Shown: one piece after another, positions 1 to 64,000 of the stretch | How positions within the stretch are numbered: the first letter of the stretch is position 1 | How the letters are laid out: each line of letters opens with the position of its first letter | Origin: Patescibacteria group bacterium | GTDB taxonomy: Bacteria; Patescibacteriota; JAHJAL01 | Assembly (NCBI GenBank): GCA_049322675.1 | Contig: JBMORM010000010.1 | Location: forward strand, 19,028 to 83,027 | Length of the DNA: 64,000 nucleotides | Direction: 5' to 3' | Translations under genes and position numbers: made by a program | The notes under the pieces: generated by a model | What the model saw: only the letters and a program-made list of their open reading frames with translations | What the model was told of the DNA's origin: nothing | Databases searched by the model: none

Positions 1-2
1 CG

Positions 3-143
3 ACGGATATCGGCCAATATGGCGATTTTTCAGTTTCCTTTTCATATGTTTCCAGTGCCAAAAATGGTACTTTGTCAGTTTTCGCTTACTCAGCCAAGGA
101 TGGAAGCAAACAGGATTTGGTGCAGATAGAAGTTGAATTGTAA
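3..143 (+). CDS. 3' end of an upstream gene (partial, unknown product)
   Basis: Frame 3 is open from the window edge to TAA at 141-143 (...GTLSVFAYSAKDGSKQDLVQIEVEL*). Too short for the ORF track; not otherwise assessed. Confidence 0.3.
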   Translation, partial: TDIGQYGDFSVSFSYVSSAKNGTLSVFAYSAKDGSKQDLVQIEVEL

Positions 144-190
144 AAAATGCGGGGGAAAACAAAATATAACGAGGAGGGACTAAAACTAAG

Positions 191-1582
191 ATGGAAAAGA
201 CTAAAAAATTTCCACGGCCAATCGGTTTTTGGCAAATGCTGGGACCAAGTTTTGTGATACTGGCACTGGGTTTGGGTAGTGGCGAGGTGATCATGTGGCC
301 ATATCTGGCCGCCAATTATGGCTTGGGGATTGCCTGGGCGGCGGTACTCGGAATCACTTTTCAGTTTTTCGTAAATATGGAAATCGAGCGATACGCTTTG
401 GTCAAAGGCGAATCGGTATTTGCCGGGTTGGTCAGGATGTTCAAATGGGCGCCCTGGTGGTTTATTGTTTCGACTTTCTTGGGATTTGCCATGCCCGGCA
501 TGATGGCGGCGGCGGCCAAAGTCTTTACCTCCTGGTTGGGTTGGGATGAGTTTAAATGGGTGGCGATTGTCGGTTTACTGTTGATCGGGTTTGTCTTGAG
601 TTTTGGAAAAACAGTTTATGGAATGATAGAAAAGATAACTCAAGTCGTCATAGTTTTGGCAGTACCGATGCTGTTTATTTTTGTGATAATTTTGGCTTCA
701 CATGCGGATTGGGCTGATTTACTAAAAGGCTTGACCGGACAGGGAAATGGTTATCGCTGGATACCGGAAAATATGGATCTGATGATTTTTCTCGGGGCGT
801 TTGCCTATGCCGGTGCCGGGGGAAATTTGAATTTGACGCAATCGATTTATATCCGGGAAAAAGGTTATGGAATGGGAAAATACGCCCAAAAAATTGGTGG
901 CTTGTTTATGGGGGCATTAAAACAACAAAAGGTGAAATTGGCGGGGGAAGATTTTGCAGTCAATAAAGAAAATCTGGCAAATTTCCGGGAGTGGTGGAAA
1001 AGGGTCAACTACGAGCATGCATTGGTTTTCTGGTTTATCGGCGGGGTAGGAATTTTGTTGTTGATGATTTTGAGTTATGCCACGGTCTATGATCTGGGAA
1101 GTAACGACCAGAGTATCAACTTTGTCATCAGCGAGGCTGGGGTAATCAAGCAAATTTTGGGCGTCAACTGGGCGGGATTGTTTATGGTGGCCGTGGCAAT
1201 AATGTTGTGGCAGACCCAATTGGGAGTTTTGGATTCAACCTCCCGCATAATGTCGGAAAATTACGCTTTGGCGATATTGGACAAAAATGAAGAAGGTAAG
1301 GTTAATATGTCTAAAATTTATTTTACCTTTTTGTGGACACAAATTGTGGTGGGAATCGTGCTGTTTGTTTTGGATATCAAAGAGCCGAAAACTCTGTTGG
1401 TGGTGGGAGCGGTTATCAATGCGGTGGCAATGTTTGTTCATGTGGGCATGGTCAATTGGATGAACTGGAAGGTATTACCAAAAGAAACACAGGCAACTAT
1501 TTTTAGAAAAATCGTCATTGGGGGAATATTTTTGTTTTACGGCATTTTTGCCACGGTAACTTTGGGAAGTAAGATTTTTTAA
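191..1582 (+). CDS. Polytopic membrane transporter, Nramp-like (divalent metal transporter family, divergent)
   Basis: 463 aa with about 10-11 hydrophobic helices. The N-terminal segment GPSFVILALGLGSGEVIMWPYLAANYGLGIAWAAVLGITFQFFVNMEIERYALVKGES parallels the Nramp TM1-TM3 layout (GPGFL...DPGN...LLW...), but the canonical DPGN motif is replaced. Confidence 0.55.
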   Translation: MEKTKKFPRPIGFWQMLGPSFVILALGLGSGEVIMWPYLAANYGLGIAWAAVLGITFQFFVNMEIERYALVKGESVFAGLVRMFKWAPWWFIVSTFLGFAMPGMMAAAAKVFTSWLGWDEFKWVAIVGLLLIGFVLSFGKTVYGMIEKITQVVIVLAVPMLFIFVIILASHADWADLLKGLTGQGNGYRWIPENMDLMIFLGAFAYAGAGGNLNLTQSIYIREKGYGMGKYAQKIGGLFMGALKQQKVKLAGEDFAVNKENLANFREWWKRVNYEHALVFWFIGGVGILLLMILSYATVYDLGSNDQSINFVISEAGVIKQILGVNWAGLFMVAVAIMLWQTQLGVLDSTSRIMSENYALAILDKNEEGKVNMSKIYFTFLWTQIVVGIVLFVLDIKEPKTLLVVGAVINAVAMFVHVGMVNWMNWKVLPKETQATIFRKIVIGGIFLFYGIFATVTLGSKIF

Positions 1583-1594
1583 AATTATATAATT

Positions 1595-3340
1595 ATGGAA
1601 AATAAAATCTGTCGGCAGTGCGGAATAAGTTTTATTGTTTCTGACGATGATTTGAAATTTTTGGAAAAGATATCGCCGGAATTTACCCCTCCTTCGCTTG
1701 AAGCTTCGGCGAGGCAGGGAAAAAAGTATCTGATCCCCTCCCCGACTTTGTGTCCGACTTGCCGATTGCAAAGAAGATTGGCGCATCGCAACGAGAGAAA
1801 GCTTTACAAAAGAAAGTGTGATGCGACCGGAAAAGATATTGTTTCTTTGTATTCTCCCAACAAGCCCTACAAGGTTTTTGATCAAGAATATTGGTGGAGC
1901 GATAAATGGGAGGCGATGGATTTTGGTCAAGATTATGATTTTTCCCGGCCGTTCTTTGAGCAATTTAAAGAACTTTATGATCGGGTGCCAAAGTTGAATA
2001 TCATCAATTCCGGGAGCGAGAACAGCGAATATACCAACCTGGCGGCCTACAATAAAAATTGTTACATGATTGTGGAGAGTAGCAACAATGAGAATTGTTA
2101 CTATGATTACTGGATTCAATTGTCAAAAAATTTGGTTGATTCTTGTTATGCTCACCAATCGGAGATTGGATATTGGAACTCGGATATTCGGGAGGGGTAT
2201 AATTTGCAATTTTGCCGCAAGGCGATAAATTGCCGAGATAGTTTTTTTCTGGAAGATAGTGTCGGGTGTAAAAATTGTTTTGCCGGCACAAATTTACACA
2301 ATAAGGAATATTACTTATTTAATCAGCCGGCGAATAAAGAGCAATTTGAGGAAACGTTGCAAATTTGGCAACAAGGAAATCAGGAGGAGAGGAGAGCTTT
2401 GTATGAAAAAATAAATAAGTTTTTTAGTGAGCAACCATTAAAGGCCGGTAGGATAGTTAATTCGGAAAATTGTGTTGGCGACTATATTTCCGACAGCAAA
2501 GATTGCTATATGTGTTTTGACGCGAGTGAAAGCGAAAGCTGCCGTTATTGTTCTGACGTAATGCGTAATGTAAAAGAGGCGATGGACACTTCGACGGCTG
2601 GTTTAGATTGTGAATTGATGTATGAATGTTTGAATACGGCGATCAATGTTTACAAAATGGCTTTTACCAATGTCTGCTGGACCAATTTGAAAAATGTTTT
2701 ATACAGTATGTATTGCTACAAATCCGAAGATATTTTTGGTTGTGTCGGCTTGCGCGACCATAAACAATACTGCATTTTGAATAAGCAATATACGAAAGAA
2801 GAATATGAAAGACTAATACCAAATATCATCGGACATATGATCTCAACTGGTGAATGGGGAGAGTTTTTTCCGATGAATGTCTCGGCTTACGGTTATAACG
2901 AAACTGTAGCACAAGATCATTTTGTTTTAACAAAAGATGAGGCCGAAAAATTGGGGGCAAACTGGGAGGATGGAGATTTTACACCGAAATATGATGGTGA
3001 AGTTTATAAGCCAAAGCCAATCGACTTATTCCAATTGAAAAATAATCCCCAAGCACAAACAGAAATTGATCTCTGTTTGAAAGGAATAATAAAATGCGAG
3101 AAATCAGGGCGACCTTTCAAGATTTTGCCACAAGAACTGGCTTTTTATATTGAAAATAATATTGAATTACCCAAAATTCATCCGGATGAGAGACATTTGG
3201 AGAGAATCAATAATAGGCATCATTACAAGTTGGAGAAAATTAATTGTGATAATTGCGGGCAAGAAATATCTACTTCTTTACCAAAGAATATTGGTAGAAA
3301 AATATATTGTGAGGAATGTTGGCAGAAATCTTTTTTGTAG
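1595..3340 (+). CDS. Cys-rich protein with N- and C-terminal zinc-ribbon-like CxxC pairs and internal NC/SxxC repeats (paralog A)
   Basis: 581 aa. The N-terminus has CRQCG...CPTCRLQRRLAHRNERKLYKRKC and the C-terminus CEKSG...CDNCG...YCEECW. The centre carries about 20-aa repeats rich in N-C and S-x-x-C. It is a clear paralog of 6329..8107 (same N-terminal CxxC..RNER..YKRKC..YSP and C-terminal ELAFY..RH..YCEEC blocks). Confidence 0.75.
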   Translation: MENKICRQCGISFIVSDDDLKFLEKISPEFTPPSLEASARQGKKYLIPSPTLCPTCRLQRRLAHRNERKLYKRKCDATGKDIVSLYSPNKPYKVFDQEYWWSDKWEAMDFGQDYDFSRPFFEQFKELYDRVPKLNIINSGSENSEYTNLAAYNKNCYMIVESSNNENCYYDYWIQLSKNLVDSCYAHQSEIGYWNSDIREGYNLQFCRKAINCRDSFFLEDSVGCKNCFAGTNLHNKEYYLFNQPANKEQFEETLQIWQQGNQEERRALYEKINKFFSEQPLKAGRIVNSENCVGDYISDSKDCYMCFDASESESCRYCSDVMRNVKEAMDTSTAGLDCELMYECLNTAINVYKMAFTNVCWTNLKNVLYSMYCYKSEDIFGCVGLRDHKQYCILNKQYTKEEYERLIPNIIGHMISTGEWGEFFPMNVSAYGYNETVAQDHFVLTKDEAEKLGANWEDGDFTPKYDGEVYKPKPIDLFQLKNNPQAQTEIDLCLKGIIKCEKSGRPFKILPQELAFYIENNIELPKIHPDERHLERINNRHHYKLEKINCDNCGQEISTSLPKNIGRKIYCEECWQKSFL

Positions 3341-3482
3341 GGGGCGAGTCGCGACTCGCCCGTACGATAATTAATTCGTAGGGGCGAGGTCCCCTCGCTC
3401 GACCGATGTCATAATCGAAGGATCGGACCCATGTGTCCGCCAAATGTCCTAACCGTAGGGGCGGGTTTTAAACCCGCCCGTC
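3338..3482. repeat. Cluster of GC-rich REP-like palindromes (GTAGGGGCGAG...CTCGCCC type), 3-4 units
   Basis: The units are tagggggcgagtcgcgactcgcccgtacga, gtaggggcgaggtcccctcgctcg, ggacccatgtgtccgcc and gtaggggcgggttttaaacccgcccg. Each is a perfect or near-perfect hairpin. The same ordered cluster recurs at 6097..6276, and the gene's stop codon TAG lies inside the first unit. Confidence 0.85.
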
Positions 3483-3611
3483 AATAACATAAAAATTAAA
3501 TAATTGTATTCATTGCATTCAATGCAATTACATTTTAAAAAATAGCCTTAAAATTAAAAAATATAATTCGATTCAAGGAGATCTGTTTAAGAAAATGGTA
3601 CATCTGATTAT

Positions 3612-3693
3612 TTTTTCTTTCTGGATCCTGGATATTGGAGCGCCGTGCCTCGCCGAGCAGGCGGGGATTACCTTCCAGTTCCAGGATGACACA
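3612..3693. mobile_element. Partial (right-half) copy of the ~125-bp double-hairpin MITE-like element
   Basis: ctggatcctggatattggagcg...ccttccagttccaggatgacaca matches the right hairpin and terminal inverted repeat of the full copies at 8110, 18991, 19831, 38550, 46460 and 54810. Confidence 0.7.
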
Positions 3694-3763
3694 ATTTGGA
3701 TAACGCAACTAAAAAATATTAAGTATAATAAAGGCAGAATTTAATTATTAATAACGTAAAAAT

Positions 3764-6079
3764 ATGAGACAAAAATGGGTGGGAGGGGTTTTGGCTTTTT
3801 TTGTATTTAACCTGGCAATGATCAATTTGCCGGTAGCGACGGCGGCAGCGGAATATGATTATCAGTGGGTGAGCCAGTCGGCTTATCCGACGATAAATTT
3901 GGGTGAGACAAAAGAGCTGTCTTTAAAAATTAAAAACACCGGTAGTCAAACCTGGAAACGTGATGGTAATAACGCCGCACATCTCGGGACCAGTCGGCCG
4001 AAAGATCGCAATAGCGGCTTTAGTGCAAGTAATTGGATTGCCGCCAATCGATCGGCAAAATTGATTGAGGAATCGGTGGCGCCGGGAGCAGAAGGAAATT
4101 TTGTTTTTTCGATTGCGCCAGATGATTCAATGGTGGTTGCGGGCGGTTGTTATGACGAATATTTTACACCGGTAATCGAAAACATAACTTGGATGAAAGA
4201 TGAGGGAATTTTCTGGAAGATTTGCGTAACAAATTCGGCGACTACTTCTGATAATGCTTATACCAATTTCAAGGACAAAGCGGATTTTGATAAATATTTT
4301 GAACAGGCGGAAAAAATATATGGCGACGAAACTCCTTTATACAAAGGCGTCTATGATTACATGGGAGACGCGGCCCCAGGGCAACCGATTGTTGGCAATG
4401 GGGAAAGTGACTCTCGTTATTCTAGCACCAATGTCCAATACAGCGGGATCGATGAGCCGGATATTGTAAAAGTAAATGAAAAAAATATTTTTTATTCTCA
4501 CTGGCCGTATGTAGTTTATGACGAAAAACCAATCTCGAGTGAGACGGATTTTGTTCCACCGATGCAAACGGGAGAAACCAAGATTATCAATGCTCAACCG
4601 GTGAATGATTTAAAAATTAGCGGCAAAATTGGACAACAAGGTGATATGCTGCTGGATGGCAATAATTTGATAGTATTGGCTTATGATGCGGTATATGGTT
4701 ATGATGTGTCGGATGCGACCAATCCGATTGAAAAGTGGTCTTATCATTTCAAAGAAAATACCGGGTATTCACAAGCTCGATTGTACAATCACCAACTATA
4801 TCTTTTAACTACCACTTGGACATACTACGACCGACTTTGCCCAATGCCGATTGCCGAAGGTGTCGAGGTCCGATGTGCCGATATTTATCATCCGACTTCA
4901 ATAATTGACAGTGATCAGTTTTACAATTTTCAACAAATAAATCCGGAAAATGGGAATATTGAAAAAACCGTTTCCTTTGTCGGGGCGTCCTACAATTCGG
5001 CCTTTATGATGTCAGAAAACAATGCTTATTTGGCTAATACGATTGAGCCGGATTATTCGATTTTGTTGGTTGATTTTCTCGATCAAAATCCGACCGTGAT
5101 GCCGGAAGATTTGAAAAATAGAATCAGAACGATCAATGGTTACGAGATAAGCCGCTATTCCAAACAGACGGAGATTTCCAACGCAATTATGGATTATCAA
5201 TATTCTTTGGATGAAACTACTCGTGCCAATTGGGAAAATAATATCAATCAAGCTTTGAAAAGTTACGTGCAGGCCAATGCGACCAAGATCAGCCGCACAC
5301 AGATTGTTAAAATTGGTTTAAATAGTTTTGGTTTGGATGCCGTCGGACAGGTGCCGGGAAGTTTGTTGAGTCAATTTTCACTGGACGAAAGCAATGATTA
5401 TTTGCGAGTGGCTTCCACAGTTGATGTCAATTGGTGGTTTATGTGGTCTAGCAATGTAAGCAATGATACTTTTAGCCAGGTAACGGTGTTGGACAATAGT
5501 ATGCAAACGATCGGACAAATCAGTGATCTGGGTCAAGGCGAGAGAATTTATTCGGTGCGATTTGTCGGAGACAATGCCTATGTGGTAACTTTCAAGGAAA
5601 TTGATCCGTTTTATATTATTGATTTGACCAATCCGACTCAACCGGTCAAGGCAGGAGAATTGAAAATCCCCGGGTACTCATCTTATCTCCATCCGATCTC
5701 GGAAAATTTAATACTGGGATTGGGAATGGAAGATTCCAAATTGAAATTGGCTTTATACGATGTAAGTAACGCCAATAATCCGATTGAAAAATCAAAATAC
5801 TATCTGGAAAATACCTGGTCGGAAGCACTTTATGACCATCACGCTTTTTTGAATGACCTCAAACATCAGATTTTCTTCCTGCCCGGCAGCAATGAAGGTT
5901 TGATCATATCCTATGCCAACGGTCAGCTGGAATTGAAAAAGAAAGTGTCCGATTTTTATGCTTCCAGAGCGGTTTATATCAATGATTACCTCTATTTGTT
6001 GGGACAAAATGAAATCAAGGTGCTGAACGAAAATAACTGGTTGCAGGTAAATGAACTGGACATTGCCGCGTTTGGTTGA
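3764..6079 (+). CDS. Secreted protein: signal peptide, Ig-like (NBR1-FW-type) N-terminal domain, C-terminal beta-propeller domain (PF09826-like)
   Basis: 771 aa. The signal peptide is MRQKWVGGVLAFFVFNLAMINLPVATAAA. The N-terminal domain (..LSLKIKNTGSQTWKRDG..RPKDRNSGFSASNWIAANR..) is homologous to the N-terminus of 13981..16140. The C-terminus carries the YSVRFVGDNAYVVTFKEIDPFYIIDLTNPTQP...LLG motif, a hallmark of the secreted bacterial/archaeal beta-propeller domain family. Confidence 0.8.
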   Translation: MRQKWVGGVLAFFVFNLAMINLPVATAAAEYDYQWVSQSAYPTINLGETKELSLKIKNTGSQTWKRDGNNAAHLGTSRPKDRNSGFSASNWIAANRSAKLIEESVAPGAEGNFVFSIAPDDSMVVAGGCYDEYFTPVIENITWMKDEGIFWKICVTNSATTSDNAYTNFKDKADFDKYFEQAEKIYGDETPLYKGVYDYMGDAAPGQPIVGNGESDSRYSSTNVQYSGIDEPDIVKVNEKNIFYSHWPYVVYDEKPISSETDFVPPMQTGETKIINAQPVNDLKISGKIGQQGDMLLDGNNLIVLAYDAVYGYDVSDATNPIEKWSYHFKENTGYSQARLYNHQLYLLTTTWTYYDRLCPMPIAEGVEVRCADIYHPTSIIDSDQFYNFQQINPENGNIEKTVSFVGASYNSAFMMSENNAYLANTIEPDYSILLVDFLDQNPTVMPEDLKNRIRTINGYEISRYSKQTEISNAIMDYQYSLDETTRANWENNINQALKSYVQANATKISRTQIVKIGLNSFGLDAVGQVPGSLLSQFSLDESNDYLRVASTVDVNWWFMWSSNVSNDTFSQVTVLDNSMQTIGQISDLGQGERIYSVRFVGDNAYVVTFKEIDPFYIIDLTNPTQPVKAGELKIPGYSSYLHPISENLILGLGMEDSKLKLALYDVSNANNPIEKSKYYLENTWSEALYDHHAFLNDLKHQIFFLPGSNEGLIISYANGQLELKKKVSDFYASRAVYINDYLYLLGQNEIKVLNENNWLQVNELDIAAFG

Positions 6080-6096
6080 TAAAAAATAATATCATC

Positions 6097-6276
6097 GTAC
6101 GGGCGGGTAAACCCCGCCCGTACGATATCAATTGTAGGGGCGAGGTCCCCTCGCCCGACGTCAATCCGTAAGGGCGGACCCATGTGTCCGCCCTTTTTTG
6201 TTGGAGATTACAAAATGATACAATTGATTTATTGATTATTAATGAATTGTAGGGGCAGGTCATGACCTGCCCATCA
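6097..6276. repeat. REP-like palindrome cluster (duplicate of the 3338..3482 cluster)
   Basis: The units are cgtacgggcgggtaaaccccgcccgtacga, gtaggggcgaggtcccctcgcccg, gggcggacccatgtgtccgccc and gtaggggcaggtcatgacctgccc. The unit order matches the 3338 cluster, and it is followed by the same aaaaattaaataat tract. Confidence 0.85.
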
Positions 6277-6328
6277 AAAATGTAAAAATTAAATAATCGC
6301 ATTTTGAATTGTATTTTGATTAAATAAT

Positions 6329-8107
6329 TTGAATTTTATGGACAAAGCCGATCAATTGATTTTGGAACAATTAAATAAAGAAGTGCCTCATGAGCGGACT
6401 TGTCGGGTGTGTGGGGGGGAATGGAAAATTGAACAGGATGATTTGATTTTTTTAAAAAAATTTATTGTGCCGGTTCCAAAAATATGTCCGAGCTGCAGCA
6501 TGCGGCAAAAATTGGCTTGGCGTAATGAGCGAGTTTTTTACCGACGAAAATGCAGTGCAACAAGTAAAGAAATTGTCTCAATTTATTCTCCAGACAAAGA
6601 TTATCAAGTTTTTGATAAGGATTTTTACGCCAATGAAAATAACTGGAATCCCTTGGACTACGTAATGAATTACGATTCGGCAGAGAGCTTTTTTGTCCAG
6701 TTCGCTCAACTGATGAAGTTGGTACCTTATGCTAGTCTAATCACGGTAACTAACAAAGCGGATAACTGCGAATACGTCAATCATGGTGGTTGGAGTAAGA
6801 ATTGTTATATGATTTCGATGGCAGCCTACAACGAAAACTGCCTTTTTGGTAAAAATATTATGCATAGTCGCGATTGTGTTGAAAATTATAATATTAATAA
6901 ATGTGAAAGTTGTTACGAAAATATAAATGGCTTGAATAATAATAATTGTCAATTTCTCTACAATTCACAGGATTGTTTCGATTGTCATTTTTCGGCTGAA
7001 CTTAAAAATTGCCAGAATTGTTTGCTGTGTTTTAATTTGCTTGATAAAAAATATTGCGTGCGGAACAAACAAGTAACACATGAAGAGTTTGAACAGGAGA
7101 GACAGCGATTACAATTTACTGAATTGAAAGCAGAGTTTTTTCAGATGAGGGCCAGACAAGTTGTTAAGTTTGCTAATATCGTCAATTCGGAAAATTGTTC
7201 GGGTGACTACATTAATAATTCCAAAGATAGCCTGTATTGTTTTGGGGTGGAAGGATATGAAAGTTGTAAATATTGCTTTGATGGCGCCGGCGGATTATTT
7301 GATTGCTATAACATTTATTCCAGTGGCAATAAAGCCTCGCTGGAATATAATTCATTGGCAGCTCCTGGATCATATAATGTGATTTGTTCCAGTGCGGTGG
7401 GAAATAATTCACAGCGGATTGGTTATAGTTTGCACTGTTATGGCTGCTCAGATATTTTTGGTTGTATAGGTTTGAAGAATAAACAGTACTGTGTTTTGAA
7501 TAAACAATATTCGAAACAAGAATATGAAAGAATAGTCGAAGAAATAAAACTTGATATGCTTTCAAGAGATGAGTACGGAGAATTTTTTCCGGCAAATATA
7601 AGTTGGTTTGGTTACAATGAAACAATTGCTCAAGAATATTTCCCTCTAAATAAAGAGGAGGCCCAAAAACTTGGTTTCAAATGGAGTGGTTATGAGGCAG
7701 AAGGTAAATTTGACGGTCCATTTTATGAGCCATTGGAAATAAAAGAATATTTTAATGAACAAAAAGCGAAAGAATTATTGGCTGGAATTTTACAATGTGA
7801 AGTAACCGGAAAACCATACAAAATAATGGGGCCGGAGTTGGCTTTTTATTTGAAACATAATATTCCGATTCCTAAACGTTCGCCGAATCAACGGCATAAA
7901 GATCGGATGGCGTTGAAGAATCCGTATAAGCTTTGGCATCGACAATGTATGTGCGAGGGACAATTGACAATTAACAGAAATCAATTAACAGGGGAAAATG
8001 GGTGTCAGCATCAAGGCAGGTGTATAAATGAATTTGAGACAACTTATGCGCCGGAGCGGACGGAGAAAGTTTATTGTGAGGAGTGTTATCGGAAGAGTGT
8101 TTTATAA
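6329..8107 (+). CDS. Cys-rich zinc-ribbon repeat protein (paralog B of 1595..3340)
   Basis: 592 aa. It shares with 1595..3340 the N-terminal CxxC...CPSC..RQKLAWRNERVFYRRKC..IVSIYSP block, the internal NC/SxxC repeats, the KQYC(V/I)LNKQY(S/T)K(Q/E)EYER block, and the C-terminal ELAFY...RH...VYCEECYRKS. Confidence 0.75.
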   Translation: MNFMDKADQLILEQLNKEVPHERTCRVCGGEWKIEQDDLIFLKKFIVPVPKICPSCSMRQKLAWRNERVFYRRKCSATSKEIVSIYSPDKDYQVFDKDFYANENNWNPLDYVMNYDSAESFFVQFAQLMKLVPYASLITVTNKADNCEYVNHGGWSKNCYMISMAAYNENCLFGKNIMHSRDCVENYNINKCESCYENINGLNNNNCQFLYNSQDCFDCHFSAELKNCQNCLLCFNLLDKKYCVRNKQVTHEEFEQERQRLQFTELKAEFFQMRARQVVKFANIVNSENCSGDYINNSKDSLYCFGVEGYESCKYCFDGAGGLFDCYNIYSSGNKASLEYNSLAAPGSYNVICSSAVGNNSQRIGYSLHCYGCSDIFGCIGLKNKQYCVLNKQYSKQEYERIVEEIKLDMLSRDEYGEFFPANISWFGYNETIAQEYFPLNKEEAQKLGFKWSGYEAEGKFDGPFYEPLEIKEYFNEQKAKELLAGILQCEVTGKPYKIMGPELAFYLKHNIPIPKRSPNQRHKDRMALKNPYKLWHRQCMCEGQLTINRNQLTGENGCQHQGRCINEFETTYAPERTEKVYCEECYRKSVL

Positions 8108-8109
8108 AT

Positions 8110-8341
8110 TTCAAACTCTTTGAAACTCTTAGAAACACTTACAAACTCTTTTAAACTGTGCCGGATGTCACTTCGGAGCCGGAAGTGTAATCATATTCCG
8201 ACATCTAGAATCCATTTCGATATTTTTTTCTGGATCCTGGATATTGAAGCGGATTACCTTTCAGTTCCAGGATGACGACAGTCATTTTTTTGGTTTTTAA
8301 ACGTTTTAAAGAGTTTGTAAGGGTTTATAAGAGTTTGTATT
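8110..8341. mobile_element. Full-length MITE-like element: ~125-bp double-hairpin core (8158..8284) flanked by ~35-bp terminal inverted repeats (AAACTCTT-containing)
   Basis: The left TIR is caaactctttgaaactcttagaaacacttacaaactcttttaaac and the right TIR is gtttaaaagagtttgtaagggtttataagagtttg. The core has two hairpins (ggagccggaagtg...ccgacatctagaatcc and ggatcctggatattgaagcg...cagttccaggatgac). No ORF is present. The same architecture is found at 46460..46735. Confidence 0.8.
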
Positions 8342-8411
8342 TTATCCCCCCCCGTTTGCTACTGTTTGTTAGGTTTGTTATGTTTATAATATTGATTATT
8401 AATTAAAATAT

Positions 8412-10172
8412 ATGTTTCGAACACATACTTGCGGGGAGTTAAATAAAGAAAATGCCGGCCAAAAAGTAACTCTGTCCGGTTGGGTCAATAAAATGCGTAA
8501 TTTTGGCGGGTTGATATTTGTTGATTTGCGGGATCGTTATGGGATTACTCAGATAAAAATCGAACCGGAACAGGCGGAATTGGTTGAGTTGGCCAAGGAG
8601 ATTGGGAATGAATATGTGGTAAAAGTGGAAGGGACGGTGGGAACGAGACCCGGCAAGGAAGGAAATAAAAATATGGCGACGGGTGAGATCGAAGTAGTAG
8701 CAGAGAAGATGGAAATACTAAGTCAGGCCAAAGTGCCGCCGTTTGAGATTTTTGCGACGGACAAAGAAGAGCCGGCCGAGGAGTTGCGTTTGAAATATCG
8801 GTTTTTGGATTTGCGACGGGAGAAGATGCAGTACAACATTGCCTTTAGAGCCAAAGTGATTCGAATGATTCGAGATTTTATGGACGAACGCGAGTATATC
8901 CATATTGAAACTCCGATTCTCACCTCGTCTTCGCCGGAAGGGGCGCGGGATTTTTTGGTTCCTTCTCGTCTGCATCCGGGAAAGTTTTATGCCCTACCCC
9001 AGGCGCCGCAGCAATTTAAACAATTGTTGATGGTGGCCGGATTTGATAAATATTATCAGATTGCCGCTTGTATGCGCGATGAAGATCCGCGAGCGGATCG
9101 CTCGCCGGGGGAATTTTACCAGCTCGACGCGGAAACAAGTTTTAAGACTTCCAAAGAATTTCAAGACGAGATGGAACCCATGTTTATCCAATTGACAGAG
9201 AAAATGGCCGGGAAAAAAGTGAAAGAAAAACCATTTCCGCGAATTCCGTATATTGAAGCACTGGATAAATATGGCTCGGACAAACCGGATTTGCGTTATG
9301 AAATGGCCTTGATTGATCTGACTCACTGGGCCAAGGAGACTGATTTTAAAGTTTTCAATAGCGCGGATTGCGTCAAAGCTTTGGTAGTAGATGGAGCGGA
9401 CAAATTGTCGCGCAAAGATATTGATACTGATTTGGGTGAACTGGCTAAAAAAATGGGGGCGAAAGGTTTGGCGTGGTTGAAATACAATGATGGAAAGTAT
9501 GATGGCGGTATTGCCAAATTTTTTAATGAGAAACAATTGACTGAGTTGGCGGAAAAATTGAAACTGACCAATAATCAATTAATTCTTTTTGTAGCCGATG
9601 AATATTCTGTGGTTATCGAATCTTTGGGTAAAGTCAGAAATAGAGTGGCGGAAAAAATGAATTTGATCGATCCCGACTTGATTGCCTGGGCCTGGATTGT
9701 TGATTTTCCGATGTATGAAAAAAATAAGCAAACCGGCAAGATAGATTTTTCTCACAATCCTTTTTCGATGCCCCAAGGCGGGATGAAATCGTTGGAAAAA
9801 TTGGATCCATTGAAAATCGTGGCCGATCAATATGATGTGGTTGCCAACGGATTTGAGATGGCATCCGGAGCGGTGAGAAATTATAATCCGGATATTTTGC
9901 ATAAAGTATTTAAAATCGTCGGTTATGGACCGGAAGTTGTCAAAAAGAAATTTGGTGGAATGTTGAACGCTTTTTCTTACGGCGCGCCACCGCACTGTGG
10001 TTTTGCCTTCGGGATCGAGAGAATGACAGCGATTTTGTTGGGATTGAATCAAATAAAAGACGTTGTCGCTTTTCCAAAAAACAATCAGGCACAGGATTTG
10101 CTCATGAACGCTCCGAGCGAAGTGAGCGATGAACAGTTGAAAGAGTTGGGGATTGAGATTCGGAAAAAATAA
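8412..10172 (+). CDS. aspS: Aspartyl-tRNA synthetase
   Basis: 586 aa. Class II aaRS signatures: N-terminal OB fold ([26 protein letters not shown]), [83 protein letters not shown], and C-terminal [24 protein letters not shown]. Confidence 0.95.
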   Translation: [586 protein letters not shown]

Positions 10173-10296
10173 AATATTACTCTTACAATACAAGAAGATC
10201 CTTGAAAAATATGTTTTCGAGGATTTTTTTATTGACCAATAATATTTTTTTGTCTAAACTAGGCTTTGTGACATTTTTTATTTATTCAAAATATTT

Positions 10297-10758
10297 ATGA
10301 AAATTGGCTTGGAAAATAATTATTCGGATGAAGAAGTTGGAACGGAAACTGAAAAAATCGACAAAAGAAAAAAACATATGGGTATGAGTCTGGGAAATAC
10401 CTGCCATTATATTTCGATTGAAGAGAGATTGATGCAAAGGAGTTTATTGAAACCTACCCCCTATCAACTGGAATTGGCGGAAAAATTGGGATTGTCTCCA
10501 GAAACTTACAACAAAATGAATCGACAACAAATGCAGACTTTTTTAACAAATGTAATTCAGGATTCTTTTCGGGAAAAATTGGGTCAAAAGAAAATATATG
10601 TCAGGCAAGAAGTAATCGACGAATATGGCAATCGAGGTAAAGTTTATTCGATAAATTATATTAGCCGTATTCTACGAATAGAATATATTGTTGAAGGCAA
10701 GAAAAAATATCGGCGAATCACCTATCAGGATATTGATAAACTGAGTCTAGTAAAATAA
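10297..10758 (+). CDS. Hypothetical protein
   Basis: 153-aa ORF followed by a strong terminator. No recognisable motif. Confidence 0.45.
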   Translation: MKIGLENNYSDEEVGTETEKIDKRKKHMGMSLGNTCHYISIEERLMQRSLLKPTPYQLELAEKLGLSPETYNKMNRQQMQTFLTNVIQDSFREKLGQKKIYVRQEVIDEYGNRGKVYSINYISRILRIEYIVEGKKKYRRITYQDIDKLSLVK

Positions 10759-10762
10759 TTTC

Positions 10763-10795
10763 TAAAAACCCCGCTTTTTAGGCGGGGTTTTTTGC
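10763..10795. terminator. Bidirectional rho-independent terminator between convergent genes
   Basis: aaaaaccccgcttttttaggcggggttttttg is a GC stem (ccccgc/gcgggg) flanked by A-run and T-run on both sides. It sits between the 3' ends of 10297..10758(+) and 10822..13824(-). Confidence 0.8.
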
Positions 10796-10821
10796 AGGGT
10801 AAAAAAATCGAGGGGATGGGA

Positions 10822-13800
10822 TTAACTTATTTTTTCAACAGCGATCTGATCAATCGAGATATCGGTTTGGCCGTAGGTAAAGACGCGATATTCCATGGTG
10901 CCGGTGGCGGTGCGGGTAAAGTTGATGGTTTTTTCGGTAAAGCTGACGCCGGCAAAATCAGATTGGGTCAAATCCAGATAACTATACAAGCCATCGCCGC
11001 CGACATTGACGGCTTCGATTCTGGCCAAATTACCGGAAGCCGAACCTTCGTTTTTGATGCGGAAGGTGGCTTGATAATTACCGGGAGTTTGATCGGTGGT
11101 GTACGGGCCGTAAACTATGTGACTGGCACCTTCGTAAGCAAAAGCTTTGACGAAAATATCTTGATTGTAATTGTCTTTATAAACTCGGCCGATACCAATA
11201 TTTAGATCTTCAGCTTGATAGATTTCAAAGTCCGGGTTTTTCTTTCTGATCATGATATTGTCAATCATGATATCTGCTACATCAGTAAAATACACGCGGT
11301 ATTCCATCGTCCCACCGGTACCATGATGGAAGTCCAAGGAAAAATTTTGCCAACCATATGATTCGCCAAAATTTCGACCGAGGATTTCACGATAAGCAAA
11401 AGGACTGTTGCCGCCAGGATTATAAACGTCGATTTTGGCGACAGTCAGATGAGTTTGGTTGTCGCTGGAAGACATACGGAAGGTAATTGAGTAATCTTGA
11501 TTATCCTCGAGGTTGTCAGAATATGGACCATAAACCATATATCCCGCATTGTCATCACCGATTAAGGCTTGCCTGGCTTTCCCACCACTGTAATACATAT
11601 TTGGGGCGACAGAGCCCGTTTGACTCAACAAATCTTCCGCTTCGTAACTGAAAAAAGTATTGTCACCCAAAGCAATGATATTTACGTAATCAAGATAAAC
11701 AAGATTGTAGTCACTGTTTCCATAATTATAAATTCGATATTCCAAAGTATCGTTATCATAACAATTGAAATATACTCCAAAATCTTCATATTGATCTTGA
11801 TAAACAAAATCACGGGGTTTTATGGTGCGAGAAGATGACAATTCCGGATGTTGATGATTGAAAACTTCCAAACGGAGTAAATCTTCATTTGGGAAGTTGT
11901 TTTCAACTTTCAAGCGGAAAACCGCGCGATATTGAATATTGGTATTGCGATCGGAGGCGTAGGGGCCGTATTGGACGTAGCCTTGGTCATCCCAATTGAC
12001 TTGAACGGCGACTTTTTCGGAAGCATTTTCGTCATAGATCAATTTACCGGCTTGTCGGTACAGATCTTCACTTTGATAATTGACGTTATAGTCCGGGTAG
12101 AGCAGACTGGTCTCGGTAAAATCAGCGGTAATATCGGTTAATCCATAAGTATAGACGCGATATTCAATCATGCCCAAAGATTTTTTGCCAAATTTTAGAA
12201 AGAAATCTTGATAAGTATCTGAAAATTCAAAATCGGTTCCTTTAATAGAGAAATATTCCCATTCATTGGGATCGCCGGTGTTGACCACTTCGATCCGGGC
12301 GACAACGTCCGAGGTGGAATTGTCTGAGGTTTTCAGATTAAATTTGGCCAAATAATTGTTGTCGATATTATCGTATCCGACATATGGTCCGTATTGAATA
12401 AAACCGGGGCCGTCGGCCACCGTGGCTTGAACGACTTTGCCATTGGAAGCGTGCAGATCTTTGACTACACTACCAATTTGGTGATACAAATTTTCACTTT
12501 CATGTTTGCCTTCTATACTGCCGAAGCTTTGATCTTTTTTGATTTGACTTAAAGCAGATTGAACATTGAGACGGCCATAGCCATAGTATTGATCCCAAGT
12601 TTGCCCGTTCATATTATTTACTTTGTCGGCCGAGGAGATCAGATAGTTTTTGATTTGCTGATTGGTGAGGTTTGGTTGAAAACTCAGTAATAAAGCGGCG
12701 GCACCGGCAACATGGGGAGCGGAAAAAGAAGTGCCACTATAATACACATAAGACTGGTCGCTATCATTGTAAGCGGTAAAAACGGAAATACCGGGAGCCA
12801 CCAAATCCAACTCTGGACCATAATTGCTGAAATATGTCAGATTGTCATCTTGATCCACAGCGCCGACAGCCAATACTTGATGATAAGCGGCGGGAAAGCG
12901 TACACCGGCGGAATCATTTCCGGAAGAAGCAACTACCACCACACCGTGATTATCGGCGTATTCAACAGCATAACGGAGGGAAGAATAGTCGTAATATGTA
13001 CCCAAACTCAAATTGATTATTTTGGCACCATTATCTGTGGCATAATACATGGCTTGAGTAACATCCCAGAGATCACAACTGCCAGCGAAATTACATACTT
13101 TTAATGGCATGATTGTCGCCTGCCAATTCATACCGGCCAAACCAAGATTATTGTTGGTATTGGCGGCGATCACCGAGCTAACGCCCGTGCCATGACCATA
13201 GTCATCGGCGGGATTATTGTTGTCGAAAACATAGTTGTAACCTTTGACGTCGTCAACATAGCCATTGTTGTCGTCATCGATATTGTTGTCGGGAATTTCG
13301 TCTTGATTGGTCCAAGATAGTCCTTGCAAATCTTCATGAGTAAACAAAAGACCGGTATCAATCACGGCAATGACCATATCTTGGTTACCTTGAACTTCAT
13401 CCCATACCGTAGGAACAGCCACGTTACGCAGGTTCCATTGGCTGGATAGATAGTAGGTGTCATTGGGGGTGGTAGCCTGTAGATCCAAGACGCCATTGGG
13501 TTCGATTTGGTCGGCACCAAGCAAATTTAGACTATTGAGATCAATTTGGTTGTCGGCTCTTTGTTTATTATTGGTATCGGTTGGTAAATTTTTGATTAAA
13601 ATATAGCCATCTTTGCCGACTTCTATCTGACTACTTTCCAAGTGATTATTGATCAGAAAATTTTCCAGACTAATAGAATCAGAAAGTTTAACGATAATTC
13701 CACGAGAAATATCACTGACTTTGGTTTCCGTTTTTGTTTGACCAAGAGCCGGAGAAACAAAAGAAAAACCAGCGACAGCGAGACAGAGGAAAAGGCCGGA

Positions 13801-13824
13801 AGCGAACCATTTATTTCCTACCAT
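10822..13824 (-). CDS. Secreted subtilisin-like serine protease (peptidase S8) with five tandem ~120-aa C-terminal repeats
   Basis: 1000 aa. Signal peptide MVGNKWFASGLFLCLAVAGFSFVSPALG. Catalytic triad motifs VIAVIDTGL (Asp), DYGHGTGVSSV (His) and YYSGTSFSAPHVAGAAALL (Ser). Five C-terminal repeats follow the pattern YQAEDL...GYVQYGPY...A(V/T)FR(L/I)K...LARIEVxN. Confidence 0.9.
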   Translation of the reverse strand: MVGNKWFASGLFLCLAVAGFSFVSPALGQTKTETKVSDISRGIIVKLSDSISLENFLINNHLESSQIEVGKDGYILIKNLPTDTNNKQRADNQIDLNSLNLLGADQIEPNGVLDLQATTPNDTYYLSSQWNLRNVAVPTVWDEVQGNQDMVIAVIDTGLLFTHEDLQGLSWTNQDEIPDNNIDDDNNGYVDDVKGYNYVFDNNNPADDYGHGTGVSSVIAANTNNNLGLAGMNWQATIMPLKVCNFAGSCDLWDVTQAMYYATDNGAKIINLSLGTYYDYSSLRYAVEYADNHGVVVVASSGNDSAGVRFPAAYHQVLAVGAVDQDDNLTYFSNYGPELDLVAPGISVFTAYNDSDQSYVYYSGTSFSAPHVAGAAALLLSFQPNLTNQQIKNYLISSADKVNNMNGQTWDQYYGYGRLNVQSALSQIKKDQSFGSIEGKHESENLYHQIGSVVKDLHASNGKVVQATVADGPGFIQYGPYVGYDNIDNNYLAKFNLKTSDNSTSDVVARIEVVNTGDPNEWEYFSIKGTDFEFSDTYQDFFLKFGKKSLGMIEYRVYTYGLTDITADFTETSLLYPDYNVNYQSEDLYRQAGKLIYDENASEKVAVQVNWDDQGYVQYGPYASDRNTNIQYRAVFRLKVENNFPNEDLLRLEVFNHQHPELSSSRTIKPRDFVYQDQYEDFGVYFNCYDNDTLEYRIYNYGNSDYNLVYLDYVNIIALGDNTFFSYEAEDLLSQTGSVAPNMYYSGGKARQALIGDDNAGYMVYGPYSDNLEDNQDYSITFRMSSSDNQTHLTVAKIDVYNPGGNSPFAYREILGRNFGESYGWQNFSLDFHHGTGGTMEYRVYFTDVADIMIDNIMIRKKNPDFEIYQAEDLNIGIGRVYKDNYNQDIFVKAFAYEGASHIVYGPYTTDQTPGNYQATFRIKNEGSASGNLARIEAVNVGGDGLYSYLDLTQSDFAGVSFTEKTINFTRTATGTMEYRVFTYGQTDISIDQIAVEKIS

Positions 13825-13980
13825 ATGATTTTTTTAATAAATAATATTGGATTAAATATAACAGATGGTTCTCTTTTGTCAATTTGGGGGCTTGTTCTCG
13901 CATTTTGTCTTTTTGGGGACAATTGACAAGACTATCATTTTTGAGACACACTAAAAGAAATAAAATAAGAGGGAGAGTAT

Positions 13981-16140
13981 ATGGAGAAAAAAGTTTGGAG
14001 TGGGGTCGGATTGGTGTTATTTACATTGGCGATTTTCGGACAAACCAGTCTGGTACAAGCGATGAGTGATTACGATTATTCGATTTCTCAAAAGTCGGAC
14101 AATCCAATCGTAAAACAAGGGGAAGAAGTAATCTTGTGGGTGAAAATTTTGAATACTGGAAATGCCACTTGGTATGGCGACCGGGCCAATGAACATGATA
14201 CTTGTCATACAGATGAAAACGGGGAAATTTATTGCATGGGAGCTTTGGTGGAGCCTTTGCGATTGGGAACTGTTCGTCCGACGGATAGAAACAGCGGGTT
14301 TTTTACGCAAGACAATTGGATAGCATCCAATCGAGTCCACAAAGCCGATGAAGAAGAAATAATGCCGGGCGGAGTGGCTTCTTTCGGTTTTTACGCGAGT
14401 GTCCCTTATGATATGAACCCGGGAATTTACCGAGAATGTTTTGCGCCGGTAGTTGAAAATACAACCTGGATGGGAGACAAGGGTATTTGCTGGGATATCA
14501 ATGTCGTGGATAATCCGGAAGAAAAATCCTACAAAGCTGATGCGATCAATGATTATGACACTAGTTATATTGAACTGGCGCCGGGAGAACAAAAGAAAAT
14601 TACCTTGAAGGCCAAAAATACCGGCACGGAAACTTGGACAAGAAGTGGACAATATCCGATTCATCTGGCAACAGATAAACCGAAAGATCGTGTAAGCGAT
14701 TTTTATGATAAAAACTGGTTAAGCGAAAATCGTTTGACGATGCTAAATGAAGAAAATATCAAACCGGGAGGGTCGGGCAGTTTTTCATTTACTTTGACCG
14801 CCCCCGTCAAAGCGGAGATCGGTGATGAATATTATGAATATTACCGTTTGGTTGCCGAGGGCAAACAGTGGTTGGGTTCTTCGGATTCTTTGGAAGCCTT
14901 TGGTTGTGGCGGCAATAAGTTAGGTGAGAAAATGGCTTATACTCAGTGTGCCGGATATTACGACGGTTTTATCGTAGTCGTAAAGATAGTTGACGACGAA
15001 AGCAACATTGAGACAAATGTCGGAGAAGAATTTACAATAGAACTGGATTCCAATGGTACCACCGGTTACGCCTGGGATATAGTCGCTCAACCCGATAAAA
15101 ATATTATCGAACTTGTTGATTCCGGTTACAGAGACGAGTGCCCAGTTGATCTAACCGGTTGCGGTAATCCGCAATTTTGGACTTTTAAAGCTTCAAAAGA
15201 GGGGAAAACCCAGTTTGAAATGCAATATCGACGCAGTTGGGAAACGGATATCGAGCCTTTGCAGACCAAGAAATATAATGTTTTGGTATTGAGCAAACTT
15301 GAAGCTCAGGAGAATCTGAAAGAAATGGCGGAAAATTTGACGGCGGTAAAATCATTGGAATACAATGGTGAATTCAAGATGTCCAGTGAGGATGAAAAAA
15401 TTGATATGGACATTGATTTTAGCGGCGGAACTGACGAAAATAATATCAATAATCCGTTGGGATATTTTTTGGTTGGTTTCAATTTGGTTAATGCGGATGA
15501 AGATTTGAAATATGCCGGTGACTTGGAATGGCGAACTATCGATAACATCGATTATCTCAAATTGGATTATCAAAGCGAGGTGGAAAATCCTGAGATTAAA
15601 AAGTATCTGGATGTGATCAATGATCAATGGATCAAAATGGACAAGGAGACGGATGTCGAGGATTTTGATCTGGGAATGTTTAATGAAGAATTGGGCAATT
15701 GGCAGGACAAGTTGACCGACGAACAACAGGAAAAAATCAAAGAACTCAATCAAAAATATCAAATCATGAAGGTTTCCGAGGTGTTGGCCGATACGACGGT
15801 AGATGGAGTAGCAGTTTATCATTATCGTTACATGATCGACGTAGCGGAGATGGAACAAATGATCAACGAACTGGATCAGGTGTTGTCGCCGGAGTTGAAC
15901 CCGTATCGCAATCCGTCGATGGACGAGGTAAAAAATCTAACGGGCGAGATTTGGATTGGAAAGACTGATTTACTGCCCTACAAAATGACGGTGGAAATGG
16001 ATGAAATGATGGAAGCCAGTGATGCAACGATTGATTTTACAATGTATTTCAAAAATTTCAACCAACCACTGACCATTGAGACTCCCGCGACAGCAAAAAC
16101 TATTGATGAGATTGCCGAGGATATGGAGAAGATTGAGTAA
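13981..16140 (+). CDS. Secreted protein: two Ig-like (NBR1-FW-type) domains, a chagasin-family (I42) peptidase-inhibitor-like domain, and an acidic C-terminal region
   Basis: 719 aa. Signal peptide MEKKVWSGVGLVLFTLAIFGQTSLVQA. The N-terminal domain is homologous to 3764..6079 (..ILWVKILNTGNATWYGD..RPTDRNSGFFTQDNWIASNR..). The central IVVVKIVDDESNIETNVGEEFTIELDSNGTTGYAWDIV matches the chagasin/I42 (G-x-x-F-x-I-x-L-x-x-N-x-T-T-G-Y-x-W) signature. Confidence 0.75.
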   Translation: MEKKVWSGVGLVLFTLAIFGQTSLVQAMSDYDYSISQKSDNPIVKQGEEVILWVKILNTGNATWYGDRANEHDTCHTDENGEIYCMGALVEPLRLGTVRPTDRNSGFFTQDNWIASNRVHKADEEEIMPGGVASFGFYASVPYDMNPGIYRECFAPVVENTTWMGDKGICWDINVVDNPEEKSYKADAINDYDTSYIELAPGEQKKITLKAKNTGTETWTRSGQYPIHLATDKPKDRVSDFYDKNWLSENRLTMLNEENIKPGGSGSFSFTLTAPVKAEIGDEYYEYYRLVAEGKQWLGSSDSLEAFGCGGNKLGEKMAYTQCAGYYDGFIVVVKIVDDESNIETNVGEEFTIELDSNGTTGYAWDIVAQPDKNIIELVDSGYRDECPVDLTGCGNPQFWTFKASKEGKTQFEMQYRRSWETDIEPLQTKKYNVLVLSKLEAQENLKEMAENLTAVKSLEYNGEFKMSSEDEKIDMDIDFSGGTDENNINNPLGYFLVGFNLVNADEDLKYAGDLEWRTIDNIDYLKLDYQSEVENPEIKKYLDVINDQWIKMDKETDVEDFDLGMFNEELGNWQDKLTDEQQEKIKELNQKYQIMKVSEVLADTTVDGVAVYHYRYMIDVAEMEQMINELDQVLSPELNPYRNPSMDEVKNLTGEIWIGKTDLLPYKMTVEMDEMMEASDATIDFTMYFKNFNQPLTIETPATAKTIDEIAEDMEKIE

Positions 16141-16174
16141 TTGAATAGAACAAGAAAAATATTGATAACAAAAA

Positions 16175-16205
16175 ACACCCCTGAAAAAAAATCAGGGGTG
16201 TTTTG
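16175..16205 (+). terminator. Rho-independent terminator
   Basis: acacccctgaaaaaaaatcaggggtgtttt is a hairpin followed by a T-run, downstream of 13981..16140. Confidence 0.7.
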
Positions 16206-16299
16206 AAAAATCGACTCATATTTTTTATATTGTAACTTATTTCAAGAATTGAGATGATTGATTTGGTCGTCAGAAAATGTCTTGAAATTTTCATGAAAT

Positions 16300-17337
16300 A
16301 TGACAAAAAAATATTGGAATCCTTTGGGGGATGATTTGCCGAACGAAAAGTTGGCAAGCGAGTCAGATAAAAATCAATTAAATAGTAATGACTACTTCAA
16401 AGAAGAGGTAAAAAAATATCGAGGAATGGTCAGTAAGGCGGCCAGAGAAAGAATGGGGATTATTTTGGCCGCGATTATTGTTTTGACTTTATTTTGGCAG
16501 TTTATGGAAGTAAATAGTCGGATAGTTTTTCCATTAACCATATTGATTTTATTTTTTCTTTTTGCTTTTTATATTGCTAGTGGTGGAAAAATTACGGTAA
16601 TAGGTTTTAGATTACAAAAAGAATATTACTGGCATTTATATTCAAACGTCATTTTGGAAAACGGATGGCGAATTGATCAAAATGTTTTTCGCGATCAATC
16701 TAGTTGGCAAAAGGTTGTTGGTTTATATCCATTGATTTTCCGAAAAGGTGATAATGATCAGACTCTTGAAAAAATGGTTTGGGGTTGGGTCGGAGAATAT
16801 CCATTTTGGAAGACAATTTTTAGTTATCAAATTGAATTTAAAGACATTAATCATAATGCAAATTACAGGACAGAAAAGGAGTTAATAATGGCCTTTAAGG
16901 CTAAAAAGAAAATTTGTAATGGCTATATTTTGTTGCAAGGGAGAGTAAAAGATATATGGCAGGAAAAAGTAGAAGATTTGGTCAATATCGGCGCTGCGGA
17001 AATAAATAAAAAACAAATGCCAGAAATGGAATTGATTGATTTTAATCGGGCATTTTTTTGCGTAGATAGCCAGGGCATTAGTAACAATGATTGGCACAGA
17101 ATCTTTTCTCCGGTAATGCAAAGAAATTTGGTGGAATTTTGGCGTTGGCATAATCGATGTAATATTCTTATTAATAACGATGAATTGTGGGTAGTTACTG
17201 AAGAAAAAGTATGGGGAGGGGAAAAAGATGTTAATGAAAACGATCTTTTTGATTACGAGAAAAATTATTCGGAATATAAAGATAAAATAAATCGGTTATT
17301 GAACAATTTTGTGGAGATATTAGATAATTGCGATTAA
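16300..17337 (+). CDS. Hypothetical membrane protein (2 predicted TM helices)
   Basis: 345-aa ORF. Hydrophobic segments GIILAAIIVLTLFWQF and FPLTILILFFLFAFYIA. No recognisable catalytic motif. Immediately upstream of the LemA-like gene. Confidence 0.55.
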   Translation: MTKKYWNPLGDDLPNEKLASESDKNQLNSNDYFKEEVKKYRGMVSKAARERMGIILAAIIVLTLFWQFMEVNSRIVFPLTILILFFLFAFYIASGGKITVIGFRLQKEYYWHLYSNVILENGWRIDQNVFRDQSSWQKVVGLYPLIFRKGDNDQTLEKMVWGWVGEYPFWKTIFSYQIEFKDINHNANYRTEKELIMAFKAKKKICNGYILLQGRVKDIWQEKVEDLVNIGAAEINKKQMPEMELIDFNRAFFCVDSQGISNNDWHRIFSPVMQRNLVEFWRWHNRCNILINNDELWVVTEEKVWGGEKDVNENDLFDYEKNYSEYKDKINRLLNNFVEILDNCD

Positions 17338-17346
17338 GAAAAAAAT

Positions 17347-17895
17347 ATGAGAAGAATAAAAAATGTTGATTTGATAGCATATTACATTGCCATAACGGTC
17401 ATGCTTATTAGTTTACCGATATTAGGTGAATTGATATACAATCCGACCAATATCAAAAATATTGTCTGGATAATTATCATTTTATTAATTGTTCTTTATA
17501 TTTATTTCTGGCGAAGAATAGTGAAATATAAAAATTTTGTTCTGAGCGCTCGGTCTAATATTGATGTGCAGCTGAGCAGACGTCATAACTTGATTAATGG
17601 TTTGATTGGAATAATTGAAAAATATTCAAGACACGAAGAAAATATTTTACTAAAAAAAGAAAATAAAATAGATTTTAATGTTTTAATGGAAAAATATCCT
17701 GATTTGAAGGCGGACAAATTATTTGTTGAGTTGATAGATGCCTTATCAGACTGCGAAAACGAGATAGCTGCGACCAGAGAGATATTCAACGAGAATGTTC
17801 TTCATTATAATAAGATTATTCAAACCTTTCCGGGAAATGTGATCGCGGTGATTAATGGATACAAACAAATTAATTATTGGACAGATGAAGAATAA
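17347..17895 (+). CDS. LemA family protein
   Basis: 182 aa with N-terminal TM. IDVQLSRRHNLINGLIGIIEKYSRHEE and HYNKIIQTFPGNVIAVINGYK match the LemA signature (IDVQLKRRhDLIPNLV ... YNtaIrqFPsNivA). Confidence 0.75.
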   Translation: MRRIKNVDLIAYYIAITVMLISLPILGELIYNPTNIKNIVWIIIILLIVLYIYFWRRIVKYKNFVLSARSNIDVQLSRRHNLINGLIGIIEKYSRHEENILLKKENKIDFNVLMEKYPDLKADKLFVELIDALSDCENEIAATREIFNENVLHYNKIIQTFPGNVIAVINGYKQINYWTDEE

Positions 17896-17957
17896 ATTTC
17901 GAGATAATTTCTTGAAAAAAAATATTAAATAATGGCAGTAATATTGGAGATTTTTTT

Positions 17958-18875
17958 ATGGAAAAAGTAATAATTATCGGTTCGGGGCCGGCGGCGATGA
18001 CGGCGGCGATTTATACCGGGAGAGCGGAGTTGAAGCCGTTGGTGATTGCCGGGGTGCAGTGGGGCGGATTGCTGATGTGGACAACCTGTGTAGAAAATTA
18101 CCCGGGTTTTCCGGATGGCGTGATGGGACCGGAACTCATGATGCGTTGCAAACAACAAGCGGAAAAATTTGGTGCCAGGTTTATTTTGGACAATGTGGCG
18201 GAAGTTGATTTCAAGAGTTCACCTTTCAAAGTAAAAGTGGGAGACAAGTGGGAAGAAGCGGAATCGATCATTATTGGTGCAGGAACGAAACCGAGAACTT
18301 TGCGTTTACCTAGAGAAAAAGAGTTTATCGGACGCGGTTTGTCAGTCTGCGCCACTTGTGATGGCGCGTTGTTCAAAGAAAAAGATGTGATCGTGGTTGG
18401 TGGCGGGGATAGTGCGATGGAAGAGGCTAATTTTTTAAGTAAGTTTGCTAAAAGCGTCACTGTTTTAGTGCGTAGCGACAAGGTGAGAGCAAGTAAGATA
18501 ATGCTGGAACGTTCAGAAGCAAATCAAAAAATAAAGATTATGTACAATACCGAAGTGATTGAATATCTGGGGGACAAGGCTTTGGCGGGAGTTAAAATAA
18601 TTAATAACAAAACTCAAGAACAATCCGAATTGCCGGCAAATGGATTGTTCTTGGCGATCGGTCACGTGCCAACAACGGAAATTTTTCAGGGGCAATTGCC
18701 GATGGACGAATTGGGATACTTGAAGAAAGAAAAAAATAATATGTCCTCTATCGAAGGGGTATTTGTTTGCGGAGACGTGGAAGACGGGCGATACAGACAG
18801 GCGATCGTGGCAGCCGGCGATGGCTGCAAAGCGGCGTTGGATACGATTAGGTGGCTGGAGGGGAAGGAAAAATAA
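17958..18875 (+). CDS. trxB: Thioredoxin-disulfide reductase
   Basis: 305 aa. FAD-binding GSGPAAMTAAIY, redox-active CATC (GRGLSVCATCDG), NADPH-binding VIVVGGGDSAMEEANFL, and C-terminal VFVCGDV..YRQAIVAAGDGC. Confidence 0.95.
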   Translation: MEKVIIIGSGPAAMTAAIYTGRAELKPLVIAGVQWGGLLMWTTCVENYPGFPDGVMGPELMMRCKQQAEKFGARFILDNVAEVDFKSSPFKVKVGDKWEEAESIIIGAGTKPRTLRLPREKEFIGRGLSVCATCDGALFKEKDVIVVGGGDSAMEEANFLSKFAKSVTVLVRSDKVRASKIMLERSEANQKIKIMYNTEVIEYLGDKALAGVKIINNKTQEQSELPANGLFLAIGHVPTTEIFQGQLPMDELGYLKKEKNNMSSIEGVFVCGDVEDGRYRQAIVAAGDGCKAALDTIRWLEGKEK

Positions 18876-18968
18876 CAAATTTCCAATTCTCAATTTTCAA
18901 TTTCCAAACGATATTTTGTTGGGATATTAGGAAAAGATATTAAACAAATTTTTGGAATTGAAAATTAG
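18876..18968. repeat. AATTTCCAA/TTGGAAATT heptad-repeat dyad element (family 2)
   Basis: tttccaattctcaattttcaatttccaaacgatattttgttgggatattaggaaaa...tttttggaattgaaaatt gives a left arm of TTCCAA-type heptads, a central (A)TTTGTTGG, and a right arm of GGAAAT-type heptads. Confidence 0.7.
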
Positions 18969-18990
18969 TTATTGTATTTCAAATCAAGGC

Positions 18991-19116
18991 GTCATTCTGG
19001 AGCCGAAAGCGTATTCGCGCTTCGACATCCAGAATCCAGAAAGAAAAGAATAAAATATAGAAATGGATCCTGGATATTGAAGCGCCCAGTAGGGCTTTCA
19101 GTTCCAGGATGACACA
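18991..19116. mobile_element. MITE-like double-hairpin element (core copy)
   Basis: gtcattctggagccgaaagcgtattcgcgcttcgacatccagaatccagaaag...ggatcctggatattgaagcgcccagtagggctttcagttccaggatgacac. Its ends are inverted repeats of each other (GTCATTCTGGA / TCCAGGATGAC). Confidence 0.8.
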
Positions 19117-19167
19117 GAAAGAGTTATTAAACATTGAAAATTTAATGAAATTTGGTAGTTTCCAGTA

Positions 19168-19806
19168 GTGACTAGCTCCGTGAGTGGGGAAGTTGAAAAT
19201 TATTTTGACTGTAATATTATTGATCAATCTTCGTTAATATCTATGGATGAAAGTAATCAAATAGATTTACAAATGGAGCAGGAATTGGTGGAAAGAGCCA
19301 AGACGGACGATTTGGCTTTTGAGCAATTGTACAATCTGTATTTTCCGAAAATATATGGGTTTGTTTACAAGCGGGTTGGCCAAAAACAGATTTGCGAAGA
19401 TATAGTATCGGAAGTGTTTATGAAAGTTTTTACCAACCTCAAGGATTATCGGGATCAAGGGATGTCTTTTGGTTGTTGGGTTTACAAGATTGCGACCAAC
19501 AAATTGATTGATTACTATCGAAGCGGTAAAAAGCAAATGGTGGTGGGAGTGGAAATGATGGAAAATATCGGGTCGAAAGAAAACATTGGGGAGCAAACAG
19601 CCAACAAGATGGAAGTGGAGGAGATTCAAACAGTTATTTCCACTCTTGCCGAAAATTATCAACAGATTATAAATTTAAAATTTTTTGCGGAACTAAGCAA
19701 TCAGGAGATCGCGAAGATTTTGAAAATTTCGGAGAATAATGCTGGGGTAATTATTTTTAGGGCGTTGAAGAAGTTTAGGGAGGAATACGGGAAAAAGAAT
19801 TTATAA
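19168..19806 (+). CDS. ECF-type RNA polymerase sigma-70 family factor
   Basis: Region 2 (VERAKTDDLAFEQLYNLYFPKIYGFVYKRVG..EDIVSEVFMKVFTNLKDY..FGCWVYKIATNKLIDYYR) and region 4 (INLKFFAELSNQEIAKILKISENNAGVIIFRALKKFRE). The true start may be the internal Met at 19243 or 19273. Confidence 0.85.
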   Translation: MTSSVSGEVENYFDCNIIDQSSLISMDESNQIDLQMEQELVERAKTDDLAFEQLYNLYFPKIYGFVYKRVGQKQICEDIVSEVFMKVFTNLKDYRDQGMSFGCWVYKIATNKLIDYYRSGKKQMVVGVEMMENIGSKENIGEQTANKMEVEEIQTVISTLAENYQQIINLKFFAELSNQEIAKILKISENNAGVIIFRALKKFREEYGKKNL

Positions 19807-19830
19807 TTTTCAATTTTCAATAAAGAAGAT

Positions 19831-19951
19831 GTCATTCTGGAGCCGAAAGTGTAATCACGTTTCGACATCCAGAATCCAGAAAGAAAAAATTATTGAAATG
19901 GATCCTGGATATCGAAGTGCCCATTAGGGCTTTCGGTTCCAGGATGACACA
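19831..19951. mobile_element. MITE-like double-hairpin element (core copy)
   Basis: gtcattctggagccgaaagtgtaatcacgtttcgacatccagaatccagaaag...ggatcctggatatcgaagtgcccattagggctttcggttccaggatgacac. Confidence 0.8.
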
Positions 19952-20003
19952 AAGACAAGGAAGTATTGAAAATTGAAAATTATAAATTGAAAATTTAATA
20001 AAC

Positions 20004-23000
20004 ATGGAAAATGATTTCAATAAAAAACTAGAAGAGGCGATCAAAACAGGCGTGTTTGATCAAATCGAGTGTAATAATGACGAAGAAAGATCGTTACTTA
20101 AAGCAGGAAAGAAAATTTATCAGGCTAAATTTAAAGCAATTCCTGCTGATAACGGTTTTAAAAATGTTCTTTTTGACAGATTAAAACAGGCGCGGCAGGG
20201 AGAAGGAAAAACAATGGAAAAAGAAATGGTCAAAGGGCAACAATTTGATTGGTGGGCGTTTTTGACTCAAAGAAAATGGGCGGTGGGAATTGCCTCGTTT
20301 TTGCTGGTGGCAATAGTCGCTTCATTGTTGTATTGGCTGCCAGGGACCAAGCAGACGACCGGTGGGATTTTGATCCCACGGGCCCAGGCGGATGAAATGT
20401 TTACTTTCAAACCGACAAAAGCGGACAGTATCGGGATTGACGAAGAAAGTGATTTTTCTCTGGTAAGTCAGATTGATTTAAAATTGGCAGATGTTGAAAA
20501 GTATTTGGAAGTAGATCCGGCATTTAAATATAGTGTTAAGGAAATTTCCGCACGGGAATTTTTGATTGATAGCCAGGAGAAACTAAATCCAAAACAGATT
20601 TACAAATTTAAATTGAAAACAACGACTCAGGACGCGAACGTTTTGGAAAGCCGCGATTTTGATTGGGCATATCAGATCAAGGACGAATTTAGAATTACCG
20701 GAACCATACCTGGCGATAAAAGTGATGCTGTGCCACTGGATAGCGGAATTGAAATAAATTTTAATCAGGAGAATTTTGTTAATTTCGATCAGTCAATCGA
20801 AATCAGTCCTGCCATACCGGGTCGATTGGAAAAGCATTATAAAACTTTGGTATTTGTGCCGACGGAAAACTTGCAGGCTTCAACTTTGTACCAAGTAAAA
20901 GTCAGTAAGTCGATTGTTTTGGATGGAAGTGATAAAAAATTGGCCGAGGATTATACTTTTGCTTTTGAAACTTCCACCGATACTACAAAAGATGGATATT
21001 TTGAAATAGAGGATGAGGTTGGGCAATATGGTCCGGAGGAAGTGCCGGGGGTCAAGATGTGGGTCAATATTTTTGACTCAGACGAGAATAAAGATGTGGC
21101 GACCAAGTTATTTCGTTTGGAATCGCAGGATCAGTTTTTGGATTTGTTGAACAAACGAAACGAAATTCCGTTGTGGGCAAGTCAAGCGCGTAATCGCGCG
21201 CAGGTGGATGTGACCGGTTTGAATAAAGTTGGTGAATATAATTTGCCGATTCATCGTTTGGATTACAATCAGTATATTTTGTTTCCGGATAAATTGCCTA
21301 TCGGATATTATTTGGCGCAATTTACAGTCAAAGGACAAACTAGACAATCTTTTATTCAAATCAGTAATTTGACCGCATATACTTCGATCAGTAAAACAAA
21401 TAGTTTGGTGAGAATATATAGTTTGGCGGGACAGAAACCAGCAGCGGGTACGGTTTTAACTATGTATCAAGGCGAACTGGAAGAACAAACAAATGATGAG
21501 GGAATTGCCTTTTTTGCGACACCGGAAGTTTTGTTGACGATATCGGAAAAAAGTCGATTTTTGCTGGCGACCGGAGCGGACGGAGAATTGGTAATTCCGA
21601 TAAAGAACTACGAGCGTGGCCAGATTTTTGATACGGATACGTCGGAGAATGATAATTTTTGGCGATATGTTTTTCTCGATCGCAGCGTTTATCACCCGAC
21701 AGACACAATCAAATTTTGGGGAATGATAAAACCTCGTGATGCAAATACCGCTAAGGTCAGTAAAGTATCGGTCGGAGTAGAGATGTTTTATCCGCGAACA
21801 GATGTTTTCGGAACAGTAGAAGTTGATTTGAATGAAGATGGTATATTTAGCGGAGAATATCAATTGAAGAATATGCCGACCAGTTCTTTGAATTTTACAA
21901 TCAGGGGTGAAAATGATGAATTGTTGCTCACTTCGTATTTGAATATCGAAGATTATATCAAGCCGGCTTATAGGATTGAATTGTTGCCGGATAAAAAAGC
22001 AGTAGTGCAAGGAGAGACGGTAAATGTTCGGGTAAAGGCGAAATACTTTGACGGAACACCGGTCGCCAATTTGGATCTGGATTATCAAGGTTTGACCATC
22101 AAAACCGATCAAGTGGGAGAAACAAATTTTACAGTTGAGACCACTGATAAAGCCAATTGTTCCGATTATAACTGCTGGTCAAGTTCGAGCACGATTGAAG
22201 TAAAACCATTGCGGGCGGAAGAAGGAGAGATTGTCGGAGTGACATCTGTGGACGTTTTTCCGGCCAAAGAAATGGTGAAGATATCGGGTAAGTATGATGA
22301 GGAAAATGGACAGATTGCTTGGAAAATAAATGTTAATGAAGTCGGTTTTGAGCGATTGAATCTGGGTGAAAAAAATTATTACGATGATTATATCGGACAG
22401 AAATTACCTAATCATGAAATACAAGTTCAGATTTATGAAAACTGGTGGGAGAAGACCGAAACAGGAGAAGAGGAATATGATTTTATCAACAAAGTGACCA
22501 GAAAAAAATATAGTTATTCGAGAGAAGAAAAATTGATCAAAGAATTTGGGGAAAAAACAGACGAAAATGGAGAGTATGATTATGTATTAAATAATTTGAC
22601 GGCCGGTAAAGATTACACTATGCGGGCAAGCATAGTGGATCCGGACGGAAGACAATATTTCAATCGAGCCACGATTTATTTTGATGGAGGGAACTATCAA
22701 AGCATTTTTATTGATTCCTATGGTTTTAGAAAAGACGAAAATGAAGATGTCAAAACATTTAAATTGGGCGAGAAAGTCAATTTGACCATGGTAAAAAATA
22801 GTTTTGACTCTATACCGGACAAAACGGGAAGTTATATTTTTTATCAGGCACAAAACGGAATCACTGAATATCAGGTTGGTGATAGTTCAAAATATGAATT
22901 TACTTTTGAAGAAAAGCATATTCCCAATGTCAATGTGATCGGAGTTTATTTTGACGGGGCACGTTTTTATCACACCAAAAAAGTATGGAATGATATGACT

Positions 23001-25571
23001 ATATTCTTCGATTATGAGCAGCGCCGATTGCAGCTTGAGGTAAAAGCAGAAAAGGAACAATACGAGCCGGGTGATGAGGCGACGGTAAAAATTGAGGTAA
23101 AGGACGAAAATGGCCAGCCAACTCAAGCACATGGCAATATCTCTTTGGTGGATGAGGCGTATTTTGATTTGTTCAATCGGGAACCTGTGGATACCCTGGC
23201 TTTGTTGTACTCAAAAGTGGAAGACGGTATATTCTTTAGCGAGACTTCCAATAAACCGTTGACGAAAATGATTTTCCAAGGTGGATGTTTTACCGCCGGG
23301 ACAAAAATATTGATGGCCGATGGAACCACCAAGGCGATCGAAGATATTCGTTTGGGCGATTTGGTATCAACTTTTGTTAATGAACATTCCAATATCAAGA
23401 TGACGGACAAGGTAACAAAAATTTTCAACGAAATTTCCGGTGGATATTTGGTGATCAACGATCGGCTCAATGTCACCTCCCACCATCGACTTTTGGTTAA
23501 TAATAAATGGATGACAGCGGGCGAGATAAAAGTAGGCGATTATTTGCGGGATCAAGACGGTGAGTTGGTCAAAGTGGAAAAAATCGAAACAAAAAGTGGC
23601 CGATTCACGGTGTACAACTTTACCACGGAGGCAACTCATACATATATCGCTGACGGAATATATGTCCACAACAGCAAAGGTGGAGGGAGGGAAAGTTTTG
23701 AAGATACCGCCTTTTTCTCTTCATGGAAAACTGATCGAAACGGGAAAGCCACCGTCAAGTTTACTTTGCCGGATAATATCACCAGTTGGAGAATTACCAC
23801 TCAGGGAATTTCGTCCACATTGAGAGCCGGTAGTGGCACCAACAAATTGGTAGTGACTCAACCAATATTTTTGGACATGTCTTTGAATACAAGTTATGTC
23901 AATACAGACAAGCCGATTGTTCCTATCCGAGTCTATGGAGAAAATATGACGGCGGACGACGAGGTGGAAATTACTGTCGAATCAAAAACTTTGAAAACAA
24001 AAGAAAAGTTGCACGGCAAAGCATTTACGACAATCGAATGGTTGATGCCGGAATTGAAGGTGGGGGAACAGGAAATTATCGTGACAGCAAAAGCCAAAGG
24101 ACTGACCGATAGTGTCAAGCGTTCATTTGTGGTAAAAGATACACGATTGACCAAACAGATGAGTCAGAGCGTGAAATTGACAGCGGATTTGAAACCGAAA
24201 CAACAGTCAGAAAATGGCCGGGTGGAGTGGAAGTTTTTTAACGGCGATATCGGATGGGCTTACGAAAATTTGCTCAATGCCAGTTGGCAGGATGGAGAGA
24301 GAATTGATCAAAAGCTGGCGCCGGTAGTGGCAGAAAAATATTTGCAAGAAAGTTTTGGTCTCGGATCGGGCGCGCAAAAAGTTGACGAAATAGCCAAATA
24401 TCAACGAGAAGATGGCGGATGGTCATTGCTTCCCTACTCTGACAGCGATTTGAAATTGTCGGCACTGACGGCAGGAATCGTCCCGGCTGAATGGCAAAAT
24501 GTTACCGAAGCCAAAAAATATTTTAACAATATTTTGGATAATAAAAAAAGTAATACCACTGAGATAGCCATGGCTTTGTATGGTTTAACAAATCTGGATG
24601 AACCGGTTTTGAATCAAATCAATCAGATTTTGAAATGGCCGGAACTGAAGCCAATTGATCAAATCTATTTGGGATTGGCGGCGGAAAAATCGGGCGCCAA
24701 AGAATTGGGAAGAAATATATTGCATGATGTTTTGCAAAAAAATGCGAAAACTAGCGGTGACAATATGTTTATTCCACAATCAGACCAATCGGCTCAAGAC
24801 GAGATCACCAGTCTGGCGGCAATCTTGGCCAATGCCACCGAAATGGACGAAAAGGAAAGCCTGATGAATTATCTGCGAGAGGGTCGGGATGGTGACAATT
24901 TGTATCTTTGGGAAAAAATGATCATCACCAAGAATATTTTGGATAGAAACAATGACCTAGATAGCGAATTTACTTATACTGTGGCAGGAAAAAACAAAAA
25001 AATAAGCCTAAAAAATAACGAGGAATTTGCTCTGAGTTTGACCAATGAGGAAAATAGCAGTTTGGCCTTTTCTCAAATCAAAGGGAAAATAACAGCAGTA
25101 GCGACATGGGAAGAGAAAGCAATAGATACAACAACCGACAAAAATCTGAAAATCAGCCGGGAATACTGGGTCAACGACCAGAAAGTAGATGTCGTCAGAG
25201 AAAATGATTTGGTTGAAGTGCGCATATTTCCTCAAATCAGTGAAGAAGCTCCATCTGACGCTTATCAGATTACCGATCTTTTACCTAGTGGATTAAAACC
25301 AATTACCAGAACATATACGCCATATTGGGGGAACAATGGAGGAAATTGGAAATGCAATGTGTACTTCCCGTCGGATATTAGCGGACAAAAGTTGAGTTTT
25401 ATCGTTTATAAAAACTTAATGCACTCCGGCTGTGAGGGTGGATATATCAGTTATTTTGCCCGGGTAAGCAACAAGGGCGATTTTACCCGCGAATCGGTAA
25501 CGATCAATCAAGTTGACGAGCCAACGTTCCGTTTGACCAGCCAGGAAGACAAGAGATTGGTGATTGAATAA
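20004..25571 (+). CDS. Membrane-anchored alpha-2-macroglobulin (A2M)-family protein with an inserted Hint/intein-like domain; short N-terminal cytoplasmic segment + single TM (anti-sigma-like placement)
   Basis: 1855 aa. The TM helix is WAVGIASFLLVAIVASLLYWL, around aa 92-112. Big/SbsA-Ig-like N-terminal domains are present. The bacterial A2M macroglobulin-domain motif is RESFEDTAFFSSWKTDRNGKATVKFTLPDNITSWRITTQG (compare YfhM/ECAM ..F.ETAFF.P...TD..G...V.F.LPDNLT.WR). The thioester-domain region is FGLGSGAQKV...KYQREDGGWSLLPY, with the CxEQ site degenerated to GSGAQ. A C-terminal receptor-binding-like domain follows. Confidence 0.8.
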   Translation: MENDFNKKLEEAIKTGVFDQIECNNDEERSLLKAGKKIYQAKFKAIPADNGFKNVLFDRLKQARQGEGKTMEKEMVKGQQFDWWAFLTQRKWAVGIASFLLVAIVASLLYWLPGTKQTTGGILIPRAQADEMFTFKPTKADSIGIDEESDFSLVSQIDLKLADVEKYLEVDPAFKYSVKEISAREFLIDSQEKLNPKQIYKFKLKTTTQDANVLESRDFDWAYQIKDEFRITGTIPGDKSDAVPLDSGIEINFNQENFVNFDQSIEISPAIPGRLEKHYKTLVFVPTENLQASTLYQVKVSKSIVLDGSDKKLAEDYTFAFETSTDTTKDGYFEIEDEVGQYGPEEVPGVKMWVNIFDSDENKDVATKLFRLESQDQFLDLLNKRNEIPLWASQARNRAQVDVTGLNKVGEYNLPIHRLDYNQYILFPDKLPIGYYLAQFTVKGQTRQSFIQISNLTAYTSISKTNSLVRIYSLAGQKPAAGTVLTMYQGELEEQTNDEGIAFFATPEVLLTISEKSRFLLATGADGELVIPIKNYERGQIFDTDTSENDNFWRYVFLDRSVYHPTDTIKFWGMIKPRDANTAKVSKVSVGVEMFYPRTDVFGTVEVDLNEDGIFSGEYQLKNMPTSSLNFTIRGENDELLLTSYLNIEDYIKPAYRIELLPDKKAVVQGETVNVRVKAKYFDGTPVANLDLDYQGLTIKTDQVGETNFTVETTDKANCSDYNCWSSSSTIEVKPLRAEEGEIVGVTSVDVFPAKEMVKISGKYDEENGQIAWKINVNEVGFERLNLGEKNYYDDYIGQKLPNHEIQVQIYENWWEKTETGEEEYDFINKVTRKKYSYSREEKLIKEFGEKTDENGEYDYVLNNLTAGKDYTMRASIVDPDGRQYFNRATIYFDGGNYQSIFIDSYGFRKDENEDVKTFKLGEKVNLTMVKNSFDSIPDKTGSYIFYQAQNGITEYQVGDSSKYEFTFEEKHIPNVNVIGVYFDGARFYHTKKVWNDMTIFFDYEQRRLQLEVKAEKEQYEPGDEATVKIEVKDENGQPTQAHGNISLVDEAYFDLFNREPVDTLALLYSKVEDGIFFSETSNKPLTKMIFQGGCFTAGTKILMADGTTKAIEDIRLGDLVSTFVNEHSNIKMTDKVTKIFNEISGGYLVINDRLNVTSHHRLLVNNKWMTAGEIKVGDYLRDQDGELVKVEKIETKSGRFTVYNFTTEATHTYIADGIYVHNSKGGGRESFEDTAFFSSWKTDRNGKATVKFTLPDNITSWRITTQGISSTLRAGSGTNKLVVTQPIFLDMSLNTSYVNTDKPIVPIRVYGENMTADDEVEITVESKTLKTKEKLHGKAFTTIEWLMPELKVGEQEIIVTAKAKGLTDSVKRSFVVKDTRLTKQMSQSVKLTADLKPKQQSENGRVEWKFFNGDIGWAYENLLNASWQDGERIDQKLAPVVAEKYLQESFGLGSGAQKVDEIAKYQREDGGWSLLPYSDSDLKLSALTAGIVPAEWQNVTEAKKYFNNILDNKKSNTTEIAMALYGLTNLDEPVLNQINQILKWPELKPIDQIYLGLAAEKSGAKELGRNILHDVLQKNAKTSGDNMFIPQSDQSAQDEITSLAAILANATEMDEKESLMNYLREGRDGDNLYLWEKMIITKNILDRNNDLDSEFTYTVAGKNKKISLKNNEEFALSLTNEENSSLAFSQIKGKITAVATWEEKAIDTTTDKNLKISREYWVNDQKVDVVRENDLVEVRIFPQISEEAPSDAYQITDLLPSGLKPITRTYTPYWGNNGGNWKCNVYFPSDISGQKLSFIVYKNLMHSGCEGGYISYFARVSNKGDFTRESVTINQVDEPTFRLTSQEDKRLVIE
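23286..23672 (+). other. Hint-domain insertion (mini-intein or bacterial intein-like domain, 129 aa, no endonuclease) within the A2M-like ORF
   Basis: The segment starts with Cys (CFTAGTKILMADGTTKAIEDIRLGDLV...), ends with ...THTYIADGIYVHN, and is followed by Ser (+1). The flanks IFQGG | SKGGGRESFEDTAFF are continuous host sequence leading into the conserved A2M motif. Confidence 0.75.
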
Positions 25572-25595
25572 AGTTTGGGTTATATTTCAATTTTC

Positions 25596-25624
25596 GTAGA
25601 GGCGGTTCATGAACCGCCTCTACA
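25596..25624. repeat. REP-like palindrome (single unit)
   Basis: gtagaggcggttcatgaaccgcctctaca is a perfect hairpin, nearly identical to the copy at 52845. Confidence 0.85.
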
Positions 25625-25705
25625 TATTTTGTGGTTATTTTTCCTTGATTTTTACCTGATAATATGAGATAATATGGGGATTTGGAAAAATCTTAACCTT
25701 ATCAT

Positions 25706-28700
25706 ATGCCGGGAGAAAAACACCAGCAAATAAATCCAAAAAACGAAAGAATTGAAAAATATCTGAAACGATCAGTTGATCGAGGTGCATATCTGGACAA
25801 AAAGCAGGTGGTAGAGGCAGCAACAGATGTTTTCCAAAGGGAAAAGAAATTACAGGAAGATATTCTAAAATCTTATGAAGCGAAAGAGATTTCAGAATTT
25901 GATTATATCGTTTTAGCAAAAAGAGTATTTGAAGAATGTGATTCGGAACGAGGTTGGGAATTATTAAAAAATCTAAAAATTGAGAATATTGATCCAGTTA
26001 GTCTTTTTGGACATAAGGGAGTTGAGAAGCATCAATTGCTTTTCAATGAAATTGAAAGGCAAATTAAAGGTAAAATCTCGAAACTCAATTCGTTTTCAGA
26101 TAAAAAAGCAATTTTATTGAGAATAGAATATTTGAAAGCACTGGATAAGATTCAAAATAGATGCAGGGAAAATAAAAAAGAAGAATACCAATCCCTTGAT
26201 CAAATACCCTTTTCCACCAAGAAAGCACAAGAATTATATATCGAAATAAATAATCATTACTCTGAGTATCTTCGGTTAAAAAAACTGAAAGCTCTGGATT
26301 TTAAAGATTCGCGGTCGGCAGGAGTAACTTTGGCAGAAAGTACTTTGCAGGAATTTTTTACACCAGAGACTGAGCCACAAAAAGTAAATCATTCGGTGGG
26401 AGTAAATATAAATTCTGGTAAGAAAAGGGCTAAACAGTTGAGACTATTAAGAAGGATTCTTGATGAGACTTTAAACGATCCGGAGCAAAACTGGCGGGAG
26501 AAGCAACAGGAGTTTGCTCGGGAAGTGGCGATCGATGGGTTACAGAAGGAGATAAAAAGATCTTTGGAGAAAACCAATCCGGAAGCGAGATTGGAGTTTG
26601 ATGGGGAGAAAGGGGAATTTGTTGTGTATTCCAAAAAATCTACCGATGGCACTGACGCGTCGATTGCCGGCGAAAAAATAGAATTGATTCCAGAAAAAAT
26701 CACAGGATATATATTTTATAAGCGTAATTCCTCCAAGATTATTAGCGTTGGTAATAGTTTTGTGATTAATGAGGATGGCAAGCAAATTTATGGATTTGTT
26801 GACACAAAGCAACACGAAGAAAGGAATAATTATTATGGTTTTGGTTTTTTTCACAATGATGATTTGTGGATTCGAACAAATTCAGATCCAGAAATAGAAT
26901 TAGATGATAATAATATAATATATTTTGACAAAAATTACGCCAGAAGAGATAAAATTCTTTTTGGAAACAATCATCCTGATGGTGAAAAATATATATTTCT
27001 TGTACAGCATAATGGAGAACTAAAGAAAATTTTTGGGATTGATGTAGCTTGCTGCGACGAACCTTCATTTTTTGATAATGAGTTTGTTTTTACGGCAAAA
27101 ACTAAGGATGAAAAATGGCACATTGTAAAAGAAGATGGATCGAAAATAACGATTCCGAATAGTTTGATACCGATAAGCAAAATATACAAGCCAATCGACA
27201 AAATGGTGTTTGTCGCTCATGAACTGGACGAAAATGGTCAATCGACCGGAAGCGTTATTGTGGATACAGACGGAAACAAGATATCACAAAAACACGATTA
27301 TATAGATTTCAAAGGTGAATATATTTTTTCCGAGTATATTTATATCAAGAAAGGTGATCCCCAATTTAATCCGGACGGACCGGAGGAAATATGGGGAACG
27401 ACTAGCGGCAGATTAGCCGCGTCGGGTTCGTCAATTAAAAAAATCTGGGGGGTGCAGGACCGTTTGTATTGGGTCAATGGACAGAATGAATTTTTTACCA
27501 AATACACGGATATAAAAACCCACAAAGATGTAGTGGAGAAGCTTGGTCAGTATGACAGCAGCAAAATTGAGTTTATTACAAGAATGACAAAAGACGGAGC
27601 CAATGACCGGATAATATATCCAGATAATATTGGTTCGATTAAACCGGGGGCGGTAGGGTTGGATTTTATTGATTCAGAAGGCAAACGCCATATACTGGGC
27701 GGCGATCGACATTTTTGGAATGTTTTAAAAGTGGAGAGTATTCAAGAAAAATGTCTGGTAGTTCAAGAACACAAAGGAAAAATAACGGTGTATGTCGAAG
27801 GTATCGGTGATGTGGGCGGAGAATGGGACAAGATTTATTTTTTGAAAGAATATGAAAATCAACTGTTGATTTGCGGGCGGCGAGGAGACGAGATCGTTGA
27901 AGTGGCGGTTGATTTGGATAAAAAAGCGAAATTGACGCCAGAGGAAGCGACCAAATTGAAATTGCTCAATCTGTTAAAAAAGTATGATTGGTTGGCATAT
28001 GAGGAACGATCGGTGAGAAAAAATAAGTCAAACACCTATTCCAAATCAGGTAAAGAAAAATTGGCCGAAAAATCAGATAAACTGAAAAACGACCGGGAAG
28101 AATTGAAGAAAAAAATATTGGATTATTTTGAAAATGATTCAGTCCTGCGGGAAATTTGGCAGAAGTGGGATCCGGAAAAGGATTATCGATCACATTCGAA
28201 AAATTTTGCCGACAAAATAACCAAAATGGTACGAACCAGCCCGGAATTGTTTTTGGATTATTTCCGGGCAAAGAAAGATCGAAATGTGGAAAAATTGGCC
28301 AGAGAGATGGTGGATTTTGTTTTTAAAGAATATGAAGAAAAAATAGAAAACGAACCGGCCAAGAAAGATCATTGGGTAAAAGGTTTAGCCAAAAATATAA
28401 TCTCCACTTTGTTGGGAGAAAAAACCAGAGAACAAATTGGTAGCTGGTGGCAAAAAAATTCAAAAAAAAGTTTGAACAAGCCAAATTTGGCTGATTTTTT
28501 TCAAGACAGTGACAACATAAAAATATTGGGCGGAGATCCTGAGGAAAAGGGACCGGGTTTGGAAGTGATGAAATTTGGTCGGGAATACAAAGGTTTTATT
28601 TATGATCAAATATTGGGAAAATGCGATAACGGGAAAAATTGGAGTAAGATTGATTTTCCGGCAACATTTCTTCTCACCGAACCAACAAAAGAAACCACCG

Positions 28701-30055
28701 TCACAATCAATGTTGATAAAAAATGGGATAAAATAATTTTGCCAAAACCGGTTCAGTCAGCAATAATTTCGTCGAGAATAAAAGGAATAACCAGCAAGGG
28801 AAAAGAAATATCTTTGGAAAAAAGTGGAACGACCAATAAGTTTGGTCAAAGAACGGTTATTTTTAACCCCAAGGACAACATTGCCCAACTGAGATATTCC
28901 TGGAAAGAAAATCAGTTTGAGACAAAAATGCTGGAAATTGAAGAATATGATAGTTTTAGAAATAAGTTTATTTGGGAAACTAAAATATCGGATTTGACGT
29001 CGGATATCGCCCCAAAAATGGACGAAAATTTTGGGGAGATTTTGGAAAAAATAGAATTATTATCCCCAAAGGGAAAGGTGGAGGCGATTGAAGAATTTGT
29101 GAAAAAAATTGGCTACTATGACATGAAAAACGCGGAAACACTGGAAGACAAAAATGATATAACCTTGGATGAAAGGTTGATACTGATGAAATCCAGGATG
29201 GATTCATTGAAAAAAAATCCAAAGATGGCCGGCAAATTGGAAAAAAAGTTTGTTGCCGGTGTTTGTGCAGATTATGCTTTGCTGACAGTTGCATTATTGC
29301 GAAAGGCCGGCTTCATGGCCGGATATGCCAGTGGTTTTGACGTGAATGGGAAAGTAGCTACTTCCAAGGAAGCTCATGCTAAAGCATTTGTCCTTTGGCC
29401 GGATAAAGATGGTAACGCCACTTTGCAACTGGTGGACGGCACGCCCGGCGGAATTGATGAAAAACAACAAAATGAAATAGACGGATTTTTGAATATCGAA
29501 ACAATCGAAAAAAAAGAAAAAATAACTGAGCAAAAGAAGGAGAGAAAGATAAAGACAGTTAAAGAAAGAGTGCAAGAGTTGATGTCTTTGCGAGTTGAAG
29601 ATATCGCCAAGATTGATAATGGAGAATTGGAAAAAATATTAAATGATTATCTGGCTCTTGTCACTAAAAAGTCTCATTTCAAAATTGTGGAGCGGGTACT
29701 AAATACCTACTGGTACACCGGTTCCGAAAGAAAGGATATGTCAAATCAAGATATCAAAAGAAAAATTCAATTTTTGTTGTTGGAGGAATTTGGTAAAGAG
29801 TACAATAGTATTTTGGAAAAAGACAAAAAGGTGGCGAGCGGCAAGGAAATGTTTGAGATGGTGGAAACTTTTATCGATAAATTCAAGAAACAAGATAAAG
29901 ATTTGGCTACGAGTCAGGCTTTGGAAAATATAAGAATCATAATTGAAACGGTGCCAAAAGGACTTCTTTCCCGACCGGAAAGAGTGGCGATGGAGATTAT
30001 AGTCAAATATTTGGAAGCAAAGAAGATGAGTAGTCAGTTGGGTCAAAATAAATAA
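25706..30055 (+). CDS. Giant (1449 aa) K/E-rich protein with a C-terminal transglutaminase-like cysteine-protease-fold core
   Basis: KKFVAGVCADYALLTVALLRKAGFMAGYASGFDVNGKVATSKEAHAKAFVLWPDKDGNATLQLVDGTPGG matches the transglutaminase-like core (G-x-C-x-(D/E)-(Y/F)-A...LLRA.GIPAR...HAW.EV..W...DPT, a Cys/His/Asp triad). The rest is coiled-coil and low-complexity sequence, with WG-containing repeats in the centre. Confidence 0.75.
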   Translation: MPGEKHQQINPKNERIEKYLKRSVDRGAYLDKKQVVEAATDVFQREKKLQEDILKSYEAKEISEFDYIVLAKRVFEECDSERGWELLKNLKIENIDPVSLFGHKGVEKHQLLFNEIERQIKGKISKLNSFSDKKAILLRIEYLKALDKIQNRCRENKKEEYQSLDQIPFSTKKAQELYIEINNHYSEYLRLKKLKALDFKDSRSAGVTLAESTLQEFFTPETEPQKVNHSVGVNINSGKKRAKQLRLLRRILDETLNDPEQNWREKQQEFAREVAIDGLQKEIKRSLEKTNPEARLEFDGEKGEFVVYSKKSTDGTDASIAGEKIELIPEKITGYIFYKRNSSKIISVGNSFVINEDGKQIYGFVDTKQHEERNNYYGFGFFHNDDLWIRTNSDPEIELDDNNIIYFDKNYARRDKILFGNNHPDGEKYIFLVQHNGELKKIFGIDVACCDEPSFFDNEFVFTAKTKDEKWHIVKEDGSKITIPNSLIPISKIYKPIDKMVFVAHELDENGQSTGSVIVDTDGNKISQKHDYIDFKGEYIFSEYIYIKKGDPQFNPDGPEEIWGTTSGRLAASGSSIKKIWGVQDRLYWVNGQNEFFTKYTDIKTHKDVVEKLGQYDSSKIEFITRMTKDGANDRIIYPDNIGSIKPGAVGLDFIDSEGKRHILGGDRHFWNVLKVESIQEKCLVVQEHKGKITVYVEGIGDVGGEWDKIYFLKEYENQLLICGRRGDEIVEVAVDLDKKAKLTPEEATKLKLLNLLKKYDWLAYEERSVRKNKSNTYSKSGKEKLAEKSDKLKNDREELKKKILDYFENDSVLREIWQKWDPEKDYRSHSKNFADKITKMVRTSPELFLDYFRAKKDRNVEKLAREMVDFVFKEYEEKIENEPAKKDHWVKGLAKNIISTLLGEKTREQIGSWWQKNSKKSLNKPNLADFFQDSDNIKILGGDPEEKGPGLEVMKFGREYKGFIYDQILGKCDNGKNWSKIDFPATFLLTEPTKETTVTINVDKKWDKIILPKPVQSAIISSRIKGITSKGKEISLEKSGTTNKFGQRTVIFNPKDNIAQLRYSWKENQFETKMLEIEEYDSFRNKFIWETKISDLTSDIAPKMDENFGEILEKIELLSPKGKVEAIEEFVKKIGYYDMKNAETLEDKNDITLDERLILMKSRMDSLKKNPKMAGKLEKKFVAGVCADYALLTVALLRKAGFMAGYASGFDVNGKVATSKEAHAKAFVLWPDKDGNATLQLVDGTPGGIDEKQQNEIDGFLNIETIEKKEKITEQKKERKIKTVKERVQELMSLRVEDIAKIDNGELEKILNDYLALVTKKSHFKIVERVLNTYWYTGSERKDMSNQDIKRKIQFLLLEEFGKEYNSILEKDKKVASGKEMFEMVETFIDKFKKQDKDLATSQALENIRIIIETVPKGLLSRPERVAMEIIVKYLEAKKMSSQLGQNK

Positions 30056-30059
30056 AAAA

Positions 30060-33000
30060 ATGATTGAAAAAATTGATAATGTTTTTGAGAACAATGAAGA
30101 TAATCTGGGAAAAAACTCCTTTGCAGGCCCAACACAAGATGTCCAAAAACAGAAACCCAATGAAGATTTAGTTTGGATGCGAGGGGTAGAAAGTGGATTG
30201 ATCATGATGGATCAAGATTTGAAAGAGATTCAGGAAGGAGAATATTTTGAGAAAAAAAGACAGATCGATCAAAAAGAAAAAGAGATTTTTTGGCAGAGGT
30301 TGGCATCTTTGAATAATCAAGATATCAATGAAGAAAATGTCGGTGATATCTTGGCGATAGCAAAAATTGGTGAGTGTCTGCGCGGCGAACTGATAAATGA
30401 TATTGAGGAAAAATCGGCGAATGAAATGGAATTAAAGAATCAGATTGCTGCTCTTGAAGAAAAAAGAGAAAAAATAAGAAAAAACCATTGGACCAGATTA
30501 ATCCCGATTTCTGACATCGCTTATATTTTTCGACCAAAAGAGAAATTGAGGGAGGTAAATCAAGAGATCAGAAAACAAAAAGATGATTTGTATATTTTAT
30601 CTAGTAGAAAACAAAAGGATAAAGAGTCCTTGGAAAAGATAAATGAGTTTTATCAGAAAAATACACCAGAGAAATTGTTTGCCGCTAAAGCCAAGAAAGA
30701 AATTGGCAAGACAATCGAGGGAGCTTTAAAGTCAATCGAGCAGAAATATGGGGGAAAAATTGAGTCCGACAATCAAATTCTTTGGGATTTGACCAGGCAA
30801 AATTTCAAGAAGGAGATTCTTGCCAACGTGGCTAATTCTTTGTTGGATAAAAAATGGGAGGATGATTATCGTAAAATTTTGGAGGAGGCAATAAAAGAAA
30901 AGGTTAAAAAAATCGATCAGGAAAAAATAGTTTATAACAAAAAGAATTATAGCTTCGATCCTCAAAAGTGGCTATCTCAAGACAGTGATATATTTTTATC
31001 TGATTATGACGATTACGGAGTGAGAAAGGTGGCGGATTGGGATTGGAAAAATTATAGGGGGGTGTTTGACAACGCCCCGATGATCAGAGAAATAATTGAC
31101 GGATTGGCAATAAAAATCACTCGCAAATTAATGGAAGATGAATTTGTTTTTCATCCCCAGCAAACCAAAGAAATTTTGAACAGGATTATTGAACCGGAAA
31201 AGATTTTGCCCTATTTGTTTTTGGGAATCAAGCACAATTGGCTGGAAGGAAACGGATACAAAACGAAAACACATCTTGATTTTTTGACGGAAATAAAAGC
31301 CGATTTGAAAAATAAGAGTAATTTTTATCATGCAATCAAACAAGAGACTTCAGTTTTGAAAGTTGCCGATCGTAAAATAGCATACTCTGATGGAGGGGGC
31401 GATTTGAAGGTGAAATGGAATCAGGGAGATGAGTTTACCAATCAAGATGCCGAGAGATTAAAGTTGTTTTTTGATCCATCGTCTATGTTTAATCACTTGA
31501 GAGGCAAGATTAACGGCAAAAATGATAACGATCCCGACCTTACATTTTTAGTTGCCGACAAACGATGGGTGCAAAGACAGGAAAAGTATTCGCGATTACT
31601 TTTGCAAAAAAACATTACTGCTGATTTGGAAAAAAATATCAAAACTGAAAAAGATTTGGCCGGATTTTATCATGATGAGATTAGTTCTTTGGATAGGTTT
31701 GCCAATAGAATATTTAGTTTGGCAGAGAATAAAGACGAGGGGGATCGGATATTTCAGGATTTTAAAGACGATTTATCGAAAAGGATGAGTTTCGGCGAAG
31801 CTACTTTGAAAGGTTGGAATACGATTTCCGAGAATACAAATCTTGCGAAAGAACAAATTTGGCAGATTTTTTTTGATGGTCTAAAAACTAAAAAAAGTTT
31901 TCCGTTTGATCCGCAAATAGTCGGACGCGAATTGGATATTTTTTCCAAGATGGCGGCGGCAGGATATTGTCAGGAACGGATTTTGTTGGATAAATTTGAG
32001 GAGCAATTGTTGGAGGTGGCTAATTGGGATAATGTTTTAGGTATTTTTAAGATGGTAAAAATAATGCCCGGGCTGGAGAAAGAAACGGTGCAATCATTTT
32101 TTCACAAAGTCTATGATGGCATCAATCACCAAAGACCGTTTGTTAGCTTTGAGGATTGGGTAAAACAATTGGACGAGATGATCAATATGACCGCAATAGA
32201 TAAAGACGGATTGCCCAACTGGGAAATAGATGTAAAAGAATTTGAGGAAAGTAAAGATATTACCCAATATCAACAGATGATATATAAAAAATTTATCTCC
32301 AGTCTTGTATGCAAAATTGATCAAACCCAATCAAACGCGAGGGAAAATGCTCAAATGCTTTCGGAAAAAAGCGGAGTTTCATTGGAAAAAATATACGCCT
32401 GGTTGTTGTCTTTGGAAAACGATGTGAGATTGGAAAACAATCAAATTTTTCAGAATTTGTTGGCTGAAGAAAATGAACAATTTTTAATCAAATTTATTGG
32501 CGAAATATCCGGATGGAAAGAAGACAAATCAGAAAACAGATTAACCGACGAAGAGATAAATGAGAAGATCAAAATATTTTTGACGAAATGCCCCAAAAAA
32601 AATAAAAAATCCATCCTATCGGAGATGGTGAATCTGAGTCGAATGAAAAACCGGGAGAAAAATATCGGACAGACAATGATAGCCTGGATAATAAATAGTG
32701 CTGGTAGAGAAAAGAATTTTAATCCCAATAAATTGTCAACTATTGTCTCCATGTTATCAGTTTGCAAAAGATTACACTGGAATACAGAATTTTTACCACT
32801 CGGACCCGAATACGAAAAATTGTTGAATGAAAGAAAAATGGCAGTCATGACATTGGATTTAAAGGAATTTAATTGGCAGAACATGTCGGATAATATAATT
32901 GAGCAAATGCGAGAATTTTTGGGTCGGGAGAAAGATGAAGTCAGAAATAGTTTGACACAAGAGTTTTTGTACTGTCCCCTGGTGAACAAGAAGATTTATC

Positions 33001-34661
33001 AAGAGATTTTTGGCAATGATATTATTACCACATTTCTTAATTGTTTACCGAAGTCTCCCGACCGACGGGAACAAAGCGACCCAAAAAAGGAAGCATTGAA
33101 TCGGGGTAAATATGATCGAGTAACTCCCTGGCTACAATTGATAAGCAATTATTCCGCCGGACTGACATTGACTGAAACTAGTTGGAAATACTGCGGTGAA
33201 TTTATCAAAAAGTACGGCTTGAATGAAGAGAGATTGTGGTTTGAAACATACCGAGATCTATGGCTAAAGGATAATAATATGGCCGACAAAAATGTATTGG
33301 AGAGGATAAATACAACTGGGTTGCAATCGTTGAAAGACTTGGAAGAAAGCAAGAAAAAAATCGAAGATGGACTAATCGGCGACAAATTTGAACTCGATTT
33401 CACCAAATTGAATAATTTTGAGAAATCAATGTTGGACATTATTTTGGGATTGAGCAGTCATAGTCACAATCAAGGAAAACTTTCTCTAGAAGAAGTAATT
33501 GATAATTTTTTACTGGAGAAAGACAACATTAGAGACCTGACGGAAAAATACAAAATATTTTCTTATGATGTCAAAAAGTTGGGCGAGGCGGCGGAGATGC
33601 CGGCCGAAGATAAAGAAAAATATCTCAATATCATCAGTCAAATTAAAGAATTTAGAAAAACCGATTGGCGAAAAATTTGGTCGGGAATGGTTGGAAAAAT
33701 GACCGGAAAGGAACTAACGCAAGATGAATTCGAGCGAATTGACAACAGGCAAACGTTGATGGATTTGTTGAAATTGATAACCGAGAACAAGACTGAATTC
33801 ACCTATAAATACGAGGCTTTAATCAAAAGAATTATTTGGAATACCGTATTAAAGAAAGATTTTCCGACTGAAGAGATGGCTAGCCAACGTCTGAAGGCGT
33901 TGGGAAATCCGGAGAATATTGAACAGGCTGAATCATTGTTGATAAACAATGTTTTGGAGCATGCAATAATCGGGCATATCGAAGATGGTAGCGAAGGAAA
34001 AAATAGTCTGGGAGAGATATGGGGAGAGGAGTTGGCAACAATCATGTCTCGACCGGAGACGCAAAAATGGTTGGTGGAAATATTTGCCCCCGAAAAAAAT
34101 TTATTGGCGGAATTGCGCACAAAACGAGACCGAATAAAAAAATTATCAGAAATAACCGAGATCAAATTTGTTCCCGGACGGGATTTTTTGGGTAGTGTCG
34201 CCGCATATATCGGCGACGCCTGCTATTCAAAAAAAGTACAGTACATGAGTTCTTATGACGGTATCAAAGGACCATTGGTTATGCCCTATCGCATTATCGT
34301 CAATAGAGAAATAGTAGGTTCGGTTTTGATTTTTGAACTCAAAGACGAAAAGGGAGAAAATGACGCTATGTTGGTGAGAGCTTTTAATATTCCGAAACAT
34401 GCAAAGGATTTTGATATGAACGAACTGATAGAAAATTTCTTGAACGAATTGGAGCCAATAGCCAAAGAAAAAGGATATCGAAAAATTGTTGTACCCGGCA
34501 AGTCGCAATCCGGATCGATCAGTAATTCCGAGGTGATAAAAAATATATTTATAAATACTTATACGAAAGAGGAAAATAAGATAGAATTGAAACAGGAATT
34601 TGATTTCAATGGTTATCCGTTGAAAAATGACTGTTATGTAGCAAGGGAGATTAAAATATGA
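30060..34661 (+). CDS. Giant (1533 aa) K/E-rich hypothetical protein, probably co-transcribed with 25706..30055
   Basis: Uninterrupted ORF that starts 5 nt after the preceding stop. Heavy antisense ORF noise inside is typical of a real AT-rich coding region. No recognisable catalytic motif. Confidence 0.7.
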   Translation: MIEKIDNVFENNEDNLGKNSFAGPTQDVQKQKPNEDLVWMRGVESGLIMMDQDLKEIQEGEYFEKKRQIDQKEKEIFWQRLASLNNQDINEENVGDILAIAKIGECLRGELINDIEEKSANEMELKNQIAALEEKREKIRKNHWTRLIPISDIAYIFRPKEKLREVNQEIRKQKDDLYILSSRKQKDKESLEKINEFYQKNTPEKLFAAKAKKEIGKTIEGALKSIEQKYGGKIESDNQILWDLTRQNFKKEILANVANSLLDKKWEDDYRKILEEAIKEKVKKIDQEKIVYNKKNYSFDPQKWLSQDSDIFLSDYDDYGVRKVADWDWKNYRGVFDNAPMIREIIDGLAIKITRKLMEDEFVFHPQQTKEILNRIIEPEKILPYLFLGIKHNWLEGNGYKTKTHLDFLTEIKADLKNKSNFYHAIKQETSVLKVADRKIAYSDGGGDLKVKWNQGDEFTNQDAERLKLFFDPSSMFNHLRGKINGKNDNDPDLTFLVADKRWVQRQEKYSRLLLQKNITADLEKNIKTEKDLAGFYHDEISSLDRFANRIFSLAENKDEGDRIFQDFKDDLSKRMSFGEATLKGWNTISENTNLAKEQIWQIFFDGLKTKKSFPFDPQIVGRELDIFSKMAAAGYCQERILLDKFEEQLLEVANWDNVLGIFKMVKIMPGLEKETVQSFFHKVYDGINHQRPFVSFEDWVKQLDEMINMTAIDKDGLPNWEIDVKEFEESKDITQYQQMIYKKFISSLVCKIDQTQSNARENAQMLSEKSGVSLEKIYAWLLSLENDVRLENNQIFQNLLAEENEQFLIKFIGEISGWKEDKSENRLTDEEINEKIKIFLTKCPKKNKKSILSEMVNLSRMKNREKNIGQTMIAWIINSAGREKNFNPNKLSTIVSMLSVCKRLHWNTEFLPLGPEYEKLLNERKMAVMTLDLKEFNWQNMSDNIIEQMREFLGREKDEVRNSLTQEFLYCPLVNKKIYQEIFGNDIITTFLNCLPKSPDRREQSDPKKEALNRGKYDRVTPWLQLISNYSAGLTLTETSWKYCGEFIKKYGLNEERLWFETYRDLWLKDNNMADKNVLERINTTGLQSLKDLEESKKKIEDGLIGDKFELDFTKLNNFEKSMLDIILGLSSHSHNQGKLSLEEVIDNFLLEKDNIRDLTEKYKIFSYDVKKLGEAAEMPAEDKEKYLNIISQIKEFRKTDWRKIWSGMVGKMTGKELTQDEFERIDNRQTLMDLLKLITENKTEFTYKYEALIKRIIWNTVLKKDFPTEEMASQRLKALGNPENIEQAESLLINNVLEHAIIGHIEDGSEGKNSLGEIWGEELATIMSRPETQKWLVEIFAPEKNLLAELRTKRDRIKKLSEITEIKFVPGRDFLGSVAAYIGDACYSKKVQYMSSYDGIKGPLVMPYRIIVNREIVGSVLIFELKDEKGENDAMLVRAFNIPKHAKDFDMNELIENFLNELEPIAKEKGYRKIVVPGKSQSGSISNSEVIKNIFINTYTKEENKIELKQEFDFNGYPLKNDCYVAREIKI

Positions 34662-34975
34662 TCATTTTTTTAAATTGGTATTATCGGACTTTGACCGTCG
34701 GACTGGCGGGGATTTTTTTGGATATATTTAGCACGATATCTCAGTCGTTCGCCATATCGATTATGGCCAAACATATTTTTGAACCTCTTTACCAGGATTA
34801 CACTTACGCCGGACGAGTGATCGGATTTTTTATCCGGTCGGGGAGGATAATATTGGGACTGATAGTAGAATTTATTTTTCTGCTTATTATCGGCTTGATC
34901 ATGATTTTATGGGTCTTGCTGCCACTGATTATAATTGGAAAAATAATTTTTATACTTTTTACGATGTGGGGCTAA
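34658..34975 (+). CDS. Small membrane protein (105 aa), translationally coupled (ATGA overlap) to the preceding giant gene
   Basis: The start ATG overlaps the stop of 30060..34661. Two to three hydrophobic helices (TVGLAGIFLDIF..., ILGLIVEFIFLLIIGLIMILWVLLPLIIIGKIIFILF). Confidence 0.5.
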   Translation: MIIFLNWYYRTLTVGLAGIFLDIFSTISQSFAISIMAKHIFEPLYQDYTYAGRVIGFFIRSGRIILGLIVEFIFLLIIGLIMILWVLLPLIIIGKIIFILFTMWG

Positions 34976-34977
34976 AG

Positions 34978-35087
34978 AGCAATTTCCAATTTCCAATTCT
35001 CAATTTCCAAAAAATATTTTGTTGGAATATTGGGAAATTGGTTATTGGAAATTTATTGGAAACTGGAAATTGGTTATTGGAAATTTT
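34978..35087. repeat. AATTTCCAA/TTGGAAATT heptad-repeat dyad element (family 2)
   Basis: caatttccaatttccaattctcaatttccaaaaaatattttgttggaatattgggaaattggttattggaaatttattggaaactggaaattggttattggaaatttt lies immediately upstream of the ClpC-like gene start. Confidence 0.8.
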
Positions 35088-37766
35088 ATGAATAAGTTGA
35101 AGGTTGAACTCATTGATTGTCAAAACTGTGCGGTGAATAACGGCGATAGTAATTGCGTGTATTGCAATGGCAAGCAGTATTTGGCCAAAGCAGGCGGCAT
35201 GATATTGTTTTGGGGGCCAAGTAAAGATCCGACTTTTATCAAATCGCCGGAGTATTTGCGTTTTAAAAAAATGACCAAGACCTTGATGTTTTTTGCCAAT
35301 TTGATCATGTTGATTTTGACGACGGTGATTATGGCGATTACTGCTTTGAAGGGCGGACAGAATTTTGTTTTGGATATTTTGGTAAAAAGTTCGCCGGCCA
35401 CTTTTTTGTGGTGGGTGTTGTCGGGATTACTTTTGATAACAGCTTTCAATTATTTTTATCGGGAAGCAAAAATTAAACCGGTCAGGGATTTTGGACCGGT
35501 ACCGACACACGACAGTTTATTTCGACGCGTGGATATTGCAAAAGCGTTTGACGGGGATTTGGTGACGACTTTGAATTTGGCGATAATATCTGCTCATAAG
35601 GCCAATAAGACCCCAAATATTTGGTGGCTACTTCGAGAATTAATGAGCGACAACAAATTTTTGTGGATGATTGTCAAAATGGAATTAAATCCGCAACTTA
35701 TTTCCGGTTTTGTCGATTTTCGCTTGAACAATTTTGAAAGCCGAGAAAATTGGGAAAAAGATTGGGACAAAGTTTTGCTTGAGGCTTATCTGGAGGGAGC
35801 TCGCATGCGAGCGGACGAGATTTCCTTTAATCATTTGTTTTTGGCCATGATAAAAGCAGATCCGGAAATCGCCCACATATTTGATGAACTGGGGCAATCC
35901 CCACGGGAAATTGAAACAGTTTGTCTATGGCAGGAAAAAATAAATAAACAAATCGCCCGTAATCGGGAATATCGGGAAAAATCTCGTTTCAAGCCGATGG
36001 GGCACATGAATCGGGCCTGGACAGCAGTGCCGACACCGATATTGGATTCTTTTGGTCAGGATTTGACAGCCATGGCCAAATATGAAGCGTTGGAGAGATT
36101 AATCGGAAGGGAAAAGGAAATTTCTCAGACGATGAATGTTTTGGAAAAAATGTCCAAAAATAATGTTTTGTTTATCGGTGAATCCGGGGTGGGAAAATCA
36201 ACGATTGCCAATGGTCTGGCCTACAAAATGGTTTCGGAAGAAGTGCCGGAAATGTTGAAAGACAAGAGATTGATCAATTTGAATATAACTCGTCTTTTTA
36301 GTTCAGCGGGAGACGGGGCGGAAAGATTATTTTTGGGCGCATTGAACGAAGTAATACGGGCCAAAAATGTGATTTTATATATCGATGATTTACATTTGCT
36401 GGCTGGCATCAAGACACGTTCGGGCGGACCGATGGATGCTTTGGCAATTTTGTCGGAAACTTTGAGTAAATATCGGATTCAATTTATCGCTTCCACCAGT
36501 CCGGAAGGTTATTCCAAATATATCAGCACTTATGACCAAATAGTTTCCGAATTGACTTCGATTGAAATACCGGAAGTGGACAATGAAACAGCAATTGCGA
36601 TTTTGGAGGAGGTCACGCATCGGATTGAAAATCAAAATCAGGTGCTAATCACCTATCCGGCGTTGAAAATGGCGGTGGAATTGTCAGCGGATTTGATTAC
36701 CGAGAAAAAATTGCCATCCAAGGCCTATGATCTTTTGACAGAAGCAGCGGTAGTGGCTCGTAATCAAAATAAAAAATTAATGACCAAACAAGATATCATT
36801 AATTTAATGCAGGAAAAAACGCATGTGCCGATTGCCCAGGTAACGACAGAGGAATCAAAATTGTTGCTCAATTTGCACGATGAATTGCACAAACGAGTGA
36901 TCGGTCAGGAATTGGCGGTCAAAGAGGTAGCGGAAGCGATCAAACGGGCAAGAGTAGGATTGAAAGATAAAAGCAAACCGATTGCCTCATTTTTGTTTGT
37001 GGGACCAACCGGAGTGGGAAAAACAGAGCTGGCCAAAGCTTTGGCGGCACTATATTTTGGTGATGAAGAACGAATGATCCGTCTGGACATGAGTGAATAC
37101 CAAGAGGTAAGCGATATCAAAAAAATAATCGGCGCGCCGCCCGGTTCGTCGGAATTCGAGGAAAGAGGTTATCTCACCGAAGCAGTGAAAAAGAATCCAT
37201 TTAGTTTGGTCTTGTTGGACGAGTTGGAAAAAGCTTATCCCAATATTTTGAATCTGTTTTTGCAAGTGTTGGACGAGGGAAAGATCAAGGATAGTCTGGG
37301 ACGGACAGTGAAATTTAATAATACGATTATAATCGCTACCTCCAACGCGGGAACGCCCAAGATTCAGGAAGGGATAAAAAATAATCTGCCTCACGAACAG
37401 ATCGAAGAACAGTTGATGGAAGAATTGAAAAAAGTGTATCGACCGGAGTTTTTGAACCGGTTTGACGGAGTGATCATGTTTGAACCGCTCAAAGTGGAGG
37501 AAATATTACAAATTGCCAAATTGATGATTGCCAAGATAAACAAGTCGTTGGCCAACCAAAAAATCACCGTGGAGGTGATGGATGAGGCTTTAAAATCTTT
37601 TATCGCCGGCGGTTACAATCAAGAGTTTGGCGCCAGGGCGCTGTATCGCACTTTGCAGGACAAGGTAAAAAATGTGATCGCGGAGAAGATGCTGACGGGC
37701 GCACTAAAAGAAGGGATGAAGTTGACCATCGTCAAAGATGGGGAGACGAAGGTGGAGAGGGGGTAA
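35088..37766 (+). CDS. Membrane-anchored ClpC/ClpA-like double-AAA+ ATPase with N-terminal zinc-ribbon and TM helices
   Basis: Start chosen at ATG 35088, because the ORF-track start 35019 runs through the repeat element. The N-terminus has CQNCAVNNGDSNCVYCNGKQY plus 2-3 TM helices. Two Clp_N repeats are present. NBD1 is LIGREKEISQTMNVLEKMSKNNVLFIGESGVGKSTIANGLA. NBD2 is VIGQELAVKEVAEAIKRARVGLKDKSKPIASFLFVGPTGVGKTELAKALA...SEYQE and ...FRPEFLNRFDGVIMFEPL. Confidence 0.85.
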   Translation: MNKLKVELIDCQNCAVNNGDSNCVYCNGKQYLAKAGGMILFWGPSKDPTFIKSPEYLRFKKMTKTLMFFANLIMLILTTVIMAITALKGGQNFVLDILVKSSPATFLWWVLSGLLLITAFNYFYREAKIKPVRDFGPVPTHDSLFRRVDIAKAFDGDLVTTLNLAIISAHKANKTPNIWWLLRELMSDNKFLWMIVKMELNPQLISGFVDFRLNNFESRENWEKDWDKVLLEAYLEGARMRADEISFNHLFLAMIKADPEIAHIFDELGQSPREIETVCLWQEKINKQIARNREYREKSRFKPMGHMNRAWTAVPTPILDSFGQDLTAMAKYEALERLIGREKEISQTMNVLEKMSKNNVLFIGESGVGKSTIANGLAYKMVSEEVPEMLKDKRLINLNITRLFSSAGDGAERLFLGALNEVIRAKNVILYIDDLHLLAGIKTRSGGPMDALAILSETLSKYRIQFIASTSPEGYSKYISTYDQIVSELTSIEIPEVDNETAIAILEEVTHRIENQNQVLITYPALKMAVELSADLITEKKLPSKAYDLLTEAAVVARNQNKKLMTKQDIINLMQEKTHVPIAQVTTEESKLLLNLHDELHKRVIGQELAVKEVAEAIKRARVGLKDKSKPIASFLFVGPTGVGKTELAKALAALYFGDEERMIRLDMSEYQEVSDIKKIIGAPPGSSEFEERGYLTEAVKKNPFSLVLLDELEKAYPNILNLFLQVLDEGKIKDSLGRTVKFNNTIIIATSNAGTPKIQEGIKNNLPHEQIEEQLMEELKKVYRPEFLNRFDGVIMFEPLKVEEILQIAKLMIAKINKSLANQKITVEVMDEALKSFIAGGYNQEFGARALYRTLQDKVKNVIAEKMLTGALKEGMKLTIVKDGETKVERG

Positions 37767-37772
37767 CAAAGA

Positions 37773-37806
37773 CAATTTCCAATTCTCAATTTCCAATTTC
37801 CAAATA
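37773..37806. repeat. Heptad-repeat element (family 2, short)
   Basis: caatttccaattctcaatttccaatttccaaatat. Confidence 0.6.
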
Positions 37807-38446
37807 TATTTCGAGGGGATCATATAAAACTTAGCAAACATATCAAACCTAGCAAACTTAACAAAATTTTTAAAAAATACAGCCGAAGGGCTGTTTTTTT
37901 AGAGTTCGGACACAACTTGAATGTTTACACTTTTAACTTATCACCTCACACGGGATCTGTTGCAAGCCCGTAAGGTAAGAGGCTCCTACTCGATCGTGGC
38001 CGGAGAGGACGGCGTAAACCGGGCCGCAGGCGAGGTTGATTTGAAACAATTTGATCCGGCTGGAATTTTTGTTGGGACTGAAAATTGTTTCAATATTCAT
38101 GGGAAATTGCGGGATAGTAATTATTTGTTGAAAGAGATTGAGAAAATGTTGTTTTTTGTAATCCAACAAGCGACGATCGGACAAAATTCTATTTACCCCT
38201 ACCCAACTATATGCGACATCCCGGTTGGTTGATTGTTGTGAATTGATGGAAATGGGGCGAAAGGAATATTGTCTGACTCGATGCCGAAGTTGACGCAGTC
38301 GCGTGGCAAAGTCGTTGGTAAGAGTCAGGGGTTGATCGGCCTGTATAACTTCAATTTGTAAACACAGACTCTTGTATATTTCCAGGCGGGAAAGCCGGTT
38401 TTTGGCGAGATTGTTTAATTTGATAGATTCGAGGGAAGACATAAGA

Positions 38447-38545
38447 CAATTTTTAATTTTCAATTTTTCCCCTCACGGGGACCAGCTGCTGCCGGTAATT
38501 TTCAATCAATTTTCAATGTTTCAATTTCACAATTTTCAAACAAAA
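38447..38545. repeat. Left arm of a family-2 heptad element, interrupted by a MITE copy
   Basis: caatttttaattttcaatttttcccctcacggggaccagctgctgccggtaattttcaatcaattttcaatgtttcaatttcacaattttcaaacaaa. The right arm lies at 38688..38735 beyond the MITE. The ccctcacgggga-ccagctgctg segment recurs reverse-complemented at 63300..63340. Confidence 0.7.
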
Positions 38546-38549
38546 AGAT

Positions 38550-38674
38550 GTCATTCTGGAGCCGAAAGCGTAATCGCGTTTAGACATCCAGAATCCAGAA
38601 AGAAAAAATTTAATAAATTAAGGAAATGGATCCTGGATATTGGAGCGGATTACCTTCCAGTTCCAGGATGACAC
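38550..38674. mobile_element. MITE-like double-hairpin element nested inside a family-2 heptad element
   Basis: gtcattctggagccgaaagcgtaatcgcgtttagacatccagaatccagaaag...ggatcctggatattggagcggattaccttccagttccaggatgacac. Confidence 0.8.
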
Positions 38675-38732
38675 AATACATTATTATCATTGGAAATTTA
38701 TTGGAAATTGAGCCTTGGAAATTGGAAATTTT

Positions 38733-39512
38733 TTACTCAAAATCTATATCTTCCAAATCCCAAGGTCGTTCTTGGCGAATATAATTGAAAATGGGAGCCA
38801 ATCTTAGTTTCCAGGGAGTCAGAAGGGCTTCCCAGATGATTTTGTTGCTCATTTTGGATTGGCCGAAGGTGCGATCGACAAAGGTGATGGGGATTTCTTT
38901 GAGGCGCCAGCCTTTTTGCCAGGCTTTGTAGTGCATTTCGATTTGAAAGGCGTAACCTTCGGAGACGACATCATCCAAATTAATTGATTGCAAGACTTCA
39001 CGACGGAAACATTTGAAACCGGCGGTGGTGTCGTGCAGGGGCAAGCCGGTTACTAGGCGAACATACAGGCTGGCAAAGAAACTTAGTAAAAATCTAAAGA
39101 CGGGCCAGTTGACCAAGCGGCCGCCCTTGATATAACGGGAACCGATAACCAAATCATTGTTTTCAATGTGAAGAAAAAAGTTTTCCAGTGAGGCCGGGTC
39201 GTGGGAAAAATCAGCGTCCATCTCCATGATGTAATCAAAATCATGTTTGAGGGCGTATTTGAAACCCAATTTGTAAGCTGTGCCCAAGCCAAGTTTGCCC
39301 GGACGTTGGATCAAAATTAAGTTTGAATATTGCGATTGGAGATTTTTTACGATAGTGGCGGTACCGTCAGGCGAATTGTCGTCGATCACCAAGACATAAA
39401 CATCCGGAACCATGGTAAATATCTCTGCCAGCAAATCGACGATGTTGTCTTTTTCGTTGTAAGTGGGGACGATGACGATTTTTTTATTTGTTTTTGTTTT
39501 AACTGCTTCCAT
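38733..39512 (-). CDS. GT2 polyprenyl-phosphate mannose/glycose synthase (DPM1-like)
   Basis: 259 aa. KKIVIVPTYNEKDNIVDLL, VLVIDDNSPDGTATIV, YIMEMDADFSHDP and LVIGSRYIKGG are canonical dolichol/undecaprenyl-phosphate mannosyltransferase-family motifs. Confidence 0.9.
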   Translation of the reverse strand: MEAVKTKTNKKIVIVPTYNEKDNIVDLLAEIFTMVPDVYVLVIDDNSPDGTATIVKNLQSQYSNLILIQRPGKLGLGTAYKLGFKYALKHDFDYIMEMDADFSHDPASLENFFLHIENNDLVIGSRYIKGGRLVNWPVFRFLLSFFASLYVRLVTGLPLHDTTAGFKCFRREVLQSINLDDVVSEGYAFQIEMHYKAWQKGWRLKEIPITFVDRTFGQSKMSNKIIWEALLTPWKLRLAPIFNYIRQERPWDLEDIDFE

Positions 39513-39623
39513 GTTTTTTATTTGTTTTTGATTTTGGATAAAACGAAGTCAAAATCAGATAAATCAGCGATAATTACCTTTTGGTTTTTGTCGACGATCT
39601 TCTGACACAAGTCACAGTGAGAT

Positions 39624-42413
39624 TTATTTAGTTTTCTTTTGACGGGTTTTTTTCTTGTTAACATGTTTGGTTTTTATTTTATTGGTTTTCTTTGATTTTT
39701 TTGTCGGTTTCTTTGGCAAGTCTGAATCTTTATCATTGTTGATAGTTGTCGGATGCATGGTTGGATGCGGGGCGTAAAAGAATAGATGATAGACAACCCA
39801 AATCGCTGATAACAAGGAAACAATAATTGAACCCCACTCGAGCCAGGAACGATGATAGATAAATTGGACTTTGGCTTTTTCCTGGATATTTTCCGGTAAA
39901 TGAACATACATCAGATTGGGGCCGGCTTTGTGAATAGTTAGATTGGCGGAACTAGTAGAATCGCTGATTTTGGCGGACCAGTTGGCAAAATAATTTTCTT
40001 TGAGTAGGACACCTTTGTATCCTGTCTTGTCCAAGATCACTTCCCGCAGATGAGGATCGTTGATAGTTCCGGTTTGCTGGATAAAATCATCACCTTGGTC
40101 GAGATCGAGAACATAATTCAATAAGTTGGCCACGAAACGACCTTCGTTTTCCGTCGGATAATTGTTGTAGTGATACAGCAAGTTGAGTCCACTAAAAACC
40201 ACTTTACCTTCTCCCCTATTCAGGCCAGAAACCACAACTTTGTCATGATTGAGAAGAATCGGAAACGCGTCCGCTCGAAGTTCATTTGGTTCGGCATACA
40301 ACATGCTCCATGCCAGTTTTTGATCGCCATAGATCGCCGGACCAAATTCATTTAGATCTACATTTTGAAATATTTCCGACAAATTTCCCGCTTTGAAGTC
40401 CCAGGTGGTGCCAAATTGACCGGGGTTTATTTTTTGAACAGGCGCGGGCAAAAAGGCAATCACTCCCTCCGGTTTGGATAAAATACCGGCTGACTCTATC
40501 ATAACTTTGCCACCGGCGTAGGCATATTGATCCAATAAACTAAAGGCATTTTCTTTTTCCAGATAATTGAAGTTGTTTAAGAATATTGCATCAAATTGTT
40601 TGAGATCGTCGATAGTGTACAGATCAATCATTTGATTGCCACGGATAGGAATTAGTTTATCGCTACCAATATTTAGTTTGGCGAGAACGAACAAGAAATT
40701 GCGATAGGCAGCGTCATCACCGATTACCAAAACGGTTTGGGCGTTGGTGGCCTCGATGATTGGTCGCGGTTTGGTATATTCATAGACATCAAAACGTTCC
40801 TCTTTGATCGGATTATTGTTGGTGGATTTGAGTTGAAATAGTTCGGGTAATTTTTGAAATTTTTCGAAATTGAAATTGGGGTATGAGACCGAGAGCCATT
40901 TGACAGCAAACCAGTCTAAAAGAAATTTGGTCTCATTGGTGTTGTCGTTGAGATGGAATACAGAATCTTCAAACCAAAATTTGTCATTGCTGTTTAAAAG
41001 GGCCTGAGAATAATAGTCGCGGGTTTGTGCCAAAAATGGAAAATCATAATTGAACCAGACAGCAACAAATGAATTGTTGTGAGCGTAACGATAGAGAGAA
41101 TTGGCGGTATCTGCGGGTAGAACATCTTTTAATTCGTTTTTGACAACGTCTTCTTTATTAAAATTTCGAAAAACGGTATTGATATTAATATTTTTAGTAA
41201 AAGAGATAAACGGATAATATTGATTGATGGTAATGGCGATCAAGATGGCCACGACGGCAAAACTGATTTGGCGGACGACTACGCTTTTGATAGCAAAATG
41301 ATAAGCAAGTCCAAATAGGATCGGCAGACCCAGACTCAAAAAATAAAAAGTGTCAGTGGGCGGAAGGGAAGCATTGTATAGATTACCGGGAAAACCAAAG
41401 TAGATCGATAAACCATACAAGGCAAATAAGATATTCATAAAGAAGAAAGCTTTTAAAATACGCCAGTTGTCCCAGGGCAAGATCATTTTTTCGCGGCGAC
41501 TGATAGCAATGAGCAAGAATATGCCGATCAAGGGTAAAACCAACCAAGGAAGAAAAGCGCCGTAACCGCTATCCATCCAGGCGATGCGATTGTTGAGAGC
41601 CGTGCCGTTTTGAAAGAAGCTAAGAATCTTGAGAGGTTGATGAAATGATTCGCCACCGAAAAAGCCTTCGCCAAAGACTTGTTTAATACCGGTGGAAACT
41701 AAAAACGATAAGAGAGTAAAGCATGACAATAAGAAGGCGGGGAGATATAAATCTTTGAGCAAATCGTAAAATTTACGAGTGAAACCGAGTAGCCACCAGG
41801 CGATAAACACCAGGGTAAATACGGTTAAACCGGTAATAATATAATGTCCTGAAAGGGATAGAGTAATAATTACTAAAGTGAAAAAGTATAATTTTTTGGA
41901 GGGGTTGGGTTGGCTCAAATAGCGAACCACAATCCACCAACTCAAGGGTAAAAATGAGGTGGCAATAAAACGGGGAATTTCACCCATGGCGAATCGGCCC
42001 CAAACGGCCGGCATGGACAACATCAAGAGACCGGATAAAAATGCGGCCAAACGGTTTTTGGTGGATTCATAGACCAACAAATAGCTGGAAAAAGCGATTA
42101 TTATCACGGCCAATATCGAAGCCAGATTGATAGCCAGTTCATAAGAATTACAGATCAAATAAATAGCATAGATTATAAAATACGGGACCGAGCTATACCA
42201 CAAGAACATTGGCATACCGTTGGCCCAGAGGTGATTCCAATCGAAATTGGGAAAATACTCAGCCAAAAATTTTATTTTGCTCAGATGGGCGTAGGAATCG
42301 GTGCCAATCGGATAGTCCTGCCAAAAGCCGGCGACATAACTGATATAGACGGCGGCGGCGGCCAGAAGCAAGAGATCGATGGCGATAATTATTTTTTGAC
42401 TAAGGTTTTTCAT
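39624..42413 (-). CDS. Large polytopic membrane protein (929 aa), GT-C-fold glycosyltransferase-like (PMT/ArnT/YfhO-type), with a Lys-rich C-terminal tail
   Basis: At least 12 N-terminal TM helices followed by a roughly 500-aa soluble domain. Directly downstream of the DPM1-like gene. The C-terminus is KKPTKKSKKTNKIKTKHVNKKKTRQKKTK. The family assignment is inferred from architecture and context only. Confidence 0.6.
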   Translation of the reverse strand: MKNLSQKIIIAIDLLLLAAAAVYISYVAGFWQDYPIGTDSYAHLSKIKFLAEYFPNFDWNHLWANGMPMFLWYSSVPYFIIYAIYLICNSYELAINLASILAVIIIAFSSYLLVYESTKNRLAAFLSGLLMLSMPAVWGRFAMGEIPRFIATSFLPLSWWIVVRYLSQPNPSKKLYFFTLVIITLSLSGHYIITGLTVFTLVFIAWWLLGFTRKFYDLLKDLYLPAFLLSCFTLLSFLVSTGIKQVFGEGFFGGESFHQPLKILSFFQNGTALNNRIAWMDSGYGAFLPWLVLPLIGIFLLIAISRREKMILPWDNWRILKAFFFMNILFALYGLSIYFGFPGNLYNASLPPTDTFYFLSLGLPILFGLAYHFAIKSVVVRQISFAVVAILIAITINQYYPFISFTKNININTVFRNFNKEDVVKNELKDVLPADTANSLYRYAHNNSFVAVWFNYDFPFLAQTRDYYSQALLNSNDKFWFEDSVFHLNDNTNETKFLLDWFAVKWLSVSYPNFNFEKFQKLPELFQLKSTNNNPIKEERFDVYEYTKPRPIIEATNAQTVLVIGDDAAYRNFLFVLAKLNIGSDKLIPIRGNQMIDLYTIDDLKQFDAIFLNNFNYLEKENAFSLLDQYAYAGGKVMIESAGILSKPEGVIAFLPAPVQKINPGQFGTTWDFKAGNLSEIFQNVDLNEFGPAIYGDQKLAWSMLYAEPNELRADAFPILLNHDKVVVSGLNRGEGKVVFSGLNLLYHYNNYPTENEGRFVANLLNYVLDLDQGDDFIQQTGTINDPHLREVILDKTGYKGVLLKENYFANWSAKISDSTSSANLTIHKAGPNLMYVHLPENIQEKAKVQFIYHRSWLEWGSIIVSLLSAIWVVYHLFFYAPHPTMHPTTINNDKDSDLPKKPTKKSKKTNKIKTKHVNKKKTRQKKTK

Positions 42414-42424
42414 TTTTTATATTA

Positions 42425-42605
42425 TTTATTATTTTGAGACAAATTTCCAAGGATCAATTTCCAATTTCCATTAAATTTCCAATGACCAATTTTCAAACAA
42501 ATAAAGAAACAATATAATTCCATATTTCTACAAGGTTATAATTGTTTGGAAATTGGAAATTGAGCCTTTTTTGGAAACTGGAAATTGGAAATTGGAAATT
42601 AATAA
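42425..42605. repeat. Family-2 heptad-repeat dyad element (full length)
   Basis: ...caatttccaatttccattaaatttccaatgaccaattttcaaacaaataaag...ataattgtttggaaattggaaattgagccttttttggaaactggaaattggaaattggaaatt has left TTCCAA arms, a central TTCAAACAAAT...ATTGTTTGG dyad, and right GGAAATT arms. Confidence 0.8.
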
Positions 42606-43279
42606 TTTATATTCGGATATTTCGGTCGGGCTTTAATGGCCAGAAGCAGCCCGAGGTTGAACCATTTTTCTTCCAAGATTTCGTAACCGATAAATTCCAT
42701 CAGGTGGCGTAATTTGCTGCCGTCGAAACGCTGGACGTGGGAATCGTCCCAGACTCCCCCACCGAGGTTGCCGGGCAAGCGGGTCCAGATTTCCCAGCCA
42801 AGACGAAAATGCAGGTTTTCCGCCGGAACCAAAACAATAACTTGTCCGTCCGGCTTGACCATGCGTTTCATATCTTGCAGGATTTCTACCGGATTTAAAA
42901 CGTGCTCCAAAGTTTCTAAAATCGTAACTGTATCAAAACTTTGATCATCAAATGGAAATTGGTCACTGGCGGCGTCATAGACGGAAAAATCGATGTGAGG
43001 ATATTTTTGACTGGCGTATTGGATAGCGTCAGGAGAAATGTCGATTCCGGTAATCTGAGCATCGGTGTATTTTGACAATTCATTGGTAAAAGTACCGCCG
43101 GCGCAGCCAATATCCAATAATTTACCCTTTGTGCCTCGCAACATGTGACCGATTTTTTTGAAACGATGTTGGTGATAAATACGTTTGATCGGGTGTTTGG
43201 CAATACTGTCGTCATAATAATCGCCGGTAATCGCAGTGTGGATTTGGTCTAAAACTTGTTTGTTGATTTCTTTTTCCAT
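42599..43279 (-). CDS. Class I SAM-dependent methyltransferase
   Basis: 226 aa. LLDIGCAGGTFTNELSKY (motif I), ITGIDISPDAIQYA, FDTVTILETLEHVLNP and DGQVIVLVP. Confidence 0.85.
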   Translation of the reverse strand: MEKEINKQVLDQIHTAITGDYYDDSIAKHPIKRIYHQHRFKKIGHMLRGTKGKLLDIGCAGGTFTNELSKYTDAQITGIDISPDAIQYASQKYPHIDFSVYDAASDQFPFDDQSFDTVTILETLEHVLNPVEILQDMKRMVKPDGQVIVLVPAENLHFRLGWEIWTRLPGNLGGGVWDDSHVQRFDGSKLRHLMEFIGYEILEEKWFNLGLLLAIKARPKYPNINY

Positions 43280-43317
43280 TTTGATATTTATTTTATTTAT
43301 TAATTAATTTTTTATAT

Positions 43318-43456
43318 TCTATTATGCACAAATTTCCAGTTTCCAGTTTCCAAACGAATCTAATTCTCATTCAATTTCCCTGTATTTGTTTGGAAATTGT
43401 GCCTTGGAAATTTACTGGAAATTGGAAATTGATCATTGGAAATTGTATTAAAGAAT
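43318..43456. repeat. Family-2 heptad-repeat dyad element
   Basis: cacaaatttccagtttccagtttccaaacgaatct...atttgtttggaaattgtgccttggaaatttactggaaattggaaattgatcattggaaattg. Confidence 0.8.
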
Positions 43457-43459
43457 CAT

Positions 43460-45574
43460 TTAGTCAATCAATTTCTTCTGCCTGGTTTTAAGTAGCCAAA
43501 GCAGGAGAACAATTGTGACAATCGTAATACCCGCACCTAACATGAAGCTGTTGTTGGATCCATAAGTAAAGGTAATGGTTGAATTTTCCAGATTATTTGG
43601 AGTAATAGCGACAAAATTTGGTCCGATTGATTCGATTTTGACAGTTTTACCGTCCTGATCGACTGCTTGCAAGCGATCATCAAAGTTCATTTTGAAGATA
43701 ATTTTTTCATTGGTTTTTAGATTGGAGAATTTGACTTGATACTTGTCGGAATCAATTATTTGGTAGCTTAGGCGATCATCTTTTTGGTCAGGAATCATCT
43801 TGGCAAAGGCGTTGATGGCTTCGGAATTGGATTTGCTGTCGATTCGGCCGTAAAAAGGATTGGAACTGGGATCAATGATATTGAATAAACTTGGGGAATA
43901 ACCGGGTGAGTTAAAAAGTTTGAAACCGCCGTCGGCAAACTTTGTTACCAAATCAAAGTCGGCGAATCGTTCATAATTTTCGTAGTCAACGTAGTGAGTA
44001 CCGCTTTCGGGGTAGTTGACCAGGATGTATTTTATATTAAGAATTTTTAGCCAGGATTTGAGCAATTGAGGATCTTCGCCCTTGTTTATTTGATAGGAGG
44101 CGTCGGCCCACCAGGGATTGGGCTGGGCATTGTCGGCACCACCACGGATTTGCGGAACATCACTAAAGACGTTGAGCCAGAAAGCCGGAGTACCGGTGAG
44201 ATAGACGCGATCGCCGGTTGACAGATCGATATTTTTGTTCAACCAAGTGGCGATTTCATATTCACTGGAATGATTCATTTGGTTGGGCTGAGCGATAAAA
44301 TAAGGGCGAGAAATATATCCGTAGGAAATAACCAAAATCAAAACAAAAATCGCAATTTTGGTAATGGTATAAAGCGTGTATTTTTTTACTCCTGAATATT
44401 GAGTGAGAATATGACTCAATAAACGAGTCAGAAACATAGCCAACAAAATTACAAAACCCATTTGCCCTTCGACCAGATAACGGTTTGGTTGGGAAAACAG
44501 GGAAAATCCGGTATGGTAATAGACGGCGCCGACAGCGAGAAAGATAAAAGTCCAGGCTCCGATCAAGAACCAGCGGAAAGAATTGTCGCTACCCATCATT
44601 TTGTGTCGTAGAAATAGGGCCAAGGGCAATATTCCAAATAAAACAACCAGAAAGACAACCAACATTGGAGGAAGATGGATCGAGTTTTCCGGGTGAATAT
44701 AGCTACTTTGCAAGATTGATTGGACAAAGTTGAAATCGTAGGAGAAGGCGGTAAGACCGTAGGCAAAGAGGCCAATAAAGAACAAGCGGCGATAATTGAA
44801 ATTGAAAGTATAGATGGCGAATTTTCCCAAAACCACTAGGACAATAATTACAATCAAGGCATAGGCACCGAAAAGATTGGACAAACCAGTCAGAGCGATA
44901 AAAATAGCAGCTAGGATATAATTTTTGATATCGGGCGAGCGAAAACTTTTGATAAAAAATAAAACGGCCAGGGGAGCAAAAAATAGAGAAACCAAGTGGG
45001 GACCTTCACCAAATTGCGAAAATACGATCCAGTGATAGGGAGGATAACCGGCAATGCTGGGACCACCGGCGATTTGCGGGATAAAGAGGTAGGCAACCGA
45101 CGGCAATAGAATATACATCAGGGCGGCGAGAAAAGCAGTCGTTTTTTTATTGTTCAAATAATAGGTAAAAAGATAGATACTAAGCGGGGTCAGCCAGACA
45201 AAAAATGCCACAATCAGACGATAACTATAGGAAACATCAAGCTTGAACAAGTAAGAGACCAGAGCGATCAGATACGGCACAAACGGCGGATAGGTCAGGT
45301 GAACCGGGAAGCCAAAGTACCAGAGATTATTCCAACTGGCGCCGAAGTGTTCCAAAATATATCTGGCATTGACCAAGTGGGCGCCTTCAATATTTTCAAT
45401 AAATCTGGAATATCCGGGAAGCAGCAAGGGATAAACCAGCAGACCGGAAATAACCAGCAGGACTCCGAGTAAAATACTGTGAGAGACGTGGATAAGGTTT
45501 TTATTTTCCGGATGAATGATTTGGGGTTCGACCGGGGGTTTATTTGATTTTTTTTGTTTAGACATCTTTTTCAA
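43460..45574 (-). CDS. Large polytopic membrane protein (704 aa), GT-C-like / YfhO-like; C-terminal extracytoplasmic domain
   Basis: About 14 hydrophobic helices across the first roughly 470 aa, then a soluble domain and a C-terminal TM (ITIVTIVLLLWLL). The family assignment is by architecture and context only. Confidence 0.6.
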   Translation of the reverse strand: MKKMSKQKKSNKPPVEPQIIHPENKNLIHVSHSILLGVLLVISGLLVYPLLLPGYSRFIENIEGAHLVNARYILEHFGASWNNLWYFGFPVHLTYPPFVPYLIALVSYLFKLDVSYSYRLIVAFFVWLTPLSIYLFTYYLNNKKTTAFLAALMYILLPSVAYLFIPQIAGGPSIAGYPPYHWIVFSQFGEGPHLVSLFFAPLAVLFFIKSFRSPDIKNYILAAIFIALTGLSNLFGAYALIVIIVLVVLGKFAIYTFNFNYRRLFFIGLFAYGLTAFSYDFNFVQSILQSSYIHPENSIHLPPMLVVFLVVLFGILPLALFLRHKMMGSDNSFRWFLIGAWTFIFLAVGAVYYHTGFSLFSQPNRYLVEGQMGFVILLAMFLTRLLSHILTQYSGVKKYTLYTITKIAIFVLILVISYGYISRPYFIAQPNQMNHSSEYEIATWLNKNIDLSTGDRVYLTGTPAFWLNVFSDVPQIRGGADNAQPNPWWADASYQINKGEDPQLLKSWLKILNIKYILVNYPESGTHYVDYENYERFADFDLVTKFADGGFKLFNSPGYSPSLFNIIDPSSNPFYGRIDSKSNSEAINAFAKMIPDQKDDRLSYQIIDSDKYQVKFSNLKTNEKIIFKMNFDDRLQAVDQDGKTVKIESIGPNFVAITPNNLENSTITFTYGSNNSFMLGAGITIVTIVLLLWLLKTRQKKLID

Positions 45575-45582
45575 TTAACAAT

Positions 45583-45705
45583 TAATAAGTTTTCAATTTC
45601 CAGTTTCCAGTTTCCAAAAAAGGCTCAATTTCCAATTTTCAAACAAATGCATTCGAAATTGTATTACTACTGTGTTTGTTTGGAAATTGAGAATTGGAAA
45701 TTTAG
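45583..45705. repeat. Family-2 heptad-repeat dyad element
   Basis: tttcaatttccagtttccagtttccaaaaaaggctcaatttccaattttcaaacaaatgcattcg...gtgtttgtttggaaattgagaattggaaatttagcc. Confidence 0.8.
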
Positions 45706-45707
45706 CC

Positions 45708-46424
45708 TTAACTGTTGTGTGCTTTAACTTTTATGAAGTCAGTATGATGAAGTATGTATCGATAGCAAAATATCCAGTAAAAAATCAGCCAGCAGATGAC
45801 AAACAAAGTACTGATGTAATCGTGAAAGACGATGGAGGCCATTTCGCCAAGATAAAAGGCAATCATAGCAACTAAGCTGATGCGGACGAGATTTATAATG
45901 ATTGTTCCCAAAATTCCGATGGCGATTGTTTCCAATTTGCTATTGAGAGTAAATGGCCCTTTGAGGCCGACAAACATACTGATAAAAAGCAGAATAAAAC
46001 TTTGCCAGCCGATACAGTTCCAACTGATGAAAATATTGATAGGATTGCCGTCTTTGATGATTTGCAAACCGGTGAGACTGGAAGAAGCTTCGATGCCAAT
46101 CAGTTTGAGGGTGGAGACTACCATTTTGGCTTCAAAGGGAACGACGTGATATTGGAGAATGCGGTAAAGTTCGACTTTGCCAATGATCGTCGTGATAAAT
46201 TCATTGAAAGTACTCACAAACGGCATGACCAAAAATGTGACACAGGCCAAGATAATAATGATTTGAAAGTTGGAAAAGCTAACAGTTTTGATTTCCTCCA
46301 ATTCTCTTTCCAGATTGGTGAGACCAGTAGAAATCGCAGCCAAATTGGCTTCTCCCTTTTGTTCCTTCCGCCAAAATTTCCAGCTTTTGAGTTTAGTAAA
46401 TAGTTTATTAATTTTATTTTTCAT
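45708..46424 (-). CDS. Exosortase/archaeosortase-family-like integral membrane protein (putative sorting transpeptidase)
   Basis: Start set at Met 46424. The ORF-track extension to 46544 is translated repeat DNA. Six to eight TM helices. The candidate active-site region is NIFISWNCIGWQSFILLF...IINLVRISLVAMIAFYLGEMASIVFHDY (Cys, then Arg about 35 aa on, then His/Asp). It lies immediately downstream of a gene ending in a PEP-CTERM-like signal. Confidence 0.55.
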   Translation of the reverse strand: MKNKINKLFTKLKSWKFWRKEQKGEANLAAISTGLTNLERELEEIKTVSFSNFQIIIILACVTFLVMPFVSTFNEFITTIIGKVELYRILQYHVVPFEAKMVVSTLKLIGIEASSSLTGLQIIKDGNPINIFISWNCIGWQSFILLFISMFVGLKGPFTLNSKLETIAIGILGTIIINLVRISLVAMIAFYLGEMASIVFHDYISTLFVICWLIFYWIFCYRYILHHTDFIKVKAHNS

Positions 46425-46459
46425 ATTTGTTTTTTTGTTTTGAAATAAAATATAGTTTC

Positions 46460-46735
46460 GTGTCATCCTGGAACTGGAAGGTAATCCGCTCAAATATCCA
46501 GGATCCATCTCCTTAATTTTCAATTTATAATTTTCAATTTTCATTAAATTTTCAATGTCTCAATGAATCAATGTTTCAAACTGTGCGTCATTGAAAATTA
46601 AAAACCCTGGATTCTGGATGTCGAAGCGCGATTACGCTTTCGGCTCCAGAATGACAACATTTTTTGTCTGCTTCAATTTGATTTATTAAGTTTAAAAGAG
46701 TTTGCAAGGGTTTATAAGAGTTTCTAAGTGTTTGT
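46460..46735. mobile_element. Full-length MITE-like element (reverse orientation) with nested family-2 heptad repeats, abutting the stop codon of the GT2 gene
   Basis: gtgtcatcctggaactggaaggtaatccgctcaaatatccaggatcc ... [ttttcaatttataattttcaattttcattaaattttcaatg] ... ccctggattctggatgtcgaagcgcgattacgctttcggctccagaatgacaa, then TIR gtttaaaagagtttgcaagggtttataagagtttctaagtgtttg. The stop TAA of 46735..50703 (at 46735-46737) lies at the end of the TIR. Confidence 0.8.
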
Positions 46736-49700
46736 TATTGTTTGTTTTGTTTCTTCCTCGAATACCACCACCCAAGTAACGCCGGTACGCCTAGTAATAA
46801 AGTTGCTTCCGGAACGATAATGTGGGGGCAGGATAAAATGGAAATGCCGTTGTTGTACTCGATTACCAAGTCATCGCAGCAGCAATTGGTAGTACAGCGA
46901 GGAGAACTGGAAGAAGCGATAGCAGTGGCGCTTTGACCATTGGGACTTTTTAAGTACCAGGTAAGGTTACTGCCATTAAAATTAACCTGGAAACTGTCTA
47001 CAACGCGTCCGGGGGTAAAGGTAGCCGGTTGTCCCCGATTGATTGGCGTGGGAGTAAATTTGTTTTTACTGCCGATAGCAATGGTAAGATTACTGTTGTA
47101 CAAATTTTCGTAACCAAAATGAGCTGTGTATGTTCCGTCATTATTGGCATCGACACATTCCAAAATCGGATTGACCTTTTTGATCGGACAGACGGATTGA
47201 GCGGTAATGTGTTCGGTATCGGAATAGGCAACAATTACACCACCTTTGTATGCCCCGATGCGATAATAATAACTTTGACCTTGGACAATACCCGTGTCTG
47301 TATAGGAGATGGTAGATTGACCGGATAAATATTGATAATAACCATCTTCCGGATAGGTTAATTCGGGATCGGTAGTAGAACGAAGCAATTTGTAACCATC
47401 AATAGTTTGATCGGTGTATTTTGTCCAATTCAATTTGATACTGTTGCAGTCATTGGCGGCGGTTAAAGCGATTGTTTCCGGAACTTGGCAGTCAACATTG
47501 CCGCACAAACTAATACTTTGGATACCTTCCTGGGTGTTGGTCAGTGTCAGACCACTTCCGGATGTCAGAGTAGTTTTTGAAGTTAAGCGAGCTTTCAAGG
47601 TGAGTGTGTTATCTACAATCAAATTATTTGGAATAGTAAAACTCCAATCAAAGTCATCGTTGTAACCCGAGGAATTATTGAGAGTAGTTAAAACATTGCC
47701 ATTACTATCCATTAAGCTAAAAGTTTCGTACAAAGTGGCAACGTTACTGCCCGAAGTTATTGTGTCACCGGTCAGATCCAAATCAGTAAAATGCATTTTT
47801 AAGGAAGCATCTGAAAAATTGTCGGGAATGCCATAGATGGAATATTCAAAATCAAGATAACCACTGGAGGTCGGGACCGATCTGGTCAGAGAAACACTAT
47901 CTGATGTCGTACCTTTGGTGGGATAGATACCCGAGGTACTTGTTTTCAACGGGATATAAAAGTAGGTATCGTCTAGATAAAGACAGTTTTCACCTTGTTG
48001 ACAGGTCGGGACGACCATGGCGTGAGCGGTGGGAATAATATCCAATTTGGGAAGGATGCTTTTTTGTTCAGTTGAAGAACCAGAATCGTAGGCTACGGCA
48101 GCGTCACAGGTTACGGCGGAGCAGGTTGCCGCTGAGTCACAATCTCCTTCGGAAGAAAGATAAGTGATGGTATAAACCAATTTTCGTTTATGTTCGACGT
48201 CACAGGTGACGGCGGGACCATTGCCGAGACTAATCGTAAGAGTCGAGGGCGTACTTTGATTGATGACGTAGTTGGTGGAGGTGATGTATTGATAATCGCC
48301 GCCGCTGGCATTGACGTGACCGACGGTAAAACTATATGTTTTATTGTGTTGCGGCTTGGAAGTCAATTTTAAAGTGGTAGAATAATTGCCGGCGGAAATA
48401 CCTCCGGGGTCATTGCCGGTCGGACAAGGATCAGAATACCAACTGTAAGAGGGATTTTGACGGTTAAATTTGACCGTTTTAGGACTAGAGGCGGCAGTCG
48501 AACTCAGATAATTGGGGTTGTTCAAATAGGCCAAATCATTGCTGGCAGCGGTAATCTCAGTAGTTGCCAAATAACTGATGGAGCCGACGATGATGGCCAG
48601 AATAACAATAATAGCCATTCCGAGCCGAGGTACACGTTTTAATTCTACCCAGAAACGTCCCTTTTTCAATTCTTCAGTTTGTTTCTTTTCAAATTTATAT
48701 ATTTTTTGTTGCGCCTCAAACGATTTGGCGGTTTTGTCCAAACTCTTGTTCAATAGTTGGACATTGGCATCAATCAAATCGAGGGAGGAACCGGCCATTT
48801 GTCCTTCCATAACAGCATCGGTCACGGAGCCGGTTTTAAAAGTCCGAACCCAGGCGCCTTCATTGGGAGAGATTAAACCTTTCAAGGACGCATAGGCCAA
48901 ATGAGGAATAATATAGTAAATATATGTCAAAAACGGTAAAAAATTGTAGTCTTTATCTTCTCCTCTTTCCAGAACTAGTCCGGAAATACACATAACCGGC
49001 AGAGCCATCAAATTGGTAAAAACCAAACTCCAACCCAAAGTGGCAGTCCAGCCGGGAACTTTGATGTGGAAAATCAATTCCCCAATCACCCAGCCGATAG
49101 TACCGACGATAAAGAAGAAAGCTTGCATATAAAAAGGAGCATAGAAGATGAATTCAATTTTTTCAATTAAGGTCATATGAGGCGAGAGCATGACTTTCCA
49201 GAAATATTTTTTAACGTTCCAGGTGTGACCTTCGGCCCAGCGGATCTGTTGTCTGGCCAATTTGTTTAGGCTGTTGACACACTCACTGGGGACTCTGATT
49301 TCCGGGGTATAACCGATTTTCCAGCCATCGATATACATTCTGATAGTGAGATTCCAGTCTTCAACGATCGAGGTATAACCGTTGGGCATTTGCCAGGTAT
49401 ATTTTTCCAAGACATCACGTCGGATGATAAAAACACTACCGGCGATCATTTTCATAGCGCCCAAATGTTGTTGAGCTGTTCGTTCAATCATGTAGCCGCC
49501 GGAGAAACCAAAACGAATACCGGAGGTCACAAAGTTTTCATCTTTATTTAAAACGTGCCATTGATAACCTTGAACGGCGGCCAGATTATTTTCTTTTTCA
49601 CGAGCAAAAGTATTACCGTTTTGGGTAAAAAACTCCTTCAAGAAACTTTTTATACTTCCCGGAGGCGGAACAAAATCGGCGTCAAAGACAATGATGAAGT

Positions 49701-50703
49701 CCGCTGCCGGGTTGGTTTGTTTGATAGCCTCTTTCAAAGCACCGCCTTTATAACCTTCACGACTTTCGCGGCGCAAAACTTTGATCATTTTATTTTTGGC
49801 ATATTTTTGCAAAATCTGTGGAGTACGATCGGTACTGTCGTCAGCGATGATTATTTCATACCGTTTATAGTCTTGTTTCAGACATGCTTCAATAACACGT
49901 TCGGCAACGTTTTCTTCGTTATAAAATGCCAAATGGATAGATACGAATGGTTGATGAATCGGATCATCAATCAAACCGATACTATCCATATTTATTTGTC
50001 GGAACAACTTTTTGGCCTTGGGACCAAGTTGGACCGGGTGTTTTGAAAATTTCAGATCACGGCTGCAAAAAGTGAAATTGTCGATATTTTTGGCTGTCTG
50101 CGGCAAGATTCTATTTTTGTTTACTGTCCAACTGGAACTTCCGGTAAATAATTTTCCTAACGCGGAAAGCCAAACCAAAAACATGGAAGATAAATCTTCA
50201 TAATTTGATTTTTTCATGACCATGATCAGCAATTGGTGCAGACGTTTACGCAAGCCGATCCGGGCCGGATGAACCACGATTTTTTCCTTACCGCGTTTTA
50301 TTTCCCAAAACATATCCCGGAGTTTGTTACTAACTTTTTGAAAAATTGCCTGATCAGACATATTAACGCCTTGACGAGAAAAACCGAGGTCGTGTTGATC
50401 GATGTGATTGATCAATAATTCAGTTCTGACTTTTTTCTTTTTAAAACCGATGGATTTTTTTGATCGAATATTGGTTCGATTTTTCTTTAATTGGTGAGCC
50501 AACATATCAATCGAACTAAAAGTAAAACCCAAACCGAGATTTGATTTTTCGGATTGAGCTTTGTCCAATGCTTGTTGATCTTTTAATAAGATGAAGATGG
50601 AAAACAAATAGTAACGGACGGAGTAAACAAAAAAGAACAATCCACATATCAAACCGATAATCGAACTGGTCAAACCGATAAAATGAATTATTTCTGGACT
50701 CAT
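46735..50703 (-). CDS. Processive family-2 glycosyltransferase (cellulose/chitin/hyaluronan-synthase-like, QxxRW) fused to a ~650-aa Ser/Thr/Cys-rich, FN3-containing ectodomain ending in a PEP-CTERM-like sorting signal
   Basis: 1322 aa. GT2 motifs VSIHLAFYNEENV (D1), IIIADDSTD, IIVFDADFVPPP (DxD), GSVFIIRRDV and QQIRWAEG (Q-x-x-R-W). At least six TM helices flank the GT domain. An FN3-like segment (CNSIKLNWTKYTDQTIDGYKLLRSTTD...GQSYYYRIGAYKGG) is present. The C-terminus is VPEATLLLGVPALLGWWYSRKKQNKQ, giving a P-E-x motif, a TM helix and a basic cluster. Confidence 0.8.
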   Translation of the reverse strand: MSPEIIHFIGLTSSIIGLICGLFFFVYSVRYYLFSIFILLKDQQALDKAQSEKSNLGLGFTFSSIDMLAHQLKKNRTNIRSKKSIGFKKKKVRTELLINHIDQHDLGFSRQGVNMSDQAIFQKVSNKLRDMFWEIKRGKEKIVVHPARIGLRKRLHQLLIMVMKKSNYEDLSSMFLVWLSALGKLFTGSSSWTVNKNRILPQTAKNIDNFTFCSRDLKFSKHPVQLGPKAKKLFRQINMDSIGLIDDPIHQPFVSIHLAFYNEENVAERVIEACLKQDYKRYEIIIADDSTDRTPQILQKYAKNKMIKVLRRESREGYKGGALKEAIKQTNPAADFIIVFDADFVPPPGSIKSFLKEFFTQNGNTFAREKENNLAAVQGYQWHVLNKDENFVTSGIRFGFSGGYMIERTAQQHLGAMKMIAGSVFIIRRDVLEKYTWQMPNGYTSIVEDWNLTIRMYIDGWKIGYTPEIRVPSECVNSLNKLARQQIRWAEGHTWNVKKYFWKVMLSPHMTLIEKIEFIFYAPFYMQAFFFIVGTIGWVIGELIFHIKVPGWTATLGWSLVFTNLMALPVMCISGLVLERGEDKDYNFLPFLTYIYYIIPHLAYASLKGLISPNEGAWVRTFKTGSVTDAVMEGQMAGSSLDLIDANVQLLNKSLDKTAKSFEAQQKIYKFEKKQTEELKKGRFWVELKRVPRLGMAIIVILAIIVGSISYLATTEITAASNDLAYLNNPNYLSSTAASSPKTVKFNRQNPSYSWYSDPCPTGNDPGGISAGNYSTTLKLTSKPQHNKTYSFTVGHVNASGGDYQYITSTNYVINQSTPSTLTISLGNGPAVTCDVEHKRKLVYTITYLSSEGDCDSAATCSAVTCDAAVAYDSGSSTEQKSILPKLDIIPTAHAMVVPTCQQGENCLYLDDTYFYIPLKTSTSGIYPTKGTTSDSVSLTRSVPTSSGYLDFEYSIYGIPDNFSDASLKMHFTDLDLTGDTITSGSNVATLYETFSLMDSNGNVLTTLNNSSGYNDDFDWSFTIPNNLIVDNTLTLKARLTSKTTLTSGSGLTLTNTQEGIQSISLCGNVDCQVPETIALTAANDCNSIKLNWTKYTDQTIDGYKLLRSTTDPELTYPEDGYYQYLSGQSTISYTDTGIVQGQSYYYRIGAYKGGVIVAYSDTEHITAQSVCPIKKVNPILECVDANNDGTYTAHFGYENLYNSNLTIAIGSKNKFTPTPINRGQPATFTPGRVVDSFQVNFNGSNLTWYLKSPNGQSATAIASSSSPRCTTNCCCDDLVIEYNNGISILSCPHIIVPEATLLLGVPALLGWWYSRKKQNKQ

Positions 50704-50987
50704 ATTTGTATTATTTTTATTTTGTGATTATTTTTTTCTTTGTTTTAGCAAATCGTTTGATTATATCTCATAAAATATTTTTGTGTCAAAGGTTTGGGTG
50801 TGGATAAGTTTATAATCGCAATATATATTTTCTTTTTTACTCTTTATTTATGCATATTTCCGTGTTTTACAAAATTAATAATGAATAGTGAATAATGAAT
50901 AATAATTTGGTAAAAATACATAAAAAAACAGGCGGTGATTTGACCGCCTGTGGAAAAGTTTTTTTCTATAATTTGGGTAACAAGAGA

Positions 50988-52751
50988 TTATCGATTCAAC
51001 TGCAAATTGGTTATCATTTCTTCTTCCATCTCTTCCAGACTCTTGCCATATACCTTGGTAAAACCTTCGGGAAATTCTTTTTCTTTGGCTAGATTGATAT
51101 ACAAATCGATGCCGTATTTATCGACGAGATATTGTGAGAGAACGCCGACCTCGAAATATTTGATGTCGCCTTCCAAAAGTTCCCAATTGACGCTCATCAA
51201 ATCTTTAAGAGGGATAAAGTGATTTTGACGGAGCATCCCCAAATAGTCACGATTGGTTTGATCCATCATGACGGCTATGCCTTCCAGAACAAAACGTTCT
51301 TTGACGGTACCAAATGTATTTTGAAAAATAATTTTGGTGGTCTCATAACCGAAACTTTGGTGGACGTCTTGGCTTTCAAATAAAATATGCATTTCTTTGT
51401 TATCCAAATCGGAAAAACTATTTTTGGCCAAGGTATAAATTTTGATCTTGTCCCAGGAAGGATAAAGATAGACATTAATTTTTTCTTTCCAGTTGATCAA
51501 CATTTTATCATTGATACTTTTGAGAGCATTTTGAAAATTTTCTTGAATAAAACTCTGATCTTCTGGCGTAAGACTGGCCCAGCCGTGAAAGACGAAGTTG
51601 GCGCTTTCGAACGTGGTTAGTTGATCATAGCTTTCGAGATCAAACTCGGGAAGTAGGGCAAAACTTTGAACAAATTGTTTGAATACTGTCTGGTTTTGAC
51701 TGAAATCTTTTTTGGGAACGAGAATACTTATTTCGTAACCAAAATAATATTTTTGCATCAAAACAGTAATCTGATAGAAATTGTCCTGTTCCAAAGCAAT
51801 GATCTCCGACTGGTTATTTTTAAAATTAATATCCGATTTGGTGGCTAGTATTGTTGTTTTTTGATCAAGATCAGTTTTAAACAGTTCTTCAACTTTTTGC
51901 AAATAATTGGCCTTGGGATATTTTTTGACGGTCAGGCTGCTATCTCCCGAAACAAGTTTCAAATCGGCGTTGGATTCGATTTTTTCCCAACCGGTGGGAA
52001 GCATTATTTTGTAATGATTGTCCGGATCAAGATACTCCTGCTCGGGGGCTACAGTAAAATCTGGTTCATGAGCAATGTCAAAATTACCTAACAGCAATTC
52101 GCCTCTTTTTTGATTGACTTTGGTCAAAAGTTCCAAGGCAGGTTGATAATCCGGAGACATGGCCAAAATCTCATCCACTTTCGTTTTGGCCGGTTCAAAT
52201 GAATTTTGATTATAAAAGTCCTGGGCTTGTTTAAAAGCCAACTCGATTTCAGTCAGCGGACGGTTAAATAATTTTTCTTTGATGAGATTGATTAAACCAA
52301 AGCTGGCAAACAAAAGGATGATTATTACCAGCAAACTAATGGCGCCACCGATAAGCCAGGCGATTGATTTACCCCGGAAAATTTCATTTTCAAGAATAAC
52401 GCTGCTGCCACCAGGACTGAGCCAACTACTTTTTTCTTTTTTATCCTGTTTGGTAGCGGCGGAGAAAAATTTTTCGGCTAGTTTGGAATTGGTTATCGAA
52501 CTATGTGTTTTGGACATTTCTTTGTCAATAAATTCCTCGTCGATATTTTCAGTTGCCCCAGTTTTTACCGTATTTTCTTTGTTTGGAACCGTGTTCTCGG
52601 CACGAGAATGATCATCTTTTTGTTTGAAAAAGATGTTAATTTTTTCATTTGATTCCAACCATCTACTGAACCGACTCCACAAATCATTTTTTTGTGGTCC
52701 AAGTTTGATCGGTTTGGATAAATTGGCCAGGTTTATTTGTTTTACATCCAT
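50988..52751 (-). CDS. Hypothetical type-II membrane protein (587 aa)
   Basis: The N-terminal roughly 115 aa are cytoplasmic. A single TM (IAWLIGGAISLLVIIILLFASFGLINLI) precedes a large extracytoplasmic domain. No recognisable motif. Confidence 0.6.
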   Translation of the reverse strand: MDVKQINLANLSKPIKLGPQKNDLWSRFSRWLESNEKINIFFKQKDDHSRAENTVPNKENTVKTGATENIDEEFIDKEMSKTHSSITNSKLAEKFFSAATKQDKKEKSSWLSPGGSSVILENEIFRGKSIAWLIGGAISLLVIIILLFASFGLINLIKEKLFNRPLTEIELAFKQAQDFYNQNSFEPAKTKVDEILAMSPDYQPALELLTKVNQKRGELLLGNFDIAHEPDFTVAPEQEYLDPDNHYKIMLPTGWEKIESNADLKLVSGDSSLTVKKYPKANYLQKVEELFKTDLDQKTTILATKSDINFKNNQSEIIALEQDNFYQITVLMQKYYFGYEISILVPKKDFSQNQTVFKQFVQSFALLPEFDLESYDQLTTFESANFVFHGWASLTPEDQSFIQENFQNALKSINDKMLINWKEKINVYLYPSWDKIKIYTLAKNSFSDLDNKEMHILFESQDVHQSFGYETTKIIFQNTFGTVKERFVLEGIAVMMDQTNRDYLGMLRQNHFIPLKDLMSVNWELLEGDIKYFEVGVLSQYLVDKYGIDLYINLAKEKEFPEGFTKVYGKSLEEMEEEMITNLQLNR

Positions 52752-52844
52752 GAATATTGGTTTTTATTTGGATATTATTTTTAGATTAAATCCGTATATT
52801 GTAGCATGCCTGGGTAAATTTTGCAAGGTTTGGGGCGCAAAAAA

Positions 52845-52872
52845 TGTAGGGGCGGTTCATGAACCGCCCCTA
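52845..52872. repeat. REP-like palindrome (single unit)
   Basis: gtaggggcggttcatgaaccgcccctac is a perfect hairpin, downstream of groEL. Confidence 0.85.
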
Positions 52873-52999
52873 CGATGATATTTTATTTGCAGACATGGGA
52901 CCAAAAATTGTATTTAATTAAAAACACAATCCCTCAAATCATGTCTGCGTAGGCCAGTGTATGCTTATCGGGATATTTAAGCAATACTTTTTCAAGAAA

Positions 53000-54682
<1,683 letters not shown>

Positions 54683-54744
54683 TTATTCAGTTAAAAAAGT
54701 GAATTGTGGTTCTTGATGCGTGGAAGAAAGAAAGTTGGTTCATA

Positions 54745-54800
54745 AATTTCCAATTTTCAATTTTCAATTTCCATTAAATTTCCAATTTTCAATTTCCAAA
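54745..54800. repeat. Family-2 heptad repeats in the groES-groEL intergenic region
   Basis: aaatttccaattttcaattttcaatttccattaaatttccaattttcaatttccaaacg. Confidence 0.7.
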
Positions 54801-54809
54801 CGAAAAAGA

Positions 54810-54932
54810 GTGTCATCCTGGAGCTGGAAGGTAATCCGCTCCAATATCCAGGATCCATTTCCTTAATTTATTTTATTTTTTTCTGGATTTAAGGATAAGA
54901 AGCGTGATTACACTTTCTTTCCAGAATGACAA
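54810..54932. mobile_element. MITE-like double-hairpin element inserted between groES and groEL
   Basis: gtgtcatcctggagctggaaggtaatccgctccaatatccaggatcc...ttctggatttaaggataagaagcgtgattacactttctttccagaatgacaa. Confidence 0.8.
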
Positions 54933-54955
54933 GATTCCGTGAATGCGTCTAGTAA

Positions 54956-55243
54956 TTAATCTTTGACAATGGCGATGACATCGGATTCGGCGAGAATCAT
55001 GTATTCTTTGCCGTCGATTTTGAATTCGTCGGGAGCGTAGCGGCGGAAAATGATAATATCACCGACTTCAATAGTCATGGGGATGATTTTGCCGTTGTCA
55101 TCCCGCTTGCCCTTACCTACAGCCAATACTTTGGCTTTTTGCGGTTTTTCTTTGTCCATGGTTTCCGGGACGACAAAACCTGATTTACTGGTTTCGACAA
55201 TCGCTTCGATAAGCAGGCGATCGCCTAGAGGGAGTAGTTTCAT
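54956..55243 (-). CDS. groES: Co-chaperonin GroES (Cpn10)
   Basis: 95 aa. MKLLPLGDRLLIEAIVETSKSGFVVPETMDKEKPQKAKVLAVGKG...IIFRRYAPDEFKIDGKEYMILAESDVIAIV. Confidence 0.95.
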   Translation of the reverse strand: MKLLPLGDRLLIEAIVETSKSGFVVPETMDKEKPQKAKVLAVGKGKRDDNGKIIPMTIEVGDIIIFRRYAPDEFKIDGKEYMILAESDVIAIVKD

Positions 55244-55297
55244 AAATGACTCCTTTCAATTAAAAATGGTTAATAGATGAATAAAATCGAATTTATT

Positions 55298-55324
55298 TTA
55301 GCACTCAAATAATTCATGTGCTAT
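55298..55324 (-). promoter_or_regulatory. Degenerate CIRCE-like inverted repeat upstream of groES (putative HrcA operator)
   Basis: The + strand reads TTAGCACTC-AAATAATTC-ATGTGCTAT. One half-site is a perfect CIRCE half (TTAGCACTC / GAGTGCTAA on the other strand), and the other half matches 5 of 9 with the correct 9-nt spacer. It sits about 55 nt upstream of the groES start. Confidence 0.45.
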
Positions 55325-55703
55325 TTTTTATTTTAAAAAAGTTTATGGCGACTGACAAGAGGAAAGTTATTCAATTTTTAATTTTCAATTTATAATTTAT
55401 AAACAGATTTTGTTAGGATATTTATGGGAGATTTGAAGAGATAAAAATTTAGTGTTAAGATGTTGTTGTGTGATTTTGCTTGAAAAAAATCTTGGTAATA
55501 TAGATCCAAATATTTTTTCTCGTGAAAATTGTCGAAGAAATTTTTAAAATATTCCAAAAATTGTGAATGCTCCGATTGACCGGAGTGTAACGAGGATCAA
55601 TCAGGAAATGAAAATTTTTGGAAAGAGGAGGAACCGGTCCGGTAGTGCAGCGAAAGGCAAGTATTCTTGACTTGCTCGAAACAGTAGGATCGTGTTCTGA
55701 CGA

Positions 55704-55777
55704 GGGCGGTTAGCTCAGCTGGTTAGAGCGCCACATTGACATTGTGGAGGTCAGAGGTTCGATTCCTCTATCGCCCA
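55704..55777 (+). tRNA. tRNA-Val (anticodon GAC)
   Basis: Cloverleaf: acceptor GGGCGGT/ATCGCCC (7 bp, one G-T), D-arm GCTC-AGCTGGTTA-GAGC, anticodon arm CCACA-TTGACAT-TGTGG (U33, G34 A35 C36, A37), variable loop AGGTC, T-arm AGAGG-TTCGATT-CCTCT, discriminator A. No CCA is encoded. Confidence 0.85.
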
Positions 55778-55784
55778 TTATTTA

Positions 55785-55822
55785 AAAAAACCGTTATGAA
55801 ATTATAACGGTTTTTTGTTGAT
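55785..55822 (+). terminator. Rho-independent terminator after tRNA-Val
   Basis: aaaaaaaccgttatgaaattataacggttttttgttg is a hairpin (accgttat/ataacggt) followed by a T-run. Confidence 0.75.
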
Positions 55823-55833
55823 TTTGAAAAAGA

Positions 55834-56037
55834 TTATTCCTGATTTTCCTTGATTACTTCCTGATTAGCTAGCTTTTCTAGTTTCGTTAAATAATTTTCC
55901 AGGTACGAGTCACGTAAATCAATTCTTTCTTCCGTTTCTTCTTGATTATTTTCTCGGGGACAAAAATTGGGTTTGGTCATGTTTTCGTTATTAAATATTA
56001 TTTTTTCTATATTAACGATTATTTTGCCAAAGGGCAA
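55834..56037 (-). CDS. Small hypothetical protein (67 aa)
   Basis: ORF only. Acidic C-terminal half. No support beyond an open frame. Confidence 0.25.
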   Translation of the reverse strand: MPFGKIIVNIEKIIFNNENMTKPNFCPRENNQEETEERIDLRDSYLENYLTKLEKLANQEVIKENQE

Positions 56038-56540
56038 ATGGGCAAGAAAAAACCCCGGGCGAGGACTCTATTTTATATTTTTGGTGGTGATAGAGTGCCG
56101 AATTGTGCCCGGGGTAAAAGATTTATTTAAATTTTGATTTTTTCAAAAAACCCTGACCGCTTTAATTTCGTGAATCGAAGCTCTTTTGAGATTTAATGAG
56201 CGGCGGCCAGGGTATCAAAAACCCCTTAAATCTCTCCCTTTCGAAAGAAAAGGAGAGATAAAGAGGATTGTTTTAAAAAATAATTTGAGGAAATGTCGAA
56301 AAGGAGGTAAATAGAGAAAACGACATTTCCTCAAATTTTTTCAGAAAGAAAGGATGATTTTTTATTTCAACAAACCAAACACCTGCCCTTGCTCCAAGGC
56401 AAGAAGACCTTTTAAAGGAGGGAATAATAAAATGGTCTTCAGTGAGGGGGGATTTTTTTATTTTTTCCCCGGCTTGGAGCAGATTTTTTTGGGATTTTTA
56501 AAAGGGAGGTGTTTGGTTTGGGATTTTTTGGTTTTTTATC

Positions 56541-56570
56541 GTAGGGGCGGGTTTCAAACCCGCCCCTACA
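56541..56570. repeat. REP-like palindrome
   Basis: gtaggggcgggtttcaaacccgcccctaca. Confidence 0.85.
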
Positions 56571-56687
56571 TATATTTTTTTTAAAGATCAAAATAATACC
56601 GATGAATTCATGTTTTTATCGAATCCATCAGTGATTTCATCATATCAGAAAATATTGGAATGTGCCAAAATTTGGGGGTTAATTTTG

Positions 56688-56714
56688 TTGGGGCGGGGTG
56701 ACCCCGCCCGTACA
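56688..56714. repeat. REP-like palindrome
   Basis: ggggcggggtgaccccgcccgtaca. Confidence 0.85.
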
Positions 56715-56774
56715 TTAATTATTTATTAATTTTTATTTCATTTGAAAATAATTTCGGTTTGTTAATTTGGGAAT

Positions 56775-57377
56775 ATGCGAATAAATGCCAGAAAAACAAT
56801 CCGTTTGCCAAATTATGATTATTCATCACCCGATGATTATTTTGTGACGATTTGTACGAAGGATCGGGAATGTTTGTTGGGAAATGTGATTGATGATGAA
56901 ATGGTGTTGAATAAATACGGGAAAATTATTGAACAATATTGGTTTGATTTACCCAATCATTATCCCAATATCATATTGGATGAATTTGTGGTGATGCCCA
57001 ATCATGTGCATATGATCATATCAATCGTAGGGGCGGGGTCTCCCCGCCCTTCCACGGTTTTGCCCCGCCCCTCCATGAATCAAAACGCAATCCGAAACAT
57101 TAAACCGATTCACCAAATAAACGACAATTGTGTGAGGGGCGAGGAAACCTCGCCCCTACGAAAAATACGAAAAATAACGTTGGGCAATATTGTTGCATAT
57201 TTTAAATATCAAACAACCAAACAAATAAACAAAATTTTGTGCAATATTGGTCATAAAATCTGGCAACGGAATTATTTTGAACGGATCATAAGAAATGAAC
57301 GCGAATTGAACAAAACCCGGGAATATATTCAAAACAATCCATACAATTGGCCAAACGATCGAAATAATAATTTATAA
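56775..57377 (+). CDS. IS200/IS605-family Y1 (HuH) transposase of the REP-associated tyrosine transposase (RAYT) type, carrying an in-frame REP insertion
   Basis: 200 aa. The HuH motif is MPNHVHMII. The catalytic-Tyr helix is WQRNYFERIIRNERELNKTREYIQNNPYNW (compare the IS200/RAYT consensus WQR.YY-H.IR.E.-L....YI..NP). Between the two, about 45 aa (GAGSPRPSTVLPRPSMNQNAIRNIKPIHQINDNCVRGEETSPLRKIRK) are encoded by REP DNA (57027..57160). Confidence 0.8.
   Translation: MRINARKTIRLPNYDYSSPDDYFVTICTKDRECLLGNVIDDEMVLNKYGKIIEQYWFDLPNHYPNIILDEFVVMPNHVHMIISIVGAGSPRPSTVLPRPSMNQNAIRNIKPIHQINDNCVRGEETSPLRKIRKITLGNIVAYFKYQTTKQINKILCNIGHKIWQRNYFERIIRNERELNKTREYIQNNPYNWPNDRNNNL
57027..57160. repeat. REP units inserted in-frame inside the RAYT coding sequence
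   Basis: gtaggggcggggtctccccgccc ... ccccgcccctcc ... gaggggcgaggaaacctcgcccctacg. No stop codon in the gene's frame. Confidence 0.8.
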
Positions 57378-57483
57378 CGTACGGGCGGGGTCTCCCCGCC
57401 CCTCCATGGTTATTTTTCCTTTCCACGTTATTTTAACCTCCTTGGGCAATCGCAATGAGGGGCGGGGAAACCCCGCCCCTACG
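57378..57483. repeat. Two REP units immediately 3' of the RAYT gene
   Basis: gtacgggcggggtctccccgcccctcc and gaggggcggggaaaccccgcccctacgg. Confidence 0.85.
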
Positions 57484-57736
57484 GTATGGTATGTGATTTC
57501 AGGGTGGGGTTTTGGGGCGTTTTTTCATTGACAGATTGCGTTTTCGATGGTATGTTCGCGTTAACCATTAAATAAAATTTTTAAAGAAATTTTGAGAGGT
57601 GGTGAACATTAAAAATTAGCAACTCCGACGACGTTTTTGGGAATTTTGACGTCTCGGAGAAAAAATTAGGAAAGTTTCCTATTCCTGCATGCCGACAGGA
57701 AGAAAAAATAACATGGCATATATTTTTTGAGAGGAT

Positions 57737-59407
57737 GTGAGAAAAATGACGAGAGTCATTTTTTTGTTTTTTGTATTAACATACTTAGGTTTTTCTTTGA
57801 TAGGTTGCGGCGGAGGATCTGGAACGGGGGCGGATGTGAATGTAAACACTCCAGTTCCCTTGGCTACCGCTACGCCGTTAAACCAATTAACTACGACAAT
57901 AAGCGGAATTTTTTTAATGAGGGATAAGACTACTCCACAAAATGACCCAAATATGGTTGTACTTATCCAAAGTTCTTCTATAAATTCAAGCGCCATTCAA
58001 ACAAATTATAATGTTCTTGTTCACATAAATAATCTTGGAAAGTTTACATCTGCAGGAGCTCCTTATGGAACATTATTTTTTTATGGATGGCCAAGCTCTG
58101 TTGCTTATAACAATGATGCACAAAAGAATCAGTTTGTTTGTTCGTCAAAGTTTGAAGCTACAGGACCAGAATTAGCTGTTGTACTTGTTGAGGGTGAATT
58201 TATTCAGGGGAATCCAACCCCTGTCTCCACGCCAACAGCAAATCCAATTATGACCCCGACTCCCACAGGCACGACAACGCCTCCAACTACTACCCCAACA
58301 ACAGTTCCTACAACTTTGCCCACTCCGAATGGGGCACAAGTTGTTGTTTCTGGGTTGCCAATCGGGGCAGTTATTGAGGTGTTGCCTAAGATTGATATTT
58401 CTGGTTACAACTGGGTTGAGTTTTCTCCAGCTGACAAGGTCAGCGGAGACGATCATAGATATCGATTGAATTTTACTGCCCCATCTCCTTTGATTTCTGG
58501 AACAGCTGGTAATAGTGGGGTGGTAAATATTAATGGATTAACTGTTGGAAACTATTACAATGTCAGAGTCATGGATAGCTCTGGCAAAATTATTGGTAAT
58601 TTTTATTTTCAGACGGTAGCGGGAAATAACAGTTTTACATATCCGTCAGGAAATAAAAGAACTGTTCGTTTTTATATTAACCAAAAGACAAATACCACGA
58701 CCGAAAGATTAGTGGATTTGTCTAAGTGCACAGTATATCTTCAAATGAACAATGGGTCAGCGTGGTATTCCGAATGCTACTGGCAGGATTACTCGGACAC
58801 AAAGGGATACTACGTTGATTTTCAGGGGATGGGCACTGGAGCCGGAACGGTGAACTTTTGGCTGGTTGACAAATTTGGAAACAATATTGGGTCCAATACA
58901 GTTTATGTCAATATTGGTTCCAGTACTTCCAAAGTAACCATTCCGATGACTGACTTCCAACCCATGGGTGACCAATTTATGGAAGACCCCAATGGGGTTG
59001 ACCATTTTGGCAATGGGTCAGCTGTCAGCGGAGGCTGGAACTGGCCAGTAACTGCAGTTTCCAGCGATAAGTATTTTTGGCAGAAGACAAGTGGATACAC
59101 TTTTTCAACTTCAAGGTTGGTAGCAGTGAAAATTAAGTGTAGTCCATTGTCTCGAAACCAGACAGAAACCCTGATCTTCCGGTCTGACATCACAGGCGCC
59201 GCTGGCGTCTGGTACTATCGCGGAGTTAGGGAAAAGGATTTTTATGCGGGAAATGATTATGTAATTATAATCTTTCCAGCAGAAGCTGGCACAAATTATA
59301 AGATAAGCCAGTTGGCGACTTCAGGATATCTGGGAGGCGTCACAATCAACTGGGTGAGTATCTTCCAGATCATGACCGTCGTTGCCGGAAATCCCGAATA
59401 TCAATAA
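57737..59407 (+). CDS. Lipoprotein with Thr/Pro-rich linker (hypothetical, 556 aa)
   Basis: Signal plus lipobox MRKMTRVIFLFFVLTYLGFSLIGC|GGGSG. Linker PTPTGTTTPPTTTPTTVPTTLPTP. No recognisable catalytic motif. Confidence 0.7.
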   Translation: MRKMTRVIFLFFVLTYLGFSLIGCGGGSGTGADVNVNTPVPLATATPLNQLTTTISGIFLMRDKTTPQNDPNMVVLIQSSSINSSAIQTNYNVLVHINNLGKFTSAGAPYGTLFFYGWPSSVAYNNDAQKNQFVCSSKFEATGPELAVVLVEGEFIQGNPTPVSTPTANPIMTPTPTGTTTPPTTTPTTVPTTLPTPNGAQVVVSGLPIGAVIEVLPKIDISGYNWVEFSPADKVSGDDHRYRLNFTAPSPLISGTAGNSGVVNINGLTVGNYYNVRVMDSSGKIIGNFYFQTVAGNNSFTYPSGNKRTVRFYINQKTNTTTERLVDLSKCTVYLQMNNGSAWYSECYWQDYSDTKGYYVDFQGMGTGAGTVNFWLVDKFGNNIGSNTVYVNIGSSTSKVTIPMTDFQPMGDQFMEDPNGVDHFGNGSAVSGGWNWPVTAVSSDKYFWQKTSGYTFSTSRLVAVKIKCSPLSRNQTETLIFRSDITGAAGVWYYRGVREKDFYAGNDYVIIIFPAEAGTNYKISQLATSGYLGGVTINWVSIFQIMTVVAGNPEYQ

Positions 59408-59536
59408 CACATATCAACATACAAGCAAGGCGATCCCCCGGCCTTTAACTGGGGGAATTTTTTTGTCCGGAAATGGGGGGAATATTATTGGGGCGGGTTT
59501 TTTGAAACCGGTCTTTTTTTTGTGGGGTTTTTCCCG

Positions 59537-59687
59537 TCGTAGGGGCGAGGTCTCCTCGCCCCTACATGTTTATTTTTCTTTTTTCAGGTCAAACCCGATG
59601 AAGGGCGGGGAAACCCCGCCCCTACGATTTTGGGCGGACATATACAATCGGGCAGACACGTGGGTCCGCCCCTACGGGGACAAACGC
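59537..59687. repeat. REP-like palindrome cluster (same composite order as 3338 and 6097 clusters)
   Basis: cgtaggggcgaggtctcctcgcccctaca; gggcggggaaaccccgcccctacga; gggcggacatatacaatcgggcagacacgtgggtccgcccctacgggg. Confidence 0.85.
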
Positions 59688-59737
59688 GGGGGGGGGTGGT
59701 GGTGGGGGTTTTGGGGATTTGGGGTATAATTGGGGAA

Positions 59738-59866
59738 TGAGAGAAATTTCCAATTCTCAATTTCCAATTTCCAAAAAATGTCCAATTTCCAATTATCAAA
59801 CTAAATAACATTGGAAATTGTGCCTTGGAAATTTATTGGAAACTGGTCATTGGAAATTGGAAATTT
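59738..59866. repeat. Family-2 heptad-repeat dyad element upstream of rlmN
   Basis: gaaatttccaattctcaatttccaatttccaaaaaatgtccaatttccaattatcaaactaaataacattggaaattgtgccttggaaatttattggaaactggtcattggaaattggaaatttgtc. Confidence 0.8.
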
Positions 59867-59914
59867 GTCAATCAAGCTGATAGACAATTGATAATTTAAT
59901 GAAATAAGAAAAAG

Positions 59915-61150
59915 ATGTTTTCCGAAATTATTAAACAACAGGGGTGGAGTAAGTACCGCGAGAAGCAGATCAATCGCGGGGTTTTTGTGGAACTTGTAAA
60001 TAATTGGCAGGAGATTACTAGTTTACCGAGGGAGATTCGGGATTATTTGGACGATAATGTGCCGTTTTGTTCTTTGAAACTGGTGCGGGAACAGGTAAGT
60101 AAAAATAACGATACGGTGAAAGCATTATTTGAATTGGCGGATGGTAATATGATCGAATCGGTGCTGATGATGCATGCGGACCGCAATACGGTGTGCGTGT
60201 CCAGTCAGGTCGGGTGTCCGGTGGGTTGCACGTTTTGCGCCACCGGGGCGATGGGATTCAAGAGAAATTTAACCAGTCGGGAGATTGTGGATCAGGTGTT
60301 GTGGTGGGCGCGGAAGGCGAGAAATTTCCAATTTCCAAATCCCAGTTTCAAAAAAATTTCCAATGACCAAACAGATACCGTAGGGGCGACCCTTGCGGTC
60401 GCCCGGAATGGGGATATCGTCGGGGCGGATCAATGCGTTCGTCCGGATTTATCGTCCGTAGGGGCGGGGTCTCCCCGCCCATCCATGGATATTTTTCGGG
60501 CAAATATTTCCCGGGTAAATGGCAATACCGCCAAGGGCGGGGAGACCCCGCCCCAACGAGTTAATAATATCGTATTCATGGGGATGGGGGAACCGATGAT
60601 GAATTTGGAGAATGTGGCTGATGCGATAACTGTTTTGACGGACAAAGAGAAATTTGGGATTAGTAAGAGGAAAATTACCATTTCGACCAGCGGATATATT
60701 GCCAATTTGGATAAATTGTTGAAACAATTTCCGCATATTGGACTGGCAATCAGTTTGCATGCGCCGACGCAAGAGTTGCGGGAAAAAATCATGCCGACAG
60801 CGGCAAAAAATAATCCGTTGGATAAATTGATTGATCTGGTAGCAGATTATTCTCGCAAGACGAAACGGAGGGTGAGTTTTGAATATATACTGATTGAAAA
60901 GGTCAATGACGACTTGATTCAGGCGCAACAATTGGCAAAATTGTTGTCAAATAAAGGTTTTCTTTTTCATGTCAATTTGATAGCATTTAATGCGGACAAA
61001 AAAAATGGCGCGCAAAAATACTCTCGACCAAACAGCCAGCGGGTGAATTTTTTTCGAGATGAACTGATCAAACTGAAAGTGCCGGTATCGATCAGATCCA
61101 GCATGGGTGAGGATATCGCCGCCGCCTGCGGACAATTGGCCAATAACTGA
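59915..61150 (+). CDS. rlmN: 23S rRNA (adenine2503-C2)/tRNA methyltransferase RlmN (radical SAM) with a ~240-nt in-frame repeat insertion
   Basis: 411 aa. The radical-SAM cluster is CVSSQVGCPVGCTFCATGAMGFKRNLTSREIVDQV. Downstream are NIVFMGMGEPMMNLENV, ITISTSGY, LAISLHAPTQELREKIMP and FEYILIEKVNDD. Between WWARKA and NNIVFMGMGEP lie about 80 extra aa (RNFQFPNPSFKKISNDQTDTVGATLAVARNGDIVGADQCVRPDLSSVGAGSPRPSMDIFRANISRVNGNTAKGGETPPQRV) encoded by family-2 heptads plus three REP units. Confidence 0.85.
   Translation: MFSEIIKQQGWSKYREKQINRGVFVELVNNWQEITSLPREIRDYLDDNVPFCSLKLVREQVSKNNDTVKALFELADGNMIESVLMMHADRNTVCVSSQVGCPVGCTFCATGAMGFKRNLTSREIVDQVLWWARKARNFQFPNPSFKKISNDQTDTVGATLAVARNGDIVGADQCVRPDLSSVGAGSPRPSMDIFRANISRVNGNTAKGGETPPQRVNNIVFMGMGEPMMNLENVADAITVLTDKEKFGISKRKITISTSGYIANLDKLLKQFPHIGLAISLHAPTQELREKIMPTAAKNNPLDKLIDLVADYSRKTKRRVSFEYILIEKVNDDLIQAQQLAKLLSNKGFLFHVNLIAFNADKKNGAQKYSRPNSQRVNFFRDELIKLKVPVSIRSSMGEDIAAACGQLANN
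60320..60560. repeat. Composite repeat insertion (family-2 heptads + 3 REP palindromes) lying in-frame inside rlmN
   Basis: gagaaatttccaatttccaaatcccagtttcaaaaaaatttccaatgaccaaac... gtaggggcgacccttgcggtcgcccgg ... gtaggggcggggtctccccgcccatcc ... gggcggggagaccccgcccc. Length is about 241 nt (a multiple of 3 within error), with no stop in the gene frame. Confidence 0.8.
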
Positions 61151-61165
61151 TTAAATCTATATATT

Positions 61166-61687
61166 ATGACATTGAAGGCAAAAGAGAAAATTTCGTTTCA
61201 AATGGATGAATCGAAAATAGATCGGTTCAAATATCGAGACTATAATCCGGAGATTGTTGAGGAAAACGAAAAAACAATTATTATTTATCGAGGGTATCAC
61301 TGGTGCAAATATGAAAAAAATACCGATCCGGAGTTTTTGAGAGAGAAAAAGAGTTATAATTATGGGTTGCTTTACAATAATTTTGATATTTGGTTGTCAA
61401 AAAATTATTTTCATAAAGAGACTTTAAACAGATGCGATATTGAGAGAATCAGGGCGGAGCTGAGAACTATTATGGAATTGCTGAGTTTTGTCAAAGCTTC
61501 GACTATGCCTTTTCAAAAAAGACTGAATAGAGCGGTCGAGGTGTATCGAAAAAATATTTGCGACTACCAGAAAAATCCCAGCGAATTTGTAGATGATATT
61601 GTTGACTGCCAAAAAAGTTTAGATTTGTTGTGTGCGGCTCAGTCTGAATATTATTATTTGCGCAAGGAATTATTGCTGGGAAAATAG
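61166..61687 (+). CDS. Hypothetical protein (173 aa)
   Basis: ORF only. Its 3' end overlaps the convergent 61670..63181 gene by 18 nt. Confidence 0.45.
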   Translation: MTLKAKEKISFQMDESKIDRFKYRDYNPEIVEENEKTIIIYRGYHWCKYEKNTDPEFLREKKSYNYGLLYNNFDIWLSKNYFHKETLNRCDIERIRAELRTIMELLSFVKASTMPFQKRLNRAVEVYRKNICDYQKNPSEFVDDIVDCQKSLDLLCAAQSEYYYLRKELLLGK

Positions 61688-63181
61688 ATAAAGATGCGAA
61701 TATCGGTTGATTTCTGATTGCCAGAGGAGAGAATAATTTTTTTCAATGTATTCCAAAAGGGCCGGTTCGAGTCGATCACGGGCCATTTGGTCGTACAAAA
61801 TATAGGTTTTTTTGGTGGAAGAGAGTTTTTTTAATTCCTCCAGATTGTTGATAGTGGGGGCATTGGCATAAATTTCCCTTCCTGATGATCCGACATATTT
61901 GTCAGGGTTATTTTTACCGAGGTAATCAAAGGCTAGCCAGTATCCGGGCTGGTTTAGATATATTTTGGTCAAATTGGGATAGGCGGAAATCACAATATCT
62001 TCAGCTTGCAGATTGGATTTGATTTTGGCGTAGCCGGCGGCGAAATCCGGTTGGGGGGTGTAGGAGAGATAGGTTTTGGTCGAAGATATTGGACTTGATT
62101 CGAGGGCGTAGAAAGATTGTGGGATTAGAATTAATTCCTTGGTTAGGAAGAGGGAGAGGAGAACAGCTAAGAAAAAAATGATTTTTACTGTTGCTGACTT
62201 TATTTGTAGGTAAATTTTTTCAATAAGGATGGCGGAGATGATAAATAATATCGGGGTGAAGATAAATAGGTAGCGGAAGATGAGATTTTTGAAGAAGAAA
62301 CTGAAGATGATAAATGGCAGGAGAAAAATTAATAATATAAAAATATGGGGGCGATCGGCTTTTTTATTGGTAAATAACCAGATTGAGCCAACGATGGTTA
62401 AAATGGAAAAAATTGGCCAGGAGTGGGCGAAAAATTCTAGAAATGATGGGAGGTAAAAGTTGAATGCCAGATTATTTTTGATCAAATTGATGGGACTAAA
62501 GATGGTTTGAGGGAGAAAGAAATGGAGAACTTCCAAGAAAATTGGGGCAAAAATCAATAACAATAACCCGGGTTTTTTGTGCTGGCTGGGGAAATATATG
62601 AGCCAGAATAGGAAATAGATGGGTATGAGTAATAAGGCGACGGGGTGAAAGATGGTGGCGATTGATAAAAATAATATCGACCGCAACAAGTCTTTAGTAT
62701 TTTTTAACGTAATTAATTTCCAGAAAAAGTAGACGGAGAGCCAGGCAAAAAGTTCGACAAAGATATACATGCGGATTTGCCGAGACCAAGCGATTTGCCA
62801 AAAAGAGAAACCGACAAAGATGGCGGCCAATATTCCGGTAAAGCGGTTGAATAATTTTTTAACAATATAATAAAATACCAAAATAAATAGAGTGCCAACG
62901 ATGACACTGGGTAACCTTAAGAAAAATAGATCGAGACCAAATATTTTTATGACGCCGGCGAGTAGATAGGTATGAGGAAAAGCACCCCAATAATTGGCGC
63001 CGCTATCAAGAACAGGGATTCCTTTGGTCAAAATTGACAAGGCAGCGTTGAGAGTATAACCCTCATCCATCCAGAGACTGGGAGAGGAGAGTTGGTAGAG
63101 GCGGAGGGAGAGAGCGAGGATCAATATGATTATTATCAAAATCATGGGCCATGGGAAGTGATTGAGGTGTTTTTTTGTCAT
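61670..63181 (-). CDS. GT-C family glycosyltransferase (ArnT/PMT-like, GT39/GT83-type) integral membrane protein
   Basis: Start set at Met 63181. The ORF-track start 63235 lies inside the heptad repeat. The N-terminal loop LRLYQLSSPSLWMDEGYTLNAALSIL carries the conserved D-E/Y of ArnT/PMT-type enzymes. About 11 TM helices and a C-terminal soluble domain. Confidence 0.7.
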   Translation of the reverse strand: MTKKHLNHFPWPMILIIIILILALSLRLYQLSSPSLWMDEGYTLNAALSILTKGIPVLDSGANYWGAFPHTYLLAGVIKIFGLDLFFLRLPSVIVGTLFILVFYYIVKKLFNRFTGILAAIFVGFSFWQIAWSRQIRMYIFVELFAWLSVYFFWKLITLKNTKDLLRSILFLSIATIFHPVALLLIPIYFLFWLIYFPSQHKKPGLLLLIFAPIFLEVLHFFLPQTIFSPINLIKNNLAFNFYLPSFLEFFAHSWPIFSILTIVGSIWLFTNKKADRPHIFILLIFLLPFIIFSFFFKNLIFRYLFIFTPILFIISAILIEKIYLQIKSATVKIIFFLAVLLSLFLTKELILIPQSFYALESSPISSTKTYLSYTPQPDFAAGYAKIKSNLQAEDIVISAYPNLTKIYLNQPGYWLAFDYLGKNNPDKYVGSSGREIYANAPTINNLEELKKLSSTKKTYILYDQMARDRLEPALLEYIEKNYSLLWQSEINRYSHLYLFSQQ

Positions 63182-63187
63182 AATATT

Positions 63188-63366
63188 TAGTGAAAATTTC
63201 CAATTTCCAAGGCGCAATTTCCAATAAATGATCAATTTCCAATTTCCAGGTGAAATACTAAAACCATTATTCGTATTATTCGAAAATCTAATTTGTTTGG
63301 AAATTGCCAGCAGCAGTTCGGTCCCGTGAGGGAAAAATTTTTTGGAAATTGGAAATTGTGAATTGG
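63188..63366. repeat. Family-2 heptad-repeat dyad element (full length)
   Basis: aaatttccaatttccaaggcgcaatttccaataaatgatcaatttccaatttccagg...aatttgtttggaaattgccagcagcagttcggtcccgtgagggaaaaattttttggaaattggaaattgtgaattggaaattttt. Confidence 0.8.
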
Positions 63367-63542
63367 AAATTTTTTTTCCTTGTCTAAATTATAAATGATC
63401 CCTGGGCTTTACGGCAGAGATATTTTTGTGGTAATATGAATTAAATAATGTGTACCTTAAAAATTAGGGTTTCAGACGAAATTTTTGAAAATCATGTTTT
63501 TAATTATATTAATTTTCTTTTATTCTTTAAATGAGGTTTGTA

Positions 63543-64000
63543 ATGATAAAAAATAAATTGACAATGGTATTGTCGATTGCGGTTATCGCCGCGTTGACCG
63601 CAGTATCTTTGTTTGATGTCAGAAAAGGTTTTGGTTATGGCGGGGGCGGAGGTGGTTCATCTCAACCCAGCGCGACAATAACCTTGAGCAGTCCAAATGG
63701 CGGAGAGCTTTGGGGTGCTGGTACTACACATTCGGTTGACTGGACGACTACCGGCGGAACCTTGATTTCAAATGTCAAAGTGGAATATTCAACCGATGGC
63801 GGTAACAATTATTCGACATTGACAGAAAATACACCAAATACCGGAACTTTCAGTTGGGCAATTGCCGAGGGAGTTGATTCTTCACAAGTTCGAGTTCGAG
63901 TGAAGGGACTCAATACTGGCGGCGGTTTGATGGCGACAGACACTTCGGACAATAATTTTACTATTACAGAAAATGTCGTAAAACCGGAAGCTCCTACCAG
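63543..64000 (+). CDS. Secreted Gly/Thr-rich protein, 5' part (runs off window end)
   Basis: Signal peptide MIKNKLTMVLSIAVIAALTAVSLF, then GFGYGGGGGGSSQPSATITLSSPNGGELWGAGTTHSVDWTTTGG.... The frame is open to the window end. Confidence 0.55.
   Translation, partial: MIKNKLTMVLSIAVIAALTAVSLFDVRKGFGYGGGGGGSSQPSATITLSSPNGGELWGAGTTHSVDWTTTGGTLISNVKVEYSTDGGNNYSTLTENTPNTGTFSWAIAEGVDSSQVRVRVKGLNTGGGLMATDTSDNNFTITENVVKPEAPT

Follow-up and report, generated by a model that had tools for sequence, protein, structure and literature searches.

The window, by which we mean the whole 64,000-nucleotide stretch of Patescibacteria group bacterium DNA that was analysed, carries on its forward strand an ECF-type sigma factor gene followed directly by the gene for an alpha-2-macroglobulin (A2M)-like protein that contains a Hint domain. 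The features drawn on below are listed by window position; fractions of 142 refer to representative family members carrying the insertion.

19168..19806, + strand: ECF-type sigma factor gene, directly upstream of the A2M-like gene (Pfam)
20004..25571, + strand: gene for the A2M-like protein with the Hint domain, 1855 aa (ORF list and translation)
20004..20276, + strand: N-terminal extension, residues 1-91, a putative cytoplasmic anti-sigma segment (locus comparison, AF2)
20277..20339, + strand: predicted transmembrane anchor, residues 92-112, WAVGIASFLLVAIVASLLYWL (hydrophobic stretch read from the sequence)
22746..23171, + strand: A2M bait-region domain (MG6/BRD), residues 915-1056 (Pfam A2M_BRD, 43.7 bits)
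23172..23285, + strand: bait-like linker, residues 1057-1094, ending in Gly-Gly, the N-extein positions -2/-1 (AF2, alignment)
23286..23672, + strand: predicted Hint autoprocessing domain (type-A BIL-like/PT-HINT), residues 1095-1223 (Pfam, NCBIfam, AF2, Foldseek)
23286..23324, + strand: block A, Cys1095, Phe and the remainder of CFTAGTKILMADG (Cys1 and Phe2 invariant, 142/142)
23475..23486, + strand: block B, T1158-S-H-H1161, the TxxH motif (Thr 141/142, His 142/142)
23610..23651, + strand: block F, VYNFTTEATHTYIA, V1203-Y-N...H1212-T-Y (Asn 141/142, His1212 126/142, Thr1213 142/142)
23661..23672, + strand: block G, Y-V-H1222-N1223, putative site of Asn cyclisation and C-terminal cleavage (His and Asn 142/142; TIGR01443 match)
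23673..23690, + strand: C-flank S1224-K1225-G-G-G-R1229, comprising the +1 Ser, the conserved Lys, a Gly linker and the Arg that starts MG7 (alignment)
23706..23972, + strand: A2M (MG7) domain, residues 1235-1323, including LPDNITSWR (Pfam A2M, 46.6 bits)
24294..24311, + strand: degenerate thioester site G1431-E-R-I-D-Q, replacing GCxEQ (alignment with relatives)

Pfam identifies A2M, A2M_BRD, MG2, Big_5 and PT-HINT domains on the 1855-residue protein, and the family profile matches YfhM (E 4e-19), human A2M, C5 and TEP1. The hydrophobic residues 92-112 come after an N-terminal region of about 91 aa, and AF2 places a helix at residues 83-110, over the predicted single transmembrane anchor. The initial annotation, made from the window's sequence alone, had described the host as a membrane-anchored A2M-family protein, and the Pfam domains and hydrophobic segment bear this out. 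The C-terminal part has ordinary A2M architecture (A2M/MG7 and a YfhM-like TED and MG10 region, E 4e-19). The CxEQ thioester motif is absent from the window's protein: G1431-E-R-I-D-Q aligns with GYPYGCVEQTMS of four relatives that retain it. CxEQ is lost in about 121 of the 125 full-length family members, with G-[DE]-R-x-D-Q in its place; four members combine the Hint with an intact GCxEQ, and Hint-less relatives likewise lack CxEQ. Judged from its sequence, the host is thus a membrane-anchored, thioester-less A2M-like surface protein. It shares MG architecture, membrane anchoring and a bait-region domain with ECAM/YfhM and Salmonella SaA2M, which are of the thioester type, and with thioester-less MagD/YfaS, which it resembles in having no CxEQ. 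Unlike bacterial A2Ms with a lipoprotein anchor, it has a transmembrane anchor and, in about half of the family, a predicted cytoplasmic extension and an ECF sigma gene; a Hint in the bait loop also sets it apart. The neighbours scanned include neither PBP1c nor mag-operon partners.

Translation of 23286-23672 gives 129 residues, CFTAGTKILMADG...THTYIADGIYVHN, followed by SKGGGRESFEDTAFF. The Hint domain that had been proposed here is supported by Pfam and NCBIfam matches, by the presence of blocks A, B, F and G and by a confident AF2 fold (pLDDT 82-97). Searched alone against Pfam, as the initial annotation had suggested, the segment matches PT-HINT (PF07591) best (48.6 bits, gathering score 27.7, E 1.3e-12) and also exceeds the gathering scores of Intein_splicing (40.1 vs 35.8), Hom_end_hint (38.3 vs 32.1), Hint_2 and Vint, as well as NCBIfam TIGR01443 intein_Cterm (25.9 vs 15.6). 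No other Hint occurs in the window. The segment has no endonuclease domain, as had been stated, nor a remnant of one, and the Hints of the 142 relatives all measure 127-130 aa. By sequence and fold, BIL domains rank above mini-inteins in the PDB. CthBIL of C. thermocellum (2lwy) matches with E 4e-8 for the single sequence and 8e-17 for the profile (TM 0.84), and Tetrahymena thermophila BIL2, from the BUBL1 polyubiquitin-like locus (6tmm, 6y75), with a profile E of 1e-17 and as the best Foldseek match (E 1e-10, TM 0.77-0.80); the RecA, DnaB and gp41-1 mini-inteins are good structural matches too. Block F VYNF...HTY is common to the Hint and 2lwy, whereas the Mtu RecA intein has YDL, and block F of class-1 inteins usually carries Asp. 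The earlier view that the BIL class fits better than a canonical intein is upheld, since the closest solved relatives are BIL domains.

The Hint lies between the A2M_BRD (915-1056) and A2M/MG7 (1235-1323) domains, in a Gly-rich disordered linker and exactly at the end of the A2M bait region. Linker residues 1057-1094 are poorly conserved (mean pairwise identity 28%), both flanks are predicted to be disordered, and AF2 pLDDT falls below 50 for model residues 27-63, the N-side linker. Five close homologues without the segment (P0003, P0012, P0013, P0015 and P0016) align straight across, for example with EKQLGG followed directly by GGGMRDDF, and a profile of Hint-less proteins aligns with E. coli YfhM, the comparison originally proposed for the exteins, in one continuous stretch across the insertion point; the segment therefore interrupts otherwise continuous A2M sequence, as had been claimed. 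Against C5, the same profile runs to residue 629 ahead of the insertion point and resumes at 785 beyond it, and the C-flank/MG7 alignment begins at human A2M residue 729, directly after the bait region. The initial placement N-terminal to the LPDNITSWR motif was accurate and can be made more specific: from these alignments, the site is the C-terminal end of the bait region, in a host that also lacks the CxEQ thioester, and corresponds topologically to the ANA domain and chain-processing site of C3/C5. The A2M bait region and the ANA and furin/convertase site of C3/C4/C5 occupy this same position, between the MG6/BRD halves and MG7. In C3 and C5 a small globular domain at the bait-loop position is proteolytically removed and the protein works as two chains. 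There, as in C4 and A2M, cleavage depends on a separate enzyme (furin, convertase or the attacking protease), whereas the inserted Hint is predicted to be able to excise itself.

The insertion is not an isolated occurrence but is family-wide, under purifying selection and spread over many Patescibacteria lineages. An exhaustive profile search of 1.84e9 representatives at the 50%-identity level found flank, Hint and flank in one stretch in 130 of the top 148 new matches (proteins of about 1750-1900 aa), giving at least 130 further 50%-identity representatives in which a Hint of 127-130 aa occupies this site, and such a Hint turned up in at least 79 species genomes when genomes were scanned. The best 80 GTDB species-genome loci all cover the Hint and include Collierbacteria, Uhrbacteria, Magasanikbacteria, Peregrinibacteria, Gracilibacteria, Saccharibacteria, Kerfeldbacteria and others. 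The arrangement is thus present in at least about 80 CPR/Patescibacteria species, and probably in hundreds. Because it is kept across so many species in a conserved surface protease-trap family, the Hint gives the impression of a functional component of the protein and not of a parasitic element.

Cys1, Phe2, the block-B His and the terminal His-Asn are invariant in the 142 family sequences, the block-B Thr is present in 141, and N-terminal junction residues are as conserved as C-terminal ones. Gly-Gly precedes Cys1 in 123 of 142, a Lys follows within three residues of His-Asn in 141 of 142 representatives and 79 of 79 genome loci, and Arg1229 is universal (142/142); Hint-less homologues lack the D/E-K pair. 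The +1 residue is D in 65, E in 27, Q in 17, A in 16, S in 8, N in 3 and I, T and K in 2 each, so that D/E/Q/A account for 125 of 142 (88%), S/T for 10 (7%) and Cys for none, and Ser occupies +1 in 2 of 79 genome loci. The intein boundaries first described, Cys...His-Asn-Ser, therefore hold for Cys1 and His-Asn, but the Ser is not canonical for the family; on this alignment it is a derived lineage quirk. It should be noted that a selfish intein which the host must have excised would keep its catalytic residues as well.

The Hint is better conserved than the remaining ectodomain (mean pairwise identity 45% vs 31%), and its dN/dS against the L008 orthologue is 0.028, compared with 0.057 for the N-terminal and 0.104 for the C-terminal part of the host, which points to stronger purifying selection on the Hint than on its host. 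The GC content of the Hint segment (0.41-0.43) falls inside the host gene's range. In the tree, Hint-less P0003 lies ten nodes deep in the Hint-containing clade, as sister to (P0002,(P0001,window)), and the pattern is one of vertical inheritance with occasional precise loss. Such loss has occurred in at least three lineages (P0003, P0013 and P0015), so the Hint is dispensable for a functional A2M-like protein. In a neighbour-joining tree of Hints, those from A2M proteins do not separate cleanly from tandem-Hint proteins; no pure A2M clade has more than 40 of the 142 members, and single acquisition is thus not proven from this tree. Hint and extein pairwise identities correlate only moderately (r = 0.35).

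We consider the best explanation, at a probability of roughly 0.6, to be that the segment is a domesticated type-A BIL autoprocessing module of the PT-HINT class, fixed and vertically inherited in a mostly thioester-less Patescibacterial A2M-like family and excising itself from the bait loop, and not a mobile canonical intein. Type-A bacterial intein-like (BIL) domains were reportedly described by Amitai et al. in 2003; known BILs are defined in hypervariable regions of non-conserved proteins and are thought to generate variability. The type-A BIL 2lwy and the window's Hint are alike in size (about 130-140 aa), Cys1, TxxH, VYNF...HTY and C-terminal His-Asn, and type-A BILs share with the Hint family the lack of a family-wide +1 nucleophile and of an endonuclease, and residence in exported or surface proteins. 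Unlike known BILs, the Hint family keeps to a single fixed site in orthologous proteins that are conserved over many Patescibacteria lineages, and this conservation of the host counts against the BIL reading; the window's copy differs from type-A BILs in its +1 Ser. On account of this Ser the window's protein, taken alone, is indistinguishable from one with a class-1 mini-intein; it is the rarity of S/T at +1 across the 142 insertions that strengthens the BIL reading. In type-A BILs the N-terminal thioester forms and Asn cyclisation cleaves, yielding mostly cleavage products, with ligation by amine attack possible (PMC4031507, PMC7664689), and one +1 mutation to a nucleophile makes them efficient splicers (PMC7664689).

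The initial annotation had raised splicing, or cleavage or ligation, of the ectodomain as possible outcomes. We infer the chemical steps of such processing from the conservation pattern and from what is known of other Hint domains. The N-terminal transmembrane helix would anchor the protein, with the ectodomain exported unfolded and the Hint, whose fold is predicted with high confidence, presumably folding outside the cell. Cys1095, helped by Thr1158 and His1161 of block B, would convert the Gly1094-Cys1095 peptide bond into a thioester by an N-S acyl shift, and Asn1223 would cyclise with the help of His1222, cutting the Asn1223-Ser1224 bond; through these two reactions the 14-kDa Hint would remove itself from the bait loop. 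In most orthologues, which have no +1 nucleophile, the thioester would be resolved by hydrolysis, to give a protein of two chains that MG6, shared between them, would hold together as in C3/C4/C5, or by attack of an amine, either the new alpha-amine or the conserved neighbouring Lys, to give a religated chain. The derived Ser1224 of the window's protein should also permit class-1 splicing, to ...FQGG-SKGGGR.... Selection most likely maintains the Hint for maturing or unmasking the bait loop, and less likely for repairing a parasite-interrupted host.

It is quite unlikely that the Hint is instead a selfish canonical class-1 mini-intein that splices cleanly through Ser1224, leaves a normal A2M-like product, brings the host no benefit and persists because loss is rare. 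The window's copy does have all class-1 requirements (Cys1, TxxH, His-Asn and Ser+1), passes the Intein_splicing and intein_Cterm thresholds and shares the fold and four splicing blocks with the Mtu RecA, Ssp/Npu DnaB and gp41-1 mini-inteins, and alleles without the Hint exist. However, 93% of the orthologous insertions lack a +1 nucleophile, block F has Asn and not Asp, BIL and PT-HINT models and structures outscore intein ones, and the Hint has neither an endonuclease nor a remnant and keeps a fixed length. No conserved active-site motif is interrupted, the site being a disordered linker; the host is a homologue of protease traps that is exported, and not a replication, repair or NTPase protein, and the distribution appears vertical and near-universal in the clade, not sporadic. 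Deleting the insert in frame should do no damage in a Gly linker that is disordered and poorly conserved, so a parasite there would be expected to vanish quickly; the Hint has instead persisted in many CPR lineages, and its rate of evolution is below that of its host. An unlikely reading, though one with several junction features in its favour, is that the Hint activates the C-terminal Gly-Gly of the membrane-anchored N-terminal chain for capture by a lysine amine, either of the conserved junction Lys, giving an intramolecular isopeptide 'splice', or of an attacking protease or other target, which would functionally replace the lost A2M/C3 CxEQ warhead. Consistent with this are the Gly-Gly before Cys1, the near-invariant Lys that is absent from Hint-less homologues, tandem arrays of the same Hint subfamily joined by HN-K-G-G-G-C, and the widespread loss of CxEQ. 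Tetrahymena BIL2 follows a ubiquitin-like domain as N-extein and splices to a Lys isopeptide, conjugating to substrates (PMC8616854); it is, however, eukaryotic, cytosolic and Zn-regulated with ubiquitin-like flanks, whereas no ubiquitin-like fold flanks the window's Hint and an isopeptide here is hypothetical. The four members with both Hint and intact GCxEQ indicate that the Hint did not arise as a CxEQ replacement, Hint-less relatives lack CxEQ as well, a Hint thioester would not have the shielding from hydrolysis of the buried A2M thioester, and the conserved Lys and Gly-Gly may merely aid junction flexibility or Asn cyclisation.

We regard as very improbable a role resembling that of Pretoxin-HINT, with the Hint acting only to free a diffusible effector made up of the last ~630 residues (MG7, TED-like and C-terminal domains). 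In its favour, no Pfam model scores higher than PT-HINT, one orthologue carries the NCBI name 'polymorphic toxin-type HINT domain-containing protein', and the Hints of polymorphic toxin systems are likewise of autoproteolytic type in large exported proteins. The window's Hint is, however, internal to a multidomain scaffold whose C-terminal part is A2M architecture and not a toxin domain, no immunity-like small gene lies directly downstream among the neighbouring ORFs scanned or listed, and the N-terminal junction is as conserved as the C-terminal one. MG6 is made of sequence from both sides of the bait loop in established A2M/C3 structures, so the cleaved chains should stay associated. It is scarcely credible that the Hint has no catalytic activity and serves only as a folded plug or bait domain in the loop: nothing specific favours it beyond the existence of ANA-type globular inserts at this position in C3/C4/C5, and the residues for thioester formation and Asn cyclisation are invariant where surrounding positions vary.

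The upstream sigma gene matches Sigma70_r2 (60.6 bits), Sigma70_r4_2 (45.3) and Sigma70_ECF (28.4) in Pfam, and its true start, judged from orthologues, is probably the ATG near 19243. It also adjoins the A2M-like gene in L001, L005, L006 and L007, and in 33 of 64 scorable genome loci, about half of the family. The N-terminal extension (residues 1-91), for which AF2 predicts three helices (2-15, 26-40 and 52-74), gave no match in Pfam and Foldseek searches; it is a putative cytoplasmic anti-sigma segment. All 33 loci with an upstream sigma gene encode an extension of 44 aa or more, and none of the 29 loci with an early transmembrane segment and no sigma gene does (Fisher p = 3e-16).

The segment at 23286-23672, claimed in the initial annotation to be a Hint domain inserted in an A2M-like protein, held up in every detail of profile matches, motifs and fold.

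The A2M-like protein and its Hint (window positions, or residues of the protein)
20004-25571, + strand: A2M-like host ORF, 1855 aa
Residues 915-1056 and 1235-1323: flanking Pfam domains A2M_BRD and A2M/MG7, respectively, with Big_5 and MG2 farther upstream
23286-23672, + strand: Hint, residues 1095-1223, 129 aa; translation CFTAGTKILMADG...NVTSHHRLL...VYNFTTEATHTYIADGIYVHN, then SKGGGRESFEDTAFF...LPDNITSWR

When its 129 residues were scanned alone, Pfam PT-HINT was the top of all Hint models (48.6 bits against a gathering score of 27.7, E = 1.3e-12), and the thresholds of Intein_splicing (40.1 against 35.8), Hom_end_hint (38.3 against 32.1), Hint_2 and Vint were also passed, as was that of NCBIfam TIGR01443 intein_Cterm (25.9 bits against 15.6). 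PF07591 is a precomputed annotation on 11/11 of the Hint-containing close homologues. The motifs expected of the fold are all present, with C1095 as block A, TxxH of block B at T1158 to H1161, VYNF...HTY as block F and a C-terminal His-Asn at H1222-N1223. An AF2 model of residues 1030-1300 gave the Hint a pLDDT of 82-97, and Foldseek matched this part of the model, with a probability of 1.00 and TM scores of 0.7-0.84, to bacterial intein-like (BIL) domains, mini-inteins and Hedgehog Hog. In its fold, N-terminal Cys and TxxH the segment is thus a member of the HINT (Hedgehog/intein) superfamily. No homing endonuclease was found in the Hint, as had been stated initially, nor any remnant of one, and the domain measures 127-130 aa in all relatives; no second Hint domain was found within the 64-kb window. 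Two reverse-strand ORFs over the Hint (23123-23476 and 23367-23669) were taken as chance ORFs within a conserved + strand gene. The sole Rfam match above its gathering score in the window is one tRNA gene (55704-55777, 70.2 bits).

That the segment is an insertion, and not a normal part of A2M homologues, is borne out by comparison with its relatives. The Hint lies at the same place in 11 of 16 close homologues, and the other five (P0003, P0012, P0013, P0015 and P0016) align straight across a Gly-rich linker, for example AERGG/GGGDR, with GG/GG at the site. A flank profile from which the Hint had been removed (A2) was compared with PDB sequences, and gave one continuous alignment across the junction with E. 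coli YfhM, an alignment with complement C5 that stops at residue 629 ahead of the insertion point and resumes at 785 beyond it, and an alignment with human A2M from residue 729 onward. In UniProt numbering, we take the bait region of human A2M to be 690-728, and C5 630-784 presumably comprises the end of the beta chain, the RPRR processing site, C5a (the ANA domain) and the N-terminus of the alpha' chain. On the basis of these alignments and that numbering, the Hint sits where the bait region ends on its C-terminal side, the position taken in C3 and C5 by the ANA domain and processing site. In keeping with this, the AF2 model has pLDDT < 50 for 37 residues before the Hint and 10 after it, and the linker around the Hint is Gly-rich and not a highly conserved host motif, with a mean pairwise identity of 28% against 31% for the rest of the ectodomain and 45% for the Hint.

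The host belongs to the A2M superfamily, with Pfam MG2, A2M_BRD, A2M and Big_5 all matched, and the host-family profile matches YfhM, SaA2M, human A2M, C5, TEP1 and CD109. It is an exported surface protein whose bait loop is locally variable; as a family, however, the hosts are conserved orthologues. The CxEQ thioester is absent from the host, in which the site reads GERIDQ, aligned with GYPYGCVEQTMS of four relatives that keep the motif; GCxEQ is retained in only 4/125 family members. These four (P0157, P0181, P0184 and P0201) form a clade with GYPYGC[VT]EQTMS about 215 residues after the Hint, and in the remaining ~121 full-length members the thioester position reads G-[DE]-R-x-D-Q.

A profile of flank, Hint and flank (A3) was used in an exhaustive search of 1.84 billion representatives and returned 975 proteins at E <= 1e-30; among the best 150 of the 975 there were 148 new proteins, 130 of which, with lengths of ~1750-1900 aa, align with the entire profile without a break. 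When one genome from each GTDB species was scanned, at least 576 relatives came up, and the Hint is covered in all of the 80 best loci, which come from Collierbacteria, Uhrbacteria, Magasanikbacteria, Falkowbacteria, Peregrinibacteria/Peribacteria, Gracilibacteria, Saccharibacteria, Kerfeldbacteria, Moranbacteria, Portnoybacteria and others. One of these loci, from a 'Patescibacteria group bacterium' MAG (L008), is 96% identical to the window over the query region. Several loci (L009, L015, L019, L020, L030, L040 and others) are from MAGs titled 'uncultured Pseudomonadales', 'Gammaproteobacteria' or 'Nanoarchaeia archaeon'; MAGs with such titles and a CPR-type gene are probably mislabelled or contaminated bins.

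Among 142 family sequences with a Hint at the orthologous site, Cys1, Phe2, the block B His and the C-terminal His-Asn are invariant, the block B Thr and the block F Asn are each present in 141, and all Hints are 127-130 aa long. Residues -2/-1 are Gly-Gly in 123/142, and a Lys follows within three residues of His-Asn in 141/142. The +1 residue, that after His-Asn, varies: Asp in 65, Glu in 27, Gln in 17, Ala in 16, Ser in 8, Asn in 3 and Ile, Thr and Lys in 2 each, with Ser or Thr making up 7% and Cys 0. At 79 genome loci, Gly-Gly was seen in 72, a +1 Ser in 2 and the Lys within three residues in 79; the D/E-K pair is absent from the Hint-less homologues. The Hint occurs in 125/130 aligned clade members, a ratio that is biased because the 125 were chosen with a Hint-containing profile. 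A word-indexed protein search with the Hint-less A2 profile gave no matches at E <= 1e-30, a search with the full-length alignment (A1) gave no new members, and the Hint-less sample consists of the five close homologues only.

What kind of Hint this is can be judged from its relatives and from its C-terminal junction. By sequence and profile, the closest PDB entries are the Clostridium thermocellum BIL 2lwy and BIL2 of Tetrahymena BUBL1 (6tmm/6y75), ahead of the RecA and DnaB inteins; also among the top sequence matches is 8w20, a chain of 1368 aa, uncharacterised, to which the PDB gives the name 'Intein C-terminal splicing domain-containing protein'. Foldseek agrees with this order, with BIL2 (E 1e-10) and 2lwy (TM 0.84) followed by the DnaB, gp41-1 and RecA mini-inteins and then Hedgehog. 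The block F VYNF...HTY and its Asn are shared with 2lwy; the RecA intein has Asp there (YDL), as is usual. The initial annotation had described canonical intein boundaries, and Cys1, the His-Asn that is common to class-1 inteins, and Ser1224 are indeed there; however, the +1 nucleophile, which is required and conserved in class-1 inteins, is not a family-wide feature, being Ser or Thr in only 10/142 orthologous insertions. The window copy and its 93%-identical relative are among these exceptions, and the other 132/142 have no Ser, Thr or Cys at +1, which together with His-Asn is the type-A BIL trait. The initial preference for the BIL class over a canonical intein is thereby upheld, and the domain is a member of the type-A BIL/PT-HINT kind.

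One orthologue is auto-annotated as a 'polymorphic toxin-type HINT domain-containing protein'. A polymorphic toxin system is improbable: after the Hint come A2M/MG7 and a C-terminal region like that of YfhM, with no toxin domain, the two large ORFs directly downstream in the window have a transglutaminase core as sole Pfam match or none, and the listings for related loci show no immunity-like small gene there. The nearest non-A2M relatives of the domain, found among the A3 matches, are proteins with 2-5 Hints joined head-to-tail via HN-K-G(-G-G)-C (P0056, P0191, P0192, P0196, P0182, P0186, P0058, P0055 and P0060), several of which begin with a type-IV-pilin N-terminal methylation motif; others carry a signal peptide together with a TM segment and a Tim44-like domain, or else PKD domains.

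Against the L008 orthologue (93% identical), dN/dS is 0.028 in the Hint, 0.057 in the N-terminal part of the host and 0.104 in its C-terminal part. The Hint has a dS of 0.77, above the 0.34-0.46 of the remainder of the gene, and a lower dN; the raised dS could be noise over 129 codons or local recombination. An extein NJ tree with P0016 as root places the Hint-less P0003 ten nodes within the Hint-containing clade, as the sister of (P0002,(P0001,window)), and the Hint-less P0013 and P0015 are also nested. The most parsimonious history is a single gain early on, after which the Hint was precisely lost on rare occasions. An NJ tree of 176 Hint domains left the single-acquisition test unresolved, with the largest pure A2M clade holding 40/142 and tandem-Hint proteins interspersed, and was used as evidence for neither side; because of this, and because the correlation of Hint and extein distances is moderate (r = 0.35), a single acquisition is likely rather than proven. 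The GC content of the Hint matches that of the host gene, and on this ground, along with the conserved site, length and host phylogeny, a recent horizontal acquisition was rejected. The signature of a mobile class-1 intein is likewise contradicted by the lack of an endonuclease, the fixed length, the early gain with rare loss and the host-like GC. All told, the Hint is a family trait and not a sporadic element.

BIL domains have been known for some twenty years, their role is still put only in general terms ('post-translational variability'), and they usually occur in hypervariable proteins that are hard to compare. Here one BIL-type Hint is found at a single, structurally meaningful site, with invariant catalytic residues and under purifying selection stronger than that on its host, and the A2M-Hint family is a clean, testable system for BIL function that offers both Hint-less controls and a natural range of +1 residues (Asp, Glu, Gln, Ala, Ser). 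It bears on the maturation or arming of thioester-less bacterial A2M-like proteins and on the surface biology of CPR episymbionts, and this Hint family is of interest for protein engineering because it is very compact (127-130 aa, with predicted activity) and belongs to exported proteins. Giant A2M-like surface proteins of Patescibacteria have been described and proposed to defend against host proteases, with no mention of a Hint in them (PMC8080830, PMC9793634). The literature searched yielded no prior description of an intein or HINT domain with a macroglobulin, or of CPR with an intein. What is new is that a BIL-type Hint has a fixed and conserved place in the bait loop, in A2M-like proteins that form one orthologous family and occur across many CPR lineages.

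Upstream, the gene is joined by one for a sigma factor.

The sigma gene and the N-terminal region of the host (window positions, or residues of the protein)
19168-19806: ECF sigma factor gene, directly upstream of the A2M-Hint gene
20004-20339: N-terminal segment and TM region of the host
Residues 92-112: hydrophobic helix, after a 91-residue N-terminal segment

An ECF sigma gene is likewise directly upstream in the related loci L001, L005 and L006 and in the Hint-less L007, and the Hint is present both with and without it. Across 64 scorable loci, the sigma gene lies directly upstream in 33, and in 33/33 of these the TM helix is preceded by at least 44 residues (44-115 aa) of cytoplasmic extension; an early TM helix was found in 29 loci, 29/29 without the sigma gene, and the extension occurs without a sigma gene in two loci (33/0/2/29, Fisher p = 3e-16). 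The layout of the host gene, directly 3' of the ECF sigma gene and encoding a cytoplasmic N-terminal domain and then one TM segment, suggests an A2M-like ectodomain fused to a putative anti-sigma segment. The anti-sigma role is drawn from gene context, since Pfam and fold searches recognised no such domain: the N-terminal 90 residues gave no Pfam match of any kind up to E = 10, zf-HC2/ASD included, and the AF2 model of the region (three helices and the TM, pTM 0.33) gave no Foldseek match at E <= 0.001. The frequent pairing hints at a previously undescribed, putative class of protease-sensing anti-sigma factors.

Type-A BILs are Hint domains with a C-terminal His-Asn and no +1 nucleophile, in which a thioester is formed at the N-terminus and the C-terminal cut is made by Asn cyclisation; the output is mostly cleavage products, with ligation possible via the freed amine on the thioester (PMC4031507, PMC7765530, PMC7664689). 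A single +1 substitution to a nucleophile makes them efficient splicers (PMC7664689). According to the mechanism that we propose, the Hint would fold outside the cell, a thioester would form at Gly1094-Cys1095, and a cut after Asn1223 would let the Hint excise itself from the bait loop, yielding in most orthologues a two-chain protein or a chain religated through the amine; in the window protein, ordinary splicing would be permitted by Ser1224. We infer these chemical steps from the fold, motifs, position and conservation of the domain, and autocleavage at the N- and/or C-terminus from its invariant catalytic residues. The occurrence of Asp, Glu, Gln, Ala and Ser at +1 within one orthologous family suggests that removal of the Hint, and not continuity of the chain, is the selected outcome. 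This would be plausible because MG6 is built from sequence on both sides of the bait loop and C3, C4 and C5 work as two- or three-chain proteins.

A bolder reading, which we hold to be unlikely (perhaps one chance in seven), is that the Hint serves as the built-in chemical trigger of an A2M-like trap that has lost the classical thioester, a GG thioester created after export at the end of the bait loop being captured by a lysine. Capture by the conserved junction Lys could give a mature bait loop bridged by an isopeptide, and capture by a lysine of the target protease could trap it covalently on the membrane-anchored chain; the Gly-Gly thioester might then be a partial stand-in for the lost CxEQ warhead, and excision of the 14-kDa plug would parallel removal of ANA in C3 activation. 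In the half of the family with a cytoplasmic extension and a paired sigma factor, transcription would be tied to this processing or to disturbance of it by host proteases, which would make the sigma-paired A2M-Hint protein a self-processing, protease-sensing anti-sigma factor. The near-invariant GG/Cys...His-Asn-x-Lys layout recalls the chemistry of Tetrahymena BIL2, and so does the HN-K-G-G-G-C that joins the Hints of the tandem proteins within this subfamily; BIL2 comes after a ubiquitin-like domain, and its reaction conjugates this domain to substrates by a Lys isopeptide (PMC8616854). However, the Hint and GCxEQ occur together in four relatives, and there are Hint-less relatives that also have no CxEQ, which weakens the idea that the Hint replaced a lost thioester.

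The wider surroundings of the gene, as far as they are shared with related loci, are as follows.

Neighbouring genes (window positions)
10822-13824, - strand: S8 subtilase, ~1000 aa
13981-16140, + strand: chagasin-family I42 peptidase-inhibitor-domain protein, 719 aa
17958-18875: thioredoxin-reductase-like gene (Pyr_redox_2), upstream of the sigma gene; L001 8232-9146 and L007 3401-4315
25706-30055: giant ORF directly downstream of the A2M gene, 1449 aa; sole Pfam match transglutaminase core
30060-34661: giant ORF downstream, 1533 aa; no Pfam match

Gene order is conserved between the window and L001, running from the S8 subtilase and the chagasin-I42 protein through the thioredoxin reductase, sigma factor, A2M-like protein and giant protein to a ClpB-like ATPase. 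The subtilase, the I42 inhibitor and the A2M gene make this a protease/anti-protease neighbourhood; the first two are divergent and lie upstream, an arrangement kept in the P0002 locus (L001 1283-6565). The Pyr_redox_2 gene is shared by the window, L001 and L007, the three loci that are most closely related; it directly precedes the sigma gene in the first two and is separated from it by one ORF in L007. Its proximity to the sigma gene may be a coincidence but deserves mention, given that the exported domain is Cys-dependent. In L002, L004, L005 and L006 the next gene after A2M-Hint, on its own strand, is Memo-like (PF01875), often overlapping it or a few bases away, and this gene also comes after the A2M gene in 51/80 of the GTDB species loci (L008-L087); it is absent from the window. 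The giant protein downstream in L001 differs from that of the window, with Peptidase_M48 and ABC1 domains.

Follow-up and report, generated by a model that had tools for sequence, protein, structure and literature searches.

Short spacers in this genome of an uncultured member of the Patescibacteria carry a family of dispersed palindromic repeats built from TTGGAAA-like heptamers, usually as two inverted arms, 5'-AATTTCC...GGAAATT-3', around a variable centre. We lean towards reading them as relatives in kind of REPs, MITEs and Rickettsia palindromic elements, with the substructure of a heptamer satellite and a niche among the hairpins at gene 3' ends. Their occurrence in the 64-kb window (the whole stretch of DNA that was analysed) is non-random and the arms have a common descent. 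Comparison with relatives revealed filled and empty sites, turnover at orthologous sites and insertions in frame within coding sequence.

Occurrence of the repeats

With one mismatch or fewer, the motif TTGGAAATTGGAAA has 24 matches in the window, compared with 0.37 ± 0.56 expected from shuffles, and TTGGAAA alone has 99 matches against 41 expected. Intergenic DNA makes up about 12% of the window and holds 23 of the 24 TTGGAAATTGGAAA matches; the lone exception lies inside rlmN. Clustering of the matches gave 13 loci with at least 22 arms, in agreement with the thirteen or more instances counted in a preliminary description of this DNA, and an array was found at, or within about 15 bp of, each position reported there. 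Head-to-tail arrays with a period of seven, 21–56 nt long, were found at 15 places. The elements measure about 100–190 bp and their arms are strings of TTGGAAA-like 7-mers (Table 1). The interval 42425-42605, given earlier as the extent of one array, does contain it, with four units of the AATTTCC type to the left of a 35-nt centre and six of the GGAAATT type to its right; the element begins at about 42438 and not at 42425.

Contigs assembled from short reads of this population (Logan, SRR32167788) match the window with 100% identity and terminate within the elements, which is the behaviour of a multi-copy repeat in assemblies. Searching the whole window against Rfam at gathering thresholds returned tRNA-Val as the sole match and none for the elements. 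At E ≤ 1, the region from 34.9 to 46.8 kb gave just sub-threshold matches to miRNA-precursor-like hairpins and no known RNA family. No transposase or parent IS tied to the heptad ends was found within the window. A full-text literature search on the motif strings gave nothing relevant, and in the searchable literature neither dyads of the TTGGAAA type nor CPR proteins with heptad insertions were found described.

Table 1. Heptad elements and associated repeats, in coordinates of the window
Feature	Position	Strand	Context and composition
E18, short dyad	18876..18976		Begins 1 nt past the TrxB-like stop; followed by MITE 18989-19115
TTTTCAA/TTGAAAA-type dyad	19798..20000		MITE 19829-19951 at centre; right arm finishes 4 nt ahead of the start of the 1855-aa gene
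E35, dyad	34976..35089		Follows the stop of ORF 34658-34975 and precedes the true start of the ClpC-like gene (ATG 35090)
Solo arm	37773..37810		Convergent spacer, 7 nt past the ClpC-like stop; followed by a 9-mer array and a canonical terminator
E38, split dyad	38447..38732		TTTTCAA-type left arm, MITE centre, right arm adjoining the GT2 stop
E38, 27-nt repeat	38470-38496		In the left arm
E38, MITE	38548-38674		About 125 bp
E38, right arm	38682-38732
E42, left arm	42438..42503		AATTTCC-type, inner end TTTTCAAACAAAT; gap-free fit to the ~62-nt consensus
E42, centre	42504..42538		AT-rich, non-conserved
E42, right arm	42539..42602		GGAAATT-type; outer end overlaps the stop codon of the methyltransferase gene 42599-43279(-)
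E43, dyad	43326..43447		Between the 701-aa gene stop (43460) and the methyltransferase start (43279)
E45, dyad	45588..45712		Between the exosortase-like gene stop (45708) and the 701-aa gene start (45565)
MITE copy	46461..46655		Central loop replaced by a ~100-nt heptad array, 46509-46605
Solo arm	54742..54806		groES-groEL spacer, with adjacent MITE 54810-54932
E59, dyad	59741..59868		Upstream of rlmN
In-frame arm inside rlmN	60320..60372	+	5' part of the 77-codon insertion (~60326-60557)
E63, dyad	63190..63376		Precedes the PMT_2 gene, whose true start is 63181; right arm broken by a 27-nt repeat, 63306-63332

Architecture of arms and centres

The arm is a module of about 60 nt with some eight degenerate TTGGAAA heptads. 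Alignment of the copies, which had been proposed as a check, placed seven long arms without gaps on a single consensus of about 62 nt, TATTTGTTTGGAAATTGGnnATTGGAAATTTAtTGGAAAcTGGAAATTGgnnATTGGAAATTT. The aligned arms have the same irregularities, among them an 11-nt step and the variant units TTGTGCC, TTGATCA and GAGCCTTTTTT, and the ends of the module are defined, with ATTTGTTTGG on the inner and GGAAATTTGT on the outer side. Fixed ends, common irregularities and the gap-free alignment together mark the arm as a discrete module and not a freely slipping microsatellite. Identical irregularities in gap-free arms at different loci also require copying between loci.

The central dyad TTCAAACAAAT / ATTTGTTTGG, described earlier as conserved, does exist; it proved to be the inner end of the arm module and is present in only about half of the copies. 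The arm polarity reported with it holds in every dyad, AATTTCC-type units always being on the left and GGAAATT-type units always on the right. The polarity does not depend on the strand that is read and is thus a genuine rule of the structure. In six elements, the inverted arms of 30–62 nt are 76–83% complementary. The centres are 11–45 nt long, differ in length and sequence among the copies and are mutually unrelated.

Each arm has its closest match at a different locus. For the right arm of E42 this is the left arm of E45, to whose reverse complement it is nearly identical over about 55 nt, the irregular GAGCCTTTTTT included, and for the left arm of E42 it is the right arm of E43. Similarity is 0.453 between an arm and its own partner and 0.459 between non-partner arms (permutation p = 0.52), and covariation of partner arms was looked for and not found.

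Every dyad can be folded into a long hairpin, with predicted energies of -20 to -50 kcal/mol (-33 kcal/mol on both strands for E43). The folds showed no strand preference, sense and antisense being equally stable with three cases each way. Heptad arms are AT-rich and without self-complementarity, and a single arm cannot fold alone. The dyad stems are AU-rich and the outer ends lead into T3–T8; the U-runs are mostly 3–4 nt, and a terminator scan picked up none of the dyads. The units AATTTCC, AATTCTC and AATTTTC are free of stop codons in all three frames.

Intrinsic bending had been expected of the 7-bp units. A planar bend needs A-tracts phased at about 10.5 bp. With a 7-bp period each tract is turned about 240 degrees from the one before, the bends cancel out and the argument fails. 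Target-site duplications bounding the copies had also been considered in the preliminary description, and inspection of the flanks of 10 arms revealed no common direct repeat. The sole candidate is a possible TA at E35, relative to a sibling genome, which is a single case in AT-rich DNA; no consistent duplication was found.

Position relative to genes

In eight of eight cases an arm begins 0–15 nt past the neighbouring stop codon. The arrays had been placed at gene 5' ends, and start codons do lie 4–80 nt from them, but the preceding stops are at least as close. Placement at 5' ends also fails as a full account because one arm lies between convergent genes and another inside a coding sequence. 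The elements fill compact spacers, and the gene 5' end is half the picture. Translated repeats account for the N-terminal extensions of the ORFs at 35019, 46544 and 63235, which had been suspected to be spurious, and the copy reported inside rlmN was confirmed as an arm.

The position of the arrays relative to predicted -35/-10 elements was to be checked as well. Promoter-like sites numbered 37, compared with 29.8 ± 5.6 in shuffles, and terminator-like sites numbered 11 in the scan, compared with 10.9; neither is enriched. Almost all non-operonic 3' ends in the window bear a palindrome, be it a canonical terminator, a GC-rich REP, a dyad array or a MITE. Many of the genes flanking arrays encode GT-C or GT2 glycosyltransferases, and housekeeping genes (ClpC, GroEL, rlmN, TrxB) are flanked too.

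Filled and empty sites

Relative to solved RlmN structures, the rlmN product has a 77-codon insertion in frame, in which one heptad arm precedes four REP-like hairpins rich in GC. The orthologues P0122 and P0123 (87–89% identity; 352 and 367 aa, compared with 411 aa) are without the arm and two of the REPs, and keep just the distal REP-derived part of the insertion. Remoter orthologues of 335 aa have nothing at this site. At the E35 site, the sibling genome L253 is empty, the upstream stop codon overlapping the ClpC ATG (GGGGTATGAAC). Between groES and groEL lie 291 bp here, compared with 31–49 bp in the relatives L002, L004 and L006. The comparisons at the rlmN arm, E35 and the groES-groEL spacer provide evidence that the elements insert.

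Turnover at orthologous sites

The best matches of GroEL are proteins of "Patescibacteria group bacterium" entries with 77–82% identity, and the corresponding relatives L002–L007 are without TTGGAAA clusters. L253 is a sibling MAG (GCA_016294905.1) in which the 701-aa protein is 73% identical and which is collinear with the window from 34.6 to 52.7 kb. Further relatives are L254 and L255 (76–77%) and, at the rlmN locus, L250 and L251.

When the orthologous sites of siblings were examined, as had been suggested, some dyad array was usually found in the same spacer, but with units of other types. The arm–MITE–arm composite of E38 is kept in L253, and the E42 site of that genome has a short degenerate dyad. 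At the E45 site, L253 carries a TTTTCAA-type dyad, L255 a TTTCCAA-type dyad and L254 an ACTTGNN-type dyad. The E43 site is occupied by a TTTTCAA-type heptad dyad in L255, a heptad arm in L254 and an unrelated palindrome in L253. The 3' end of ClpC has four heptads here, one heptad and a 10-mer dyad in L253, and a 230-bp CATTTCA-type array in L006. A dyad of 10-mers (AAACTCTTTG/CAAAGAGTTT) lies at the E59 site in L250 and L251, and an arm of this AAACTCTTTG family at the E63 site in L251. Homology between the centre of E59 and that of the 10-mer dyad in L250 and L251 was considered, and the alignment gives it no support.

As judged from these alignments, position and dyad architecture persist while the unit family changes. 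The pattern resembles, by analogy, a satellite "library" under differential amplification. Persistence at orthologous sites suggests that these are hot spots of insertion or that a palindrome of some kind is under selection there. Orthologous arms differ in unit number in the comparison with L253, and together with the one-heptad and four-heptad versions of the ClpC 3' end these differences show that slippage in situ contributes too. Within the population, no length variation was seen between two assemblies, both of which probably derive from the same reads.

Nesting with a MITE family

Roughly seven copies of a MITE of about 125 bp, with the ends GTGTCATCCTGGA...TCCAGGATGACAC, are present in the window. 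The preliminary description had an array nested in a MITE, which is correct once (46509-46605); in five cases the nesting is the reverse, with the MITE in the middle of a dyad. Elements thus land, or expand, preferentially at palindrome centres, which suggests extrusion of the arrays in vivo, as hairpins or cruciforms.

Occurrence in metagenomes

The 21-mer GGAAATTGAGAATTGGAAATT has four copies in the window and was found on at least 120 metagenome contigs. The matches listed represent 108 distinct contexts with a GC content of 35–69%, of which about 30% have an AATTTCC-type partner upstream. Over the 94 independent contexts among the matches listed, the order AATTTCC-then-GGAAATT outnumbers the reverse by 20 to 3. 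Among the same matches, an array faces a gene start in 25 cases and a gene end in 24.

At least 24 of the 108 listed contexts have the motif within a long ORF that is open for at least 240 nt on either side, and the coding strand is the AATTTCC strand in 22 of these 24. The motif frame gives the hydrophilic peptide ISNSQFP in 22 of 25 translated ORFs. The absence of stop codons from AATTTCC units explains both the coding-strand bias and the tolerance of insertion. Host genes among the matches include those for LepA, TsaD, class I aminoacyl-tRNA synthetases, MnmA, the CCA-adding enzyme and LigA, and an identical module of 21–30 nt recurs inside unrelated genes of many contigs. Alignment to solved PDB structures showed the segments in LepA (28 aa) and TsaD (10 aa) to be insertions.

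BLASTN of the 120 listed metagenome loci against the window found no homologous flanks, and these loci are thus unusable as orthologous sites. A search of viral contigs for the 21-mer gave no match. Analogous dyads that mix TTGGAAA, TTGACAT and TTTGGAT units were seen in Magasanikbacteria genomes; the 16-mer behind that contig search was too short, and most of the 120 rows listed are chance single matches.

Comparison with known repeats

Palindromic elements of about 100–150 bp are dispersed through Rickettsia genomes, both between genes and in frame within protein genes, which they do not destroy. These Rickettsia palindromic elements (RPE) were reportedly described by Ogata et al. in 2000. 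The heptad elements are likewise intergenic and in frame, in rlmN here and in genes for LepA, TsaD, aminoacyl-tRNA synthetases and other proteins on metagenome contigs. RPEs belong to Rickettsia and have no tandem heptads. The arms here are built of 7-mers in tandem, insertions can be down to about 30 nt long, and none of the three frames of the arm strand contains a stop codon.

Pneumococcal BOX elements are intergenic and modular, with internal subunits of 45–59 nt that vary in number and a potential for stable hairpins. The heptad elements are similarly modular, intergenic, variable in their internal units and capable of forming hairpins, but BOX subunits are not heptads and the boxA and boxC ends are distinct. 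Cyanobacterial STRR heptanucleotide repeats are said to have been described by Mazel in 1990. Other heptamer repeats are GGGAATC in Xanthomonas and GGGGAYT in Nostoc (PMC4692102), and TAACTGA in Beggiatoaceae, Cyanobacteria and Bacteroidetes (PMC4679880). These SSRs and the repeats described here are both intergenic tandem 7-mers that differ in length and sequence from one close relative to the next. Both are scattered over phyla, in some cases as inverted pairs and in some immediately before start codons. The difference is that the repeats described here are a dispersed, discrete module of about 60 nt, nearly always in dyads of fixed polarity, that also invades coding sequence.

REP/BIME elements and REPINs are extragenic, lie at gene 3' ends as inverted hairpin doublets, host nested insertions and have no target duplication (PMC3116915). 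The individual REPs are GC-rich imperfect palindromes of 20–40 nt with a GTAG head, associated with RAYTs (PMC3116915). The heptad dyads agree with them in being multi-copy inverted hairpin doublets at 3' ends, without target duplication and with nested insertions. Heptad arms are, however, AT-rich, do not fold alone and have no linked RAYT, and the halves of REPINs co-vary whereas heptad partner arms do not.

Assignment to a second MITE family, as proposed in the preliminary description, is borne out in part: the dyads are small, multi-copy and non-coding, with inverted arms of about 60 nt and common descent, filled and empty sites between relatives, and breaks in assemblies. On the other hand, no consistent target-site duplication, conserved centre or parent IS was found, and heptad arms disperse singly as well. 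The family combines traits of heptamer SSRs, RPEs and REP/REPINs, and falls outside the definitions of a MITE, a REP/REPIN and an operator array.

Origin and alternative explanations

In the explanation that we favour, the elements would be a lineage-specific, non-coding palindromic repeat family in a Patescibacteria (CPR) genome. Two modules of about 60 nt, inverted around a short variable centre, would give AT-rich hairpins on either strand. By insertion or copying, the modules would enter short spacers straight after a stop codon and, now and then, coding loops with the frame kept, and arms would be exchanged or replaced between loci, as expected of an invasive, satellite-like DNA whose dyad centres may draw in further palindromic elements. 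Copying probably occurs by ectopic recombination, gene conversion, template switching or a trans-acting enzyme that leaves no target duplication. The niche would be that of terminators and REPs at the 3' ends of transcription units, and in such a niche any effect on expression would act via the hairpin and not via a sequence-specific regulator. Points against the explanation are that no consistent target-site duplication, no conserved centre and, within the window, no transposase or parent element was found, and that the orthologous spacers of four sibling genomes usually have some dyad array, whereas pure junk would be expected to disappear from a streamlined genome.

A realistic though minority possibility is that the dyads are RNA or DNA hairpins selected at the ends of transcription units, with a role as bidirectional terminator-like structures, as stabilisers of mRNA 3' ends or in coupling the translation of neighbouring genes. 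Any AT-rich inverted array would then suffice, so that units could turn over, and a selfish origin would be compatible with such selection. The position of arms directly past stops in all eight cases, the predicted stability of the folds and the T-runs at their outer ends agree with this. Also in agreement are the spacers of L250, L251, L253, L254 and L255, which keep a dyad array despite a different unit family, and the presence of just one arm where a full hairpin might harm (groES-groEL, rlmN). Nevertheless, partners are no more complementary than non-partners, which speaks against compensatory evolution, both strands fold equally well, and E35 is dispensable in L253. AU-rich stems with short U-runs and terminator-like sites at the level of shuffles do not favour termination either, and ordinary GC-rich terminators are also present in the genome. 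Slippage in place of heptanucleotide SSRs, as phase-variation loci tuning surface-glycosylation genes, is distinctly unlikely. It would fit the unit numbers of orthologous arms, as at the ClpC 3' end, the glycosyltransferase genes among the neighbours and the MITE loop, which looks expanded from its own AT-rich sequence. Heptamers are also the most over-represented class of long bacterial SSRs according to Mrazek 2007, as quoted in PMC4679880 and PMC4692102. Independent slippage, however, would not give seven gap-free arms with the same non-heptad irregularities. An identical module also recurs within unrelated genes, the arrays flank housekeeping genes too, and lengths do not differ between the two assemblies, which probably share their reads.

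Least probable, and in our view very improbable, is that a global DNA-binding protein or a sigma factor uses the heptads, as iterated operator half-sites or as -35-like hexamers, at the promoters of the downstream genes. The outward units TTGGAA and TTGAAA do look like -35 hexamers, the outermost unit takes part in a few weak -35/-10 combinations, and arrays precede several start codons at the distances given above. In Beggiatoaceae, TAACTGA arrays ahead of start codons have been proposed as regulator sites (PMC4679880). The iterated global operator of the preliminary description is not supported in view of arms after stops, between convergent genes and in frame in housekeeping genes, and of sibling spacers in which unrelated units (10-mers, TTTTCAA, ACTTGNN) leave no conserved specific site. 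Promoter-like sites are not enriched, a 7-bp spacing places successive sites on different faces of the helix, and the listed metagenome arrays face gene starts and gene ends equally. A broader and fairly speculative proposal, to which we give low credence, is that stop-free AATTTCC-type modules are a widespread, undescribed and very small kind of invasive DNA in Patescibacteria and other uncultured bacteria, with no transposase, terminal repeats of its own or target duplication. It would colonise spacers and the surface loops of LepA, TsaD, aminoacyl-tRNA synthetases and RlmN, at long-lived orthologous sites where the units turn over. If true, this would imply a dedicated mechanism of copying or templated synthesis, or a conserved factor recognising 7-nt-periodic single strands.

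Consequences for genome analysis

CPR/Patescibacteria genomes are regarded as streamlined, and yet most spacers of a 45-kb stretch here are given over to nested palindromic or tandem repeats of at least four families. A dyad array kept in the same spacers across species, with its units replaced, makes it practicable to ask whether REP-like repeats are parasitic, have been domesticated as hairpins, or both. The identical module in housekeeping genes of many unrelated contigs bears on the over-representation of heptamers in bacteria. In annotation, the elements cause false N-terminal ORF extensions and translated repeat peptides that inflate conserved proteins, and as they break short-read assemblies they matter for both the annotation and the binning of such genomes.

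Other repeats in the window

A GC-rich family, GTAGGGGCGGG...CCCGCCCCTAC, fits the definition of REPs and is distinct from the heptad arms. The sole Y1_Tnp-like ORF (56775-57377, E = 3.9e-7) is flanked and interrupted by these GC-rich REPs, and not by heptad arms.

Repeat families and their association with the arrays

The window contains a MITE of ~125 bp with the ends GTGTCATCCTGGA.../...TCCAGGATGACAC. Five copies lie at the exact centre of inverted tandem-repeat arrays built of 7-mers or 10-mers, which suggests that palindrome centres are the target of this element. The copy at 38548 is kept at the orthologous site in the sibling MAG L253. Two complete copies in the same orientation, both embedded in heptad arrays, bracket an ECF-type sigma-70 gene, and the resulting MITE–sigma-70–MITE arrangement (18989-19951) resembles a composite cassette.

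A second repeat family consists of GC-rich hairpins, GTAGGGGCGGG...CCCGCCCCTAC, with about 24 half-sites. These are REP-like units of the classical type with a GTAG head; they are frequently clustered, and some lie within called ORFs, including rlmN. Because the GC-rich REPs both flank and interrupt the Y1 transposase-like ORF, this ORF may be a decayed RAYT of the family. A further, very small dispersed repeat is a GC-rich sequence of 27 nt that has been inserted into, and so lies nested within, the heptad arms of two loci, facing in opposite directions.

Positions of repeats and genes (window coordinates unless a relative is named)
Feature	Position	Remarks
~125-bp MITE	3590-3700, 8165-8285, 18989-19115, 19829-19951, 38548-38674, 46461-46655, 54810-54932	
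GC-rich REP-like hairpins	3378-3465, 6097-6259, 25590-25630, 52846-52873, 56541-56713, 57027-57482, 59539-59675, 60380-60557	
10-mer dyad arrays, window	8108-8160 and 8295-8345; 46690-46734	
10-mer dyad arrays, relatives	L250 130-235; L251 55-160 and 3380-3416; L253 17561-17650	
Third array type	37826-37866 and 8350-8390	9-nt unit AAACNTAGC / GCTANGTTT
27-nt GC-rich sequence	38470-38496 and 63306-63332	CCCTCACGGG(G)ACC..GCTGCTG..GG
ECF-type sigma-70 gene	19168-19806	PF04542 + PF08281
200-aa ORF	56775-57377	partial match to an IS200-like Y1 transposase over residues 133-188 (PF01797, E = 3.9e-7)
Alpha-2-macroglobulin-like protein	20004-25571	1855 aa

Related arrays in other genomes

The 10-mer dyad arrays, AAACTCTTTG... 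/ ...CAAAGAGTTT, share the architecture of the heptad dyads, and in relatives (L253 and the rlmN-locus sequences L250 and L251) they stand where the window carries heptad dyads. Unlike the 7-mers, the 10-mer arrays could form curved DNA through the ~10-bp phasing of their A/T tracts. In seven metagenome contigs of 54-69% GC (L149, L138, L145, L141, L242, L167 and L151), spacers hold AT-rich TTGGAAA/TTGAGAA arrays of up to five 14-nt double units, some of which directly adjoin start codons. Does the presence of identical heptads in such unlike genomic backgrounds reflect horizontal spread or a common recognising factor?

L253 carries another palindromic element, CTGGCGGGAAATATTTA...TAAATATTTCCCGCCAG (12120-12215), in the orthologue of the spacer that holds E43, the heptad dyad upstream of the methyltransferase gene. 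It also has an additional gene between the 587-aa and GT2 genes, encoding 783 aa with a T4SS_pilin match (2384-4735), which is absent from the window. In the window's A2M-like protein, a Hint/intein-like domain (PT-HINT, residues 1103-1224) is located between the bait-region and A2M domains.

Follow-up and report, generated by a model that had tools for sequence, protein, structure and literature searches.

A probable REPtron with an in-frame REP doublet inside its transposase gene in a Patescibacteria-labelled genome

The 64-kb window, i.e. the whole stretch of DNA that was analysed, has a G+C content of 39.4% and harbors a single small gene for a "domesticated" transposase (RAYT, TnpA_REP). 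The gene is both flanked and interrupted by GC-rich palindromic REP elements. The features of this locus and the related repeats elsewhere in the window are compiled in Table 1. The open reading frame had been interpreted in the first-pass annotation as an IS200-like HuH transposase of the RAYT type, and our analyses confirmed this assignment. The Pfam profile PF01797 (Y1_Tnp, IS200-like), whose use had been proposed as a check, matches the protein with 30.7 bits and thus above its gathering cutoff of 23, and the top NCBIfam family is REP_Tyr_transpos (NF047646) with 53.2 bits. The Pfam and NCBIfam alignments are split into two stretches with the insert between them; after in-silico removal of residues 85-129 the REP_Tyr_transpos score rises to 71.2 bits and the alignment becomes a single stretch. 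Both values fall short of the equivalog cutoff of this family (80 bits), which probably reflects the divergence of the protein from those RAYTs that underlie the model. The score for transpos_IS200 (NCBIfam; 19.2 bits, 30.2 bits without the insert) likewise lies far below the respective cutoff of 55 bits. All 30 significant PDB fold matches of the structural model are Y1 transposases, namely IS200/IS605 TnpA proteins and the TnpA_REP of Escherichia coli (4ER8), with E values between 5e-6 and 4e-4 among these top 30 matches and the highest query TM-score (0.51) for 4ER8. The kinship with 4ER8 and the IS608 family is visible by fold search only, since the sequence search of the PDB returned one weak and spurious match (4n6k, E = 0.13).

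The core of the AF2 model has pLDDT values above 90. The protein contains the HUH motif PNHVHMII (residues 75-82), the WQ pair (163-164) and the motif REYIQNNP (182-189). The tyrosine motif that had been noticed previously is indeed present, but the putative catalytic residue is Y184 of REYIQNNP, with N188 at position +4, rather than the tyrosine of WQRNY. The spacing of Y184 and N188 matches that of Y115 and N119 in the E. coli protein (PMC6006769), and H77, H79, Q164, Y184 and N188 do not vary across 30 homologs. Compared with its 84% identical ortholog at locus L001, which shares the insert, the core has a dN/dS ratio of 0.20, and the two loci are also syntenic for the downstream gene. The low ratio and the kept synteny indicate a functional gene that has not decayed.

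Table 1. Location of the RAYT gene and of REP elements in the 64-kb window.
Feature	Coordinates	Strand	Remarks
Upstream "double-foot" REP GTAGGGGCGGGTTTCAAACCCGCCCCTAC	56541..56569		206 nt 5' of RAYT start codon
Second upstream REP, degenerate head and foot (GTTG...GTAC)	56687..56713		62 nt before start codon
RAYT / TnpA_REP gene	56775..57377	+	200 aa; HUH aa 77-79, W163 Q164, putative catalytic Y184, N188
Internal REP doublet, 133 nt	57027..57159	+	in frame, RAYT residues 85-129, 45 codons
Downstream inverted REP doublet, REPIN-like	57379..57482		begins 2 nt past RAYT stop codon
Composite REP cluster	3337..3482		GTAG head of first unit provides TAG stop of ORF 1595..3340
Composite REP cluster, unit order as 3337-3482	6097..6274		3' of gene 3764..6079
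Single double-foot REP	25596..25623		25 nt 3' of gene 20004..25571
Single double-foot REP	52846..52873		3' of groEL (53000..54664, minus strand)
REP cluster, inverted doublet 59539-59625 and GGGCAGACACGTGGGTCCGCCCCTAC unit	59539..59675		3' of gene 57737..59407
Four in-frame REP units inside rlmN (59915..61150)	60380..60557	+	with adjacent codons ~75-aa insert, residues 138-214

The palindromes bracket the RAYT gene on both sides, as had been recognized before. The outer upstream REP forms a 13-bp hairpin (-15.7 kcal/mol, z = -8.0), and the downstream doublet folds as one long hairpin (-29.8 kcal/mol, z = -6.2); the z-scores of the REP hairpins of the window range from -5 to -8. Both the second upstream REP and the downstream doublet are kept in the ortholog locus. 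The earlier claim that 45 codons of REP DNA reside in frame between the HuH and Tyr motifs proved to be correct. The left REP of this internal doublet is translated as VGAGSPRP and followed by a partial duplicate, and the right REP encodes RGEETSPL(R).

The REP family occupies nine loci of the window. The exact pattern GGGGCGGGG-N(2-8)-CCCCGCCCC retrieves one site only, and we therefore used a hairpin scan together with the head motif GTAGGGGCGRK with at most one mismatch. The latter was found 30 times compared to 1.45 expected occurrences, and none of 100 shuffled sequences reached this number. The earlier figure of "more than 10 other sites" is correct if individual units are counted, as 15 of them lie outside the RAYT unit; these units form only seven separate loci. 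Double-foot units of the type GTAG...CTAC are located at 56541, 52846, 25596 and 59539. The near-identity of the copies at 25596 and 52846 (previously placed at 52845) was verified, as one compensatory stem pair is their sole difference. The recurrent order REP, REP, GGACCCATGTGTCCGCC, REP is realized in the two composite clusters at 3337-3482 and 6097-6274, but it is only partial, and on the opposite strand, at 59539-59675. A further candidate component, GGGGTTTTGGGG, follows two right-hand REPs, but was rejected because of its three occurrences in total, a number that is equalled in 3 of 100 shuffles. Scans with Rfam and tRNA models assigned the REPs to no known RNA family and detected only a tRNA-Val (55704-55777).

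The rlmN gene is the second coding sequence with internal REPs. It contains a doublet (60458-60557) that folds as one long hairpin. RlmN aligns with TIGR00048 in two stretches, which merge into one (337 bits) after in-silico deletion of the insert, and the insert corresponds to a gap opposite residues 165-169 of PDB 6fz6. The length of the insert varies between close relatives, three of which harbor four, two or one REP units in rlmN, and distant relatives have none. At the internal site of the RAYT gene, the close relative L004 contains a different REP type. The proposal that the system "appears active" thus receives only indirect support, from REP insertion polymorphism among close relatives at these two sites.

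The RAYT insert (residues 85-133) is located between the HUH strand (77-84) and the helix 136-155 of the structural model. AlphaFold assigns mean pLDDT values of 44-52 to the 10-residue blocks of residues 91-130, with values below 50 at positions 88-97, 112-123 and 126-130, and the internal REP segment is hence predicted to be disordered. This low-confidence stretch directly after the HUH strand agrees with the suggestion that the insert lies in a loop that may accept additional residues. The comparison with the ortholog revealed a conspicuous conservation of the doublet, which is 95.5% identical, whereas the flanking codons show 84.5% and 88% identity, and its stems are 100% conserved. Differences are found at 6 of 134 nucleotides of the doublet versus 66 of 465 in the neighbouring codons (Fisher p = 0.0014). 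The synonymous divergence of the doublet (dS 0.125) is about fourfold lower than that of these codons (0.49), a figure that is based on one ortholog pair with a recombinant patch, i.e. a mosaic region in the N-terminal half, which inflates the coding divergence. A purely passive passenger would not predict such slow synonymous change; it requires a constraint on the hairpin, gene conversion between REPs, recent re-insertion or a function of the element. We nevertheless regard the insert most likely as a passenger that the protein tolerates and that is translated into a disordered loop.

The internal position of REPs had been regarded as unusual, but Quentin, Siguier, Chandler and Fichant (2018, BMC Genomics 19:475, PMC6006769) have published it as the signature of TnpA_REP subclass 2.4, which corresponds to the RAYT Group 4 of Bertels, Gallie and Rainey (2017, PMC5581495). 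Members of this subclass are characterized by the motifs NH[IFV]H, WQ and YIxNNP, a length of 194 aa (Table 1 of PMC6006769) and a variable domain that is inserted after the HUH strand (beta3) and before alphaC. Their REPs are long and of the "double-foot" type (5' GT[AG]G ... C[TC]AC 3'), and they flank the tnpA_REP gene and sit in frame inside it between the HUH and Tyr motifs; the distribution of the subclass is patchy and comprises many phyla (PMC6006769). The RAYT of the window shares NHVH, W163-Q164, Y184-IQNNP and the approximate length (200 aa), as well as the beta3-alphaC insert, double-foot REPs and the combination of flanking and internal in-frame copies. Our assignment to subclass 2.4 is one by motifs, length and arrangement. 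Two differences are conspicuous, namely the internal element, a complete inverted doublet that spans 133 nt and includes a partial duplication, and the host, a Patescibacteria-labelled MAG from a group that is named neither in PMC6006769 nor in PMC5581495. Our literature search found no paper that ties REPs or RAYTs to Patescibacteria.

The homologs document that the arrangement recurs throughout the family. The linker between the HUH strand and alphaC, which could be parsed in 108 of 120 homologs, varies from 14 to 113 aa. Most of these linkers are visibly REP-encoded (VGAGSPRP, CRGEVTSPLRK, GGETPPLRK, GRGNRAPT, ...PRPY) and every open frame is used, as judged by eye without a count. The number of internal REP units per homolog ranges from zero to more than four, and the linker consensus of 30 homologs reads VGAGSPRP ... 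TxPxR. Of 80 homologous loci, which represent more than 20 phyla, 55 contain an internal GC-rich palindrome, and a stop-free frame is retained in 53 of these 55. A strong internal palindrome is absent from the other 25 loci, which include several cyanobacterial ones. The variable core of 34 out of 77 internal palindromes (44%) has a copy in the flanks of its own locus, compared to 84 of 6083 (1.4%) in other loci. Hairpin density in the 80 genomes amounts to 1.8/kb inside RAYT genes and 2.3/kb within 300 nt of their ends, and drops to about 0.65/kb further out.

Other known systems resemble the locus in part. The TnpA_REP of E. coli (YafM; PDB 4ER8; Ton-Hoang et al. 2012; Messing et al. 2012, PMC3479197) has the same Y1 HUH fold and a tyrosine with an asparagine at +4, and in the REP/BIME REPtron of this bacterium GTAG-headed REP hairpins likewise lie beside a RAYT gene, which is single-copy in E. 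coli and present once in the window. However, the sequence identity of the two proteins is only ~15%, the E. coli enzyme belongs to subclass 2.2 without a beta3-alphaC insertion and without an internal REP, and the REPs of E. coli have bulged stems and no double foot. The doublets at 57379-57482 and 60458-60557 are reminiscent of REPINs (Bertels and Rainey 2011, PMC3116915), because each folds as one hairpin, but the definition of REPINs refers to RAYTs of Groups 2 and 3 in Pseudomonas and enterobacteria, and every single REP of the window is already a complete palindrome. In-frame GTAG REPs within genes have been described by Di Nocera et al. 2013 (PMC3733652). The quoted examples of these GTAG/CGTC REPs, like the RPEs of Rickettsia (Ogata et al. 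2000), comprise in-frame units or dimers in housekeeping genes that add 20-80 residues, presumably in tolerant loops. The insert of ~75 aa in RlmN is an equivalent case, even though rlmN is not among the intragenic examples quoted from PMC3733652; Rickettsia RPE-1 is longer and has no known RAYT. IS200/IS605 TnpA proteins (IS608, ISDra2) share the fold and, by analogy, probably the catalytic chemistry and the way in which subterminal hairpins of single-stranded DNA are recognized. In contrast to these elements, the locus does not represent a mobile IS that occurs in multiple copies and has a defined left and right end, since the gene occurs once in the window and its synteny is kept in the ortholog.

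Taken together, the locus is very probably a REPtron that consists of a presumably single-copy RAYT (TnpA_REP) of subclass 2.4, i.e. Group 4, and its cognate GTAG-headed REPs. If the RAYT acts like TnpA_REP of E. coli and the TnpA proteins of IS608 and ISDra2, it would bind REP hairpins in single-stranded DNA, with the GTAG tetranucleotide of the hairpin foot as its recognition sequence. Cleavage would involve the HUH-bound metal and Tyr184, with a covalent phosphotyrosine link and subsequent rejoining of the DNA as in the E. coli enzyme. REPs and inverted doublets (REPINs) would thereby be spread or rearranged, and the majority would settle just 3' of genes. Copies that land in coding DNA would survive only if the frame is open, the length keeps the frame and the peptide falls into a tolerant surface loop. 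Two of three reading frames through GTAG and all three through CTAC are free of stops, and the candidate tolerant sites are one loop of RlmN and, in the RAYT, the loop that joins the HUH strand to helix alphaC. A resident REP may then accumulate further REPs or be replaced by them, because REPs cluster beside REPs, and the internal site would therefore persist family-wide and track the REP type of each genome.

The most serious alternative is that the internal doublet represents a selected cis element, either an autoregulatory binding site, an mRNA hairpin that throttles expression, or a protected master copy that is co-inherited with the enzyme. The internal palindromes in 55 of the 80 loci from over 20 phyla, the 53 of 55 open frames, the match with the REPs of the own genome, the fully conserved stems with their fourfold reduced dS, and a palindrome density in a coding gene that exceeds the one of the general flanks are all in accordance with this explanation. 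However, homologs differ in where the REP foot lies with respect to the alphaC start (...SPLRKPT, ...RAPT, ...PRPYKPT), and the variation from zero to more than four units argues for repeated independent insertions. Moreover, 25 of 80 loci manage without a strong internal palindrome, the unrelated rlmN gene behaves alike, and the low divergence is based on the single ortholog pair with its recombinant patch. We hence regard selection for the element as rather unlikely, but as clearly more plausible than the following three scenarios.

Another scenario treats the palindromes as ordinary intrinsic terminators or as stabilisers of mRNA, which are distributed independently of the transposase and lie close to it only by chance. 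It could account for the position of extragenic copies 3' of genes in co-directional spacers, and five of these copies are terminator-like with T-rich tails. Termination would require neither a common GTAG head and CTAC foot nor the formation of inverted doublets and composite clusters, and it is difficult to reconcile with in-frame copies within two genes, with the roughly threefold enrichment in and beside RAYT genes of 80 genomes and with the match between internal copies and those in their own flanks. The region from 52 to 62 kb contains 16 terminator-like sites, barely more than the shuffle mean of 11.6. This scenario appears highly improbable, and a secondary role of extragenic REPs in termination is possible. 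Even less credible is the assumption that the RAYT is a pseudogene split by a REP insertion with a coincidentally open frame. The two-stretch alignments with Pfam and NCBIfam profiles and the non-coding origin of REP DNA would fit, but all 45 inserted codons are open, the catalytic residues are all intact, the core dN/dS of 0.20 was determined against an ortholog that shares the insert, and 53 of 55 REP-bearing homologs are stop-free too. We rejected this interpretation on these grounds. The opposite polarity, in which VGAGSPRP and RGE(V/E)TSPLRK are ancestral motifs of the protein, kept by amino-acid selection, and REPs are derived from, or merely resemble, coding sequence, is just as implausible. 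It could explain the linker consensus of the 30 homologs, but one palindrome is translated in all open frames across homologs (V-G-A-G..., C-R-G-E..., ...A-P-T, ...R-P-Y), its inner stem varies together with the REPs of the respective genome, and the linker of 14 to 113 aa is of highly variable length, with a segment that is predicted to be disordered. Translation in several reading frames and the co-variation largely refute a protein origin of the repeat.

In-frame internal REPs have been known for subclass 2.4 since 2018, and the REPtron described here is a clean and well-preserved example. A REP-RAYT system that appears to be live is thereby located in the compact AT-rich genome of a Patescibacteria-labelled MAG, a group for which such systems are undiscussed in the literature that we searched. 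The differing REP content of close relatives within the same RlmN loop and the same RAYT loop provides direct comparative evidence for the turnover of REPs in coding DNA. The cognate matching, the 53 of 55 open frames and the slow synonymous change sharpen a question that was left by the 2018 paper, namely why only this subclass keeps its substrate inside the gene, and the locus and its ortholog are suitable material for testing it. The persistence across more than 20 phyla, the match with the own REPs, the almost invariably kept frame and the about fourfold lower synonymous divergence are the reasons to consider a functional doublet. If this were true, the internal REPs could be a self-recognition site by which the RAYT, or the hairpin of its mRNA, limits its own expression, or a protected master copy that guarantees the co-inheritance of repeat and enzyme.

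The forward-strand ORF at 56775..57377 encodes a 200-aa REP-associated Y1 HUH tyrosine transposase (RAYT), and an identical database protein (P0001), from a 120-kb contig, is recorded as "MAG: transposase [Patescibacteria group bacterium]". The Pfam profile Y1_Tnp (IS200-like, PF01797) matches it in two stretches with 30.7 bits (threshold 23). The top NCBIfam family is REP_Tyr_transpos with 53.2 bits, which is under the 80-bit equivalog cutoff, and the IS200 equivalog scores 19 bits only. The AlphaFold model, computed from an alignment of 30 homologs, has a confident core (pLDDT >=90 at 103 residues), and all 30 significant PDB matches listed by Foldseek are Y1 transposases, including ISDra2, IS608, IS200, Sulfolobus TnpA and E. 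coli TnpA_REP (4ER8), the last with the highest query TM-score (0.51). Profile and fold hence agree with the IS200-like/RAYT identity proposed in the first-pass annotation. H77, H79, Q164, Y184 and N188 are invariant among the homologs. The +4 spacing of Y184 and N188 is that of Y115 and N119 in E. coli TnpA_REP (PMC6006769), thus identifying the catalytic tyrosine as that of REYIQNNP and not that of WQRNY. The core dN/dS of 0.20 in comparison with an ortholog (L001) indicates purifying selection and is among the data that contradict a pseudogene.

About 45 codons of REP DNA are located in frame between the HUH and Tyr motifs, exactly as initially described, and this inverted REP pair (doublet) encodes the peptide VGAGSPRPSTVLPRPSMNQ...CVRGEETSPLR. 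Model confidence is low at residues 88-130 (10-residue block means 44-52; pLDDT <50 at 88-97, 112-123 and 126-130), a stretch that sits between the HUH strand 77-84 and the long helix 136-155. In-silico deletion of residues 85-129 turns the NCBIfam match into a single collinear stretch of 71 bits, indicating that the insert lies in a loop able to tolerate insertion, as the first-pass annotation had asked.

The linker between the two motifs could be parsed in 108 of the best 120 homologs. It ranges from 14 to 113 aa and mostly encodes recognisable REP peptides (judged by eye), with one DNA palindrome translated in each of its open frames (VGAGSPRP, CRGEVTSPLRK, GGETPPLRK, ...GNRAPT, ...PRPY). 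The multi-frame reading and the spread in length argue that the linker derives from REP DNA and is not a conserved motif of the protein, and the former contradicts a scenario in which the protein motif came first and the REPs are secondary. Scanning a single genome for each species yielded 584 confirmed relatives; among the best 80 loci, which represent >20 phyla, 55 carry a GC-rich palindrome inside the gene directly after the HUH codons, and 53 of these 55 are stop-free over the entire match. The variable central 18 nt of the internal palindromes (<=1 mismatch) recurs in the flanks of its own locus in 34 of 77 cases versus 84 of 6083 for the flanks of other loci, thus documenting that the internal copies are cognate to the REPs of each genome. 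The RAYT genes of these loci hold 1.8 palindromes per kb, compared with 2.3 per kb in the 300 nt next to their ends and ~0.65 per kb at a distance of 1-10 kb. The inner REP sequence GGCGAAAAATTTTTCGCC is identical in RAYT genes of unrelated phyla (L026, L033, L048, L084), and the upstream REP at 56541-56569 has the same sequence as the REP inside a Dehalococcoidia RAYT (L071). On the basis of these sequences, the common inner REPs suggest either that REP-RAYT pairs have spread horizontally or that convergence has been strong.

The surroundings of the gene correspond to the initial description of a RAYT bracketed by REPs that also occur inside rlmN (Table). In a window with 39.4% G+C the head GTAGGGGCGRK (<=1 mismatch) is found 30 times versus 1.45 expected, a number matched by no shuffle, and the REP units are grouped at nine loci, three of them upstream of, inside and downstream of the RAYT gene. 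Every extragenic copy occupies a co-directional spacer on the 3' side of a gene. Folding of the units as single-stranded DNA gives z-scores of -5 to -8, and the doublets at 57379-57482 and 60458-60557 each form one long REPIN-like hairpin. The reported composite order REP, REP, GGACCCATGTGTCCGCC, REP holds for the first two clusters of the window and is only partial, and inverted, at the cluster upstream of rlmN.

Table. REP elements of the window and neighbouring genes.
Feature	Position	Remarks
REP cluster	3337-3482	
REP cluster	6097-6274	
REP locus	25596-25623	double-foot
REP locus	52846-52873	double-foot
groEL	53000-54664	minus strand
groES	54956-55243	minus strand
tRNA-Val (GAC)	55704-55777	upstream of RAYT
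Upstream REP	56541-56569	GC-rich palindrome, GTAG head, GTAGGGGCGGGTTTCAAACCCGCCCCTAC
Second upstream REP	56687-56713	GC-rich palindrome
Internal inverted REP pair	57027-57159 (+)	left arm partly duplicated; in frame as residues 85-129
Downstream inverted REP pair	57379-57482	begins 2 nt past RAYT stop codon
Lipoprotein-like gene	57737-59407	syntenic ortholog at L001 2119-3771
REP cluster	59539-59675	
RlmN ORF	59915..61150	
REP cluster inside rlmN	60380-60557	four units, in frame

The TAG stop of ORF 1595..3340 comes from the GTAG head of the adjoining cluster's first REP (3337-3340), and the cluster therefore overlaps the end of this ORF. The two double-foot loci differ solely by one compensatory stem pair (A-T vs G-C) that leaves the hairpin intact. 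The GGGCGGACCCATGTGTCCGCCC unit at 6172-6198 runs directly into TTTTTTG and thus resembles an intrinsic terminator of gene 3764..6079; no T-run follows the copy at 3424-3441. A role of the palindromes as terminators only is contradicted by the data. Exact copies of GGGGTTTTGGGG, nearly conserved in L001, are located 23-30 nt past the right-hand REP at two loci (57506-57517, 59705-59716), and its enrichment is not significant by itself (three window matches, a count reached by 3/100 shuffles). The groES and groEL genes lie directly upstream of the tRNA-Val region, and the ~1 kb from this tRNA to the RAYT gene (55704-56774) contains neither a convincing ORF nor an Rfam match. The downstream lipoprotein-like gene is syntenic in L001 despite only 60% identity, compared with 84% for the RAYT, which makes it a candidate for a fast-evolving surface protein; its product begins with a signal and lipobox-like segment, includes a linker rich in Thr and Pro, and matched no Pfam or NCBIfam family.

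The RlmN protein (P0121), likewise labelled Patescibacteria group bacterium, matches TIGR00048 in two stretches (324 bits) and contains ~75 extra residues (138-214; 60326-60556) opposite residues 165-169 of PDB 6fz6, in a surface loop situated between the helix after the radical-SAM cysteine motif and the MGMGEP strand. Its four REP units, which account for most of the insert, encode VGATLAVAR, VGADQCVRP and VGAGSPRPS...GGETPPQR, and in-silico deletion of the insert results in a single match of 337 bits. Among the close relatives (86-90% identity over aligned residues), P0122 (367 aa) has one doublet and P0123 (352 aa) one different REP in that loop. RlmNs of more distant relatives have no REPs there, and some RlmNs, among them Patescibacteria ones, harbor REP-like inserts in other loops. 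The differing content among close relatives represents an insertion polymorphism, which is the best indirect evidence that the REPs may have been mobile recently.

The ortholog L001 (84% identity) has the internal doublet and flanking REPs as in the window, and the homologous locus L004 carries a different REP type, GGGCGGACCCATGTGTCTGCCC, with the same start and end positions. The doublet is 95.5% identical between window and L001, compared with 84.5% and 88% for the flanking codons, and its stems are unchanged; its synonymous divergence is 0.125 vs 0.49 (Fisher p = 0.0014), a contrast to the flanks that is partly inflated by a patch of recombinant appearance in the gene's N-terminal half. 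Within this mosaic patch (56880-56960) L001 has the sequence of the more distant L004 and both differ from the window, which suggests recombination between RAYT alleles; over the first ~100 nt all three sequences are almost the same. Slow change at synonymous sites and an open frame in nearly all cases (53/55) would fit the main alternative, an internal copy that is itself selected, either because it serves autoregulation or because it is a protected master copy. However, position, number and frame of the units vary among homologs and rlmN offers a parallel case, and we regard such selection as improbable.

A TnpA-like spread of REPs, with internal copies surviving in a tolerated RAYT loop, is in our view very probably the correct account. 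The anatomy, the family, the position in the loop, the recurrence and the cognate matching are documented by the sequences, and the mechanism is extrapolated from E. coli TnpA_REP and IS608/ISDra2: the protein would bind REP hairpins in single-stranded DNA, read the GTAG at the hairpin foot, and cleave and rejoin via the HUH-bound metal and Tyr184, thereby spreading REPs and REP doublets. Copies that enter coding DNA would persist only if the frame stays open (GTAG is stop-free in 2/3 frames, CTAC in 3/3) and the peptide is tolerated. The beta3-alphaC loop of the RAYT would be one such tolerant place, and since further REPs would be drawn to existing ones, we propose that this internal site endures and is replenished by REPs of the local type.

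The first-pass annotation regarded the internal insertion as unusual, but it is a published hallmark of TnpA_REP subclass 2.4 as defined by Quentin, Siguier, Chandler and Fichant 2018 (PMC6006769), with the motifs NH[IFV]H, WQ and YIxNNP, a median length of 194 aa, an insertion domain between beta3 and alphaC that varies greatly, and long and "double-foot" REPs (5' GT[AG]G ... C[TC]AC 3'). The window ORF exhibits the full set, with NHVH, WQ, YIQNNP, a length of 200 aa, double-foot REPs and internal in-frame REPs. The same authors equate the subclass with Bertels' RAYT Group 4, which is frequent in Cyanobacteria, Chlorobia and Caldilineae and has a scattered distribution across 17 classes (Bertels et al., PMC5581495). 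GTAG REPs lying in frame within many housekeeping genes had earlier been catalogued by Di Nocera et al. 2013 (PMC3733652), and our literature search found no paper on REP-RAYT systems in Patescibacteria. The observation is thus confirmed and its interpretation supported, and the locus represents a further example of a known arrangement.
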